The position numbers and the translations under genes are program-made. A stretch of DNA of 63,329 bases, the filler included, from Folioceros fuciformis (lineage: Eukaryota): assembly GCA_049999805.1 (NCBI GenBank). It is 13 parts of 13 records of this genome, joined end to end, with 100 filler letters (N's around TTAATTAATTAA, not from the genome) between each part and the next. Parts side by side here need not be neighbours in the genome. Positions count along the whole stretch, not along the records: positions 53,541 to 57,967 come from JBNGIO010001800.1; 12 more parts are not named here. One strand, written 5' to 3'. Of the stretch, positions 1-63,329 are shown one piece after another (the stretch's first letter is position 1; every line of letters begins with the position of its first letter). The notes beneath the pieces were generated by a model. The model was not told the origin of the DNA, made no database searches, and worked only from the letters and a program-made list of their open reading frames with translations.

Positions 1-2483
1 CTGAATCTGAACCTGAACCAGCATCAGAGGAAGCTCCTCGCCGTAGTTCCAGACATCACACTGCGTCCCCGTATGAATGGACCACTCCTCCACTTTCATA
101 CCAAAGCTTTCTAGTGCATGAAGACATGCCAATCGACATGGGTGAGCCACAGTCCTACCAGGAGGCAATGAACTCACCTGAGAAAGCTAAGTGGCATGAA
201 GCAATCGAATCAGAATACAAGTCTATAATGGATAACAAAACATGGATACTTGAAGACTTACCACCTGGATGAAAAGCTGTAACATGCAAATGGGTATTCA
301 AGTTGAAGAAAGCGGCTGATGGATCTATAGCAAGATACAAAGCTCGGCTGGTAGCTCGAGGTTACAGCCAAGTTGAAGGACTAGACTACTCGGAGACATT
401 CTCTCCAGTAGTCAGAAGCTACATCCATCCGTACCTTGCTGGCGATAGCAGCCCAACATGACTACCTTCTTCAACACATGGACGTCAAAACCGCATTCTT
501 GAATGGCGACCTGGAGGAAACAATATACATGCGTCAGCCTGAAGGGTACGTTGACCCAAAGCATCCAAATAAGGTATGTCGTCTTATCAAAACACTGTAT
601 GGGTTAAAGCAATCACCACGTGAGTGGTACAAAAGAATAGATACCTACTTAAAGAAGTGTGGTTTCGTCCAAAGCACAGCTGATTCAAATGTCTATAAGT
701 TGCATGATAAAAATGGAGTAGCTTACCTAGCACTGTATGTCGATGATGCTGTCATCATATCCAGCAACCCAGTGCAGATGAACAAAGTCAAGAGCATTCT
801 CACCTCAGAGTTTTCTATGACAGATTTAGGTCAACTGACTTGGTTCCTAGGTATTCAAATACCTCAAAACCTGGGAAGGCATACAATATTTATTCATCAG
901 GCACAGTTCGTTGTCCAGACCCTTGCACGATTCAGAATGCAGAATGCTACACCTGCTGCAACACCAATGGCAGTGGGTGAGAAGCTCACATTAGAGCAAT
1001 GTCCAAAGAATGAATCAGAACGCATTCAGATGGAAAAGACACCATATCGGCCTGCAGTGGGAGTACTCATCTACTTCCGCAACTGGACACGCCCTGAGCT
1101 CTCACACGCTGTGGGTGTGACCTCTCAGTTCCTTTCCAACTATGGACCAGCACACTGGCAAGCAGTTCAGAGATGTATCCGCTATCTTGGTGGTACACCA
1201 AAGATGGGGTTACTCTATAAGCAAAGACCAAGCAAGCTGCAACTAACCTGTTATTGTGATGCCGACTGGGCGGCTGATTCAGACAGCCGTCGGTCAATAT
1301 CTGCACATTGCCTCATGCTAGGAGAAGATGAGACACAGGCAACAATAATATCATGGCATAGTAAGAAGCAACCTGTGGTGGCTCTGTCCTCCACTGAAGC
1401 ATAGTACATATCTGCCACCACAGCCGCACAAGACATTATCCATGGCAGGGAACTGCTGGCCTCTCTTGGGGAAGAGCAAACTGACCCAACACTCCTTCTG
1501 AGCGATAACCAGTCAGCCATAGCTTTGGCCCAGAACCCTGTCATGCACGCCAGAACAAAACACATAGAAATCAAGCACCACTTTATAAGGCAAGTGGTCA
1601 TTGAGGGACGTGCAAACTTACAGTTCGTGTCCACTCATAGCAACATTGCAGACCTGCTCACCAAGGCACTTACCAGAGAAAAACACGAAAAATTTGCAGC
1701 TGCAATGGGCTTAGCTGAGGACCTAGAGTCCTAGTTACCAGAACCTTCCACCTAGCTAGCATCTCGACTCTAACCCTGTGGCACTTCACGAAGGATGAAA
1801 CCTTCTGGATGGCATCTCTGTGGTGCAACGCCACCAAGGCTCTGCGTAACACAAAGGTATGAGGTCAGAAAGCATCCTACACAAGCTGTAGTAGGAGGAG
1901 TCACTTACAGAGCAAGTCTGAAGAAGCGAACCATAGCGGAGAATTTGCCGACCATCATATGTGACGTCACAGCCAGCATACATGAAATCTGTCGAAGCAG
2001 TTTGTAAGGCATCGGAATGGAGCATTGGGCGCAAGCAGTAAAAAAACCATGCGCCAGCCGCCATCTTGAGTGTGCCTTCTCCAGATTGCTGCAGTCTGCG
2101 CAAGGCCGGCGACATCGAAGAATCCAAGCACACAGCAACAGCGCCAGCACCAGAATCACAGCTGTGAGCTCATCCAGGGACTGTGAACAGCGGCGGCGGG
2201 CATGAAGAGAACTGGAGACCTAACTTCGGCGAGGTTTCTTAACCCGTGGTTTCGCAGTCCTAACTAGGGTAATGCTGGGTAAGTGGGAGTATTGGTAGAA
2301 TTATATATATCCAGCATTAATAAATAGTAAATCATATTTAGATGGGAACCGGTAGATTCCTAGCGACATACACAAGGGTCGGCGACCTAAAACTAATCGC
2401 CGTACCTTCACACTCACAGGACACAACCATTCAGTCTTTTTTAAGGCCACACGGCCAAAGTAAAGATTATCATTCTACATCTT
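1..2483 (+). mobile_element. Ty1/copia LTR retrotransposon, 3' part (RT-RNase H, extra 3' region, PPT, start of 3' LTR), degenerate
   Basis: Copia RT motifs [40 protein letters not shown]; RNase H motifs DADWA, SSTEA, RTKHI, ADLLTK ending at 1734. PPT AAGTGGGAG at 2281-2289, followed by AT-rich LTR-like sequence. Confidence 0.93.
130..1734 (+). pseudogene. Copia pol (RT + RNase H) with a frameshift and premature stops
   Basis: ORFs 436..1404 and 1525..1734 are in one frame, split by TAG at 1402-1404 (STEA*Y). The upstream RT N-terminus has a TGA near 270 and a frameshift near 420. Confidence 0.9.
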
Positions 2484-2583
2484 NNNNNNNNNNNNNNNNN
2501 NNNNNNNNNNNNNNNNNNNNNNNNNNNTTAATTAATTAANNNNNNNNNNNNNNNNNNNNNNNNNNNNNNNNNNNNNNNNNNNN
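2484..2583. other. Artificial contig-joining linker (first of 12)
   Basis: 44 N + TTAATTAATTAA (stops in all six frames) + 44 N. Identical linkers at 5459-5558, 12730-12829, 14347-14446, 30095-30194, 33076-33175, 38466-38565, 44143-44242, 49739-49838, 53441-53540, 57968-58067, 61454-61553. Confidence 0.98.
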
Positions 2584-3454
2584 GCTGATGCGCCACTCCG
2601 GTGGCTGGAGGATTGCTCCTCCACGACAACGAGAAGCGGGGCAAGAGGAAGTCTGGATGATGCAGGACGAGGCTAGGGAAGCTGGGCGGAGGCAGGGCTG
2701 GGCTGGACGGGGCAAGCGAGGCAGGGGCAAGGGGCGGAGAAGGAGAGGGGAGGAAATGGTAGGCAGCGGGGTGAGGAAGCGAGACAGCGAGAACAAGGCA
2801 GGAAGACAGATCACCGACTGGAATCTGGAAATCAGAGGGTGAGCAAGGTTGCAACTCCTGATCCTCCTGTAGCAGCCTTCACTCCCAATGCTCGGGGGTC
2901 CCTCCCCCTACCTGCAATCTAGATCCAAAAGAAGAAGCGGGAGGGGAGATTGAGAAGGAAGGGAGTAAGTGAGGAGGATGGGGGCAACCGCAACCCCTGC
3001 CTCTAGCCCTAACTAGGACACGGCCTCCATAGCCATTCAGGCCAGCCAGCAGCCTGACGTTAGACTCTGACATACCATACCCCACATATTCCCGTTCCCA
3101 GGTTCCTCTTATTTATTTTATATTATTTTATATATTCTAATATTATTTATTTATTATATCTTTAATAATATTAAAATAATCACCAGACCTAAACTCAACA
3201 TTCCCGACCCTATGGTTCGGTACTGGACTTAAACCTTCCCAGGTCTGGGACCAAACCTATACCCACTCTAATAACCAAATCAACTGTTTACTGGTCTATT
3301 AACCTAATTAGCACAAAGAAAAATAGGAAAAATGACCAGAAAATAAAGGAAAATTAGGGAAAATAAGTAGAAAAAGGAAACCAAACCAAACCATACCACT
3401 ATTAACCCTTTTTCAACCAAAACAAACCACTACCCCAAACTTTGGAGGTTCACA
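2584..3454 (-). repeat. High-copy LTR (copy 1), terminus TGTGAACCTCCAAAGTTTGGGG on the minus strand
   Basis: Reverse complement aligns over about 500 bp with 43632-44142 and with 63183-63329. All three share the same TG terminus. Here it interrupts a copia RNase H. Confidence 0.85.
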
Positions 3455-4723
3455 TATGACACAATCATCTGCTGCACAATTGCTATGTGACAATATGTTA
3501 GCTATTGCCCTAGTGGCAAATCTTAGGTTTCACGCAAGAACAAAGCATATAGAACTGTACCACCACTATATCATGGATTTAGCAGAGCATGGTGTGGCCA
3601 GGGTAGAGTATGTGAATACTTAAGACAATATAGCAGATCTTCTTACAAAAGGTCTGTCCAAGGTGAAACATTTCAATCATATGGCCTCAATGGGCCTAAA
3701 AGTATTCAGTATGCTTGCAAGTACACAAAACTAGCTGCAACTGAGCATCTTGCCTTGTCAAGAGGCCACCTTCCCTAGCTTCTGTCACGATTAGATTGCA
3801 CCTACAAGGCATATGGTGGTGCTCAATGGAAGAATCTCGAAAGCTTATTTAGTCGTGAGCACTTTCCATTTGGCAAGTAATGTTGAGATGATGAACTGTT
3901 GGACAAAAATACCAGCCTGGTTTCTTCTTCTCTGGTAAAGTGTCGAGTGAGATGTAACTGAGCAGCTTTAGCTCCTTTACCAACTATTTACACTCAGCAT
4001 CTATGAGCAGAGCAACTGGTTCATTCTCCCTGGGGCGCTTCTCCAACAGTTCTCTTAGCTTAGCAATCCTGCACTTGGCCGCAGTCAATGCTGTGGTTAG
4101 TTTGTCACACTTTAGAAGGGATTGATGCAAGTTGATGATCAAGTTCTTGTCAACAGTGGAGGGAGGCTACTATGTTGTTGTCCTTTGTTTACTTAGTCCC
4201 AGCAATGGAATTGAGCTATTGTTCGCTGAGTCTACCACCTCTCTACTTTGCTACTTTCACCTTCCTCCTTCACATGCACACGGGAACGCTTCTGACTTGA
4301 CAAAGACCCGTTCCTGCTTTGCGCCATGTTTGCTCTTCTTTTGCAATATTGGATAGTTAGTGCGAGGAGGAGCGCGGCTGCCTAAAAGACTCGATGTTTC
4401 GACCCTCGTCCATGGAATCTGCTTGTTCCTGCTTGTCATAGTCTCCATGCTTGCACGAGTGTAGGAAGATGAAGCGGTGTCACGAGATTTAGGGATTATG
4501 GCTGAGGTTTGTGAGTTATTAACCTTGTCAGGTTAAGAGGGGGTGTTGGGGGGTTATTATTATATCCACTAGTTAACCTAACTCAAGTTAATATATATAT
4601 ATACTTTTAACTATAATTACTTATCGTTGAACATTGTATTTAAGACTAATTTTTGTACAAATTAATCAAGTTGTTTGTATGCACACGTTTAGTTTGTGTG
4701 TACAAGTGTTTTGTAACTTAACA
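3455..4723 (+). mobile_element. Ty1/copia 3' end: RNase H remnant, ~800 bp extra region, PPT and short 3' LTR
   Basis: 3455-3733 translates LLCDNM.AIALVAN.RFHARTKHIE..HHY...DNIADLLTKGL with one stop. PPT AAGAGGGGG at 4535-4543. LTR TGTTG...TAACA at 4544-4723. Confidence 0.85.
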
Positions 4724-4859
4724 ATCAAGACACGCTTCTACCCCAACTTTGCGCCCTGGATAGCAGTAGTAGGAGACGTGTTGAAGCACCACCAAAACCA
4801 CCACCGGGTGGTTGATCCACGACCTCATGGACCCACGAATCAAGGGAATGGCCCGCTTG

Positions 4860-5458
4860 ATAGTCAACTGGCTATTGGTAATGAAGATGAATCACATAGT
4901 AAATGGGGTGCTGCTACTTCTCTATGGATTGGCACAGGGCACCCCAGTAGATTGAGGGAAGGTGGTGGCACATCGGATCCAGTCCGATGTTAGAAAGCTT
5001 CAATAGAAAAAGACACTCAACTTAGGGCTCGCTCCTTTTCTTTTCCACATCTGGGACCACTATAAGGTCATGATGGATTTGGAGAAGGCGGTACTTTCTC
5101 GGCTGCCACCCGCCCCAGCCCCTTCCCCCCGCTGCTCCATCCCCAACTCCCTGGAAGAAGACCGTTCCCTTGGCAATGGAACCCAAGGCCCTTCCTACTG
5201 CACCAGTCCCTCCATTGGTCTCGGACCCCTCGGAGGACAATCGAGAGGCAGTGCCGGTGTCGCCGTCTATGGCCTCTACCCCCAACTTTCCAACTCCAAA
5301 GTGGAAGCTAGGAGCACAACCGGCTCAGGTCCCTCCGCCCAAGCAGCGGAATATGAGAGCCATGTCCACAGCAGGAAAAAGGATCCCGCTACGAAGTGGC
5401 CCACCCCCTCCTAGTCTAGAGCCGGAGGACTTTCTAGCCCTGGTACTAGGAGCAGCAA
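4860..5458 (+). pseudogene. Degenerate Ty3/gypsy-type accessory (plant transposon protein-like) ORF fragment
   Basis: Translation HIVNGVLLLLYGLAQGTPVD*GKVVAHRIQSDV...LAPFLFHIWDHY parallels DHMLLFLYEVVKGSRIDWGKIIYDRL...LFLVHLYSY at 52.5-52.7 kb. A Pro/Ser-rich tail follows. Confidence 0.5.
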
Positions 5459-5558
5459 NNNNNNNNNNNNNNNNNNNNNNNNNNNNNNNNNNNNNNNNNN
5501 NNTTAATTAATTAANNNNNNNNNNNNNNNNNNNNNNNNNNNNNNNNNNNNNNNNNNNN

Positions 5559-6140
5559 CAACCGGATTGCATGCTAGGCGTCCCTGGTGGACGATTTGAT
5601 TCAGGGCGCGTGCGGCCATGGGGCTGTCATCTGCTCCCACTGCCCGGCTTCAAATTGCCATGCGAAGCCCTCCTTTTGTTGTACGCGCTTCAGGCCGCAG
5701 CACGCCGATGGGAAATCACAAGATGAAATGCTGAGATCGCACGCCGCGGACTGGAATTATCGTTGCAGGCTGCCTTCTCCATCCCCTGTACAATTTCGGG
5801 TTGAGCCTTCAGGCCGAAGCAGCCATCTACCTCCTCGCGATTCTCCACACTTCATAAAATTAATAAAATAGGCATGAAAGCCATGTTTCTAATCACAATT
5901 TCAGATCGGGCAAGTGAGTCAAATCGATTGCCATGGCTCTGATACCATTTCGCGTTGTGTGAATTGTGGGAGAGAGCACGGGAGCAAGAGCGCACGAGGC
6001 ACAAGGGGCAAAGGCAGTTATCGTTGTTATATTAAAGAAAAAAAATGAAAAAGAGTATATATGAGTATTTTAAAAGAGTAGTTGTAACTGATTATGAAAC
6101 TACTGACCTAAACTAACATAATTTCCTTTATTCTGTCCAC
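5559..6140 (-). mobile_element. 5' end of an LTR retrotransposon on the minus strand (LTR, tRNA-iMet PBS, 5' UTR)
   Basis: Exact PBS TGGTATCAGAGCC on the minus strand at 5935-5947, next to an AT-rich LTR-like tract at about 5950-6140. LTR boundary is approximate. Confidence 0.7.
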
Positions 6141-6149
6141 ACAAGAAGT

Positions 6150-7015
6150 CTACAACTTAGTGGCCTTTACCACCCTTTTGTTTTGTGACTGTTCCAGGTC
6201 TGTAGCCACCCTGCTTAGAAAAACGAAATTCGGGTTAGTGTCAAGTACATGGTCTGTCCAGAGGATGAAGTTTATTTCACTGATTCAATCGTGGACAGAG
6301 CATACAGTATGTTTAGCCCTTTGTGAGATCGATGACGGAAAGCGCTCTCCACCTCTTACCCCGTGGGGTTTGCAGGTTGATCAAGATCTGTCAAGCTAGG
6401 CCTAGATGACATCGAGGAGTCAGAAGCCGTCAGTTTGGGCACAAAGCTACCAGGAGTGCAAGAAGGCAGAGCCGGTGGTAGTGCCACTTCGTCTGTCGCA
6501 AGCGTAGCAGCTGCTGTGGTGCCTCCAGCTTCATGGCGTCCTCCTGCCTGACTTCTGTCGGCGCAACTACGGCTCGTCTTCACCATCTTTTGGGGTCTTG
6601 TGGCTGAGGGCGGCGCGAACTCTGGATGAGGTTTCTCTAAGCGTTCCCGCCTTTATGCATATGGCGCCTTCCTTTCTCACGAGACGCATGCACGAGAGGA
6701 ACGCGGGCAGGAGCTCCATGTGGTGTACCTTGTCACTCATGGATAGCGGTGGTAGTGTGTCTATATGATTGATATCTTTGTGAGTATATGTGCGAATAAG
6801 TAACCCTCGTGTGGGTCAGTGGGAGTTTTGGGGAATTAAACCCAACATGAGTCTTACTCAAGATAGGTAGCTTGAGGGTTAACTTATCTAACTCAAAAGA
6901 CACATACAATTTGTGTATAAAAGGATATCTGTTCATTTTTATATATTACATTACTTTTACAAGTCTTGTTTCTAGTCTTAGATGCTCTAGTCAAGTAGAA
7001 GATATAATTGTCAAC
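6150..7015 (+). mobile_element. Copia-type 3' region + PPT + 3' LTR, nested into the RT of the next element
   Basis: PPT AGTGGGAG at 6818-6825, then an AT-rich LTR-like tract at 6826-~7015 that abuts mid-RT coding sequence. Confidence 0.55.
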
Positions 7016-9142
7016 TACACCCTTACATAGTGGTCTTTAACTCAATGTTGATATGTCACCTAACATACTTGTAGACAAGGAAAGAATGGCTTCAGTACCT
7101 TATAGACAAGGTGTTGGTAAGCTTATTTATGCAGCAAACACAACTCGTTTGGAAGTGTCTTATGCAACCAGTGCACTCTCACAGTACTTAGAAAATCCAA
7201 GCTTTGAGCATTGGATTTCTGTGAAATGAGTATTCCGATACCTAAAAGGAGCATCACACAGAGGGATCAAATATTGTTACACACCTGGACACCTAGACAG
7301 CCACTTGATCTTGAGGTGTACATCGATTTAGATTATGCTGGAAATGTAGATAGTAGAAAATCTGTTTCAGGGTATGTGGTTAGCATACCAGGTGGCCCTA
7401 TTTGCTTGATGAGTAAAAAGCAACCAACTGTTGCCCTTTCAAGCACTGAAGCTGAGTATAGAGTGCTTACCTCAGCTGTAAAGGAGATTATTTGGTGCAA
7501 ATTGCTGTTTAGCGAGATGGGGATACCTTTACCCACTTGCACAATTATTAGAACAGACAATCAAGGATTTACGGCTTTGGCACAAAATCCAGTATTCCAC
7601 GCCAGGACCAAACATGTCAAGGTGGAATACCGTTTTATCCGAGACCTTATCAAGGCAGGAAAAATCAGCCTTGAGTATGTTACCACACAAGACAATCCTG
7701 TAGATATATTGACTAAGGCCCTTGGAAGAGACCAACATGAAAAGCATGTAAATAGACTAAGCCTAGGAGACTCCTCAAAGTTCCTAGGTCCTATACCAGA
7801 TAAGTAAAAGTCACAATTTTCTGGCAGCCAGATCCTAATAACAATTGCTACAGGAGGAATGACTATCAGTAAAGTCATTGAATTTCTCATCTAGAGATCT
7901 CAAGGAATAGGATTTATCACTACCAAACAAAGATTCACAGACTGATGGCTTTCATCTTTGTCTTCAGATTGGTCTAATGGTTCGAAAAGTTCTAGAGACT
8001 TGAGCCTTTTCTTTTCCTCCCTCCGAGCCTGCCCGGGTGCTCTCTCATCTAAATTTTGATCAGTTTCCTCCTCAATCTGAAAGTTGGATCCTGCCAGAGA
8101 CAGTGGGCGCTAGCAATTATCTTGTTGACAGATTTCATGATTTACAGAAGGCTATGTGCAATGTAACACCCGCTATAAGCACCTGTAGCATGGATTAGCA
8201 CAACATGGTAGTGGTTTTTCAGAACATGAAACTCACTATATGTGCTGACGACGTGGCCAGGAAACAACCAACATGCTTCTATCTTCACTCACCTCATCAC
8301 TGTCTTGGTGCTTTCAACGTAGACCCTATACCACAAAGGGCTCAAAGGATTCTTAACAGTGCCAAAGGTTACAATCTGTGTCTCCTCGAACAAATTCGCG
8401 GGTTTAGGGAAACATGGATAATCACTATGGTTAGCCTCATCTTCTGCAAATGCAAATTCGGCATAGACAAGTGCTGTTACACTGGGTGAGGTCTTAGGCT
8501 TTGCAGCAGTGGCACGAGTCCTTGAAGGGCCGTCCTCATCTCCCATTGTGGCCGCCGCAGCTTTGCTTGCCAAATTCTCCTTGGTGGTACCCCTAGGTCT
8601 ACCACATGGGTGTTTCTCTCCAAAATCTAATGCCGCTGCCATAGGTTTGGCCGTTGATTCCACAGCTCCCTCATGCGCTGATGCTTGGACAGTTGTTCTA
8701 GATGATGCAAACTTGCCCTTGCTGTCCCTTGGTTGACATCTGCGCTTGGAAGCTGGAGAAACACGCTCATTAGATGAAGATGCCATCGCATTGTTTGGTG
8801 CTCCTATAATCCTCCGCACTAAAATTAAAACCAAGTTGAGGGCATATGTGACAATGAGGAGTAAGGTGCACCTTGGTGACAGCTCTATCTGCAAACAGGA
8901 GCAATTTGAGGAAGCTGGAGGGACACCATTCTTCATTGTTCGAACCTGGTGCCCAGCAACTAGATTGTGTATTCGAAGCTCACAAGGAGCTTGCAATGCT
9001 GAGATGAAGACTATCCTTTGGTCATGATCAACAAGTGCGAGTGTAGAAATAGAGAAGTTGATTCATACATATATAGTTAATGTGTTGTTAAGTTAAATTT
9101 ATGCTCAGTCAGCTAGTACCCTTTCATTAGGGTTGTGCCCAA
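7016..9142 (+). mobile_element. Ty1/copia RT C-terminus/RNase H, ~1.2 kb extra region, PPT and LTR start
   Basis: VPYRQGVGKLIY..TR at about 7095; ORF 7211..7807 has DLDYAG, SSTEAEY, RTKHV, DILTKAL. PPT-like AAGTGCGAG at 9033-9041, then TGTAG at 9042. Confidence 0.85.
8289..8786 (-). CDS. Putative antisense accessory ORF of the copia element, with an AT-hook-like GRPRG motif
   Basis: Part of a 235-codon open frame. Likely ATG at 8786 (MASSSNERVSPASKRR), KHPCGRPRGT motif, and the frame ends at a consensus donor AG|GTGAGT (8292). Confidence 0.4.
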   Translation of the reverse strand: MASSSNERVSPASKRRCQPRDSKGKFASSRTTVQASAHEGAVESTAKPMAAALDFGEKHPCGRPRGTTKENLASKAAAATMGDEDGPSRTRATAAKPKTSPSVTALVYAEFAFAEDEANHSDYPCFPKPANLFEETQIVTFGTVKNPLSPLWYRVYVESTKTVMR

Positions 9143-12036
9143 TGTAGGGTTATTAAAGCCCAATGTGCTTAGACTAATGTGTTTAGTCTAAGATTAGTGT
9201 CTGGTTAAGTATCATTTATTTAGATTAGCTTAAGCTAATCTTGAGAAAGCTTCTTGTGCAGCTTCTTGTGCGCTTCTTCTAAAGCTTCCTTAGGAGCTCT
9301 TCTAGAGGGTATAAATACCCTCTTGAGCCCCCTTGCAATACAGAGTGTGAGACCTCTCTTTCTCCTCTCCTCCTTGCTTCCTACTCTCCTCCTTCATCAT
9401 GTGGCTCCCCTAGCTATCCTTCAACTAGTATCACAGCCCAGGTTGTGGAGCAAGATGGTGATGTCTGTAGGTGCTGCGAACAAGGTGCGCAACGCCATGA
9501 GGAAGGCATCGGAGTAAGCGTGGGCCGTGTGCGGCAACCCTATGCCCGGGGTGCAGGAGGCTTCAGCCTCGCTGTGCTTAGGGCTCCAGGCTTCCACAGC
9601 GCAGGGCACCTAGGAGGGTGCCGCCGCGCCACCCTATAGCTCAGGGCGCGGGCGTTTGGCCCCGGGCGAGGGGCAACCCAAATCCTGGCTGCGGGATCCA
9701 GCCCGGGCCACCCTAGCTTGGCTCCCAACCACCAGGTGGTGTGGCCAGATCTAGAGTTGCGGGCGACTAGATCTCGATTAGAGTACGGGACACTCCAATT
9801 GTAAGCGACCGAATTCGTGCCGCAAAAAGTCGGATTAGTCTCCCAATGCCAGGCGGGCCAAAATCGAACTTAGGCCCGTCGTGTCGGCCTAAATTGTGGA
9901 CAGCCGTTTCGGAACGAGGTGTGAGGGTAACTTTCAGAATCTACATTACATTTCGACCGTTTCTAACTAGATTTTATTTGATTTGCATTGATTTTGAATG
10001 ATGACGTCCTTAGAAAACGTTATGTTCAATATCGAGAAGTTAGATGGTAATAACTTCCCATTCTGGAAAGAACAAGTGTATAATGTTCTAGTGCAGAAAA
10101 AGTAGATCAAGCCCATACAGTTGCTAGGTGTGAAACCTGTTAGCATGACTCAAGATGAGTGGTAAGATCTAGATGAGCTTGCTAGATCTACCATCATGCT
10201 AACATTGTTGAAGTCGATCTACTTCAATGTGAAAGACAAGACCACAAGTTACGAGCTATGGCAAAAGTTGTGTGACCTATATGAGAAGCAAAGTGCGGCT
10301 TCTTAGATGTACTGGTTAAACCAGCTGGTGGACTTGAAGATGAAAGAAGGGACGAGGATGTCCGATCATTTGAATGAGTTCAATACCATTTTCAGCTAGC
10401 TCTCATCTCAAGGTATCTCGTTCCCAGATTCCGTGAGAGCTATGTTTCTGATGGTCACAGTACCAGAGAGTTGGGACACCTTTCGTACAGCTCTGAGTAA
10501 TTCCGCTCCTGCCAATGGCCTCACCATTGTAAATGTAGAAAGTAGCCTGTTAACAGAAGAGGTGAACAGGAAGAATATGGAACCTTCGAAAGGTTCCAAT
10601 GCCCTCATGGTGAGAGGAAGGTCCACCTCAAAGGGGAAGCAAAAGGAGCACAGCCTTTCCCGTAGCAAATCTTGTAGTCGTAACAATGTTGAGTGTTACC
10701 ATTGTCACAAAAGGGGTCACATCAAAAGGGACTGCAAGAAGGACAACGGAAAAGAGAAGAAGCAAAACGACAACAAGGGAAGTTCGAGTATCAAGCATGA
10801 CGAGGTGAATTATGTTGATGATGGAGATGTTCTTATCTCTTCTTCCTTCAATTCTGCACAATTGACAGTCGTGAATAGTCACTTATTCTCTTATTGGATA
10901 ATTGACTCTGGAGCATCTTTCCATGTTACTTCACATAGGGAGTGGTTTAGCACTTATTATGCTACTAGGAAAGGACGTGTTCGGCTTGGAAATAACTATG
11001 CATGCGAGATTGCAGGCGTTGATGATGTGCAGCTGAAGTTTGGCAACGGATCTTCATTCATATTGAAGGATGTTAGGCATGTTTCGAAGTTGACAAAAAG
11101 CATAATTAGTGCAGGGCAATTGGATGACGCTGGCTACTACTGTTGGTTTGGGGATAATTCTTGGAAGATCTCCAAAGGTTCTCATGTGTTAGCTTGTGGA
11201 TCGAAGTGTGGCACTTTGTACTCACTTCAGGTAACCACTGTCAAGGATCAAGTGATTTGTGTAACGGAACAGCCAAATGTTTCCTTGTGGCATTGTCGGT
11301 TAGGACATATGTCTCAAAAAGGAATGAAGATCTTATCTCGTTTTGGTTACGTCCCTGCTTTTGATTTCTCAGATTTCTCCGTTTGTGAGCACTGTTTGTA
11401 TGGAAAACAGACGAAATCACCACATGGAGCAAGAGGTAAACACAAAAGTAAACCTCTTGAATTGGTTCACAGTGACATTTATGGACCTATGCCCACTGTT
11501 TCATTAGGCGGTGCATCCTATTTTGTCACTTTCATAGATGATTTCTCACGCAAGGTGTGGGTTTATTCTTTGAGGAAAAAGGATGATGTTCTAACAGTGT
11601 TTCAGAAATTCGTCACCTTTGTGGAGAATTAGTCCAGTCTTCGACTAAAGTGTCTAAGGACAAACAATGGTGGAGAGTATGTTTCGAAGGCTTTCCAGTC
11701 ATTCTATGATTCCAAGGGAATCAAGAGAGAATTGACTGCCCCGTATACTCCTTCCCAGAATGGTGTGGCTGAACGGATGAACAGGACCATCTAGGAGAGG
11801 ATGCGTAGTTTGTTGTCAAACTCTGGATTGCCTAACGGATTTTGGGCAGAAGCAGTGTCTACTGCGGTGCATCTTATTAATAGATCTCTTGATAAGGTTG
11901 TGGATGAGTAGGTTCCAGAGGAGCTGTGGTCTGGAAAGAAGACGTCTTACAAGCATCTATGAGTGTTTGGCTGCGAGGCATACTACCATGTTCCAAAAGA
12001 GTTTCAAGACAAGTTGGCACCCAAAGTCCAGAAAAT
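9143..12036 (+). mobile_element. Ty1/copia (Tnt1/Tork-like) 5' part: LTR, PBS, gag-protease-integrase, degenerate and 3'-truncated
   Basis: LTR TGTAGG...CCTTCA at 9143-9423 with TATAAATA. Mutated PBS TAGTATCACAGCC at 9426-9438. gag from ATG 9998 (IEKLDGNNFPFWK), zinc knuckle CYHCHKRGHIKRDC, protease WIIDSGASFH, LWHCRLGH, integrase LELVHSD/FIDDFSR/QNGVAER. Several TAG/TAA stops. Confidence 0.93.
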
Positions 12037-13141
12037 ATATCATTACGGGACAATTAATCTGACCGTAACCCCACCTAGTAGTTACTCACTACTCTTAGTG
12101 ATAGGACACCACGAAAGGGTGTAACCCTTCACGAAGGGTCACACCGACCATCCTATGTAAACAGACCTCCGAAAAACCTTTTGTACCTCTTTTCTTAATA
12201 ATGCAATATGTGTCTTACTTAGCAAACTAGAGGCACAACATCCTACTACTAGGATCTAAATATGGTATCAAAGCTTCTTTTATAATTGTCTCTGCAGTAT
12301 GGTTGGGCATCTGTTGTCGAGTAGTGTACGACCCCTCAGCAACCCCCTCGGTAGATCTGTAGAAGATAGCATGGACCCAATCCATCAGTTGAGAGCAAAT
12401 CCAAATTGATGGATTAAAAAAAAACAATAAAAATGATAGATGCATCCTAGAATGGCTAGGATGGGCATGGCCCCCCAAGCCATAAATAATAAATCGAATG
12501 AACAGTAGTCGAGGGTCCCCCATCCGGGTCCTGGTCAAGTGTTAAGGTGCTTAAATGCTAAATTCTAATACAAGTCATGACACCAGCCCCCATACCCTTT
12601 GGGCTTGAAGGTAATGGCCCTTAGATCTAACATATAAATGGTTAGGCCCACATATGGATTTAAAAGTGGAGATGTGGGACAGGCGGGGCACCCCTCCCCC
12701 TCCCTTCTCCAGTTTCCGCTCCTCAGCCCNNNNNNNNNNNNNNNNNNNNNNNNNNNNNNNNNNNNNNNNNNNNTTAATTAATTAANNNNNNNNNNNNNNN
12801 NNNNNNNNNNNNNNNNNNNNNNNNNNNNNGAATATATATATATATATGATCCTACCTACCTACTCATATTTATAAGCTGTGAAATATAAATAAATATTAA
12901 CAATAATTTAAAAAAAAAACCTAATACATAAAAGTTTACCAAGAAACATTCTTTACTAAACAATAGCCTCATGACCACAGGATGCTCATAGCTTTATTAT
13001 AAATGTGAAAAAAAAAACATGCATAAAAATATTAGTGTTTGTTGGGATATTAATTATTTCAAGAAATTAATCTGATCTTATTATTATTAAAAAGTAATAA
13101 GATAAAATATTGATGGAATCAAATCTTTTGCTTCTAAGGTA

Positions 13142-14346
13142 TCAAAAATTGAGCTGGTGAGTTCGTGGAGGAAACGGAGTGGTGTTAGTAGGAACACTTT
13201 GCTTATCCAAAAAAAACCATCTTTTCACATTTTCTATGAAAGAAACTATCTTATCTTGTCGTAATATGTCTAATATGGGTGGCCGATAAGGAGGTAAAAT
13301 GTCATCCACCTGTATTAAATTTTTGGAATTAAAATTTAAAATTAATGATGTTATGTAAAATATGGACCATAGCTTGAAAAAATAAAAACACAATACCTTC
13401 ATAGTTGGTGCATCATAAATTTCAAGCTTGGGACAATATAGCTCCACGGTGTACATCTCTTTGGACCGTGAAAGATCCAATTCTTCAAGCACATCACTCC
13501 AGACTAGCAGAAAATTTAGCTTCTCGCAGTATCCCATGTCTAGTTTTTGGAGACCCCTTGATAGTATCATAGCTTTCCTTAAATTTGAGCAACGGTATAG
13601 TGATAGTTTCTCCAATGTCTTAGACTGCCCAATTTGATCAAAAGTTTGCATGTCAGTCACTCACTGGCTTGCTTGTAGCTAACCACGCAAATGTAGCAAC
13701 CATTGTCAAACCAAAGAGGCTTTGGTTTCATACCTAATCTAGAAGCCAACATCAACCCTAATTCCATGGATTGCCCAGTAGGAATTGTGAAGATTTTATC
13801 CTACTCTAATGCACATTTGCAACTACATGTTCTTTCTTTCTTTCTTTCTTTCTTTCTTCGTTGTTGATGCCAAGATGAAGATGTGATTTTCATACAAAGT
13901 TTGCTATCTTCATTCATTACCTAAGAAGGATACCATTTGAAGCTTCCCTTTTGCATGGTGTGCACTATGTTGATCAAAGTTTTCTTTGAAACGGAACGTG
14001 ATTCATTCATTCATTCTTGTGGGATACAAACCTCTATGAGCACGTACTCCAGCATACAACAATATGAAAGGTCAAGTATCTTCAAAGATGATGCAAGTGA
14101 AGCTGGTGATAGGATAAATCGAGTAATAATCTTGCATCCTCTTAATACAAGCCTATCCTATAACACTCAAGACATTTTATTAAAACGCAAGCAAATCTTG
14201 TGTGGAAATGAAGACAATATCATGATTGAATATTCAGTTAACACCATATTAGCATGGTATAGTACCAATTTCGGCCTCGGAAAAGCAAACAACTCTTGGA
14301 TGTACGAGTTGGGTAAATCTGCGCTCCATATCATGGTAATCTGCAG
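13142..14346 (-). pseudogene. Leucine-rich repeat (F-box/LRR-like) gene remnant
   Basis: Cys-containing LRRs: LEKLSLYRCSNL, LQKLDMGYCEKL, LEELDLSRS, and upstream LVLRGCKII..LKILDLSYCCML with in-frame stops. 87-nt GT-AG intron at 13310-13396. Truncated by the contig end. Confidence 0.65.
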
Positions 14347-14677
14347 NNNNNNNNNNNNNNNNNNNNNNNNNNNNNNNNNNNNNNNNNNNNTTAATTAATT
14401 AANNNNNNNNNNNNNNNNNNNNNNNNNNNNNNNNNNNNNNNNNNNNGAGTGAGTGTGTGCGTGTCAGTGTACATGTTTGTTGGAGAGAGGGAGAGGTTTG
14501 AGGAGCAATAAGTGCTCTGCGTGTTGGTGTGAGTAGCTTGGGGTTGTGCGATTGGCAAGATCTGTGTGGTGTGAAGGAGTGGAAGAGAGTGAGGCAGTAG
14601 AAGTAGAGGAGAAGAGTCGAGTCGAGCTGAGCTGAGCTGAGCGGGGCGGGGCGGGAGTGAAATTTTCGGGAGGCCGG

Positions 14678-16198
14678 ATGTTAGACCGGATGTCTTGCCC
14701 GAGGTGGAGGAGGAAGCGGGGGTACGCCATGGGTGACACGTTGCAGATGTACCGCACTGGGTGGAGCTTTTCTGATGCGGACGGCTGCAGATCTGCGCTC
14801 GGTATCGGAGAGGGGGATGCTTCCATGTGGGAGATGATCGACCGCTCCGAGAAGCTGTCCAAGGTGGACACGGTGGCCAGCAACGTGCTGCCCCGGCAGT
14901 TTGGAGAATTCACTGAGGAGGCGCGGCGGCACCGGTGTGCGGACGACGTTGGAACGTTTGATGATGGAGTGGACTTGGCCGGAATGGCTGTTGAGGAGGA
15001 GGAAGAGCACGAGGTGGAGACGCTCGAGGAGGCGGAGATGGAGTGTGAGGAGTCGGGGGGTGTAGAAAATTCCGCTGCTGCCTGGGGCGACTTGCCCGAT
15101 GACTTGCAAATAGGCATCTTGGCTTACGTGCCTTTCACAAAGCTGCTGCAAGCTCGCTCCGTGTGCAAGGCTTGGAATTCGCTGATTCTTTCTCCCGAAT
15201 TCGGCAAGATCCATGTGGATAAGCCGGGCGCTGTCTGTAAATCCTACTTCCCCATGTTTCTGCAGAAGAAGGGGAAGAGGCAGGTTGTGGCGTATGAGTT
15301 TGGCGCGCAGAAGTGGCGGAGGCTTCCCTTCTTCTCGTTTCTGCCGTCGGACGTAAACCACATGAACCGGCGAAGGAGGCAGACGCTGTTCCCCATTTTT
15401 GGCGCCGGCGGCCTCCTGTGTTGCACCAAGGAGGCGCCCGACGGCGGCTGTGTCTTGACTGTGTTTAATCCGCTCACCAGATCCTGGAAGGAGCTCCCGC
15501 TTGTGGCCGCCAAGCTGTCGTCCGACGACTGCTTTCATATGGTGGCGCAGGATGAGCAAGATGGGGCCAAGTCCTTCCAAATCGTGGCCGCACAGGGTGA
15601 CAGGTCTAAAGAGATCTACGTTTACAGCTCCATCTCCAATTCCTGGCTGGTAATTCCTCTTCCTGTCCGGTGCCAGGGCTGGAGCTTTTTGGGGCGCACC
15701 ACCATCTGCAACGGAATGATCTACTGTGTAATCGGAGCCGCCGACATTATAGCTTACGATTTGCAGCAGCGGGTGTGGATCGATGTATTGGACACCTTGC
15801 CAGACGGATTTTTCCTGCTCAAGCGCCTCATAGCTTGTGACGGCCAGCTATTCTGCGTGGCTGTCAGGCGCCATTTCGAGTTCCATTCTTTCGTCCTGCG
15901 CCTCAAGCTGGACACTTTGGAATGGGTGGTGGCATCCCAATTTCCCAACGATCTGCACGGCTATCCTGCCAACCTCCATTGCCGGGAGTTGTCTCCCAAC
16001 GCGCAATGCGTCGCGCATCAAGGTCGCCTATGCTTCACAGATAGGATCGCAGAGCGGTGGATCATGCTAGTCTACGACATCTCCAAGCAAGCCTGGAGCC
16101 TCTTGCCCTCCTGCCCTTACTTCAACAACACCGAGTCTGGCGAGTATCAGGTCGTGTCCTCTGCCTTCCAGCCCAATTTTGGGGTCACACTCAGTTGA
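14678..16198 (+). CDS. F-box/kelch-repeat-like protein, intronless
   Basis: F-box WGDLPDDLQIGILAYVP...ARSVCKAWNSLI, followed by AGGLLC, VFNPLTRSWKELP, VYSSISNSW, AYDLQQRVW and a C-terminal FQPNF motif. Acidic N-terminal extension. First in-frame ATG at 14678. Confidence 0.92.
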   Translation: MLDRMSCPRWRRKRGYAMGDTLQMYRTGWSFSDADGCRSALGIGEGDASMWEMIDRSEKLSKVDTVASNVLPRQFGEFTEEARRHRCADDVGTFDDGVDLAGMAVEEEEEHEVETLEEAEMECEESGGVENSAAAWGDLPDDLQIGILAYVPFTKLLQARSVCKAWNSLILSPEFGKIHVDKPGAVCKSYFPMFLQKKGKRQVVAYEFGAQKWRRLPFFSFLPSDVNHMNRRRRQTLFPIFGAGGLLCCTKEAPDGGCVLTVFNPLTRSWKELPLVAAKLSSDDCFHMVAQDEQDGAKSFQIVAAQGDRSKEIYVYSSISNSWLVIPLPVRCQGWSFLGRTTICNGMIYCVIGAADIIAYDLQQRVWIDVLDTLPDGFFLLKRLIACDGQLFCVAVRRHFEFHSFVLRLKLDTLEWVVASQFPNDLHGYPANLHCRELSPNAQCVAHQGRLCFTDRIAERWIMLVYDISKQAWSLLPSCPYFNNTESGEYQVVSSAFQPNFGVTLS

Positions 16199-17262
16199 TC
16201 CATACTGCGCCTTTGCCTGTACCATTATTATGTGTATGAATACCTGGCTCGCTAATTTTATTAGGGCTGCTTCCTTCAGATGTAGTCCGAGCCTTTCCTT
16301 GTACGTCAGCGACCCCTGCTGCAAACCGGGGTCTGAAAGTATAACATATATATGCCATACCAGCACTAGTTTCAACTTCCGTTTTGATGTTGAATGTTTG
16401 AGCCTCCTACCTATATTTTAGCTCAGCTTACCATACGCTAGCGAAAGGCAACGTAGCCTAGGCGTAGTTTATCCTTCCTGGAAATTGTAAGAGTCGGAGA
16501 CCATAATACGGCCCTCCCTGTGTATCGTATCTATGATGCCTCTGCTTCCATCCCTGCCTGTAACACTATTTTTGTAGTGGAATTTAGCAGGGGACACAGA
16601 TTGTATTGTGGGTGCTGTGAGGAGTGAAGTGGGACCTGGTATACTTTCAGCTCCTGTATTCAGCCTTGGAAGGACCAACAACAGCGAGCCAGCTGCACAC
16701 CAAGAGTTGGAGACTTGAAACCTTCGTTCCTGTAATCAAGGCCACTTCACGTTCATCTGTGCACGCATGTTTGTGTTTTCGTTTTGTTTATGGCATCTCT
16801 CGACTAGTCCCGTGCTCTGCTGTGCTCCTGAAAAGATGCTGCTGCACTGCTGCTTCTCTCTCCCAAACCAGGTTCTGTCTGTTGTGCGTGTGAAGTAAAC
16901 TGGGATTCAGTTTCTTAACATATGTTTCGTACCCCCTTGATGCGTGTCAGGATGGCAAGCTGAAGAGAGAGTACTTTTTTGCGTGATTTGCCCTTGTCCT
17001 AGATATTCCTTGCACTCCTTTTCGTCCCACGACGTTTCACTATGGTCTTGGTTTTTTACAGGCTTTGATCCCATTCCATGTGACTGTCCGGACACCGCAG
17101 CAGCAGGCTGCAGCGATTGTCTCTTTCCCCCACCGTCTTCACCCGTCGTGGCCCTTCCCTCCAGTCCGCCTCTCTTGCACTTGTTCCCCACGGGCCACAC
17201 TGACCTGATCCGAGCCTTCTTACACCTCTCATCACCAGCTCCTCAAAGCTCAAGACCTAGCT

Positions 17263-17346
17263 ATGTATGTACAGTGCGTACATACAGATGTATGTACAGT
17301 GCGTACATACAGATGTATGTACAGTGCGTACATACAGATGTATGTA
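17263..17346. repeat. 25-bp tandem repeat, ~3.3 copies, internally palindromic
   Basis: Unit ATGTATGTACAGTGCGTACATACAG repeated perfectly. Confidence 0.95.
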
Positions 17347-20300
17347 TTCAGGTGCCTGCATCGAACAGGAGCAGGAGTGGTGTGTTGGCTGTGCAAGGGA
17401 GTAAAAACAAAGCGGGGCTACAATTCCACGGGTGGCTACACGACAGGTTAGATTCCCTCAACTTTGGCAGCTATAGCAGCTAGCTTCAGCTGTTGCCGCT
17501 ATCTGCTTCTGATCGCTGCATTTCAAATGTTTACTGCCAACGAACGAACGGAAACGAATGATGGAATGAATGAGTGGCTAGGTCTACATCTCTCAAAGAG
17601 AGAGAGGGGGGGGGGGCACTGGGTGGTTATTACCTCAGGCTTTGTGCTGCCTGTGGGTGAAGCAGATAAGACTTTGGGAAGTGGGTTTGACCCTGCCGGG
17701 AAAGAAACAACGCACAACGTGTGGGCCACTGCGGGACACACGCCGGATCTGATTGTGCCAACTGGTGCGGCATGCAATTTCGGCCTGCCTTTCCGTCCAA
17801 GGGTGCAGCCATGGGCCATGAGAGTGTGGAGTGTGGGTGGGGAGCCTAGGAGGGTGCTTCACCTCCAGACAAAAGCCACACACGTCACGTTGCAGCACCT
17901 GGAAAGGAAAGGAAATGAAATGAAAGGCAAGGAAAGGAAGGAACAGTACCAGTACTGGGATGGGATGCCTGCCCCCTATCACCTTCACCACTTGCAATTC
18001 GCCTGCCCGCCTGCCCGCCTGCCCGCCTGCCTGCTTGCATGTGCAACCTAGAATACAGTTTTTCCCAGTTGGGACGTTGGAGGACCTAGTTCAATCTTTT
18101 CTTGGGTGGCCCACCGTGCCCTCTAATTTTTTTATTTTTTGCAGGAAACCCAGAGGAGAAGCTCCAGCACACCAACTTCCCTTCCCAAAGTCTGGAGTCC
18201 ACATGGCCTCGACTAACTCAACGCTCTTTTGTGTGTGACCCCACAACTTCTACTCTAAGCCCGAACCTTGCCAACAAACCGTTTCAACTTTGCCTGTGGC
18301 TTGTGAGGGAGATCTTTGACCACATTCTGCCTTATCTTCATGCTTATCTTGACCCAGGGCAGGAGGTCTAGCGTCGGCAACCTCCAGGACTCCAAGTCCT
18401 ATCATGTCCTCACCTGCCTTGAATGCAGGACTGGGTCCAGCTCATGTGATCACGTACTTCTAGGACCCGGGCCCGGGCAGCAAACAAGCAAGCAAGTAAG
18501 CACTACGATTCGCAATCTTGCAATCAGCTCAGTATCACGGACTCCTAACTGTGGCAGTCCTCAAGACGAGAGAGACTGGACAAGGCAATCGACACCTCAG
18601 GTGGTCGTGGTACCTGCCATAGCAGGTGCTCTGGCACGGTAGTCAATAACGGAGAGGCAAGTTGCATCTGCACCTGCGATTTCACCTCACTGGTACTATA
18701 ATATCAGTTGTTGCCCGAGGCCAGAATAAAGCCATCCCCTCTGGAAGGGATGAAAGCAACCGCTCACAACTGTAGAATGCCGTGTAGCTGTCCAAGTCCT
18801 GGCGGGCTACGTCGACACTTCACCCAGAAATGGAAAGGTGCACAGGGACTCGACTCGCCAGGAGCATATCTCTGCCACGTCTCTGCTGCTCGTCGCTGTG
18901 CACATTAAACAATAGCCCAGAACGTACAATTAGTCTTTCTTCAACACTCCAGCTAGCTTGCTAGCCAGCTACGTAGCCTTCCGAACAGCGGAGGATTGGT
19001 AACAGGTGTGAGCAACCACATCGCTCGACAGCGCAAGCAGCTGCAAACGCAAACCAAAAAAAAACCAAACCTGTGTGAATAATATGAGAACACCCTCGAC
19101 TTTTCAAGCCCAAGCCTTAACCTTAAAGGAAGCTGACAGTTTGATGACTTAGTCTTGGACCACCAGCTGGAATTGCCAACCGTCCGTGGCCGTATACTCA
19201 CACGAGTCACACCGTCCACACCAAGTAATCGATGGGATCCAAGAACTGCACCAGGCTCAGTCCCTGCAGCTGCTCACCAGGAACGCATCGCCTTCCTTTC
19301 CTCCTGATGAGAGCTAGTCGTTTGAAGATCTCCCTTCCACATTCAGGATTGAACAAACATACCACAGAGCTGTGAGGATGGTAGTAGTACTTCAGCCTTG
19401 AGGTGAAGGTTGAGACCTCTCAGAAATCTCGAGAAAGGAAGGAAAGAAGGAAGGAAGGAACTTCAACAACGCCTTCAGGGAGCGTAGCCGTCTAGAGCGA
19501 TACATGCGGCTTTGATAACAATCACAGTATGTTCCGGCTGCGATTACAAGAAGCTCAGGAGGATTGTATGCTGTGTGAGAAGTTCATGATTTCCTGAAAA
19601 CTGAATTGGCCAGGGGAAGGCTGCAAAGGGTAGAGTTGTCCACATGTCTCTCTCCAGCCATTGCCAGCAACTGCAAACAGCGGCCGCCACGGATTTAAGA
19701 CCTGCCCGAAGCCGAGACTTACGCAACTTCTTCCTTCAAACAGTGTTTCCAGGCGCAATCCATCGCAATTACGTAACACCTAATCAGCATTCGCGTGCTG
19801 AAATGTCGAGATGCCGGATCTGAGTTGCAGCGTACAGTATAAAAAGCATATGAAGCCAGTGGCAGGGTTGAGATGATAAGACAGACGCAGACGCAGACGG
19901 GCCGGGCAGAAAACTCCGCATATGGAGAGACGACAAGAGCGGATGCCGGGGTGTGCGCGGGCACATACAATACTGTATGCTTTGAGCAAACACCAAAGAC
20001 GGCATGCGATGCGGCATGCTCTAGTGCGGCCCTACCGACGAGACGAAGCTGGAGGATTGTGATGCCAACGCACGAGGAGGGTCCTCCGGGGTTGGCACGC
20101 CGCCCTATTTTTCAATGCTTTCTCCTATTTTGAGCTGCCTGATTTCATGGATCTTCGAAGCTTGCACATGTCAGCTCAGGGTGCACTTGCGCTTGGGACT
20201 TCTCTCCCGTCAAACCTATCCTTCACTGCTCACAGCCTCATGGGAGCACTGTGACAATGGTACGAGACCTTGGGACCCTGCCGCCCACGCATTAACTGTG

Positions 20301-21325
20301 AGAATCATGTAATGCCGTCGCATCTTGGCGTCAGGGGAATCAAACAAGACCTTCGCATCCTTGTGATCATGGGAAGAGTAAGACCAGTTCTTGGAATCGC
20401 ATCAGACACCAGGACGGTGACCGAGCTCACATGTTTGTATTGTATCACCAAACGGATCAGGCGTGCCTAGCCTGACTGAGCTCGCTGGCAGCTGTTACTC
20501 TAATTTATTTACGTCAGTCACGCGATGACTTGCCCTCGCGGCCCCCCCGCCGACTCTCTGTTATGTTGGCACCAAATGGGTCCAAACGACCTGGCGTAGG
20601 CGCACGACGCAACTGTGTTGTATTGTATTGTATTTTATTGTTTAGGCTTTTCTTTGGGTGACTTACAAACTTGGGCTTCCCAGCGCTGATTCCGCATGGC
20701 TTCAGACCTGACATTATTTTCTTTTCTTTTATTTATTATAATCTTAAAATAAACACAATTTCTTCGTTTTTTAATCCTGAATTGATATGAAGCTAGAAGG
20801 AGAAGGCTCCTTCTTGACTTCTGGTCTCACAACTAGATTCCTTCACTCCATAATCATTTAAGATGAATTTCATACCCTAAGAGTAGATAAAAAATATAAC
20901 AATCTTCTCCACTAGACGTTATGGCCAACTTGGATGAGATAAAGCATTAGGATAAGCCAAATTTGCCATAAACACACCATGAACTTGGATAAAATTCATC
21001 TCCTAATCTATGTTTACTTCTAATAAAATCTTTTTGTACTAGTCCACTCACTTTAATCAAAATGCATGTAATATTGGACTCTTGACTGCACTAATTTTTA
21101 AGAAGTAGAAGTAAAAGAATGTAATTACTCCATGTAAAATCATTGACACTAGCAAGCTACCGATTGTGATATTGAGGCTCTATTGAAAGTGGTATCGTTA
21201 CCTTTCAACAAAGACCCTTAGCCTCTCCAACATTGCATGAAATTACAAGGTGGGTCCCACCAAAAAGTTGGGTTTGCAATGCATTGGTAGGTCACACTAT
21301 GTCGAGCCTTAAAATCTATCACACC

Positions 21326-21485
21326 ATGACACAACATGTCCTACAATGACACAACATGTCCTACAATGACACCAAATATGATACCACGACACAAGATGTC
21401 CTACAATGACACCAAATGTCGTGGTGGGTCTATCACAACACAAGATGTCCTACAATGACATCAGATGTCGTGGTGGATCTATCAC
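21326..21485. repeat. Degenerate minisatellite built from ACACAA(C/G)ATGTCCTACAATGAC units
   Basis: Four copies of ATGTCCTACAATGAC and two of ATGTCGTGGTGG.TCTATCAC. Confidence 0.85.
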
Positions 21486-23077
21486 TTTTTCCATGACAGC
21501 TACATGTATATCCAAAACCAAAGATTCTCATTTGGTGTTCCCTTGAGAATGACATTAAATGGGTTTTGAGGTTACTAGGTTTCACAATGACACGCATTAT
21601 GGATTTAGGGTTTAAGGTTGAGATTTTCTTCCATGCTACATCTTTCGACATCCTATCTATTAGACTATCATATTCCAGCCACAAGTTTACATTGTTAGAC
21701 TACCTCTCTTCACTTAGCCATACATGTGCATGTTCTTTTTTAGAGTTGTCTTCTCATCTTCTTTTTGAAGTGCACCATTTTAAGGAGATGAATGTACATT
21801 TTTTTTTGAATAACCTCTTTTCAACTCTTAGTATGCAATTTTTAATTTTTGGTGGCTCTTCCATCTTAGTGGACATAAACATAAATTTTAAATACTCAAA
21901 GTATAAATAAAATCATTATAGTCCTAAATAACCAAATATGTATGTATGTGTCTACGTGCACACTCCAACGTTAAAACCGTCTGTCTTAATATATAGGGCT
22001 CTACCATTAGTCGGGTTTACTCCATATCCTTGGTATTAGCACCCGACTTTTTCCTCCTTTCTTTTTTTTTTCTTTTCTCTTTTTCTGTTTTAGGATTCTC
22101 CTCAACGAGCCCTGCTTTGACCTTCAGCAATTTCCAGGGATGGTTGGGATTCCATAGCCTTCGCATCCCCATCTCCACTTGGCCCTGCCATGCGTGAGCA
22201 GGGATGGTTGGGATTCTACACCCATTCCATCTCCACTTGGTCCTCCATGACCACTTTTCGGGTCTGCAACTTGCACAATCAGACAATGAGAGGACCGTTT
22301 GGACAACCGGTGACACGGTGTCCATAGTGGGCACACTCTTGCATCATGCAGAAGGAGAGGAGAACTTGTTTGATTTGGAACAGGATTGATCTTTAAACTT
22401 CACCAATGCGACAATGAAGAACCGGAAACAAGAGCACGGGCATGGGCATCCACGCCCATGCCTTCCAGGTAGACAGAGCAAGACGGAAAGCGTCCGGACA
22501 CCTTGTTGGATCACTCTTCCTAACTCAGACAACATGAGGCCGCTGCATGTGCATCGTAAAGCGCAAGTCGTTCAACCACCTGCCTTTGGGGCAGCGCACC
22601 GGGAACGCTGGTGCTTATGAGTTCGCTACTCAACATCAACAACCATGTCATGGTTCTGCTGCAAGACAACACCCGAGGATCAATCTCCTTGTGAATGTCC
22701 TTGATGCACAAACCGCAAAACCAGCTCTTGCCTGACACAGGCAAAACTTACTTCGACAACATGTGACCTTAACCTAAAGCAAGCTCCATGGGCCTTGCGT
22801 TTCATTACACTCTATCAATCCAGACTTTCGGAAGCGTCATGCTTGCAAAGCCAGTGCCAGTCCCCAGCAGTTGGCTGGAACGCATCTGGAGCGCATGTAA
22901 TGCAGAGCCAGTCATAAATAGGTGGCGCCCACATCTTGCGCCAGTTTCAAAGCGTCCGAGTTACACGTCCTCGCTGAACCTTGCCCGTTTCTGCGTTGTA
23001 ATCGACAGGAGTAAGGATTAGTTTAAACGTACAGGCTAGATTGTCCATCAACTCACGTTGTAACAACGAAGTTCTCG

Positions 23078-26000
23078 TCATACATGGCAGCAGGTCACAG
23101 ATTTCTCCGCTTGCCACGTCTCCTTGCTGAGGTCCAAATCTTCCGCATCACCATCATCGTACCGAATCTGCATATCCATCCATCCCCCAACGGCAAGAAC
23201 ACCACCACTTAGTGGTCACCGTCAAGTTAAGCGAAACACCAACATATACTTCGGTACATATTAATGCACACATCCATCATTTCTGGGCATTTCGTCGTAC
23301 CATGATCCTTGCAACCACAGAAACTGAAAATTCAACTTACTTCGTGCCGTCTTGACTTGGACTTGTATCCAACTATCTCACCTCTGTAAAACCTGCAGTC
23401 ATGTCACAGGTACTGGTGAGGTGCAAAACAGGTCGAAGTACAGCATTCAAAACATTGCAAAAGCTTCGCATACTTTTGATCTAAGGGCCACCAAACTCCA
23501 ACACGACGCCCCACCCAGTTTGGAGCATCGTTAGGCTTGTAATGGACTGATTGCAGATCTGGGATGCTGTGAATGGACCCTGCTGTAAAGGGACTGCTGG
23601 ACAAGTTCACACCGCTTGCTCTGTGCAATTTCACTCCAAGCTGTCCCCTGCAATCCGTGGATCCACATTGGCATTGTTGATCGGTCCCAAACTGAATGAA
23701 CCTGCACAAAGGACACGGCGCTCTAAATTAAGAAACGCATCTGCAGACTCGACAGAAACCGAAGCTCACAAATTATTCGTGGATAGGTCCTCAAGATAAG
23801 AGACTAAAATAAGAGTCACTGGGAACTACACTTGCATCATGACGTTACAGTTTAGAGCCCACTTCATGGCACATAATCACAGACCACCTACTGATAGTCA
23901 TAAGTGATGCTTCCCCCTTTCTTCGTATCGCAGATTGCGAAGACACCGATCCTGATCTCTCCATCGATCTCCCTGCAAAAATGGTACACAATTGCCATGA
24001 ACCAGGTCGGCATTGTGGCCACGAGGCGTATGTAGAAAACAGTCCGGCATACTTATCTCCTCAGCAGAGCCACACACAAATCAGAAGCAAAGAGAAGACC
24101 ATGTCCACAGTCTTGAAGGGCTCGCTTTCTACGTAGCAACATGGAAAGCGCCAAAATATACTGACCACTTCTGAAGTTCGCAGTTTGGCTGGCAGCTATG
24201 ATTGATAAAACGCGACAAGTTGCCCTTAAATGTAGCATCAATGACCATTTCACGGTTGATCTCACACATGTAGAAGTTGGTTTCCCCTTGCGTTTTCATT
24301 GCCCACAGCCTCTCCTCGCAAGCCTTGTCATTAATTACTTAACAACCAGCGATAGTTGACTCAGTGCACATCAGCTATACTATCTAGCCACGCAAACCAT
24401 GGCAGCGTGAAAAGCTCCAAGAGTCAGCTGAATTACCTTCTCCCACGTATTCAATGAGAAAATCCCCAGCCTTGATGTCCTCATCGGCTTTAAGGCCCCA
24501 ACCACAGTTTTCAGTCTGCTCCCAAAAAAGTAAGTCAACCCTTACAGACTGTAACAACCTTCCAGGCCTTAGCTAGCTCACTGAAAGTAAATCATCGCAC
24601 CGTTGCAAATCGACACGAAGAATAAGGTGCGGGATTGTGACCTTCACAACTTTCAGCTTACGCCCAGGGCGCCTCTGGAATGGTACATTCTTACAAGAAT
24701 CGCCACATTCACATGAGCTGGAGCAGGTAGTAAACAACATTCTGCAATGACGAAACCATCCCAGATGTCATAGACAGTGGTGTACCTGTCTTACACACAG
24801 AAGGTGCATGTACAACTTAAAATCAAGTTGCGAGAATGTGGAACAAAGACGTCAAGTTGTGAGGAGATACCCACACAGGCAGTCCTTATCACATGCCGCT
24901 TTCGAGTCTGATGCAGGCTTGCATGGGCACTGCATGCATTCATCCTCCGACCTCTTCCTGGGCCTCTTTGCCAAATAAATATCTGACATTGGTAAAGGTA
25001 GCCTAAGAGCATCTCCGAAAGAACACATTATGCCCTACTCCACTTGCTCTCTCAAACACCTACTCAGAATCTAAAAGCAATTGTACCAGCATTGCAATCA
25101 CAAAAATGAGCATCGTCCATCAGCCACAACACCAGCATATGTTCATGAGCATTAGTACAACCTAACTACCGCCCATTAGCATTTCAAGACAACACATGGC
25201 CATGTGTGCCTCGAACAATGAGCTTTATTGATGCACATCCCTTGAAGAACAGATGATTGTCTATCTCAGTGGACTTCTCGAATCTACAGTATCCAAAACC
25301 ATATCCATGTCATTGTACACCAATCCTTTCTAAAGGAAGGCACAAACTACTATGCATCATTGTGAAGCGTTTGTCTTGTCAGATACTTCGCCTTAAGTGA
25401 GTATACGATGATGGCTTTCCATCAAGCTTCTTCACAGCCTCGTGGATGAACTGAGGAACTTGAAAGTCATTGCTCACACTGGGTAACGGTAGCAACTTGA
25501 AAAGGGTTTTCAGATCCCGTATTTGTTCACCATTCTGCAGCCACACAATTCCAAATTTCAACCCAAACAACGTTTTATGTCGGATACGGATCATTGAATG
25601 AGGGAATAGGTTTTCCAGCTTACTTGATTCTCATGCTTCCAGTCATCATCATGTTTCCAACAACTCATAAACCCTGGAACATCTTCAAGAAATTGTGTAC
25701 CATCTGGAGCACAGCCCTCATGGTATGCCACAGGGCAATATAGACAACGGTAGAGCCTTGACCTCTTAGGTGTCTTTGGGTGTCCACAAGCATCACAAAA
25801 GTGATGCGGACAGGTGAAGCCCGTGCTCTTTCTTGTAGCACTGGTCTTAGCTGGTTGAGGTCTCTCCCACTTCTTGGAACACTCTTCATGCAAAAACTTG
25901 CTACAGTTCTTGTATGAGCACATGAGAACATCCTTGTCCATAGACGTGAATACCTTGCAGTCAAAACACTCGACCTGGCAAACATATACAACCAAGGGAC

Positions 26001-29000
26001 GAGTCAGAATCCACATGAATGGAACCTCCAACGTGAATTGCATCAAAATAGTCACACAACCTCCGCTTCATACATTACCTTGTTCTCCACGCAATTGTCA
26101 CACATCCAAGGATCTGCTTCGGGAACTGCCTCCAACCCCAAGCAAGCTAAGTGGAATGCCTGCTTGCACTTCTCACAGCACAGCAGCTCACCAAATTCTT
26201 GGCAGAGTGCACAAAAGTATGCATAGCCATCATCTTCTCCAAATCTTCTACCCCTTCCTCCTCTAGGAGTTGTGCTCTTAGGCGTGGTCCTAGGTGTACT
26301 CTTAGTCGTGGCCTTAGATGTGCTTTTGGGTGGCGTTCTGGGAGTTGCCCTTGGTGCTATCCTGGGGGATGTCTTGGGGGGTGTCTTGGGTGGTGTTTTT
26401 GGCCTGGTTTTGAAGGTTATCTTCCTTGTTGACTTGCCCACAGCTGCAACTGGTGTAGCAACTGTACTCACCGCAGTAACAGTCGAAGGCGCAGCAACTG
26501 TCTTCCCCTTCTTAGACACCTTTTGCCCATCATCTGTATCATCTCTCTTCCGGTGACGTTTTCGTTTCCTGTGCCCACCTCTACGCTTAGTTTCTACAAC
26601 TGAATGTGCATCCTTGGACACTTCTGGTGCACTTTCGTCCTCCGCATCAGCTTCATCATGAGCTGGTGAAATATCACTTGGCCCTTTCTCCTGCACAGGA
26701 GAGCTTACATCCATGGCCTCAGGTCCATCTGGAAGGGAAGCTTCCTCCTCCTTACTCTTTACGTCCTTTTTGACAGCTGCACTATCCATTCCCACTTTAG
26801 TTCCACCCTGAGAGACCTGCCCATGATTTTGATGACGTTTCTTTTGCTTCCTGGATTTCTCTCGCTTTGTGGGCTTGGAAACAAGTGCTTCACCCTGCAC
26901 TTCTGTACCATCTGATGATATATTCTTCTCTTGCTGCTGGGTACTAACATTTGTTGTCACAGACACCTCGTGTGCTGCAGTCTTGAGATCTTTGATGTGA
27001 GACCTTCCTTCTTTCACAAGCTTCCCATTCCCAACCCCTGTCTCACCATGATGCACCTCAGCACGCTTTTCGCGGTGCTTACGCTTGTTACGCCTTGAAC
27101 CAGTAGATGGCTTGGCCTCCATGCCACTTTGTGTTTGCACCAAAGGAGCTGACTCCTTTGTCTCGTGGTTCTCCCTCACCTTATATGAAGCCTGACCTTC
27201 CACATCAGTGGATTCTACAGCAAAACCAGCATGGTCGGCATCCCCAGCCTGATCAGCATCATCACAGTGTGCCGACTTCAGGACACAATGGTCTGCGGAC
27301 ACCATGTCTACATCCTTCTCCTCAATATCCTCCCCCACACTCTTTACCTCGACACCCCTGACCTGCACAGGTACAGAGCCCTCTGCTTGCGATGGTACAC
27401 TGTCAGCAACTGTGACTGTACTATCTCCCTTCACCGGTACAGAAGCCTCAGCTTGCAATGGCACTGTGTCGGCAACTGTGATTGTACTATCTCCTGTCAC
27501 CTCCATACTCTTCACGTCTGGTTCTGAAAGTGGTAGAACTGGGGTCTTTGCTTCAGATTCTACTCTTTGAACAACACCCTCATAAGACTTTTCAACGTTC
27601 TCCAAAGAAGCCTGTGCATCTGTGGTCCCAGTTTCAACTTCTACTCCATCAGAAGGAGGACCAGAAGTATGCTGATAGTTTCTCAGGTCGTCCGAGGCAC
27701 TGGGTGCATTAGGCACGACTTCAGCAACTTGTTGTGAACCGTCATGATTTGCATCCTTGGAACCCTGAGCACTTTCGGACAACAACCCTGCAGGAGATAG
27801 CCCACCCACAAGAGACACCTTAATATTATTGGGGACTTCGCTATCCTTGGGGGTGCAGTCCACACCATCATCAAACATTTTGATGCCTGTTGCACCTGAT
27901 ACTTCAGACATCGGGGTATCTATAACCTGGACTTTGACGCTCAGGGCAGGATTATCGCCAGAGTCGTTATGCTCTTCATCTGCCTCTCCAGCTGACACCA
28001 AAAGGGTTTCTTCTGCTGCTACCTCCAACAACAGAGCAACATCTGGTTGCATGTCCTCCTGTTTTGTATCATGCAGGACTTCTGATGGGTCACCCGCAAG
28101 TGACAGGCCTTTTGTGTCATGCTCCTCTACCACAGTTGTAGATTTGTCATCGAGAGCTGAAAGTGGAGAATTTACTGCGTGCTGGTGTTCAATCTCATGG
28201 GACAATGCCTGACTTTCCTCACCTAAACTCCGATCTTGCATGCCTGCACCTGTCTCTTTCCTTGTATCTTTTTCTCCCACAACAGAGAGTTCAATGTCGT
28301 GAGTAACATGAGGGTGTCCCTCACTGCTCTGCGTGTTGGTGTCCTCTTTTGAACTGCCGTCAGATGAGATAAACACATCACTCAAAGACCTTTCCCTTTC
28401 CACATGCAGTTCTTCAGAAACTTGAATCTCGACGGGAATGGCACTGTTCGGGGAAGTCTTCTCCTCTGCCTCCACGCATAATTGAGACACAGTCTTCTGT
28501 TCCTCGTCAGCAGAAATGTGATGGCCATCCTCTATGAGCGCCTCATCTATTAACCTTTGCTCCACAACGTCAACCTCTGCTGAGGATGGGCTCAGTGTTT
28601 TGGATGACTCTTTAGCTATTCCCTCAACTACTCCACCAGTATCCATTTCCATCTCCTCGTACACGGAAATGTGGTTGGCAACCTCCATGATGACATCCTC
28701 GACTAGTCTTGGTTCCTCAACTTGCACATTGATTGTTCTGGGCAAATCTATGCACATGTCCGCAACTGTCCCACCTCCATCACGAAGAAGACAACTATCC
28801 TCCACTTCCCCAGAAGAAGTGCCCCTGACACTCTTGCCACCAATATCATTGGAAAGCAGTATAGATCCACACTCCGCCACAGCTACAACTGGAAGAAATA
28901 AGCTGCCATCCTGGAGATCACCAGAATCATTCAAAAAGTCCATCGTGTCCCTAGCCTCCCTCAGCAATAAAGAGTCTACTGCCACACTGTGAACCCCAGA

Positions 29001-29498
29001 CATTGCCTCCGCCTGCATGAAAACATCATCCTCTGCACTTAGCTCCGATTGTCGGACAGGTTTTGCCTCGGCTGGGAGATCACCATTCGGGCTTACAGCT
29101 AGTAAGTCAGGTTGAGACGACCGCATCCCAACAGTGGCCACGTCAACCCCGTCTCCAGCATGGTCATGCACTCCGGATGTTACCATAACAGGGTCATCTG
29201 AGCCTTCCACCGGAAACCCCAACTCTGCCATGAGTTCACCAGTCCCTTCCGTTGCATCCAGAGTGGGAGGGGAGCTCAATTCAGGTTCACTTTCCTGTGC
29301 CGCCAGGGTACACACTACATTCGCGGAACCCTCTCCATCCGCAGGCACGAGGGCCTTCACCTCCTCTACCTCAACAAAAACTTCGGCCGGACCATTTCCT
29401 GCACCATTCTCAACATTCACCAGGTTGCCACCAGCCACATCCTCCAGGCTCTGGCCCGAATCCTTCCCACTCTCCTCCTTACTGCCGTCCTCCAACAT
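23078..29498 (-). CDS. ASHH3: Histone-lysine (H3K36-type) N-methyltransferase, ASHH3/ASHR3 family: acidic N-terminus, PHD fingers, AWS-SET-postSET, C-terminal Tudor
   Basis: GT-AG exons: 29498-26079, 25974-25624, 25534-25387, 24982-24871, 24741-24642, 24515-24437, ~24337-24166, ~23972-23892, 23701-23474, 23392-23341, 23167-23078. Motifs: FCALCQEFGELLCCEKCKQAFHLAC, CLCGMLFTTCSSSCECG, GWGL..IEYVGEVI, MVIDATFKGNLSRFINHSCQPN, ITYDYQFIQFG..CQCGSTDCRG, VGRRVGVWWPLDQKFY..IRYDDGDAE. Confidence 0.9.
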
Positions 29499-30194
29499 CT
29501 CCCCCGATCCCAGCAACCCCGCCTGACAGACCGAGGCCGGCCACAACCTAAATAGCCCCCACTCACAGTGCCTCAAAACGTCGCACAGCTCCACCACCCA
29601 AGATGCGGACCCTCAACAGGCTCCCAAGCGTTTCTTGCTGAAGCTTTACCATATCCAAGGCCACGATTGACAGAGCCGTAAGATGCCATCCAGGACCAGG
29701 AAAAGAACTTACAGGCTGCAAACACAGTGCCACGCACCCTTTTAGCTCACCTCACTTGAGGCTCTCTCTCTGTACAAACTCACGGAACAACAGAGCAAGC
29801 AGCATGGCCACAAACATGTGATCAGTTTACCAACAATTCTCCCACGCCAATATAGTCACCCAAAAAACCCCGCTTATGGAAGCATAACAAACCCCACCAC
29901 GATTGAGGTAAAGAAACCATGAAACACAGACTGTACAAACCCCGGAAGCCCAACTCTTGAGCTCCTAACAAGAAACCGGCCAAACAGACCAACAAGGAGC
30001 CCACCAAAAATGACTTGCGCCAGCAGACCTTCTTGCCCCCTTACACATTTGTGCTGAAGGCTACAATTCAAGCCAAACATGGCAAAAGCCGTGTNNNNNN
30101 NNNNNNNNNNNNNNNNNNNNNNNNNNNNNNNNNNNNNNTTAATTAATTAANNNNNNNNNNNNNNNNNNNNNNNNNNNNNNNNNNNNNNNNNNNN

Positions 30195-30496
30195 GCACTC
30201 GAAGAATGAGGCGGCACCCTACTCTGCACCCAGGTCATTCCGAGTACGGCGGCGCCTGCCCTAAACCGAACACCGTTAACGTCCGGTTTAAGAGGGGGTG
30301 TTAGAAGCACACTTAGTACCCATAACCATGCTTAAGCATAAGTGTTAGGTAAACGCGGACGAAACGGAACGATCGTTAAGGGTGAAACGGTTAGGCACGC
30401 AAGCTGCTATTTCTGCTGGTTAGGCATGCAAGCCGCTATTTAAGCAGAAATACTTATAAGAAAACTTTGATCTTTATTATATTATTATAAACTACA
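30195..30496 (+). mobile_element. Copia-type PPT and short 3' LTR
   Basis: GGTTTAAGAGGGGG followed by TGTTAG (30299) ... CTACA (30496). Same PPT context as 4531-4548. Confidence 0.7.
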
Positions 30497-30529
30497 TGAA
30501 GAACTAATCCTAGAATCGCTATGCTCTCT

Positions 30530-31090
30530 AATTGCTATATTGTCAAAGGGCCTAAAGTGAGCCATCGCAAAGAGGACTTTCTCCAAAGGGATCTCCTTGC
30601 TTTGTGCCTTTCGCTAAATCAAGCATCAAAACCCCCTTCACCACCAGCCCATATGAATAGTAGAGAAGCGAAAATGACTTGTAGAGAAAACGAACAAAAT
30701 GAATAAAGCTTGCCATCTGCCCATTTGTGCTCAAAAGCTCATCAAAGATAGTTGCCCTAAATATTGTATTGAAAGCATTCTCTACATCCAAGCGTAGGGC
30801 AACCCAATCTGGGTGAGACTAAAGAACCATTGAAACCCCACATGCAACCGATTCGTAGCCTCTCAAAGTCACAATCTTGACTTAATGTGGACTAAGATGA
30901 GCCTGGAAGTGTTATGGGAGCTGAATGAGAATACTCCAATTGATGAGCTGCAAGAAAGCCTCTTCCTCAATGAGCAGATGCACCCCTAGAGTAGCCTCTC
31001 CATAGCTAGCAATCTACTAGAACCCAAAACCTTGTGAAACTTGAGGGGCAACTTCCCCTCTTCCAACTATAGTGGCTAGAAGAAAAAGCT
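30530..31090 (-). mobile_element. Decayed non-LTR retrotransposon reverse transcriptase (CRE/RLE-type)
   Basis: Translation LGSSRLLAM...HLSPH*..RGYESVACGV...HPDWVALRLDVENAFNTIFR...GTKQGDP contains the non-LTR RT motifs DxxNAFN and GxxQGDP. Confidence 0.75.
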
Positions 31091-31730
31091 CTAAAAAAAC
31101 AATAAAGGGATACTAAAAAAAAATAAAAGTCTCCAATGTGGTCATAGATTGCCCCTGACAAACCCTACAAAGAAATGTAAGGGCCAGCCCCAATATATTT
31201 ACCACCCAAATTAAATAAAAAAACAGTTTATGCAATAAAATTCAAGACTTCCTTTGAAATAGAGAATCTCATTGCTAGATATAGGATACATAAAGCTGTG
31301 ATGATCGTCTTAAATGCCTAAGCCATTGTCTTAAACAGAGGGTCTATTAGGCCCTCTGTTTGCTGGGACGTATGCTTAGTAAGCATACTTTGTAGTACGA
31401 CCGAGCAAAAAGCTCCTCTCAAGACTTGCCTTGGTAGGGTCAAGATGGACCTCGTCCATCTTAGCAAAATCTAACCGAGACCTAATGACACGATTAAACT
31501 CCTCTTCAAGGCTCTACTCATCTGCATAATGAAAACGTCAGATGCAAGAAGCCACCTCATAATGGCCCGAGACACACTCCTCCCCAAGCAACAAAAACAC
31601 CACTTAGGAAGAAAAGGGAACAGAAAAGCCAAAGCAGCCTCATCTTGGGGATTCAACACTATCCGTTCTTAAGGAAGTCAATAAGCCAAGACTCTAGAAA
31701 AGGAGTGTGAAGGTTACTCGTTCCTGTAGC

Positions 31731-31938
31731 CCTAGGGACTACCAAAGAAGAAGCTTGTTGAAGTTGGGCCTTTTATGTAGTTTAATTGAAGTCCTTATGC
31801 CTAGGGACTACCAAAGAAGAAGGTTGTTGAAGTTGGCCTTTTATGTAGTTTAATTGAAGTCGTTATGCCTAGGGACTACCAAAGAAGAAGCTTATTGAAG
31901 TTGGGCCTTTTATGTAGTTTAATTGAAGTCCTTATGCC
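31731..31938. repeat. ~69-bp tandem repeat, 3 copies
   Basis: CCTAGGGACTACCAAAGAAGAAGCTTGTTGAAGTTGGGCCTTTTATGTAGTTTAATTGAAGTCCTTATG three times with few mismatches. Confidence 0.95.
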
Positions 31939-32619
31939 TTAAACTTATATGATTTTCAACGTCTCGAGATGTGAATAGTATTCAACATTCAAGGCAAGGG
32001 GTGTCCTTAGTGGAAGTTGACGAAACAAGACCCATGCTTAAAAAGATTAGTAACAAAAGGACTCAAGAAAGAAGACTCCTTCGCTTGCTCCAAAACCAAC
32101 TCACTCTCGTCTCGCTCCTTAAACCTCATAACCATAAGATAATAAATCCTCAAAAATAGATTAAAAAAAGAAAGAACAAATTCCTAATAGTCTAAACCCA
32201 ACCACACTTGAGCTCAAAGCCCTTTCCAAATGGAGAACAAAGCAATAAAGGCCTCAGTCATGACACATCTTATGGCCCTTGCTCTACTCTTCTCGCCTAG
32301 CTCAATATAGACAATGTGTACCTTTACCAACCTGCATATGCATGGGAGTTGTGTACCTATACTTACTTATGTATATTGGAAGTTGAGTATTTTTACTCAC
32401 CTATGTGCATATACAAGTTGAGTACTTGTATCATACCTACATACGTCGGGGTCCTGTGTACCTTTACCTAATGATATACGTATGGTGAGCCAATACTGCC
32501 TTCCTCACATTGACACAAACACACATCCAAACGTTTGCTTGAAGACCCTCTCATGGAAACAATAAAGCACCTCCTGGAAACAATCGCGCATGATGGCAAA
32601 ACAAAGAAGGCCCATTCCT

Positions 32620-33620
32620 AAGCCCTACTTCCATGCTCCATCACCACTCAACACCCTACTATCACCCAACACTCTACGCTCCATCACCACGCCACCACCC
32701 AACCCTTTATCCTCCCTTAACATGCCACACCCAATGAACACTTTGGCACCATCCTACCACTGTCGTATTATCCATCACCACCCAACACCCTACCACCACC
32801 CAATGCTCCATGCTCCCTCCATCACCACACCATCATTGAACACCTTATGTTCCATTACTACCTCCCCACTTCACGTTTTCATGCCGCCCTATGCTCCACG
32901 CTCCCTCTATCACCACACCGTCATTGAATATCTTACGCTCTACACTCCATCACTACCACGCCCTTCACGCCCGACTACCGCCCTACACTCCACGCTCCCC
33001 CGCCATCACCACACCCACCATTAAATAGCTTACGCTCTACGCTCCGTCACTACCACCCCCTTAACGCCCTACTACNNNNNNNNNNNNNNNNNNNNNNNNN
33101 NNNNNNNNNNNNNNNNNNNTTAATTAATTAANNNNNNNNNNNNNNNNNNNNNNNNNNNNNNNNNNNNNNNNNNNNAACACCTGCACTCTTATCACCAACA
33201 CCTGCACTCTTATCACCAACACTACGCAATGCCCTACCATTGCCCAACATTCATCAGCAGCCTCATCAATTAACACCATACCACTGCCCTACACTCCATC
33301 ACGAGCACCAATAACACAACTTAATGCCATACCATTGCCCAACATTCATTAGCAGCCTCATCAAATTAACACCCTGCCCTACGCTCCATCACGAACACCA
33401 AGTTATGCCCCAACACAACTTACGAACACCAATTTATGCCCCAACACAACTTAATGCCATACCATTGCCCAATGCCCCAACACCACTTAATGCCATACCA
33501 TTGCCCAACTTTCCATCATTGCACCACTCTACCCATGCCTTGGCCTGCCCAACTTTCATCATTGCACCACTCTATCCATGCCTTGGCCCATGACATGCTT
33601 CACCACCACATCACACCATA
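32620..33620. repeat. C/A-rich degenerate minisatellites on both sides of a contig linker
   Basis: Recurring CTCCATCACCAC, ATGCCATACCATTGCCCAA and AACACCTGCACTCTTATCACC units. Confidence 0.75.
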
Positions 33621-34372
33621 TAGAGCTTTCATATTTAATGTTCACACATACCAACACTAGACTTTCTTGTATAGACAAGATGTCAATGTTATGAATAATA
33701 AATATCATAATATTATCAATTAAATATTTATATCAATTATATAATATTATTTTCTCAATATTCTACATATACATATATAATATATTATTTTATTTTAATG
33801 CTATTTTATTTAAAGGCCCTTCGAACCAATGCACATATGTCAATAAAATGTGAAAATGTGTGAGATCAAAACATGATAATTACATGCAATAAATTCATTA
33901 AAATAAATATTAAGATAAATAAACCAATCACAAAATTAATTCATGGCTTCCTTAATTCACAGCCTTTCTTCACTTGGACTACTCCACTTGAGGTAGAGAA
34001 GATTGATCCCATGAAATTGCAGTTGAAGTGAAATAAACTTCCCTCATGAAACTCCAGTTTAGGCACTACAGATACGTCAGGGTCTAATTCAAAAGATTTC
34101 CCCGAATGAAACTGAAGTCTTGGTGTTATAAGTTGCTCCAATGAAACTGCACTTGAGGTCTAAAAATATTGCTCTAGTCACAACTCAAACCTGGGCAGCT
34201 CCCATTTAACGTTGTGGAAGCAACAAAAATTAGAATGCAAATATGGGAAAGAGAAAACAACATGTTCATACTTCAGAAACGATAAGGAACAGGTCCCTTT
34301 CACGGGCACGCCTAGTGGTGTTCGTGCCGGTCGTGTCAAGGATAGCGTGCAAGCAATGGACTTCACCTTGAG

Positions 34373-35634
34373 CTACTTGCCCTGAACGGCTCTTACTCGG
34401 TTGTCTCTGGCAAACTCAGCAAAGCGTTCCAAGTCCGCTTTCAGGATACTTTCTACCAGCGGCGACAAGGCCTGCACAGACACAGAGGCAGCAGCAGATG
34501 TCATCGTTTCCTCACTTCACCTACTTCTTTACTGCATGGAGATGCTAGACGCGGCAGAGGCACAAACGTGTACCGAGATCAACCCTGCTAGTTGTTCAGG
34601 CACCTCGTAGGAGATGGTCAGCTGCAAACGTCAGCAACAAACTACGTGGATCAGAGGCGTGGACCATGGATGGTTGCATTCCCAGAGGAGCTTACACCAA
34701 CCTGGACAGCACATGCTGATGGCCCGCGGGGAAAGAAGCGCACGGCACCACTGCAATAAAGGCAGTTACCTCCTTCAGCACACGAGCGCTGGGAATCACA
34801 CACGGCGAGCACAAGGAAATGAGATACCGCAGGCACACCTATTTGGGAGGCCGTCAACGGAGCGCCAATGAATCTTCTGATGGTGAATCGGCTGCAATGC
34901 ACCCACGGCAGCACAGGTTCAGGACATCGCAGGCCGCTAGTGTAAAGGATCAGCAGGACGATATGCTACAACCTGCATGTTTCGTGCCAGCCATGAAAAT
35001 TCCACTTTCTGTCCCAAGCCTTCGTACTGGAGAGTCCATTTCGACAGCTCCGGTTTGTCTTTCAGCACCTGAGCAATCAACAGTGCCGGAATCAACACAC
35101 ATGTACAGGGGTGCCGCGTGCTTATAACTCAGCAGCTGCCCCGCATGTACATGCCTCCACGGACGTGATCCATGGCATCCATCGGTTCACCCCTTCCCTA
35201 TCCTCCCACAAAGCCCAGGCCTCCTGCAACGGCACTTGGGTCTCCACTTGGGCCCTGCGCCACCGCGTTCACAAATCATCCTCGAATCCCACATGCTGGC
35301 CGGGCATTAGGGTTAAGGAAAGGGAGCCATTGCCATGGCAGACGTACGAGGAATCAAGCCATGTGCCTGCGCTCCATCGGCTCCCGTTGCCGGCAATCCC
35401 CACCAAGCCTCTTCCACCCACAAGCGTCCTGCTTGGCAGGACCACGCTGCGCCTCTTGAGGGCAAGACCGGGCGTCTGCACGATACTTGAGGTCGCAGGA
35501 AGACTGTGGCAGCCTGCGCGGGGTGCACCAAGCAAAGTCGTGGACGAAGAATGGGTCAAGCAACCTGCACCTGCTATGGGTGTACAGAACCCAACGGTAC
35601 GGCTACAAGACACACTTGGGATGAAGACCTCCAT
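34373..35634 (-). CDS. Polyketide cyclase/dehydrase and lipid transport (SRPBCC/START-like) protein, probably plastid-targeted
   Basis: Seven exons: 35634-35348, 35254-35155, 35068-~34973, ~34891-34839, ~34749-34701, ~34621-34574, 34471-34373. Joined translation: ...WLDSSAQVETQVPLQEAWALWEDREGVNRWMPWITSVEVLKDKPELSKWTLQYEGLGQKVEFSWLARNMQPIHHQKIHWRSVDGLPNSGAVRFFPRGPSACAVQLTISYEVPEQLAGLISALSPLVESILKADLERFAEFA. The Ser/Thr/Arg-rich N-terminus resembles a transit peptide. Confidence 0.9.
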
Positions 35635-36454
35635 GCCCTTGAGTCCGCCTGCACCCGCGGCAGAGACGGTGGCCCTCAGGGTTATCAAAACTGCATCTGC
35701 TCAAGTGTTCGGGTGGTTCCCTTGTTTAGATACGACCACGTCACACCAATCGTTTGCCAGTCCTGCAAACGAGTATCAAAGAAAGAATCGGCGACATTTT
35801 GCGGCGAGAGGTCCTACGACACCGCGTTCCGATAGCATTATGGCCAAACAAAAAAAATGGGATCGACTTGAAATTATTTCAGCACTAAATATGTGCTTCA
35901 TATCCGCACATACAACGGGAACAAATTGAATTGTATCAAGTGAATGAATTTGCTGTTAAGACCCAACCCCCCCCCCCATAACAACTTCTGTTAGAAACCC
36001 CTCTCCGTCCAAACTCCAACTATGCACCTGGATTCGTATCTACGAGTTGATGACGTACCCAAGCCAGAGCTGAGACTACGTAGGGTGCGCCCCAAGTTAT
36101 CTACCTATAGTACAAAGAGAGGTCAATGAAATAGATGCCTCTCGTCCCATTTCGAAGTCCTCCACGTAAATGTCGAGAGCTGCAGCAGAGTCCTCAACCT
36201 GACGACAGCAGCCCCAGTGAGAGAAAAATGCGCATCCAATGCATTGCCCCGACGAAAACCCTTTCACCCCGTAATGGTGATCAGAACACTGTCAAGGCTC
36301 TGTAAAATACATACATCTACCTAACTGCTGCAACAGGCTTCAGATCACTTCCACATTTTGGCACCCTGTGTGTAAGACAAAAGTGGGGACACCGCAAAAC
36401 AACCCTGCTGCCTGCGACACACCCCGTCCTCTATACAGCCGCTCTTTCATGGGT

Positions 36455-38395
36455 TCAGCACAGTTTCATGAGTTCTGACTGTGGTTCAGACCTGACACCT
36501 GTCCATCCCATCAACGGCTCCCATTCGGGAATAATATCCACAGTTTTGGTGACGTCCACTAAAGACTTCCAAAAAAAGGGAGAAACAAGGAAGCTGTATA
36601 CTCCAATAGCAAGCGCCCTGATGATCCCGCCGCTGTAGTAGGGGAATGCCATCACAAAAAGGCTTCCGGTTACACATATCCAGGGAGTAAGCATGGGCAA
36701 CGCAGGCAATGCAGGACAAACGCATAAGAAGACCGCCAGCAATGCCAAAGAGCTTAGTAAGAAAATCCCCCATCCCATTAACGGGTGCGCTGTTGTTGGA
36801 ATGATGTAGAAGGGCATCAAGAAACTAGCAAAGAGCAGGGCCACAATGACAGCCTTGAGGAGAAGAGGGTGAAAAACAAAACTTTGCTCCGAGCAAGGTC
36901 CCCGGCCCAGGCACGACTTCATAGGAGGCTTGTCACATGAGGGAGTGCGTCGTCTAATTATAGTTGCAACGACCAAGACGGCCAGAGAAAAAATAGCTCC
37001 AGCTATCATCCAGGGGCTTTCAGCGCCATAGCTGCAGCAACGAGACAGAACTGGTGGTGAGCATGAGACACAACTGATTCAACGCCAGAAATCGCAAGAA
37101 AGGGAATTGGGAGGAGGCAGCAACAGGAGTAGTAGCTACCCAATGGTTCGCAGCCGTTGAGAGTGCCACTCCAGGCCCAGAGGCAGAACAGGCCAGGACC
37201 ACCAGTACCATGGCTTCAACAATGGGACGCTAGGGAAAGTAATCACACTGTTACTGCCACACGGAACATTCCACCTGAGCTTGAGATCTGCACATGTGGA
37301 TTGCAAAGGGCAGCAGTTAACACTAGAAAGCCAGAGAACGAGGCACAGTCCCCCAAGCACAAGCGAAAGCAAAAGAAGGCGGCTGCTGGAGGCATAAAGA
37401 TTACGAAGGTGGGCACTCACAGAAAAAGGAGGCATCCATCTGATACCCTAAAGGCAGGCGATAGTGGCCCTTCAAGCGAACCCCATCGCTTGGAGGCTTG
37501 AACAAAGGTGCATCCAGAAGATCAGAATAATAAGAGGTGAGAAAGCCTTGATCCGCCCCATCCGCATTGGGTCGGCCGCTGGTGAGATCATTCATCATAT
37601 CCTCAAAAGTTTCCATGGAAGGCTGCGGAGAATCAGAAGACAAGAGATGAAGCACCAGGGTAAGAGAGAGAGAGAGAGAGAGAGAGTGGGCAGAGGATGG
37701 AGGCGAGGAAGAAGCAACACGAAGGGGTGTGAAGAGTGACATTACCTCCAAAACAAAAAGGCCGGTGTGAAAAATGCAAGGGTTGATAAAGGAAGCACAG
37801 AAGTTGCCACACAAGAAGAGCTCATCCGGCGGCCGCAGAAACAGGTTATCAGCATCCAGCATAACCACCCTGTCGTAATCCGTTAACGTCCAGGCATAGA
37901 GCTTGTTGAGCGTAGAGAGAAAGCGGCGATCAAACTTGGGCTGGTTCTTGTAAGGATTGTCGATGTCATCCACAATTTTAACCGTCACATTCTCCGACTT
38001 CCTGCAACAGTGAGAGGCAAGAGCAAGGCGGTGAGCACCCAGACACTTGCACCTCCAGCAAACATCGGAAAAACATGGGGAAAATCCTAGATCTGAACTG
38101 ACAGAGTCTGGATCCACTTGTCGGGGACGTCCCTGGACGCGATCACCACCCGGTCCGCATCCACATCAAACCGGTGCAGAGAGCGCAGCATTACCCGCGC
38201 CGCGACGTAGAATTCGTAGTCCCTCGGCGTGCCCATGTAAATCATGGTAGCATAAGCGTTCCTGGATTTGGCCCGGGCGGGCGCGGAGGAAGCCTGCACC
38301 CCGCACGCGAGCAGCGGCAGGAGGAGGAAGAGCAGCAGCAGCAGCAGGCGCCATGGCGAGGCAGCGGCGCAGGTTGGCGGCCCAGGACGCCTCAT
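36455..38395 (-). CDS. PGSIP8: Glycosyltransferase family 8, putative glucuronosyltransferase PGSIP7/8
   Basis: Exons 38395-38103, 38001-37746, 37622-37421, 37287-37140, 37032-36455. Signal peptide, NAYATMIYMGTPRDYEFYVA, LNKLYAW..YDRVVMLDADNLF, FHTGLFVL, DGADQGFL, LKPWYWWSWPVLPLG, then several C-terminal TM helices. Confidence 0.93.
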
Positions 38396-38565
38396 CCTGC
38401 AGACTGGGCAAGGCCGGGGACGCGGCCGGGCACCACGCACCAGGCCCGCACACACACACACACACNNNNNNNNNNNNNNNNNNNNNNNNNNNNNNNNNNN
38501 NNNNNNNNNTTAATTAATTAANNNNNNNNNNNNNNNNNNNNNNNNNNNNNNNNNNNNNNNNNNNN

Positions 38566-41500
38566 TCGACGAGGTCGCTGTAACTCAGCAGGGACGCCTG
38601 CACAGGACCGGCAGACGGATCAGCCCAATTTTCATGGGATACAGCTAGAAATTTCTGAACCGGAAATTGGAAGGTCAGGGGCTGTTGTGGATAATGATCA
38701 CCTACTCTGGCGCATCAACAATCTACAGGGTCAGTTGATCCAAATGTTTACCGTTCAGAATTCATGGGTGATAGAGAGACTTGATCAGATTAGTGAGCAC
38801 TTGGTTCAAATTAGTGAGCGCAGGAAATTTGAGCAGGTGGATTTTCCATTACCCATGTCGGTGGCATCACCAGCAATGGGATTGTATCTTCCCACCTTGT
38901 CTCCAATCCCTAGAAAACCGGACGCTCACAGTAGTTAGGGTTTCGTGTGAACAGTTGCTTCACATGACTGGGGCATTTTTCAGTTAGGGTTTCTGTGCAC
39001 ATACCTTTTCATGCTGACGTTTTGCATGAACTTTGTTGTTTCCTGTGCCTCTCCCTTCAATGCCCTGTCCCTTCATGTTGTAGATGCCTTTTCAGATCTG
39101 CACATTTAGATAACACAGTTAGTCAACCATGCATGGATGATTGGTTACTGGATGACTTAGCAGAATCATTTTATAACCTTTTTTTAGTGGACTGATCCCT
39201 GCTGCTCCAGCCCAGAACCAAGGTCGACCCGGCATGTCTAACATAAATCCTCCCCTTCCCCCTCCTCCACCTCCGCCCTCTCTTTCACTTCCTGGTCCTC
39301 CTGGCCCTTACAACCCTGTCTTCACATCTAAACTCAAAGAAAAAGTTAGGTTTAATGGTCAGAAGTACGAGGTGTGGAGAGTGCGGATGAAGTCGACATT
39401 GTTGGCTAGAGGAGTCTGGGGTATTATAGATGGCTCTATTCCTGAGCCACCTGCAACTGCCATTCAAGCAGATAAGGATAAGTGGGCTCATGCAAACAGC
39501 ATAGGTATAGCCCTTCTTGTTTCTGGCCTGACAGAGGATCTCATTCCTCCTATAGAATTTCTAACCAAGGCTAGTGAAATTTGGTCCCAGTTAGAGAGCC
39601 AGTACAAAGTCAGTAATGTCCTTACACTATGTGCATTACGCACAGAATTCTATGGACTTAAGATGCGAGAGGGTGACAAAGTTCTTGCTCACACCAGCAA
39701 ACTTAGACATCTTCGAGCACAACTTACTTCCCTTGGTACAGTGATGGATGAGGTGGACGTGATTGCTCAGTTGCTCACCAGCCTACCACCAAGTTACCAG
39801 ACTTTTGTATCTGCCCACAATGTCCCCATCCGACAGGCTATAGCTGCCGGTGCTGCTGGGAGACAAATTACTATTACCCTAGACGAGGTTATAGGTGCCC
39901 TCTTCCAGGAAGAGCAGAGCAGGCTCATGTCAGGGACTGGGAAAGCCAAAGCTGACAGAGTGCTTACTGCATTCCGTGGCAGAGGGGCACATAAGGATAA
40001 AACAAAGATACAGAATTCACAACAGGGAAATAGAAACGAAGGGCAACGCAATCACGCAGGTCCTTCAACAAAACGTCCTGGAAGCTGCAATTGGTGTGGC
40101 AAACCTGGTCATTGGGCCAATGAATGCAGGAAGAAGAAGGCCGGGGAGCCTCGCAAGACTCCTCATCCTTCTGCTAGTTCTGTTGTTCAAGATAGACCTG
40201 CAGATTCCAGCAAACCGGTGGTTAAAATTCTAACCATCTGCCTGTCCACTCTCACAGGTGATAAGGCAGCCTGGTATTTGGACTCTGGGGCTACTGCCCA
40301 TATATGTCGTGAGGAATCCCTCTTCACGACATTGACCCCCTCCTCTAGTGTAGACAGAGTCTACTTGGGAGATGAACGGAATAGCACTAGCCTACGAATT
40401 CTAGGACAGGGGTCCTGCACATTTAGGCTAAGTGATGGGTCTACGCTTGCTCTTCCAAACATCCTGCATGTTCCAAGCATGGCCAAGAATTTGCTGTCTC
40501 TCAGCAAACTTTTTCAGCTCAAGATTTTCCAGCTAACAGCTCACGAGCATTACTGCTGTTTCTCTCGGATAGACTCCCCTTCCATATGTGTCTTTAGGGC
40601 TTTTCATAGGGAAACACCATGACTTTCCCTATGAAAAGAAAGAACGACACTTTCCCCTTATTTCAAGACTGGTTGACCACAGTGCAGCGCCAAACAGGCT
40701 GTCTCCTTAAGATCTTCAGATCTGATAACGGGACAGAGTTTGTAAATCAGTCTTTCGAAGACCTCTTCACAGAACAGGGAATTGTACACCAGTTTATTGT
40801 TCCTTACACACAGCAACAAAATGGTGTTGCTGAACGTAAAAACCAAACACTAATGGGCATGACACGAGCAATGCTGCTTTGGTCTAGTCTCTCCTCACCT
40901 TATTGGGCAGAGGCTGTGGTTACCTCTACCTATATTTTAAACCGCTTACCAACCAGCTCTTTAGTCTCCAAGACACCTTTTGAGCTGCTTTGGCATCGTA
41001 AACCGAGCCTTCTCCATCTCCGAATTTTTGGCTCTAAGGCCTTTGCCTATATTCCTGCAGACAAGAGGCGTAAGTTAGACAACCGCTCCAAACGTCTCAT
41101 CTTCGTGGGCTACAGCGAGACAGTCAAAGCATATAAACTTATTGACCCTGTTTCTCGACAACCAGTACTTGCCAGAAGTGTTACCTTTTTGGAATCCCTT
41201 CAGGCTGCTCCTATTCGAGATGAAGCACTTGATCCTTTTGAGCAGCCTGAAGATTCAGAAGTCCTAGATTATGAGCTTCCCGGTGTCATTTCTCTGTACC
41301 CCATGGATGTGGACGGCGCGGCCCCTAATTCTGCTGCAGGTAATCCTGGACAGGTCCCTGCTCAGTCACCACAAAATCCAGGACCAGCTCCTGCCCAGCT
41401 TCACAACCCTGGCCAGATCCTTGCCCAACCACAACCAGTTGCTGCTGGTCCTCATTATGATCCTGATCATACAGAACAGGATCCTGAGCATGGTAACCCA

Positions 41501-43631
41501 GATTTTGATTTTTCTGCGGAAGATGGGGAAGATGACTTACCTCCTCCTCAGCTATCTGTAGATGTTGCCCCTGCTCCAGTTGACTCTGATGAGGCTGCTG
41601 GACCTTGACGTTCATCAAGGCATAATCCTCCACCTTCTGAATGGCAGGAACCCCCTTATGCAAGCATTGACTTCAGACGCCCTACTATTTCATCAGTTTC
41701 CTCCCCTCCTGAAGTCCCTCCAGAACCAGTATCTCTTACGGAGGCACTTACTGGACTAGATAAAGACAAGTGGAAATTCGCTGTTGATGACGAATATAAT
41801 AGCCTAATAAAAAATGGCACATGGCGTCTGGTTCCTAGGCCTGCAAACAGGAAAGCCATTACCTGCAAATGGGTCTTTAAACACAAGCTCAATGCAGAGG
41901 GGCATATTGCCCGATATAAAGCTAGGTTATGTGCACGAGGATTTACCCAAGTCGCTGGTTTGGATTACCAGGAGACGTTTTCTCCAGTTGTGCGTGCTCA
42001 AAGTATTCGCATCATCTTAGCCCTTGCTGCACAATATGACCTTGAATTACAGCAGATGGACGTCTGCACGGCCTTCCTCCATGGTCTTCTTGAAGAAGAA
42101 CTGTATATGGAGCAGCCAGAGGGGTATGTAGACCCCGCACATCCTGACCACGTCTGCCAGTTAATCAAATGCCTATATGGACTTAAACAAAGTGCAGAAC
42201 GATGGTATAAAAGATGTGATACTGCCCTGAAGTCTCTTGGCTTCACACAGTGCAAAGCTGATTCAAATGTTTATATGTTTCGAGACGGATCTGCCTATGT
42301 TCTTCTTGCACTCTACGTGGATGATGTCATCCTTGCAGCCAGTAACCCTGCCATCCTGTCACATGTGAAGACACTCTTAAGAAATACCTTTGACATGACG
42401 GATAGCGGGGACCTTCTCTTTTGTCTCGGGATTCAAGTCCTGAGGGTTAGATTAGAAGGGCTGCTCATCATTTATCAATATAAGTACATAGCAGAAATTC
42501 TACATCGCTTCAACATGGGCCAGGCCCATCCAGCCACTACTCCTGGTGCTGTAGGCACAAAACTTACCAGACATGAGTCTCCTGTGACAGATGCTGATCA
42601 ACAGGACATGGCTGATGTGCCTTATCGCCAGGCTGTTGGTAGCTTAATTTTCGTCAGTAATTGGACCCGGCCTGATGTTCAACACTCTGTTAGCACAGTT
42701 TCTCAGTTCCTGGATAATCCAGGACGTGCCCACTGGACAGCAGTAAAACGGGTTTTCCGCTATCTTAAGGGCACACATTATCTTGGCTTGTGTTATAAAC
42801 GTACTGACCAGCCTCACCTTGTGCTTGATGGGTACACGGATGCAGACTGGGCCTCGGATAGTGACTCCCGGAAGAGTCTTTCTACATATGTTTTCCTCTT
42901 GGCACAGGTTGCTATCACCTGGAGCTGTAAAAAACAGACAAGTATTGCCCTGTCAAGTACGGAAGCAGAATATAAGTCCTTGACGGATGCTACAAAAGAG
43001 GTGGAATGGGCACGATCGTTCTTACACGACCTTGGGCAGACTCAAACAGATCCTACTTACCTCTGCTGCGATAATCAATCTGCCATTGCTCTCGTCGCCA
43101 ACCCACGCTTCCATGCTCGAACAAAACACATCGAAGTTCACCACCATTACGTCAGAGATGCTGCTGAGAGGGGCCTGGTTAAAATTCTCTATGTTCCTAC
43201 TGAAGACAATACAGCAGACATTCTGACCAAGGCTTTATCCAAAGATAAGCATCAAAAAAATCTTCAGGGCCTTGGATTGATGAACTTCCAGCGTTATTTC
43301 AAAGCACCAATATAACATGCTGCAGGTTAGGACTCACGGGGTGAGGCCCTGAATCCTCAATCCCCTTACGGGGTCACTCTTATCTTCCTGCAAGTCGAGT
43401 GACAGGGAGGGTTAGCCACAGTCTGTAAAAATCCACACACAGCAGCGAGCTCCAGCAGCACGTGGATGAAGCTCCACGATATTCTAATCACCTGCACGCT
43501 GGTTAGCCGCCGCCTCCTCTGCTTGCAACCGCTTGAACAAGGCCAACAGCCTCTGTGCTTCTTCCAATGGCCTCAGCAAGCTGTTGAATTCATCTTCAGT
43601 TTTCGCCCGACAGCTCCTCTTGCTTCCCGGG
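38566..43631 (+). mobile_element. Near-complete Ty1/copia internal region (5' UTR, gag-PR-IN-RT-RH, extra 3' region)
   Basis: ORFs 39234..40622 (gag, CNWCGKPGHWANEC, WYLDSGAT), 40619..41608 (SDNGTEF, QQNGVAERKN) and a continuous frame 41609..43315 (RT YVDD, RNase H). Confidence 0.96.
39234..43315 (+). pseudogene. Copia gag-pol polyprotein with an integrase N-terminal deletion and one nonsense codon
   Basis: Frame jump at about 40615, where the WHxRLGH/CxxC/first-Asp region is missing. TGA at 41606-41608, and the frame stays open from there to 43315. Confidence 0.9.
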
Positions 43632-44142
43632 TGCGAACCTCCAAAGTTTGGGGTAGTAGTTTGTTTTGGTTGAAAAAGGGTTAATAGTGGTATGGTTTGG
43701 TTTTCTTTTTCAATTTATTTTCCCTAATTTTTCTTGATTTTCTGGTCATTTTTACTATTTTTCTTTGTGCTAATTGGATTAATTGACCAAGAAATAGTGG
43801 GTTTGGTTATAAGAGTGGGTATAGGTTTGGTCCCAGAGCTGGGAAGGTTTAGGTTCGGTACCAGGCCATAGGGTTGGGTGATTAGTTTAATATTAGTTAA
43901 AGATATATAATATTAAATAATTAAATAATTAAATAATAATATTAAATAATTAAATAATAATATTAAATAATAAAAATAATATAATAATGGTTTGAACATA
44001 GGAAGGGGTATCTAGGTGTGTCAGTGTCAGGGGTCAGGGTCTGACGATAGGCTAGCTGATTGCTTGGCTGGCATGAACGGCTGTGGAGGCCATGCCCTAG
44101 CTAGAGCTAGAGGCAGGGGTTGCAGCCGCCCCCATGCCTTTT
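43632..44142 (+). repeat. High-copy LTR (copy 2) inserted in the copia 3' region
   Basis: Starts TGCGAACCTCCAAAGTTTGGGG. Matches 63183-63329 and the reverse complement of 2980-3454. Confidence 0.85.
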
Positions 44143-44292
44143 NNNNNNNNNNNNNNNNNNNNNNNNNNNNNNNNNNNNNNNNNNNNTTAATTAATTAANN
44201 NNNNNNNNNNNNNNNNNNNNNNNNNNNNNNNNNNNNNNNNNNTCTCGACCCACCGTATACCAGTGGCAGGAGAGGTGGTCACGTGGCCCCTG

Positions 44293-47200
44293 CTACAAGT
44301 TCTCGTCTTCAAGGTCGTCTGGAACGTGCAGCTTTTCAATTGCAGTCTGCAGGAATATGCCACACTTTAGAGCATCCACATCTTTCTTTTTCCAAACAAA
44401 CCTTTTCCAACCAACCCACACGCAGAATGATAGAAAGAGACACACCTTGATCAAGTTGACATCAGCGGTGGAAGGCTTCAGATCAAGGGCAATGCAGAAA
44501 TGATACATGGCACGCTCAGGCATATCCAGGCGCTTGTAGATCTTTCCCATGAGGAAAAACACTCCACTTTCTCGGGGAGCAACCTCTTTTAGTTCTTCTA
44601 GTCCGTGGAGAGCTTCGTTGTATCTCTCCTCGCTCATCAATACGTTAGCCTTCTGATACTTGGGTAGTGGGTTTTTGGGGTCAGCTACCATGGCTTGCTC
44701 CAGTAGAACTAGGGCCTCCTTGTTCTTCTGCAGAAGCAAATAGCCAGATGAACATGGTGCGCAAACAAAGAGCTCGTATCGCTCATCAAACAGCAACGAC
44801 ATGATAAGCCAAATGTCACCTTTAGTGCGTGATACGCCATTCCGAGGTAGCAGTGCAGCACGGAAGACCGATTGTTGATGTCTAGTGCCCGCCTAAAGTG
44901 ATACTCCGCTAATTCATACTTCTCTTGACGGAAGTATATTGTCCCTAAACCGTACCTGCGTGAACGTACGATCGTTAGAAATTGCTGCTACAGAAGCTGG
45001 ATTGCATGTCGTTCTGGACGCAAGTTTGATAATTACCAGGCATTGTAATGGCGTGAGTCTATCCTTATTGCATTTCGGTAATGCGTCAGGCCCTCTTCGA
45101 AGTCTTCCATCGCAACACATCTGCCATTCCAACAAAAGCAGAAGACGTAAGCAACAAACAGTCAATGCGCTCTAGATCACACAGACATACATCCAACCAG
45201 TACTTACTCGTGGCCACACAGAGTGTGGGCGTAAGTAAAATTAGCATCCAATTGCAAAGCTCGCTGGAAAAACTTCAAAGCAGCCTCATGGTCTTTTTGC
45301 AAACTAAATATGTTGCCCATCACGCACCTGGAACATTCCACCGACTATTTATAGACAGACCAGGTCGTGCCTATTTCACATTCGACATAAACACCAATTT
45401 ATCACATTACGTCTCATTAGAGCAGGTTACTGACCATGCTTGGGGCGATAATCTATCCATTGCAACCGTTTCCTGAGCCAGATAGCTCAGCTGAACTTCA
45501 TTCTTCATATGCTGTTACATATCAGCATCCGAGTGAGGCCAGATCTTCCCAAGCAGCTGACCTTTGAAGTCAGAAATCAGAAGCATGGACTAGCAAAACC
45601 CTTTCAGCAATGTTTGAGCCTTACATAGAGTACAGTGGAATATATGTCAGTGCCTTCAAGACGGTAAGGTGCAACTCTGCGAGCCCAGCTGAAGGAGCGC
45701 TCAGCCTCTGGGTAATCAACCATTTCAAAGTATGCTCTCCCCACCTGAACATCGAACGATAGAGAGGATCATCAATGAGTGCCGGGGGAATTTCCACCCT
45801 GGTTTTCCGTCGAATCAGAACTTGGAAGCAACCCACCTGGCAAAGAACCCATCCTGTGGCAAGATGCTGATGAGGCAATTTGTGAAAAGCCTGCAGAGCT
45901 TCCTGCAAGGGAATAATGTCGTTGACACACAGCTTTCCGTCAAGGAATGGACAACACTCCCAATTCTAGAAGGTGTCCCCAATGAATGCCTCATTACCTG
46001 ACATCGATACATACAGAGATGCCGAAAACCCTCCCCAAGAGTTCGCAGGAGTGTCAAAAGCTCCATGGGTCCTTCTGCAATCCTTGATGTCCGAGAAGCA
46101 CCAGTCGCCATAACATTTGACCTGCTGCGACTTAAAAGCTCGTCATCCGTGCTCCCCCCTAAACACCGGTAGTACACAAGCGTTATTCTTCCTCCTGGAG
46201 CTTCCACAGCCTTCTTCCTCAGAGGATCTCTGATCATTGAAACAAAATACATCTTACATTTGGTGTCTTAACATGCAATATGCACAGCATGCTGGACACA
46301 CCTTCATCAAAAGTACTCTCCATCGTTCCATAGCTGCCAGAATGACTTTTTCTCAAAGCACTGGCACGTGACGAGGCTAGAACAGATTTGCTGCCCGTCG
46401 TGGAAGTACTGGGAATGGCTGATACAAGTCCATTGCCAGCACCAAATCCACTCAGCATGGAACTTGCTGCTGATCCAGGGTGAGCTGAACCACTGCTATC
46501 CCCAGCATTAAGCCTAGAGCTGCGTCTGGGTACGGGTTCAGCAAATAGCCTTCCAGAGACCTGCCACAAGGAAAGGACGCATGTGAGCACATAACTGCTG
46601 AAACAAATACAGTAAACATACAACAGCACCATAAGATTTTCAGACGCCATCACATTAAGGGGTCCATGAATGGAGAGCCCAACTCCAACACCATGTGCAG
46701 GATAGGAAGACAAGGTAAAAGTATGCAAGCTGGCAAAGGCTAAATATCCAGCTCATTCAGGCTGAAGGGTTTCAACTACAAAGCGCACAAGGGCTCAAAT
46801 GCACGAGGGATGTGAGCATGCACCTGCGAATAGGAGGAACGAGTAGAGGCTGATCGAATGTTCTGCAGTCATGCCCAGACAAAAGGAAAGAATAAGGAGG
46901 CAGTGGTTCAGAAAATCTAACGGCCATGCTTCATATTCCATCCCCGCTCAAGAACTTCCTAAGCATCCTGCACCTCCTCTCATTAGATCCATGCAATCCA
47001 CAGTGCATGAGATGCCACACATGCCTCCTCTCAATCCCTGTCTAGCGAGCTTGTTCCTTTCATTAAGCCAGCCAGGACAGCCTACCAATGACATAGCGCA
47101 TAGCTGACAGAAGTCTGGCACTGCGAGAGGCCAGGCCAAGTGACATCCAGATGGACTACGCACTGGCCGGCACCCTGCATGAAGGTGTAGGTAAAGGATT

Positions 47201-49117
47201 TACATGTACTGTCTCATGACATGATGAAATGCAACCTATCGTGTTGCCATGATAAAAAACAACGTGAACAACCCCAAACAACCTATCCACACAAGAAAAG
47301 GTGAGGACACACTCGCACAGGACTCCATGGCAGGACACATTGAGATAGACAGCCAGTCAATCGTGAAGGCAGAATGGAGCAGCAAGCATGAGAGCCAGAC
47401 CTTGCGTACTTTCCCTTCATCAAGAAACTTTCGACGCTGCGATTGGCCTGGCCCAGCTGAATGTCGTGGACTATCTGTTGTGATGTGTTGTGTTGGATTA
47501 TTTGGCAACCCTTGTAAATTTCGAGCTGGAGCTGGAGGTACCCCCAGGGACATCTGCATTGGTGTGCGATCCATCAGCCCAGTGTGATACATACGGAGCT
47601 AACACATCAACTGCTTCAAGAAATCACCTTCAACAGAAAGAATCGGCATCCACGTCTGTCAGGCGGAGAAGAAAAGGCAGATTGTACCTGAGAAAGGCCT
47701 GGAGAGGGGGTGCTGAACGATGAAGGAGTGGTCAAAAAGTGGGAACTGGCAGGCGCTAGTGAAGCATGCCCTCCACCACCAATCCCATCATGCCCGTGCA
47801 AGGGGCCTTGGAACTTGCCCTGTTTTGGACTCCCATTGTTTGTAAATGGTGACCGAGGAGAATACACTCCAAATGGAACATCAAGATGATCAACACTCAT
47901 GCCCGCCGGAGCTGAAACCGGTGTTTGACGGTCCCGGTCCCAATGTCTGTGATGTTGTTGCTGCTGCTGCTGGAGCTGTTGCAAGCGCAAAACTGCAGCA
48001 TCTCCATAAAGGCTAGCAGCTTCTTGCTCAGCACCTAGTGAAAAACAAAATTAAATTAGAAATCCGGAAAACTATTCTCCATGCTTCCTTTCCCCAGTCC
48101 CGTTGACTTCTGGGCTGGAAGCGTAGCCAGCTGGATGTGCTTAGCGCAAGGTGAAAACCCAAGTGGCAGACGCACAAACATAACTTAGAATCCATTTGGA
48201 TGCAGTTGCAGAAACACGAGACAAGGAAACAAAAGGATGACATTAAGATCATTATGCCTCGCTTGAGACCTTAACGCAAGCAAATATATTTGCATACCTA
48301 GCATGCATAAGTCCTCGTAAGCACACCAGAAAAAAGGGTCCAGTGACAGAGCTTGGCTGTAATACTCAATCGCAGCATCCTTCCGATCAGTCAACCTGAA
48401 AAAGTTTGCCACAACAGCAACCAAGCGCACAGGGATGCACAGAGTCAAATCCTCCGGATCCATTTATCACATGAGCAACACATGAAATGCCCACAGAACA
48501 CCACCTGCAAATGAGCCCGAGCATGTACTTGCCAGCTGCGCCATTCGGCACCTGAGGGTAGCAGCACCGGTACACAAAAGGTCAGCCCCGTCGGGAACCC
48601 ATGGAAGTAGCCAAACAAGCAACAGCCTTCAGGAACTGAGAGAAAGTGGCACAACCTCTGCTCCGGGATCATGAGGTGATGAGAGAGCAGCTTCGGCCTC
48701 CGGTAGAAAATCCATTTCGAAGCACGCCAGCGAGAAGAGGTAACGACATTGCTCAGACTTGGTACCTGCCCGCAGCAGCGCAACGAAAATTTTCAAATTA
48801 CGGTCAGGGAGGAAGCAAATTTGGAAACCGAAGGGCAGCTCAAACCGCGCGAGCTGCTACCTTTCAGCACGTGGTATGCCCGGTACGCCTGGTTGCTCCG
48901 GAAATAACAGGTTGCCAGAAGATGCAGATTGTTCTGCGCACAACCGCAGCAGCACGTTCAGAATCCAACAAGGATCACATTGCGAGCGGGAAACAAGACT
49001 GAGATGCATCACCTCGGACGGGAACTCTGCGCATAATCTCTCGCACAAGAAGGTGGCATTGGAGTACATGTACAAGCGCAGGGATGAGCAGATACTCTCA
49101 ACCATGCACGCTTCCAT
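44293..49117 (-). CDS. CDC27: Cell division cycle protein 27 homolog / APC3 (TPR subunit of the anaphase-promoting complex), multi-exon
   Basis: MEACMVESICSSLRLYMYSNATFLCERLCAEFPSE, NLHLLATCYF, VPNGAAG, ALSLDPFFWCAYEDLCMLG, RRKFLDEGKVRK, LLRTLGEGFRHLCMYRCQ, TGWVLCQVG, FSLQKDHEAALKFFQRA..FTYAHTLCGHE, DPKNPLPKYQKANVL, AIEKL. GT-AG borders seen. Confidence 0.95.
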
Positions 49118-49631
49118 CCCCGCGCAAACCTGCAGACGCCGCGGCCTGTGCTCTCGCTGCAGACTCTACCATGTTCCAAACCTCGCGCCAGTTTTGTCCT
49201 GTTCACACTTGAACGGGTTCCCACGCCTAACGTTGTGCCAGCCGATGTATGGGATGCATCGTATAAACATCATACCTATGAAAATCCACATTCTTTTGCC
49301 TTTTTTGCCGACGGACGGGTGTCGTCTTAGGGTGCACCCATGTACAGTACTGTACATTGTGAACACTAACCAGTTTCTCCAAGCGCCTAACCATGGGACG
49401 TAGATAATAAAGCACGGAGACGGTGCAGTCAGGATAATGCTCCCTGGCCCAGAGTTGCTTCTGGAGTCTTCCGCATAGAGAGACCTAGAAGGCCGGTTAG
49501 CATCAGCGGCTGTGATTGCAAAACAGGAAGCAGTCAGGCTTCTCTTCATATATGTGATCGGCCTCTGCAACTGTGCTTCGTGAATTTCTTCTTGCTGTGT
49601 GGTCGGCCCCATCCTGCTCAGGATCGTGATC

Positions 49632-49738
49632 ATGGCAGCTGCAGTGGGGAGCGTTGCTGCCCTGAGTGCACCGGCTGCTGCGCCTGCCAAGGCCTCGGGC
49701 TCGGGCTCGGGCACTGTGGCGTCGGCGCAGTCTTACCT
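49632..49738 (+). CDS. Possible 5' end of a divergently transcribed gene (truncated by the contig end)
   Basis: ATG in good context (ATCATGG), GC-rich, translating MAAAVGSVAALSAPAAAPAKASGSGSGTVASAQSY. Too short to identify. Confidence 0.4.
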
Positions 49739-49838
49739 NNNNNNNNNNNNNNNNNNNNNNNNNNNNNNNNNNNNNNNNNNNNTTAATTAATTAANNNNNN
49801 NNNNNNNNNNNNNNNNNNNNNNNNNNNNNNNNNNNNNN

Positions 49839-52800
49839 AGTAATTGCAGGCTAGGATAGCGTTTTTTTTTTAATGCTTTTACTTGGACTGGAGCCGCTTG
49901 GAATCTAAGAGTGCCGACTGACTCCTGACAGACTTTATAGCGGAAAGACCGCCACCACCGTGTATAAAAGGCCAGTTTGAGGCTGGAGACTATAATCGAA
50001 AAGGGACCTTTGGAGGCGTCGCAGATGGGGCGCTACGAACCGAGGACGAGTGCCCGGAGTGTGAGGAAAAGAGGAACCATGAAAGTGGAGGCGCCGAGTT
50101 GGAGTGATTAAGTGCCGATTAAAACCCTGGCGCGTGTGTAGCTAAAAGACGATTGTGTGTAAACTGGCCTGGGTTTGGGCTGAGGTTGCGTGGATAGATT
50201 GAGGACTGTACTGTCCAAGGCCCCTTTGAAACTTCCTGAGTGGCAATATGTGCACGACGAATGCTGGTGTGTTTCAGTCGAGGTACTGGAGAATTGGCGG
50301 GTACGGGCGGAGGTCTGTGAGTTCGCAAGTGAGCGCGACTAGGAGTAAGTTGCTGGCGGTTTTGGGAGGCAAAGGATTGGTAAGTAGGTATTAGAGGGTA
50401 ACCCAAGTTAGTGGAGAGAGGAGGAGGCTTAGAGAGAGAGAGAGAGAGAGAAAGTGGGACCCATTGGGGTAGCCGGATGGGTGACCGTTACCCGGAGAGG
50501 AACGGGAGTTGGTTGGAGGGAAACGGGGGTAGTCCTGAGCAGAAGTAGTCGTAGGGGCAACGGAGTGGTTGAGGCGGTTGAAGAAGTGGCCAGAGCTGGG
50601 GTCGTCAAGAAGTCAAGAAGAGTGGGAGCGCCGGGTGTGACTTGGGTAGTTGGGGGGTCCTAAGGAGATAGGTACCCTTAAGGTAGTAATTGATTTTGAG
50701 AGGAAACCTGTGTAGTTGGACACAAATCATTCCCTTGGGTTCGAATCCCAATGCTATAACGACAAAGAGGGTTTGTGTGGACCTCGCAGCACCCCCGGGT
50801 GCAATATTTTCCCCTACACCTATCGCCGCGCTTGCCTCCTATCCGGCCGTCGCGTGCTCCTCTTTCGGCCGCCAAACCCCCGGGCCCTCCTTCCCCTTCG
50901 CTGGTCAGGCAGATCCTCCCATAAAACCTCTATCTCGCTCTCGCTGCCACCTGACTTCTCTTGTTGAGGCGTGGGTGGGGTCTGCCGAGGGGTCCTTCCC
51001 CCACCATCCGACCGCCTGTTGCTGAGGACCATCACGGGTTCTTGCTCCACCCATGCCTGCGCTTCTTCCTCCGTCAGCTCCTCCAAGACTACCTCCGAAT
51101 AACAAGGAGGCAGTCCCCACACCCGGAAGCAGTGAGAGAAGCATCCCCCGCGAGTCCTCAGTTGTAGGCAGTAAGTCCTTGTCCCTCCTATTTCCACATG
51201 CACATGGACAGTTAGGTTAAGCACACGGTCCCAATTCATGTAGAGGCCAGGAACATAAGTTTCCTCATCCAGATGTTGTAATACAATTTGGCTTCCTGCT
51301 GCAAATGAGGTGCTTACCCCCTCCTCCTGTGGGCTACCCCGAATTGCCTGTCTTCTGCTCTCCAAGGGTACTAGGGAATCCTCTACTCCTCTGGCTGCCG
51401 CTGCTGCCAGCCTCGTCCTCCTGGTGCGGATCCCCATCCCAGCTCTTCGGGTTGCAGGCTCCACGACTGTCGCTGCTTCCTCTACCCTGGTAGGGTTGTC
51501 CTCTACTGGTGTGGTCTCCCTCTAACTGGTAGCGACTTTGGCTACCTCGATCGTAGACCTGCTACTCCGTTTAGCCTTCCCTTTTCCTTTCACCTGGCTC
51601 TAGGCCTCATCCCGTTCGTGTTTACACTGGTCCGCAAGCTTCTGGACCTTCTCCACTGCAGCCACCTCCTGCTCTTGTGCCCTCAACAGCTCCTGTTGCA
51701 TTTCGTGATTGGCTTCATGAACCTCCTTGACTTGAGTTAGGAGCAGCTCCTGCTGATCCTTCTTGGCCTACATCTCCTCCCGGGCCCCGCGTACTTCCTT
51801 TTGTGTCTGTTCCTTAGCTGCACTCAGGGCCTGTCGAGCTTCCTCCAGATGCTCCCGCCTTACTTCTACGTCAGACAACTTGGCTTGCACCTCCTCTTCC
51901 CTCTGCCCCTGCATGCTCAGCCAAGTGAGCGCCCGTGCAACCTATTCCAACATGTCCGCCTACGCCCGAACCATGGCCGCTGTCAGGCCTGGTAAATCCA
52001 TTTGCTGGGACACGCCTCCAGTAGCCATTCCTCTGTCCAAGATCCCTCTGCCCAACAATGTGGACACCCTGACCAGATCCTCCTCCTACAAATTCGCCAC
52101 CAAGGGGGTGGCCCTGAAAATCTCTTCCCACCCCGAAAAGAGCTCTTCCCTGGAGTCAGCCCTAACTTCTCTGCCACCTCAGCTAGTCTTACCCCCTCTG
52201 CTAGCGCTAATTCCCTGCGTTTGATTGAGGGGGTGCCCGATTGCCTGTCACATGTTTTTCGGGCAAAATCCTACAGCGCCGGATCTCCCGCTGCTCTGGT
52301 GACGCACCCACTGACCTTCCTCCTCTTCGCGGGGGTCTTCCGCCTGGCCCCTACCTTCCTCTTCATGTTGACAGTCGCCTCCTCTTTTGAACTCCCTATT
52401 GCTCCAGACTCCCAGCTGCTGGATTGGGCCTCCTCCTTGGGCTCCTTTGGCTTCCACTTGACTTCCCAAACAGGCTTCCACATGTGCAGGGAAGCAACCA
52501 CCTCTAACTCTGGCAGACTGTTAGCATAAGAATACAAATGGACCAAGAAGAGTAAGGTCATGACGGGCAGGGGGTTGGAGAAGTCAGATTCTGCCTCTCC
52601 TCATTTAGTCGGTCGTAGATAATCTTCCCCCAGTCAATCCTGCTCCCCTTGACCACTTCGTATAGAAACAGCAGCATGTGGTCCGATAGGTAGTCTTGCT
52701 TCCTGTTGTGCAAAAAACACAAGAGCCACCTGGCCAGACCCATGAGCTGGGCGGTCGTCATCTCCCGCGCCAGCTAGCCGTTGGCCTCCCTACCAATTCC

Positions 52801-53440
52801 ACTTTTGAATAGCGCCGCTGCCGCCGCCGTGATACTGCGCTTTCTCAGGGACTTGATCACGAGTCCCCCGGCTTCCTCCTGACTCTGCCCATACACTGTC
52901 TTGACTAGTTCGACGTCCCAGCCCTGGGGCCTCTCCCTGGTCCCTTCCCCTTTTATTCTGTTCCGCAGCCGATGCGCTCACTCCTGCACCAGAGCAGGGG
53001 TTACATGGTTCCACCTCTTGGCCATGAACCCGAGGCCTAGCTCCTCTACCAGCCCTCTGGCTCTTGCCTTCCAATGGTCCATATTAGGCCAGAGGGCTAC
53101 CTCCACCTGAGGTATCGGCTCCAGCACTGCATACCTAGACGACTCCTCCGGCGCCAACTCTATGGTAGCTCCCTCCATCACGATCCGCTCCTCCGTCGCT
53201 CTGGCATCGCCGCCTCTCCTGATACTGGCGCGCTCCACTCCTCCCCTGACCTGTCCAAGCAGTCGCCGTGCTTAGGCTCTGTCTGCATCCCATTCACTCG
53301 CCTACACCTCGCATCCTATCCGCCACGTCTGCTCCCCGACACTGCTCCCGACGTGGTTGTGCTCCACTTCGAAAATGCCTTGGGACCCTTGGGTCCCTAC
53401 TTAGGGTTTCCATTCGTCCGCGACGCTTCGGTTCCACTAC
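49839..53440 (-). mobile_element. Probable Ty3/gypsy element region carrying a degenerate accessory ORF
   Basis: ORF pieces 52978..53238, 52558..52761 and 52271..52561 join across stops/frameshifts into one long protein (LLFLYEVVKGSRIDWGKII, a basic patch, then a coiled coil to ~51523). A second ORF lies at 50820..51464. No gag/pol in this contig, so the superfamily is inferred. Confidence 0.5.
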
Positions 53441-53540
53441 NNNNNNNNNNNNNNNNNNNNNNNNNNNNNNNNNNNNNNNNNNNNTTAATTAATTAANNNN
53501 NNNNNNNNNNNNNNNNNNNNNNNNNNNNNNNNNNNNNNNN

Positions 53541-53914
53541 TCTGTCTGTCTCGACGAATACGCATGCCAAGAATATGGCTTGCCTCTCCCAAGTCTATCA
53601 TGTCAAAGCGAGCATTCAACTTTGACTTCAACGCTGAAATCTCATCACTGCTAGTCCCAATAATTAGCATATCATCCACAAAGAGGACCAGAATGAGCAA
53701 GCTTCCATCCTTAGCTTGCTTCGTATAGAGGCAATGATCCTCCTTGCTACGTTTGTAGCCTTGAGAAAGCATACATGAGTGGAACTTGTAATACCACTCC
53801 TTGGGTGCCTGCTTCAAACCATAAAGGCTCTTCTTTAAGCTGCACACCAGATTCTCTTTGCCCTTCTCAATGAAACCCTCTAGTTGCTACATGTATACCT
53901 CTTCCTGGAGATCA
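53541..53914 (-). mobile_element. Ty1/copia (Tnt1-like) RT fragment, host of a nested insertion
   Basis: DLQEEVYM*Q.EGF..VCSLKKSLYGLKQAPKEWY..LFVDDMLI..DLGEASHILGMRIRRDR. Confidence 0.92.
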
Positions 53915-56900
53915 TGACAAATTCGAATAATACATTTGTTTATTATTTGAATTGTATTGTTTGTAAAATAATCATTTTATTGTTTGATATATATATCTAT
54001 ATATGTTCCATCTATGGTCATCCATAATAACAAGTGTGTCTCAGCTTAAATACAATAACCTAGACTAGAAAATGAAAAGACGCACCTATTGACTTAACCC
54101 AGCGAGTTAGGGTTTATCCAAAACGCTCTCACACTCCCTCTTAAACCACCACGAGCGGGGAACTACGCATGAGGGATCTGCCATTACTCCCCAGCTACTC
54201 TACTGGAGTGGGAATGATCAGCGCGTTCTCTTCGTGAAGGCGATGACAGCACAACACGAATTTCCACTATAAATGTCACTCACCATGGAGATGCGCAATG
54301 AGGACGTGCATTTCGATACATATTGGAATGACGACAAGCAACGGGGAACTTCAGGAGAGCCACGAGGATCGTCCCAACAGGAAGCGGACCAAGATAGGAG
54401 AGGCATCTGCAGAGACACATCTCGTGGCGCGGCGATCACCACTAGTTGACATGAAGGAGGCTTTGCGAAACTACAAGGTGAGATGGGGTGCTATCTCTGA
54501 GATTTTGTGGCACCTGTTTGTAGACGAAGGAGACTCCGTTTCTTCTGATTGCACCGAACCCATTCCGAAAGATGATAACCTTGATCTGAGCGAGGGAGAG
54601 GAGGAGAAGGTGAGCAACTGGTTGGCGCTCCAGCATCTGCACCAATCTGTCATCACTAATAAAGCTCTGACCAGAACCATTCAGCAGCAGGTGATTTGAT
54701 TGTTCGCTTATGCTTCATCCACCTGTTGTTGAAAAATCTGCCGTCATTGTAACTCTAACATAGGCTACTAACACAAATAAACTTCTGTCATAGGAAACTG
54801 GCCATACGAGGTCCTCTGCTGAAGTTCCTATGACCAAGAAGACTGAGAAGGGGGAAACTTCATCAGGAATAAAGTGTGCTTCCTCATGCTCTTAAATTGA
54901 CAAACTGTAGAGAGATCATTGTGAATCAGAACCAGCTGCCAAGAATCAAGGAAGGGGGACTACATATTTTGAGAATAATTATAGAAGTTTATTAGTCCTA
55001 AGCCCTCCATATGTTGATAGTGCTTAGTTTTTGATAGATCTTTAGTTAGGATGTCGGCAGTATTTTCATCGGTAGGAACATATCCTATTGTTGCTGTTCC
55101 CCTTTCAACCACATCTATGATGTAGTGGTGCTGAATTTCAATATGTTTAGTTCTAGCATGAAATTTGGGATGGGCAACCAAATCAAGGGCGGACATATTA
55201 TCACATAATAATGAAGTGGGCTCATCCTGTATTTGTCCCAAGTCTGCAAGGAAGGTTCGTTCCCATTCCAGTTCCTTTGAGGCTTCAGTTAAGCTCTTGT
55301 ATTCTGCTTTAGTCGATGATAAGGCAACTGAAGCTTTTTTCTTGTTGCTCCAGTTGATAGCTGCTGATGAAAGCATGAAGCAATAAGCGAAAAGGCTCCG
55401 TCTTGAGTCACTATCCGATGCCCAATCAACATCAGTAAAGCCTGTAAGGGTAAGTTTATTCGTCCCTGTTGATTTGTATGCTAGACCATAAAATTCTGTC
55501 CCTTTCAGGTACCTAAACACTCTCTTAGTTGCTACCCAATGTGTACGACCTGGATTTTCCAAGAATTGAAATAATGTACTAATTACATATTGTATATCAG
55601 GATGTGTCCAGTTCGCAATAAACAAGAGGCTTCCAACAGCCTGTTGATAGGGGACTGCAACCATTTCTTTAATCTCCTCATGCCCTTGGGGGCATTGAAA
55701 GCTGGTAAGTTTGACCCCAAGGGATATTGGTGTGGCTGCTAGACATGCTTTTTCTAGCTAAAAACGTGTCAGCATTTCTTGTATGTATTGATACTGCTGT
55801 ATGATCAATAACCCTTCAGCTCTAACTCTTAGTAGCTGAATGCCTAGACAGAATCTCAATTCACCTGTATCCTTCATTTCAAACTTGTTACTAAGCATCT
55901 CCTTTGTATCAACAGAGACTGGTCATTTGTTGCAAGGATCACATCATCGACAAATATAGCCAAGATCACATATCCTGGGCCTTTGGTGAGTTTGTAAACA
56001 TTTCCGTCAACAGTACTTTGAACAAAGGAGTTATTCAATAAATGTTCATGGATGTTAAGGTACCAAACTCTCCCACTCTAATTTAGCCCGTACATAGTTT
56101 TCAATAGCTTCAGAACTTTATTTGGATACTTAGGGTCTATATAACCTTCTAGTTGGATCATATACAGGTCTTCATTCAGGGAGCCATAAAGATAAGCTGT
56201 ACAAACATCCATTTGCTGTAAGTCAAGATCGAATTCAGCAGCAAGTGCGAATATCATCCTTATTGACAGTGCCCTTACAATAGGAGACAATGTCTCTTGG
56301 TAGTTAGGACCCTCAACTTGAGTAAATCCTCATGCCACAAGTCTTGCTTTGTATCTTGCTATTTCTCCTTTGGCATTCAATTTCAGTTTGAATACCCATT
56401 TACAAGATATGGGTTTTCTTTCTTTTGGTAAATCAACAAGGGTCCATGTGTTGTTTTTGACAAGGGAATTGTATTCATCATCAACAGCAAATTTCCAATT
56501 ATCTTTTGTGGGTCCTGAATAAGCTTCTGTAAGTGTCTTGGGTTCAAGGTGAATTGTACTAGATGCTGAGTTGCATATCTCAGCATATGATGTTCTGAAG
56601 TTCACTGACTCATATCTTGGCTCCCTCCACTGTTATGGAGGGTTTCTCTGTCGAGTATATCGTCTTAAAGGAGGATCAATGTCAGGGACAACTTGTGCAT
56701 TCTGTGGTAAGTCTTGTGTCTCGTTTTCCAAGGGTATCACCTCTCCCTCTAAATCTAGAACATATGGATGATTTGCAAATTGTTCCTAGTGTTCTGCTGC
56801 AGGTGGGCTTTGTGCAGCTTGGACATCATGATCTTGTTGGTGCTCCTGAGTATTCTTTGGAGGTGCTATAGTAGGAATATATTCATCGTCAATAGTGTCT

Positions 56901-57967
56901 TCAGATGGATAAACTGCATCAACAGGGTCAGCAGCGGAAGTAAGGGGAGGTAAATCTCCCGAGGGTGTGATATTCGTTAAATGATCTGAGAGGATTGGCT
57001 CTGTAATTTCCAGGAAAGTAACAGATCGTGCTAACACCACTTTCTGATTTGTAGAGTCATATAACTTGTACGCTTTGGATTGCTCGCTGTAACCCAGAAA
57101 AACAAGGCTTGGGCTCGAGGATCCAATTTCCTGCGTTTCTCCCCTGGAACAAGAGCAAAAGCCTTGGAACCAAAAACTCTAAGGTGTAACAGACTAGGCT
57201 TACGGTGCCACAATGCTTCGTATGGTGTCTTGAAGGTAAGAGAACTAGTAATCAGTCTGTTCAATATGTAGGTCGCAGAAACTATGGCTTCTGCCCAAAA
57301 AGTTTGTGGTAAACCTGCCCATAATAGCATGCTTCTCGTCATGGACTGGAGAGTTTGATTCTTTCGTTCAGCAACTCCGTTTTGTTGTGGAGTGTACGGA
57401 ACAGTGAGCTGACGTTCGATTCCTTTTTCCTCTAGGAAAGAATCGAAGGCATGGTTCACAAATTCGGAGCCAATATCAGTGGGAAGACATTTCAATTGCT
57501 TGCCTATTTGGCATTCAATCATATGGAGCCATTCCTGAAAAATGGTAAAAGTGTCACTTTTCAGGTGAATTGGGTATGTCCATGTATATCTGGAGAAATC
57601 ATCTCTGAGGCAGAGGTAATATATTGCTCCCCTTAATAAAGCAACTTGTATTTTTCCAGAAATGTCAGCATGGACTAATTCCAGGATTTCTATAGCACGA
57701 TGAGATGTTGTCTGAGGAAATGGCAGTTCCTTCTGCTTGGCCACAATACAAGCCTCACAGGGAGGTAGCTCCTTGAATACTTGAGGTAGACTTTCTTCAT
57801 GGCAATCCTCCAAAGACATGTCAAGTAACTTACGTTTGTTGACGTGCCCTAATCTTGCATGCCATAGGATAGCAAGTTTCATTGATGGTTTTGTAACAGC
57901 GGATACACTGTGCTGAACAACATAAATATCCAGCTTATACAAACCATGTTCTATCACACCTCTGAAC
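53915..57967 (-). mobile_element. Ty1/copia element (IN-RT-RH, extra 3' region, PPT, 3' LTR), degenerate
   Basis: ORFs 57031..57957 (LWHARLGH, DDFSRYTW, QQNGVAERKN), 56330..56605, 56078..56290 and 54960..55664. Minus-strand PPT AAGAGGGAG at ~54135-54143. LTR 54134-53915 (TGTGA...TGTCA). Confidence 0.95.
54298..54895 (+). CDS. Putative spliced antisense accessory ORF of the copia element
   Basis: 133-codon ORF (RPNRKRTK, acidic patch) ending at CAG|GTGATT. Intron 54691-54793 joins it in frame to a 33-aa exon ending TAA at 54893-54895. Confidence 0.4.
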
Positions 57968-58067
57968 NNNNNNNNNNNNNNNNNNNNNNNNNNNNNNNNN
58001 NNNNNNNNNNNTTAATTAATTAANNNNNNNNNNNNNNNNNNNNNNNNNNNNNNNNNNNNNNNNNNNN

Positions 58068-59478
58068 TGCAGGTCATATCAGTCAACGATTCTCGCAGAA
58101 CAGTTAGATCTATTTTGACTCAAACGTTCAAATCGAATTAGCGTGATGATGGTCGTTTCAAGCGTTGATTCTCGCAGAACATCATCCTTTTTCCTCAAAG
58201 GATAAACCCACACCTTGTGTGAGAAGTCATCAATGAAAGTGACAAAATAGGATGCACCGCCTAACGATACAGTGGGCATAGGTCCACAAACGTCACTGTG
58301 AACCAATTCAAGAGGTTTACTTTTGTGTTTACCTCTTGCTCCATGTGGTGACTTCGTCTGTTTCCCATATAAACAGTGCTCACACACGGAGAAGTCTAGA
58401 CCCTATCAGAAGTGACCTCTGGTAAGTCCAAACCTCCAGACTTCCCACGGAGAAGTCCAGACCTTCCTGATATGTCCAGACTTCATAAATTCGTTGTGAG
58501 GACTTCGTGTCAAACATGACCAAGCTATCTTCATTAATTTTGAACATCATCTGCAATGTCTGAGGAGCAAGTAATTGACAAGGTTACACACTCAGACGAG
58601 GACGCCAAAAAACTTAAAAAATGGCTTGCTAAAGAAAGAGCCAAGTAGTAAGAAGATTGGAAAAGAAAGACTTTTGACTATGCACATGCAACTATGGTTT
58701 ATGGAGAAGGTTTTAAGGAGAAAGATAAATTCAATGGAAAAGGATATGACGTTTGGCAAATACGTACCAAAGGAGTACTGCGACAACATGACTTATGGGG
58801 TATGGTTAGTGGTGATATTGATCGTCCTCTCTGGAATCAAGATTCTAAATCAAACTGGGACATGAAGGATCAGAAGGCTCAAGATATCATCATAAGTGGA
58901 CTTACCGAATCAATGGTCTGACAAGTCTTAGAAGCAGATACCTCCAAGGAAATGTGGGACTGTCTTGCTCAAATTTATGCTTCAAATGATGTGATGAGCA
59001 TATTGATGGCCACCCAAAATTTCTAGAATCTCAGGATGAAGGAAAACGATTCCATTGATAGCCATGTAAGTGCTTTTAGATTGGCTAAAAATAACCTTGA
59101 AGTAGCATCTGGCGAGAAAATCTCCGAAAAGAATGCATTCATTAATCTCTTTTCCACTCTACCATCTTCCTATCGGGTGTTCGTGACAACACAAAATGCC
59201 GTCCTTTGCAATGCACAGAAGACAATGGCATCTGAAGGTTCCTCAACACTGGATATCAGCTTAAATGAGCTCATAGGAGCCATAATACAGGAGGACTTCA
59301 GCCGTCGTCATGACACTTGCTCCACCAAACAGCAAGTGATGCTCACTAGAAGGGGCAGAAGTAGAGGTAGGGGCCGTGGCCATGGCCAAGGTAGAAGACC
59401 CAATAACTCTCGCCCATAAAACAACTCCCCTCATGGAGAATCTACATCTTGTTCAAAGCCTGCAATAAATAGTGTCTA
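58068..59478 (+). mobile_element. Ty1/copia 5' UTR and degenerate gag, truncated by an insertion
   Basis: FKEKDKFNGKGYDVWQIRTKGVL..LWGMVSG, TSKEMWDCL, LRMKENDSIDSH, LPSSYRVFV, RGRGRG. Homologous to the gag at 39234. Stops at 58919 and ~59024. Confidence 0.88.
58176..58397 (-). mobile_element. Inverted ~220-bp integrase fragment from the Tnt1-like family seen at 11371-11592
   Basis: CEHCLYGKQTKSPHGARGKHKSKPLELVHSD..GPMPTVSLGGASYFVTFIDDFS.KVWVY.LRKKDDVL, nearly identical to ORF 10433..11632. Confidence 0.93.
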
Positions 59479-61453
59479 ACCCAGACGGGCGTATTCCGCC
59501 ATTTCGGGCTTCGCAAGATTTTGATGCTGAAAACTCGGGTCAGATATCCGTATTTTCCCGTGTTTTTGTCAGGAGAACCTGAAATGTGGCCTAAAAGAGT
59601 GTTGAGTATAAACTTAATCATCACTTGTTTCCAAAGTACTAGCAAATTTGCGGGTGTCATTGCAATCAAATACATGACAAAACCTTGTAATATGGCGGGT
59701 ATCACGTAATTCACGTGTTATCGGATTCCATGTAAAGTTGTAGGTGTTTGAGCGATACCTCATATCAGGTGACCCTATTCCTCAAAATTATCACATGTCT
59801 ATATCTATATGCATTTTTCAGAAACGGTGGCGAAATAGAACACCAGTGACCCAGCGCGGAACAAGTGGGAGTGCGCCGGCAGACAGGCGCACTCTTTAGT
59901 AAAGTGCGCTGGTTGACCAGCGCACACTTTCAAAGGCACATGTATGTCAAGTGGAAACGGGAACTTGACTGGCGCTACATACAATAATTATCATACTAGT
60001 TTGTACTTAACACTTTATCTAAACGTCTTACAATTTTTCATTATTTTCAGGCGGCTGTGTATCCTGGTCGAGATTGAGGACGTATAGGTTTCTGCAAATG
60101 AGAGTCCTCGTTCGGGAGGGTAGCTGTTTTTGGCGTGTCAAGTCAAATCCATATGCTAGAATAAAAGTGTCTTCAATTAATAACATATCTATATGCTTCC
60201 GAAGTCTTTTGCTTGACCTGCGTCTGCGACTGCCACGTAACCCTCTTGGCGGAGCTTCATGTGGTAAAATCATCTCTTCTTGGTAACGACCCTCAAAAGC
60301 ATCTGAACATTTGGTTACCCACCTGTGCACTTTGACATATGGTTTTTCGCATGTAATATCTGCCTCTAAGACTTTGGCAATCCAAAACGGCCTATTGTCT
60401 TCGTCAGTCTCGCAAGGGACTGCAATCATATGCCCTTTTTCTATTTCGGTTATGTCCCCATTCAAACTGTCATGGTCGTCATTGAGGTCCGTCTCCCTAC
60501 AGTATGCCCCCACGTACATGTTTCTTCTGGGAACCTTGCGGATGTGTGGATTGTGAACAACCATTTTGTATGGAACAGTAATGAGTGTGTTCAATATTTC
60601 TGCCGCCTCCCGATTATACCACCACCAAGGAGAATCAAGGTCTCTGTCTACACCGGAGTTTATAGAATGCACGATAGCCTCTTGCTCTACCCAAAACCCA
60701 TCCCAGAACAAGACACAGACAAGGTGCAAAAGATGGTGGACAGGCAGACCTTGCCATATCGGGTAGCGAGATGCATAGGTGTTCTGTGGGACAACGTGGA
60801 TAGGATCTTTAGAATGTGGGAACAGGGTGAGCTCCCAGAGCAGAAGAGCGTGGTAACTGCCGGGACAACAAGAGGGCAAAGGCGAAAAGGAAGACAGGAG
60901 ATTCTGCCCAGCAAAGTTTTGTTACCCAGGTTACCGAAGACAGCAGCAGGAGGCCAGGAGCTATGCAGGGCAGGCCATGGAGAGCCTTTCAAGGCGTCCC
61001 AACAGGTGTGAAGGGAGAGGAGATGTTGATAGCGGTGATGTAGAAGGTCATCCAGGGGAAGCTTCAATTGCGGGACATGGACACTGAAGTAGGGAAGAAG
61101 AAGAAGATACACCTGATCCAACATGCCTTCCGACTGGCAATGAGGTGCAAAACCTTTGAGGAGGCCGAAGAGATGTACCTGAAGCACATAGAAGATGGTC
61201 ATCTCTTAAAATTCCAGACTGCCTTTGCCAAAGTGGTAAGTTTTTGCGTTCATTTCTCGTGTTACTAGTCTGGTTCCTTAAGCAGGAGTGTGCCTGTCTA
61301 CCGGCGCACTTGGCCACGAGCCGGCCCCAGTGCGCCGGTAGATCAGTGCACTGGAGCAGCTCAGAGGCAAGAGTGCGCCGGTCTACCGGAGCACTGGTGC
61401 CGGCTCGGGTCGAGTGTGCCGGTCTATCGGCGCACTCGAGATGGCTGAGGCTC
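59479..61453. mobile_element. Probable DNA-transposon relic inserted in copia gag
   Basis: gag homology stops abruptly at CCCAGACGGG. Palindromic repeats on both sides of two opposed ORF fragments (minus 60028-~60650 with GHMIAVPC..RPFWIAKV..VKVH..FDLT; plus ~60660-61235). No catalytic domain visible. Confidence 0.45.
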
Positions 61454-61998
61454 NNNNNNNNNNNNNNNNNNNNNNNNNNNNNNNNNNNNNNNNNNNNTTA
61501 ATTAATTAANNNNNNNNNNNNNNNNNNNNNNNNNNNNNNNNNNNNNNNNNNNNTAATTACTTAAATGTAATTGATTTACACCTTCTTATTAATTTTGTCA
61601 ACAATCCCTCACAATCTCTCATGGGTTTCCATAGGCTTCCACAGCCACTCACAAACACGTAAAAATCTTGCAGCAAGTCTCTAGATTTTGCATCCAATCT
61701 TCAGCATTCTTCCTCCATTCTCCAGCAATCTTCTCAATCGTTTTCTCTTCAGGTCTTCAACAACGTTCCAGCTCTTCCACCAATGTTTCAGCAACTCCAG
61801 CAACCTCTCACAGTCCTTCACAAATGTATAGGGACTCCTAAGAAATTCCCCAGCAATCTCGTCCAAACCTCAGCAAACAATCACCCAGCAATTTCTCAAT
61901 GATTTCTTAGCAAATCTCCTCTAGCAATCTTCCACGGTTCTCTTCAGTCTTCCAGCTCTCTCTCCTCACCAAATACAGCACGCACCTGATGGTTCAGT

Positions 61999-62413
61999 GA
62001 ATAAGGGAAGGAGGAAATCTCCCTCCACTCCAGCAGCGGTGGATTCGTCCCCCTCTCCTCAGCTACGGACAAGAATCAGTCCTTACTCTCTTCTTCTCAA
62101 CTCACTCCAGCTCCTCAGCCTCCTTCTTCTCCTCGTCTTACTCACTCTTCTCACACATTCTCCAACACTTCTTCTTCTCCACACACTCTCTTCTCTCACA
62201 CACTCCTTCTCCTTCTCAACTCACACTCTCTTCAACTCCAGATTAAAAATGCAGTCAACCAGCTCAGGGAATAAGGGAAGGAGAAGCTCTCCCTCCACTC
62301 CAGCAACAGTGGATTCGTCCCCCTCACTTTCCACTGCAAAACACAACTGGTCGTTCAAGGAATAAGGGAAGGAGGTGCTCCTTCCACTCCAGCAACGGTG
62401 GATTCGTCCCCCT
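61999..62413. repeat. Three dispersed copies of a ~55-bp motif
   Basis: GAATAAGGGAAGGAG...CCACTCCAGCA.C.GTGGATTCGTCCCCCTC at ~61999, ~62269 and ~62360. Confidence 0.9.
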
Positions 62414-63182
62414 CACTTTCAGTTGTGGAGCAAAAATTCTCAACCCCCCCTAGGAGTGTCTCGCACTCACTGCCTCACCCAGACCTTTCTAGTCTCGCCA
62501 TGGACAGCGCAGGGGATCTCAATCGGGAGGAGTCTCTAACATTTGCTAATCAGAGAGGCACCAACAGGCCCCTTTTGTATAGAGTTTCCAAGAGCGGGAG
62601 CCACGGCCTGTCATAAAGTCTAGCTCTAAACTAGTCAACTTTAAAAAAAAGTGCTCTTAATGGCAGGCGGCACCAAGTCAGAAGAGCATCTTACCAAATC
62701 TTATCTAAATACTATTTTCAGATGCAACCACTCCTAGCTTACCTCAGCGCCACTCTCTCTCCTCCTATTTTTTCTTCTGCCCCACCTTCCCCTGCCACAC
62801 AAAATCTTCAGGCTCTCCCTCCTTGCTGCTGATTGGTTACAGGCTTTCCTTCCATGCTGCTGATTGGACACCTCACTCCTATTGTTGGCTGTCCCATCCT
62901 AGTTGTCCACTCTCTGCCCTCCAAGGATGCTGGTTGCCTCTTGTCACTCTGGCTGCAATTATTGCTATTCTAGGCCTCCTGATGCAGGTAGGGGTTTCAG
63001 CAACCTTGGGTTGTTGATTCGGCGACAATCGTCTCCCTTCGGCAACCGTCGTCTCCCTTTCAACAACCATCGTCTCCCTTCAGCTACCGGTAGCTGCTTT
63101 GGCTACCTCCGTTGTTGCTCGACTACTGGTAGTCCCTTTGCCGACCGTCATCGAACTTTGGATTCCTCCCTTCAGTGACCGT

Positions 63183-63329
63183 TGTGAACCTCCAAAGTTT
63201 GGGGTAGTAGTAGTTTGTTTTGGTTGAAAAAGGGTTAATAGTGGTATGGTTTGGTTTTCTTTTTCAACTTATTTTCCCTAATTTTCCTTGATTTTCTGGT
63301 CATTTTTCCTATTTTTCTTTGTGCTAATT
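63183..63329 (+). repeat. High-copy LTR (copy 3, start)
   Basis: TGTGAACCTCCAAAGTTTGGGGTAGTAG..., nearly identical to 43632 onward. Confidence 0.88.

Follow-up and report, generated by a model that had tools for sequence, protein, structure and literature searches.

A candidate spliced antisense gene between pol and the polypurine tract of a degenerate Ty1/copia element in Folioceros fuciformis

Does the stretch between the end of pol and the 3' LTR of a Ty1/copia element of Folioceros fuciformis carry a gene on the strand opposite to pol? Antisense ORFs in this position, termed aORFs, are known from Ty3/gypsy elements of the Tat/Retand group, where, according to the accessible portions of PMC7264820 and PMC11963269, what they do is not yet known. 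In copia elements, the extra ORFs described in the portions available of PMC6317226 and PMC4093653 are sense ones, namely the env-like ORFs of SIRE, and a full-text literature search returned no description of an antisense ORF in a copia element. We examined the locus within a window of 63,329 nt, that is, the whole stretch of DNA that was analysed, which consists of 13 separate, unrelated contigs joined by N44-TTAATTAATTAA-N44 spacers. The features of the locus are collected in Table 1.

The element is a member of Ty1/copia (Pseudoviridae), as seen from the presence of RVT_2 and from the order integrase, RT, RNase H. In tblastn comparisons with the intact copia element of the window, the integrase was placed at 57585-57008 (two segments, 45-61% identity) and RT/RNase H at 56662-54975 (55-61%), both on the minus strand; Pfam found rve and SH3_retrovirus at 57097-57585, and three ORF pieces at 55874-56632 (minus) matched RVT_2 with E-values of 3.8e-11, 4.1e-19 and 3.5e-06. 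The copy analysed is a dead element: its pol, which stops at 54960-54962 on the minus strand, contains four in-frame stops and, by tblastn, at least two frame changes. It is inserted into the RT fragment of another copia element, and the border between the two is marked by the contigs of several sequencing runs. Summed contig depth is 16,000-35,000 over the fragment as against 45-85 beyond it, and the loose ends of contigs in runs X1, X2 and X3 stop behind 53914, placing the border at 53914/53915. The contig ends inside the element, at 57967, with the 5' LTR and PBS lying beyond that end; because none of the 13 contigs holds an LTR pair, all borders of the polypurine tract (PPT) and of LTRs rest on motifs. 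The putative LTR has a GC content of 0.29 (computed over 53915-54131), and no other stretch in the 1435 nt after pol has at least nine purines in a row and then TG. A comparable purine run, AAGAGGGGG and then TG, follows another copia element, at 4535.

Table 1 Features of the element and of its pol-to-PPT spacer (positions in the window)
Feature	Position	Strand	Basis or remark
Other, very abundant copia element (RT fragment)	53541..53914	minus	Pfam RVT_2, E 1.5e-26
Putative 3' LTR, 219 bp	53915..54133	minus	TG...CA; outer border from loose ends
Polypurine tract AAGAGGGAG then TG	54134..54142	minus	Motif
Pol-to-PPT spacer, 817 nt	54143..54959		GC above pol and LTR
TATAAAT, candidate antisense core promoter	54268..54274	+	Motif; 30 nt before ATG 54298
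Putative exon 1, 131 codons	54298..54690	+	Basic RPNRKRTK, acidic patch; second in-frame ATG 54328
Putative intron, 103 nt	54691..54793	+	Donor CAG/GTGATT, TACTAAC at 54766, acceptor TGTCATAG/G
Putative exon 2, 33 codons + TAA	54794..54895	+	AATAAA at 54868-54873
Degenerate copia pol (integrase, RT, RNase H order)	54960..57585	minus	tblastn + Pfam

Between the PPT and the pol stop, on the plus strand and thus antisense to pol, a frame at 54247-54696 is open for 150 codons, and its ATG at 54298 gives a 133-codon ORF (54298-54696) with the basic RPNRKRTK and the acidic DDNLDLSEGEEEK. A first-pass annotation of this DNA had described such an ORF with both motifs, extended through a 103-nt GT-AG intron by 33 further codons, and each of these features was found where it had been placed. 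The length of the ORF is marginal, since frames of at least 150 codons arose in 41 of 1000 dinucleotide shuffles of 54135-54960. Its codon-position chi-square of 17.6 (null mean 7.3) was matched by 21 of 1000 null ORFs of at least 130 codons and falls within the range of 12.6-27.0 given by the window's own copia coding windows; at the three codon positions its GC content is 0.54/0.39/0.59. The difference between GC1 and GC2 was reached by a fraction of 0.065 of the null ORFs, and G at position 1 by 0.146. Codon-usage log-odds were not significant (reached by 0.29, 0.06 and 0.085 of null ORFs), in a measure with small training sets and little power by which the element's own pol scored no better. 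Ahead of the ATG at 54298 lie three out-of-frame ATGs, at 54273, 54285 and 54291, which would hinder translation if the transcript included them.

In the spliced model the stop falls at 54893-54895, and the predicted product has 164 aa. The branch A of TACTAAC is located 22 nt before the last base of the putative intron, whose GC content is 0.37 compared with 0.51 and 0.46 in the flanking exons. Some in-frame GT-AG extension was possible in 1663 of 2072 shuffles and for 82 of 100 real ORFs, and being available to about 80% of long ORFs, such an extension is in itself no evidence. A strict test demanded an AG/GTR donor within the final 30 nt, a YAG acceptor preceded by CTRAY at a distance of 12-45 nt, and at least 30 added codons; it was passed by 20 of the 2072 shuffles, by 3 of 100 real window ORFs of at least 100 codons and by 7 of 373 of at least 60 codons, among which about four are likely to be false hits. 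The other two of the three longer ORFs that passed are a 1186-codon ORF ending in a PHD finger and an ORF without Pfam match of its own beside a TPR match that is weak and below the Pfam cut-offs; both are probably host exons. What is unusual at the putative intron is thus only the quality of its splice signals. A promoter-like motif completes the picture: TATAWAW at 15-80 nt before the first ATG was found at 1 of 84 window ORFs of at least 100 codons, namely the antisense ORF of the spacer. The tests for the intron and for the TATA motif were designed after the motifs had been seen. The earlier proposal of an antisense promoter in or near the 3' LTR is not supported: the sole promoter-like motif, the candidate TATA box, is internal, 135 nt inside the PPT and not in the LTR.

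The spacer, which resembles no other part of the window, belongs to the element family, because in contigs of diverged copies it is joined to pol across the pol stop. Two such contigs, record 1 of run X1 (54219-55031) and record 9 of run X2 (54548-55022), extend from the spacer past the pol stop with 84-85% identity, comparable to the 82-88% of the family's pol contigs, and show that more than one diverged copy has the spacer as part of the element. They have six and four gaps, respectively, and the ORF is not readable in them. One other-copy contig lacks 54642-54778 and 54863-54951, and a second one lacks 54174-55039, so that not all copies preserve the ORF. In exon 2, other copies have four well-supported variants (54802, 54812, 54819 and 54847); as we read them in the proposed frame, two would be synonymous and two not, and none would create a stop. 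The spliced joint 54690/54794 was not seen in the contigs of the aligned runs, among which run X5, guessed to be RNA, has zero cover on the spacer. X3 has a 258-nt contig identical to 54662-54919 in which the putative intron is retained; either DNA or the element's sense RNA could be its source, and it therefore decides nothing.

Homology and structure searches characterize the ORF as an orphan. It had no Pfam match at E up to 0.1, no near-length homologue, no match in the PDB, none in a metagenome scan and none by tblastn or blastn against 60 metagenome copia loci. An exhaustive search of 1.84 billion representative proteins gave two matches only, both tandem-repeat artefacts, and a protein atlas gave zero matches along with a low recognition value of 1250. 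AlphaFold2 on single sequences, which is weak evidence, returned a mean pLDDT of 37 for this ORF and 48 for 8292-8936, an antisense ORF in another copia 3' region considered below, values too low in both cases for a fold search and giving no confident fold for the spacer ORF. Scanned with the RNase H, viral contigs yielded nothing and metagenomes yielded 60 loci, all at most 52% identical and too distant for a conservation test. The orphan status of the ORF fits what is reported on antisense aORFs in the accessible portion of PMC7264820.

Taken together in one copy, the ORF length, the codon-position asymmetry, the set of donor, branch point and acceptor, and the TATA box are unlikely to be a chance coincidence. 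Our preferred, if tentative, reading, to which we assign a probability of roughly 0.45, is that the spacer carries a family-specific orphan antisense transcription unit (TATA box, two exons, intron and AATAAA) in a low-copy Ty1/copia family. This keeps the gene-like signals of the antisense accessory gene proposed earlier, as signals of a single copy, and drops the LTR promoter and a gene shared by a lineage. We infer transcription, splicing, translation, nuclear location and function of the unit along the following lines. Transcription would start from the internal TATA box at 54268 on the strand opposite to pol and would yield a first exon of about 121-131 codons, depending on the use of ATG 54298 or 54328, the 103-nt intron and the 33-codon second exon, with the AATAAA beside the stop. 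In the element's genomic RNA, to which it is antisense, the intron would read CT..AC, and hence it would be kept through reverse transcription and inherited by new copies. The 164-aa product would combine a basic cluster of the KRTK type near the N-terminus with an acidic stretch. Its role would most likely be that suggested for the Tat/Retand aORFs, a small nuclear protein or an antisense RNA that tunes the element's own expression or copy number. It speaks against this reading that the copy is dead, so that an open frame may simply have survived in it, with a chance of 0.2-0.3 by a rough estimate based on the density of lesions in pol.

It is also quite possible that the spacer is a non-coding 3' untranslated region, with an open frame, a GT-AG pair and a TATA-like heptamer that arose by coincidence and were singled out by eye from 63 kb. 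The single signals are indeed modest (41 per 1000 for length and 21 per 1000 for asymmetry), codon usage is not significant, and GT-AG extensions are as common in shuffled sequence as stated above; 2 of 21 distant, unrelated copia loci also have an ORF of at least 150 codons in the 1200 nt that follow pol. The missing homologue and fold, the low language-model recognition, the post hoc design of the intron and TATA tests and the upstream out-of-frame ATGs point the same way. Against coincidence, however, stand four textbook signals, correctly ordered and spaced and all inside 650 nt, a strict intron test that otherwise picks, among 100 ORFs, the PHD-finger exon and one probable host exon, and the rarity of TATAWAW (1 of 84 ORFs). 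Combined by Fisher's method, the four values give about 1e-4, assuming independence and before allowing for the choice of region.

A different origin of the same signals, which we regard as improbable, would be the capture at the DNA level, by an ancestor of the family, of a small host gene or gene fragment together with its intron, with no role for the element. Base composition would agree with this, as the GC content is 0.51 in exon 1 and 0.52 in its 5' flank compared with 0.29 in the LTR and 0.40-0.43 in the window around pol, and as the GC3 of the ORF, 0.59 versus 0.34 in pol, is nearer to that of host ORFs (0.46 and 0.72). Gene transduction by LTR retrotransposons is known as well, from maize Bs1 (cited in the accessible portion of PMC7264820), which the spacer resembles in being a foreign-looking, GC-richer sequence within an element. 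Transduced fragments, however, resemble host genes and are typically found in one or a few copies, as stated in the same portion of PMC7264820, whereas here no host homologue was found and diverged copies have the spacer joined to pol. The ORF has no homologue in any protein collection searched, which argues against derivation from a conserved host gene, and no contig holding it outside the element was seen among the loose ends listed, a minority of all loose ends.

Far less probable still is a non-coding antisense RNA, for which promoter and intron would be real and the frame irrelevant. The copy-number control described by Matsuda and Garfinkel is reportedly that of yeast Ty1. The accessible portion of PMC11624286 (citing Matsuda and Garfinkel 2009) mentions factors, antisense ORFs among them, that elements encode to control their own copy number, that of PMC7264820 describes antisense promoters and non-coding antisense RNAs in micropia, Mdoryco1-1 and AtRE1, and the evidence for a protein from the present ORF is weak. 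A non-coding RNA would nevertheless leave unexplained both the codon-position asymmetry and the in-frame continuation across the intron.

Returning to the antisense transcription unit as the preferred reading, its closest parallels are aORF-3R or eORF-3'R of the Tat/Retand group, such as gene23 of maize Grande and those of rice RIRE2, Silene Retand and bean pvRetro13, which are alike in position and antisense orientation. Their position, their orientation and their lack of clear database similarity, as well as an own upstream promoter and a nuclear product for Grande gene23, are described in the accessible portions of PMC7264820, PMC4093653 and PMC11963269. The aORF-3R class is further marked by occurrence in all or most copies of a family, with conservation close to that of the pol proteins, and by transcription from an antisense promoter of its own. 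The Tat/Retand elements differ in being Ty3/gypsy, with 2.9-6.6 kb between POL and the 3' LTR and ORFs mostly of more than 600 bp, many of them with TRP28 (PF04195), whereas the copia copy has a spacer of 0.8 kb and an ORF of 133-164 codons without Pfam match for which we propose an intron; the portions available of PMC7264820 and PMC11963269 nowhere use the word 'intron'. The element being copia and its ORF free of TRP28 or any other Pfam match, it falls outside Ty3/gypsy Tat/Retand, and the antisense ORF may work like the aORFs of that group without descending from them. SIRE, with its eORF-3'F, is likewise a Ty1/copia element with an extra ORF between pol and the 3' LTR (PMC6317226, PMC4093653, as far as available); that ORF is sense and several hundred codons long, unlike the antisense candidate. 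We considered an env-like ORF of the SIRE type for the spacer and rejected it, the longest sense-strand frame in 54144-54959 being 90 codons.

HBZ of HTLV-1 has a spliced form. HBZ and APH-2 of HTLV-2 are also antisense genes near the 3' end with nuclear products (PMC11963269 and PMC7264820, accessible portions), and the antisense promoter of HTLV is inside the 3' LTR according to the latter source, in contrast to the internal TATA motif of the copia copy. If real, the antisense unit would be a new variant of the Ty3/gypsy antisense aORFs, unusual for copia, and a compact spliced antisense gene in a copia element would imply that the arrangement arises in both superfamilies. Such a gene would fall below the ORF cut-offs given in the available portions of PMC6317226 (250 codons) and PMC11963269 (600 bp). 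A unit of about 0.65 kb would further offer a small, tractable case for aORF function, and an antisense intron surviving retrotransposition would be a clean marker of independent transcription. Should the arrangement be due to chance, the lesson would be that an in-frame GT-AG extension, open to about 80% of long ORFs, should not count as evidence.

The first-pass annotation had gone further and had seen one copia lineage in which every 3' end has an antisense, coding-looking region after pol. The listed 3' ends are not neighbours, since the window is made of separate joined contigs, and a shared lineage gene finds no support in the five post-pol regions, which have neither DNA nor translated similarity to each other (blastn, tblastx). 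A sixth region, at about 6150-6817, is not preceded by pol on its contig and lacks any ORF of 100 codons. The antisense orientation was borne out for the longest ORF in four of the five regions, the coding look in only two. Besides the spacer ORF, this is the region at 7796-9100, the only one that clearly exceeds shuffles (longest ORF reached in 0 of 1000); the values are marginal for 1714-2483 (61 of 1000) and not significant for 3708-4600 (356 of 1000) and 43313-44142 (173 of 1000), the last having its longest ORF on the sense strand. Across 21 distinct distant copia loci there was no antisense trend after pol, the antisense ORF being the longer one in nine.

In the region at 7796-9100, an antisense exon at 8292-8786 (minus) looks strongly coding, with a chi-square of 45.2 that was reached by 0 of 600 null ORFs, and ends in AG/GTGAGT; many in-frame GT-AG combinations could supply it with a second exon, none of them outstanding. 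We consider it doubtful, though worth stating, that copia families of this plant genome repeatedly and independently gained orphan, intron-containing antisense genes in the spacer between pol and PPT, which would parallel, in copia, the aORFs of Tat/Retand and the antisense genes of retroviruses. Such genes, at 54298-54895 and, on another contig, at 8292-8786, would encode small nuclear proteins in which an acidic stretch comes after a basic cluster or an AT-hook-like GRPRG; they would be expressed from promoters inside the spacer, and their introns would persist because they are antisense to the genomic RNA.

Twelve N44-TTAATTAATTAA-N44 spacers split the 63,329-base window into 13 pieces; it is not a single locus but a set of joined contigs, and features on separate pieces are therefore not genome neighbours. 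On the 4427-base piece that holds the candidate antisense ORF (53541-57967), we mapped the resident element by tblastn, using as query the one intact copia polyprotein of the window (39177-43312). Pfam matched three ORF pieces to RVT_2 and the integrase region to rve/SH3_retrovirus; the type of RT and the order of the domains make this a Ty1/copia element. The copy is dead, its pol alignments being interrupted by four in-frame stops and two or more frame changes. Its 5' LTR lies beyond the contig edge, and the candidate 3' LTR is known without its pair. The outer border behind 53914 was fixed independently of motifs, as contigs of two DNA runs (X1 and X2) and of a third run (X3) depart there, with summed contig depth passing from 45-85 to 16000-35000 within 53541-53984. 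Beyond it, 53541-53914 is an RVT_2 (RT) fragment of another copia (depth 16000-35000 summed over the two DNA runs, against ~9-11 for unique contigs), an extremely abundant repeat that was the insertion target of the spacer-bearing element. Together, pol stop, PPT and this border place the 817-nt spacer (54143-54959) inside the element, which bears out the pol-to-PPT position proposed in the first-pass annotation.

Coordinates of mapped features in the window
Feature	Position	Strand	Remarks
N44-TTAATTAATTAA-N44 spacers	2484-2583, 5459-5558, 12730-12829, 14347-14446, 30095-30194, 33076-33175
N44-TTAATTAATTAA-N44 spacers (rest)	38466-38565, 44143-44242, 49739-49838, 53441-53540, 57968-58067, 61454-61553
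Antisense orphan exon, 165 codons from ATG	8292-8786	minus	antisense to truncated copia pol
Host gene, F-box protein with KIB1-4-type beta-propeller	14636-16195	plus
Host gene, 1186-codon exon	26055-29612	minus	PHD finger at end; cut by consensus donor
Candidate LTR, TG...CA, 219 bp, GC 0.29	reaches 53915 from PPT	minus	from motifs
PPT candidate AAGAGGGAG	54134-54142	minus	only run of at least 9 purines followed by TG within 1435 nt 3' of pol
pol stop	54960-54962	minus
RT/RNase H	56662-54975	minus	tblastn; 55-61% identical to intact copia
Integrase	57585-57008	minus	tblastn; two segments, 45-61% identical to intact copia

Within the spacer, a plus-strand frame is open for 150 codons (54247-54696), of which 133 follow the ATG at 54298 and include RPNRKRTK and DDNLDLSEGEEEK. 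A GT at 54691 and an AG at 54793 enclose 103 nt, whose excision would add 33 codons in frame, up to a TAA at 54893, for a product of 164 aa. The ORF, its RPNRKRTK and acidic patch, the GT-AG segment and the in-frame extension had thus all been correctly described. The putative intron has the donor CAG/GTGATT, the acceptor TGTCATAG/G and a TACTAAC whose branch A lies 22 nt ahead of the final intron base; GC is 0.51 in exon 1, 0.37 in the putative intron and 0.46 in exon 2. TATAAAT stands at 54268-54274 on the plus strand, 30 nt 5' of the ATG, and AATAAA at 54868, 20 nt ahead of the stop. Three out-of-frame ATGs (54273, 54285 and 54291) precede the ATG at 54298, and translation would need either a transcription start 3' of them or initiation at a later in-frame ATG (54328); the position of TATAAAT would allow such a start.

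As sole evidence, ORF length is marginal (150 codons are attained in 41 of 1000 dinucleotide shuffles of the region), and 2 of 21 distinct, distant metagenome copia loci, a rough outside control, have an ORF of at least 150 codons within 1200 nt 3' of pol. A GT-AG extension is worthless as evidence because some in-frame extension of this kind was open to 1663 of 2072 shuffles and to 82 of the 100 real window ORFs of at least 100 codons; what stands out is the quality of the splice signals, not the presence of GT-AG. A combined test (AG/GTR within the frame's final 30 nt, CTRAY 12-45 nt ahead of a YAG acceptor, and a gain of at least 30 codons) was passed by 20 of the 2072 shuffles and by three of the 100 real ORFs: the candidate ORF, the 1186-codon PHD-finger ORF and an ORF that adjoins a weak TPR match (below Pfam cut-offs), itself lacks any Pfam match and is probably a host exon, solely from its coding-like statistics. 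With ORFs of at least 60 codons, 7 of 373 passed; two of the other four lie antisense within pol genes and are surely false positives.

Nucleotide use by codon position gave a chi-square of 17.6 for the candidate ORF (null mean 7.3), a value that 21 of 1000 ORFs of at least 130 codons from shuffled sequence attained; copia coding windows elsewhere in the window give comparable values (12.6-27.0), and host exons higher ones (32.9-71.5). TATAWAW 15-80 nt before the first ATG was found for 1 of 84 ORFs of at least 100 codons, namely the candidate. Fisher's method on 0.041, 0.021, about 0.01 and about 0.012 gives about 1e-4 with independence assumed; since the intron and TATA tests were written after the motifs had been seen and the region was picked from 63 kb, a fair combined figure is perhaps 10- to 100-fold weaker. 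Codon-usage log-odds from three training sets were not significant (reached by 0.29, 0.06 and 0.085 of ORFs from shuffled sequence), in a test of weak power, as the element's own pol scored no better. GC1-GC2 was reached by 0.065 of such null ORFs and G at position 1 by 0.146.

Other copies of the spacer were seen only as sequencing-run contigs, and those at least 80% alike cover it entirely in both DNA runs. Two bridge the pol stop, X1 record 1 (54219-55031, 129 differences, 6 gaps) and X2 record 9 (54548-55022, 69 differences, 4 gaps), at 84-85% identity, like the 82-88% of the pol contigs. At least one diverged copy of the element thus includes the spacer; both runs are of one sample, and the two contigs may therefore represent a single locus. 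One contig omits 54642-54778 and 54863-54951. In a related copy, seen as one contig per DNA run, 54173 is joined to 55040 with the PPT side kept; this copy is without, or has a substitute for, the entire spacer together with the final 27 pol codons. Exon 2 has four well-supported variants, by our reading two synonymous and two not. No spliced joint was found among the run contigs compared. One contig of 258 nt in X3, a small run of 4 million letters, is identical to 54662-54919 and could derive from DNA or RNA alike; it is unspliced through the putative intron and ends 24 nt past the candidate ORF's stop.

The candidate ORF matched no Pfam family, and a search for homologues of near its length found none. 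Among 1.84 billion representatives nothing real was recovered, two matches being discarded as translated tandem repeats, and none was found in metagenome contigs, a protein atlas (recognition 1250) or the PDB. AlphaFold2, run on the single sequence, gave a mean pLDDT of 37.

On balance, we tentatively favour, at a probability of roughly 0.45, a real gene-like antisense unit resident in the spacer of this copia family, whatever its origin. That the spacer's signals are coincidental is a serious contender. A captured host fragment carried without function is an unlikely reading, and a purely non-coding antisense RNA a very improbable one. GC content is higher in the spacer than in pol or the LTR, and this, with a GC3 of 0.59 for the candidate ORF against 0.34 for pol, suggests an origin of the spacer sequence outside the element; as diverged copies show it linked to pol, the acquisition would predate their separation. 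If the gene-like unit is real, its anatomy and the Ty3/gypsy cases suggest that an internal promoter would drive it, that the intron would be shielded from splicing in the genomic RNA, which is the opposite strand, and that the product, a small basic-acidic nuclear protein or an antisense RNA, would act on the element itself.

Grande, RIRE2, Retand, pvRetro13 and the fungal Boty are reported to carry antisense aORFs in the interval from pol to the 3' LTR; these have no clear database similarity, and Grande gene23 has its own promoter and a nuclear product (PMC7264820). Among bean families, pvRetro13 and 14 others with an antisense ORF2 are all Ty3/gypsy, and in the only two copia families that possess an additional ORF it is sense-oriented (PMC4093653). 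Retand POL-3'LTR regions span 2.9-6.6 kb, their antisense ORFs mostly with TRP28 (PMC11963269). Extra ORFs of at least 250 codons are reported in 582 copia elements, where the passages at hand single out only the SIRE sense ORF (PMC6317226). Our full-text search found no description of an antisense ORF in a copia element within the library searched. The candidate unit shares its arrangement with the Ty3/gypsy aORFs and differs in superfamily, in its much smaller size and in its putative intron; if real, it would represent an aORF-type arrangement in copia.

A copia lineage sharing such a gene, as the first-pass annotation had proposed, was not established. The regions following the pol ends placed by tblastn (1713, 3707, 7795, 43312 and 54975) showed no similarity to one another by tblastx or blastn (best tblastx E-value 0.17), and comparison of the spacer with the others gave nothing beyond a 45-nt blastn match (E 0.22). 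A further supposed copia 3' end, at about 6150-6817, has no pol before it by tblastn. As for an antisense coding strand at every copia 3' end, the longest ORF is indeed antisense in four of the five regions, but only at 7796-9100 does it exceed what shuffling gives (0 of 1000); in the three regions besides that one and the spacer, 61, 356 and 173 of 1000 shuffles reach it, the last being on the sense strand. At most two unrelated copia copies bear unrelated coding-like antisense exons.

The second of these exons, at 8292-8786, is strongly coding-like, with a chi-square of 45.2 (null mean 7.8; 0 of 600 null ORFs attain it), and the 92 codons ahead of its ATG look random (7.9). Its product, an orphan for which our searches found no homologue, has a basic stretch, GRPRG, which to our reading may resemble an AT-hook core, and an acidic stretch. 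A perfect AG/GTGAGT donor overlaps its stop, with no conspicuous candidate for an exon downstream. The exon is preceded by a pol fragment truncated at its 5' end; it may be an element gene or, equally, the opening exon of a host gene whose intron contains copia debris. After the exon, an LTR-like stretch (9059-9432) starts with TG, follows a purine run (9045-9057) and carries TATAAATA at about 9311; after it come a PBS-like sequence, similar to the initiator tRNA-Met primer site, and gag from about 10000. This may reflect two elements with one common LTR, or a 5' LTR that happens to adjoin unrelated sequence.

Other parts of the window contain host ORFs for a PHD-finger protein and for an F-box protein whose beta-propeller is of the plant-specific KIB1-4 type, which points to a plant genome. 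Exons on the minus strand at 47619-48463 give weak TPR matches, below Pfam cut-offs, and by eye look like an APC/C Cdc27-type subunit.
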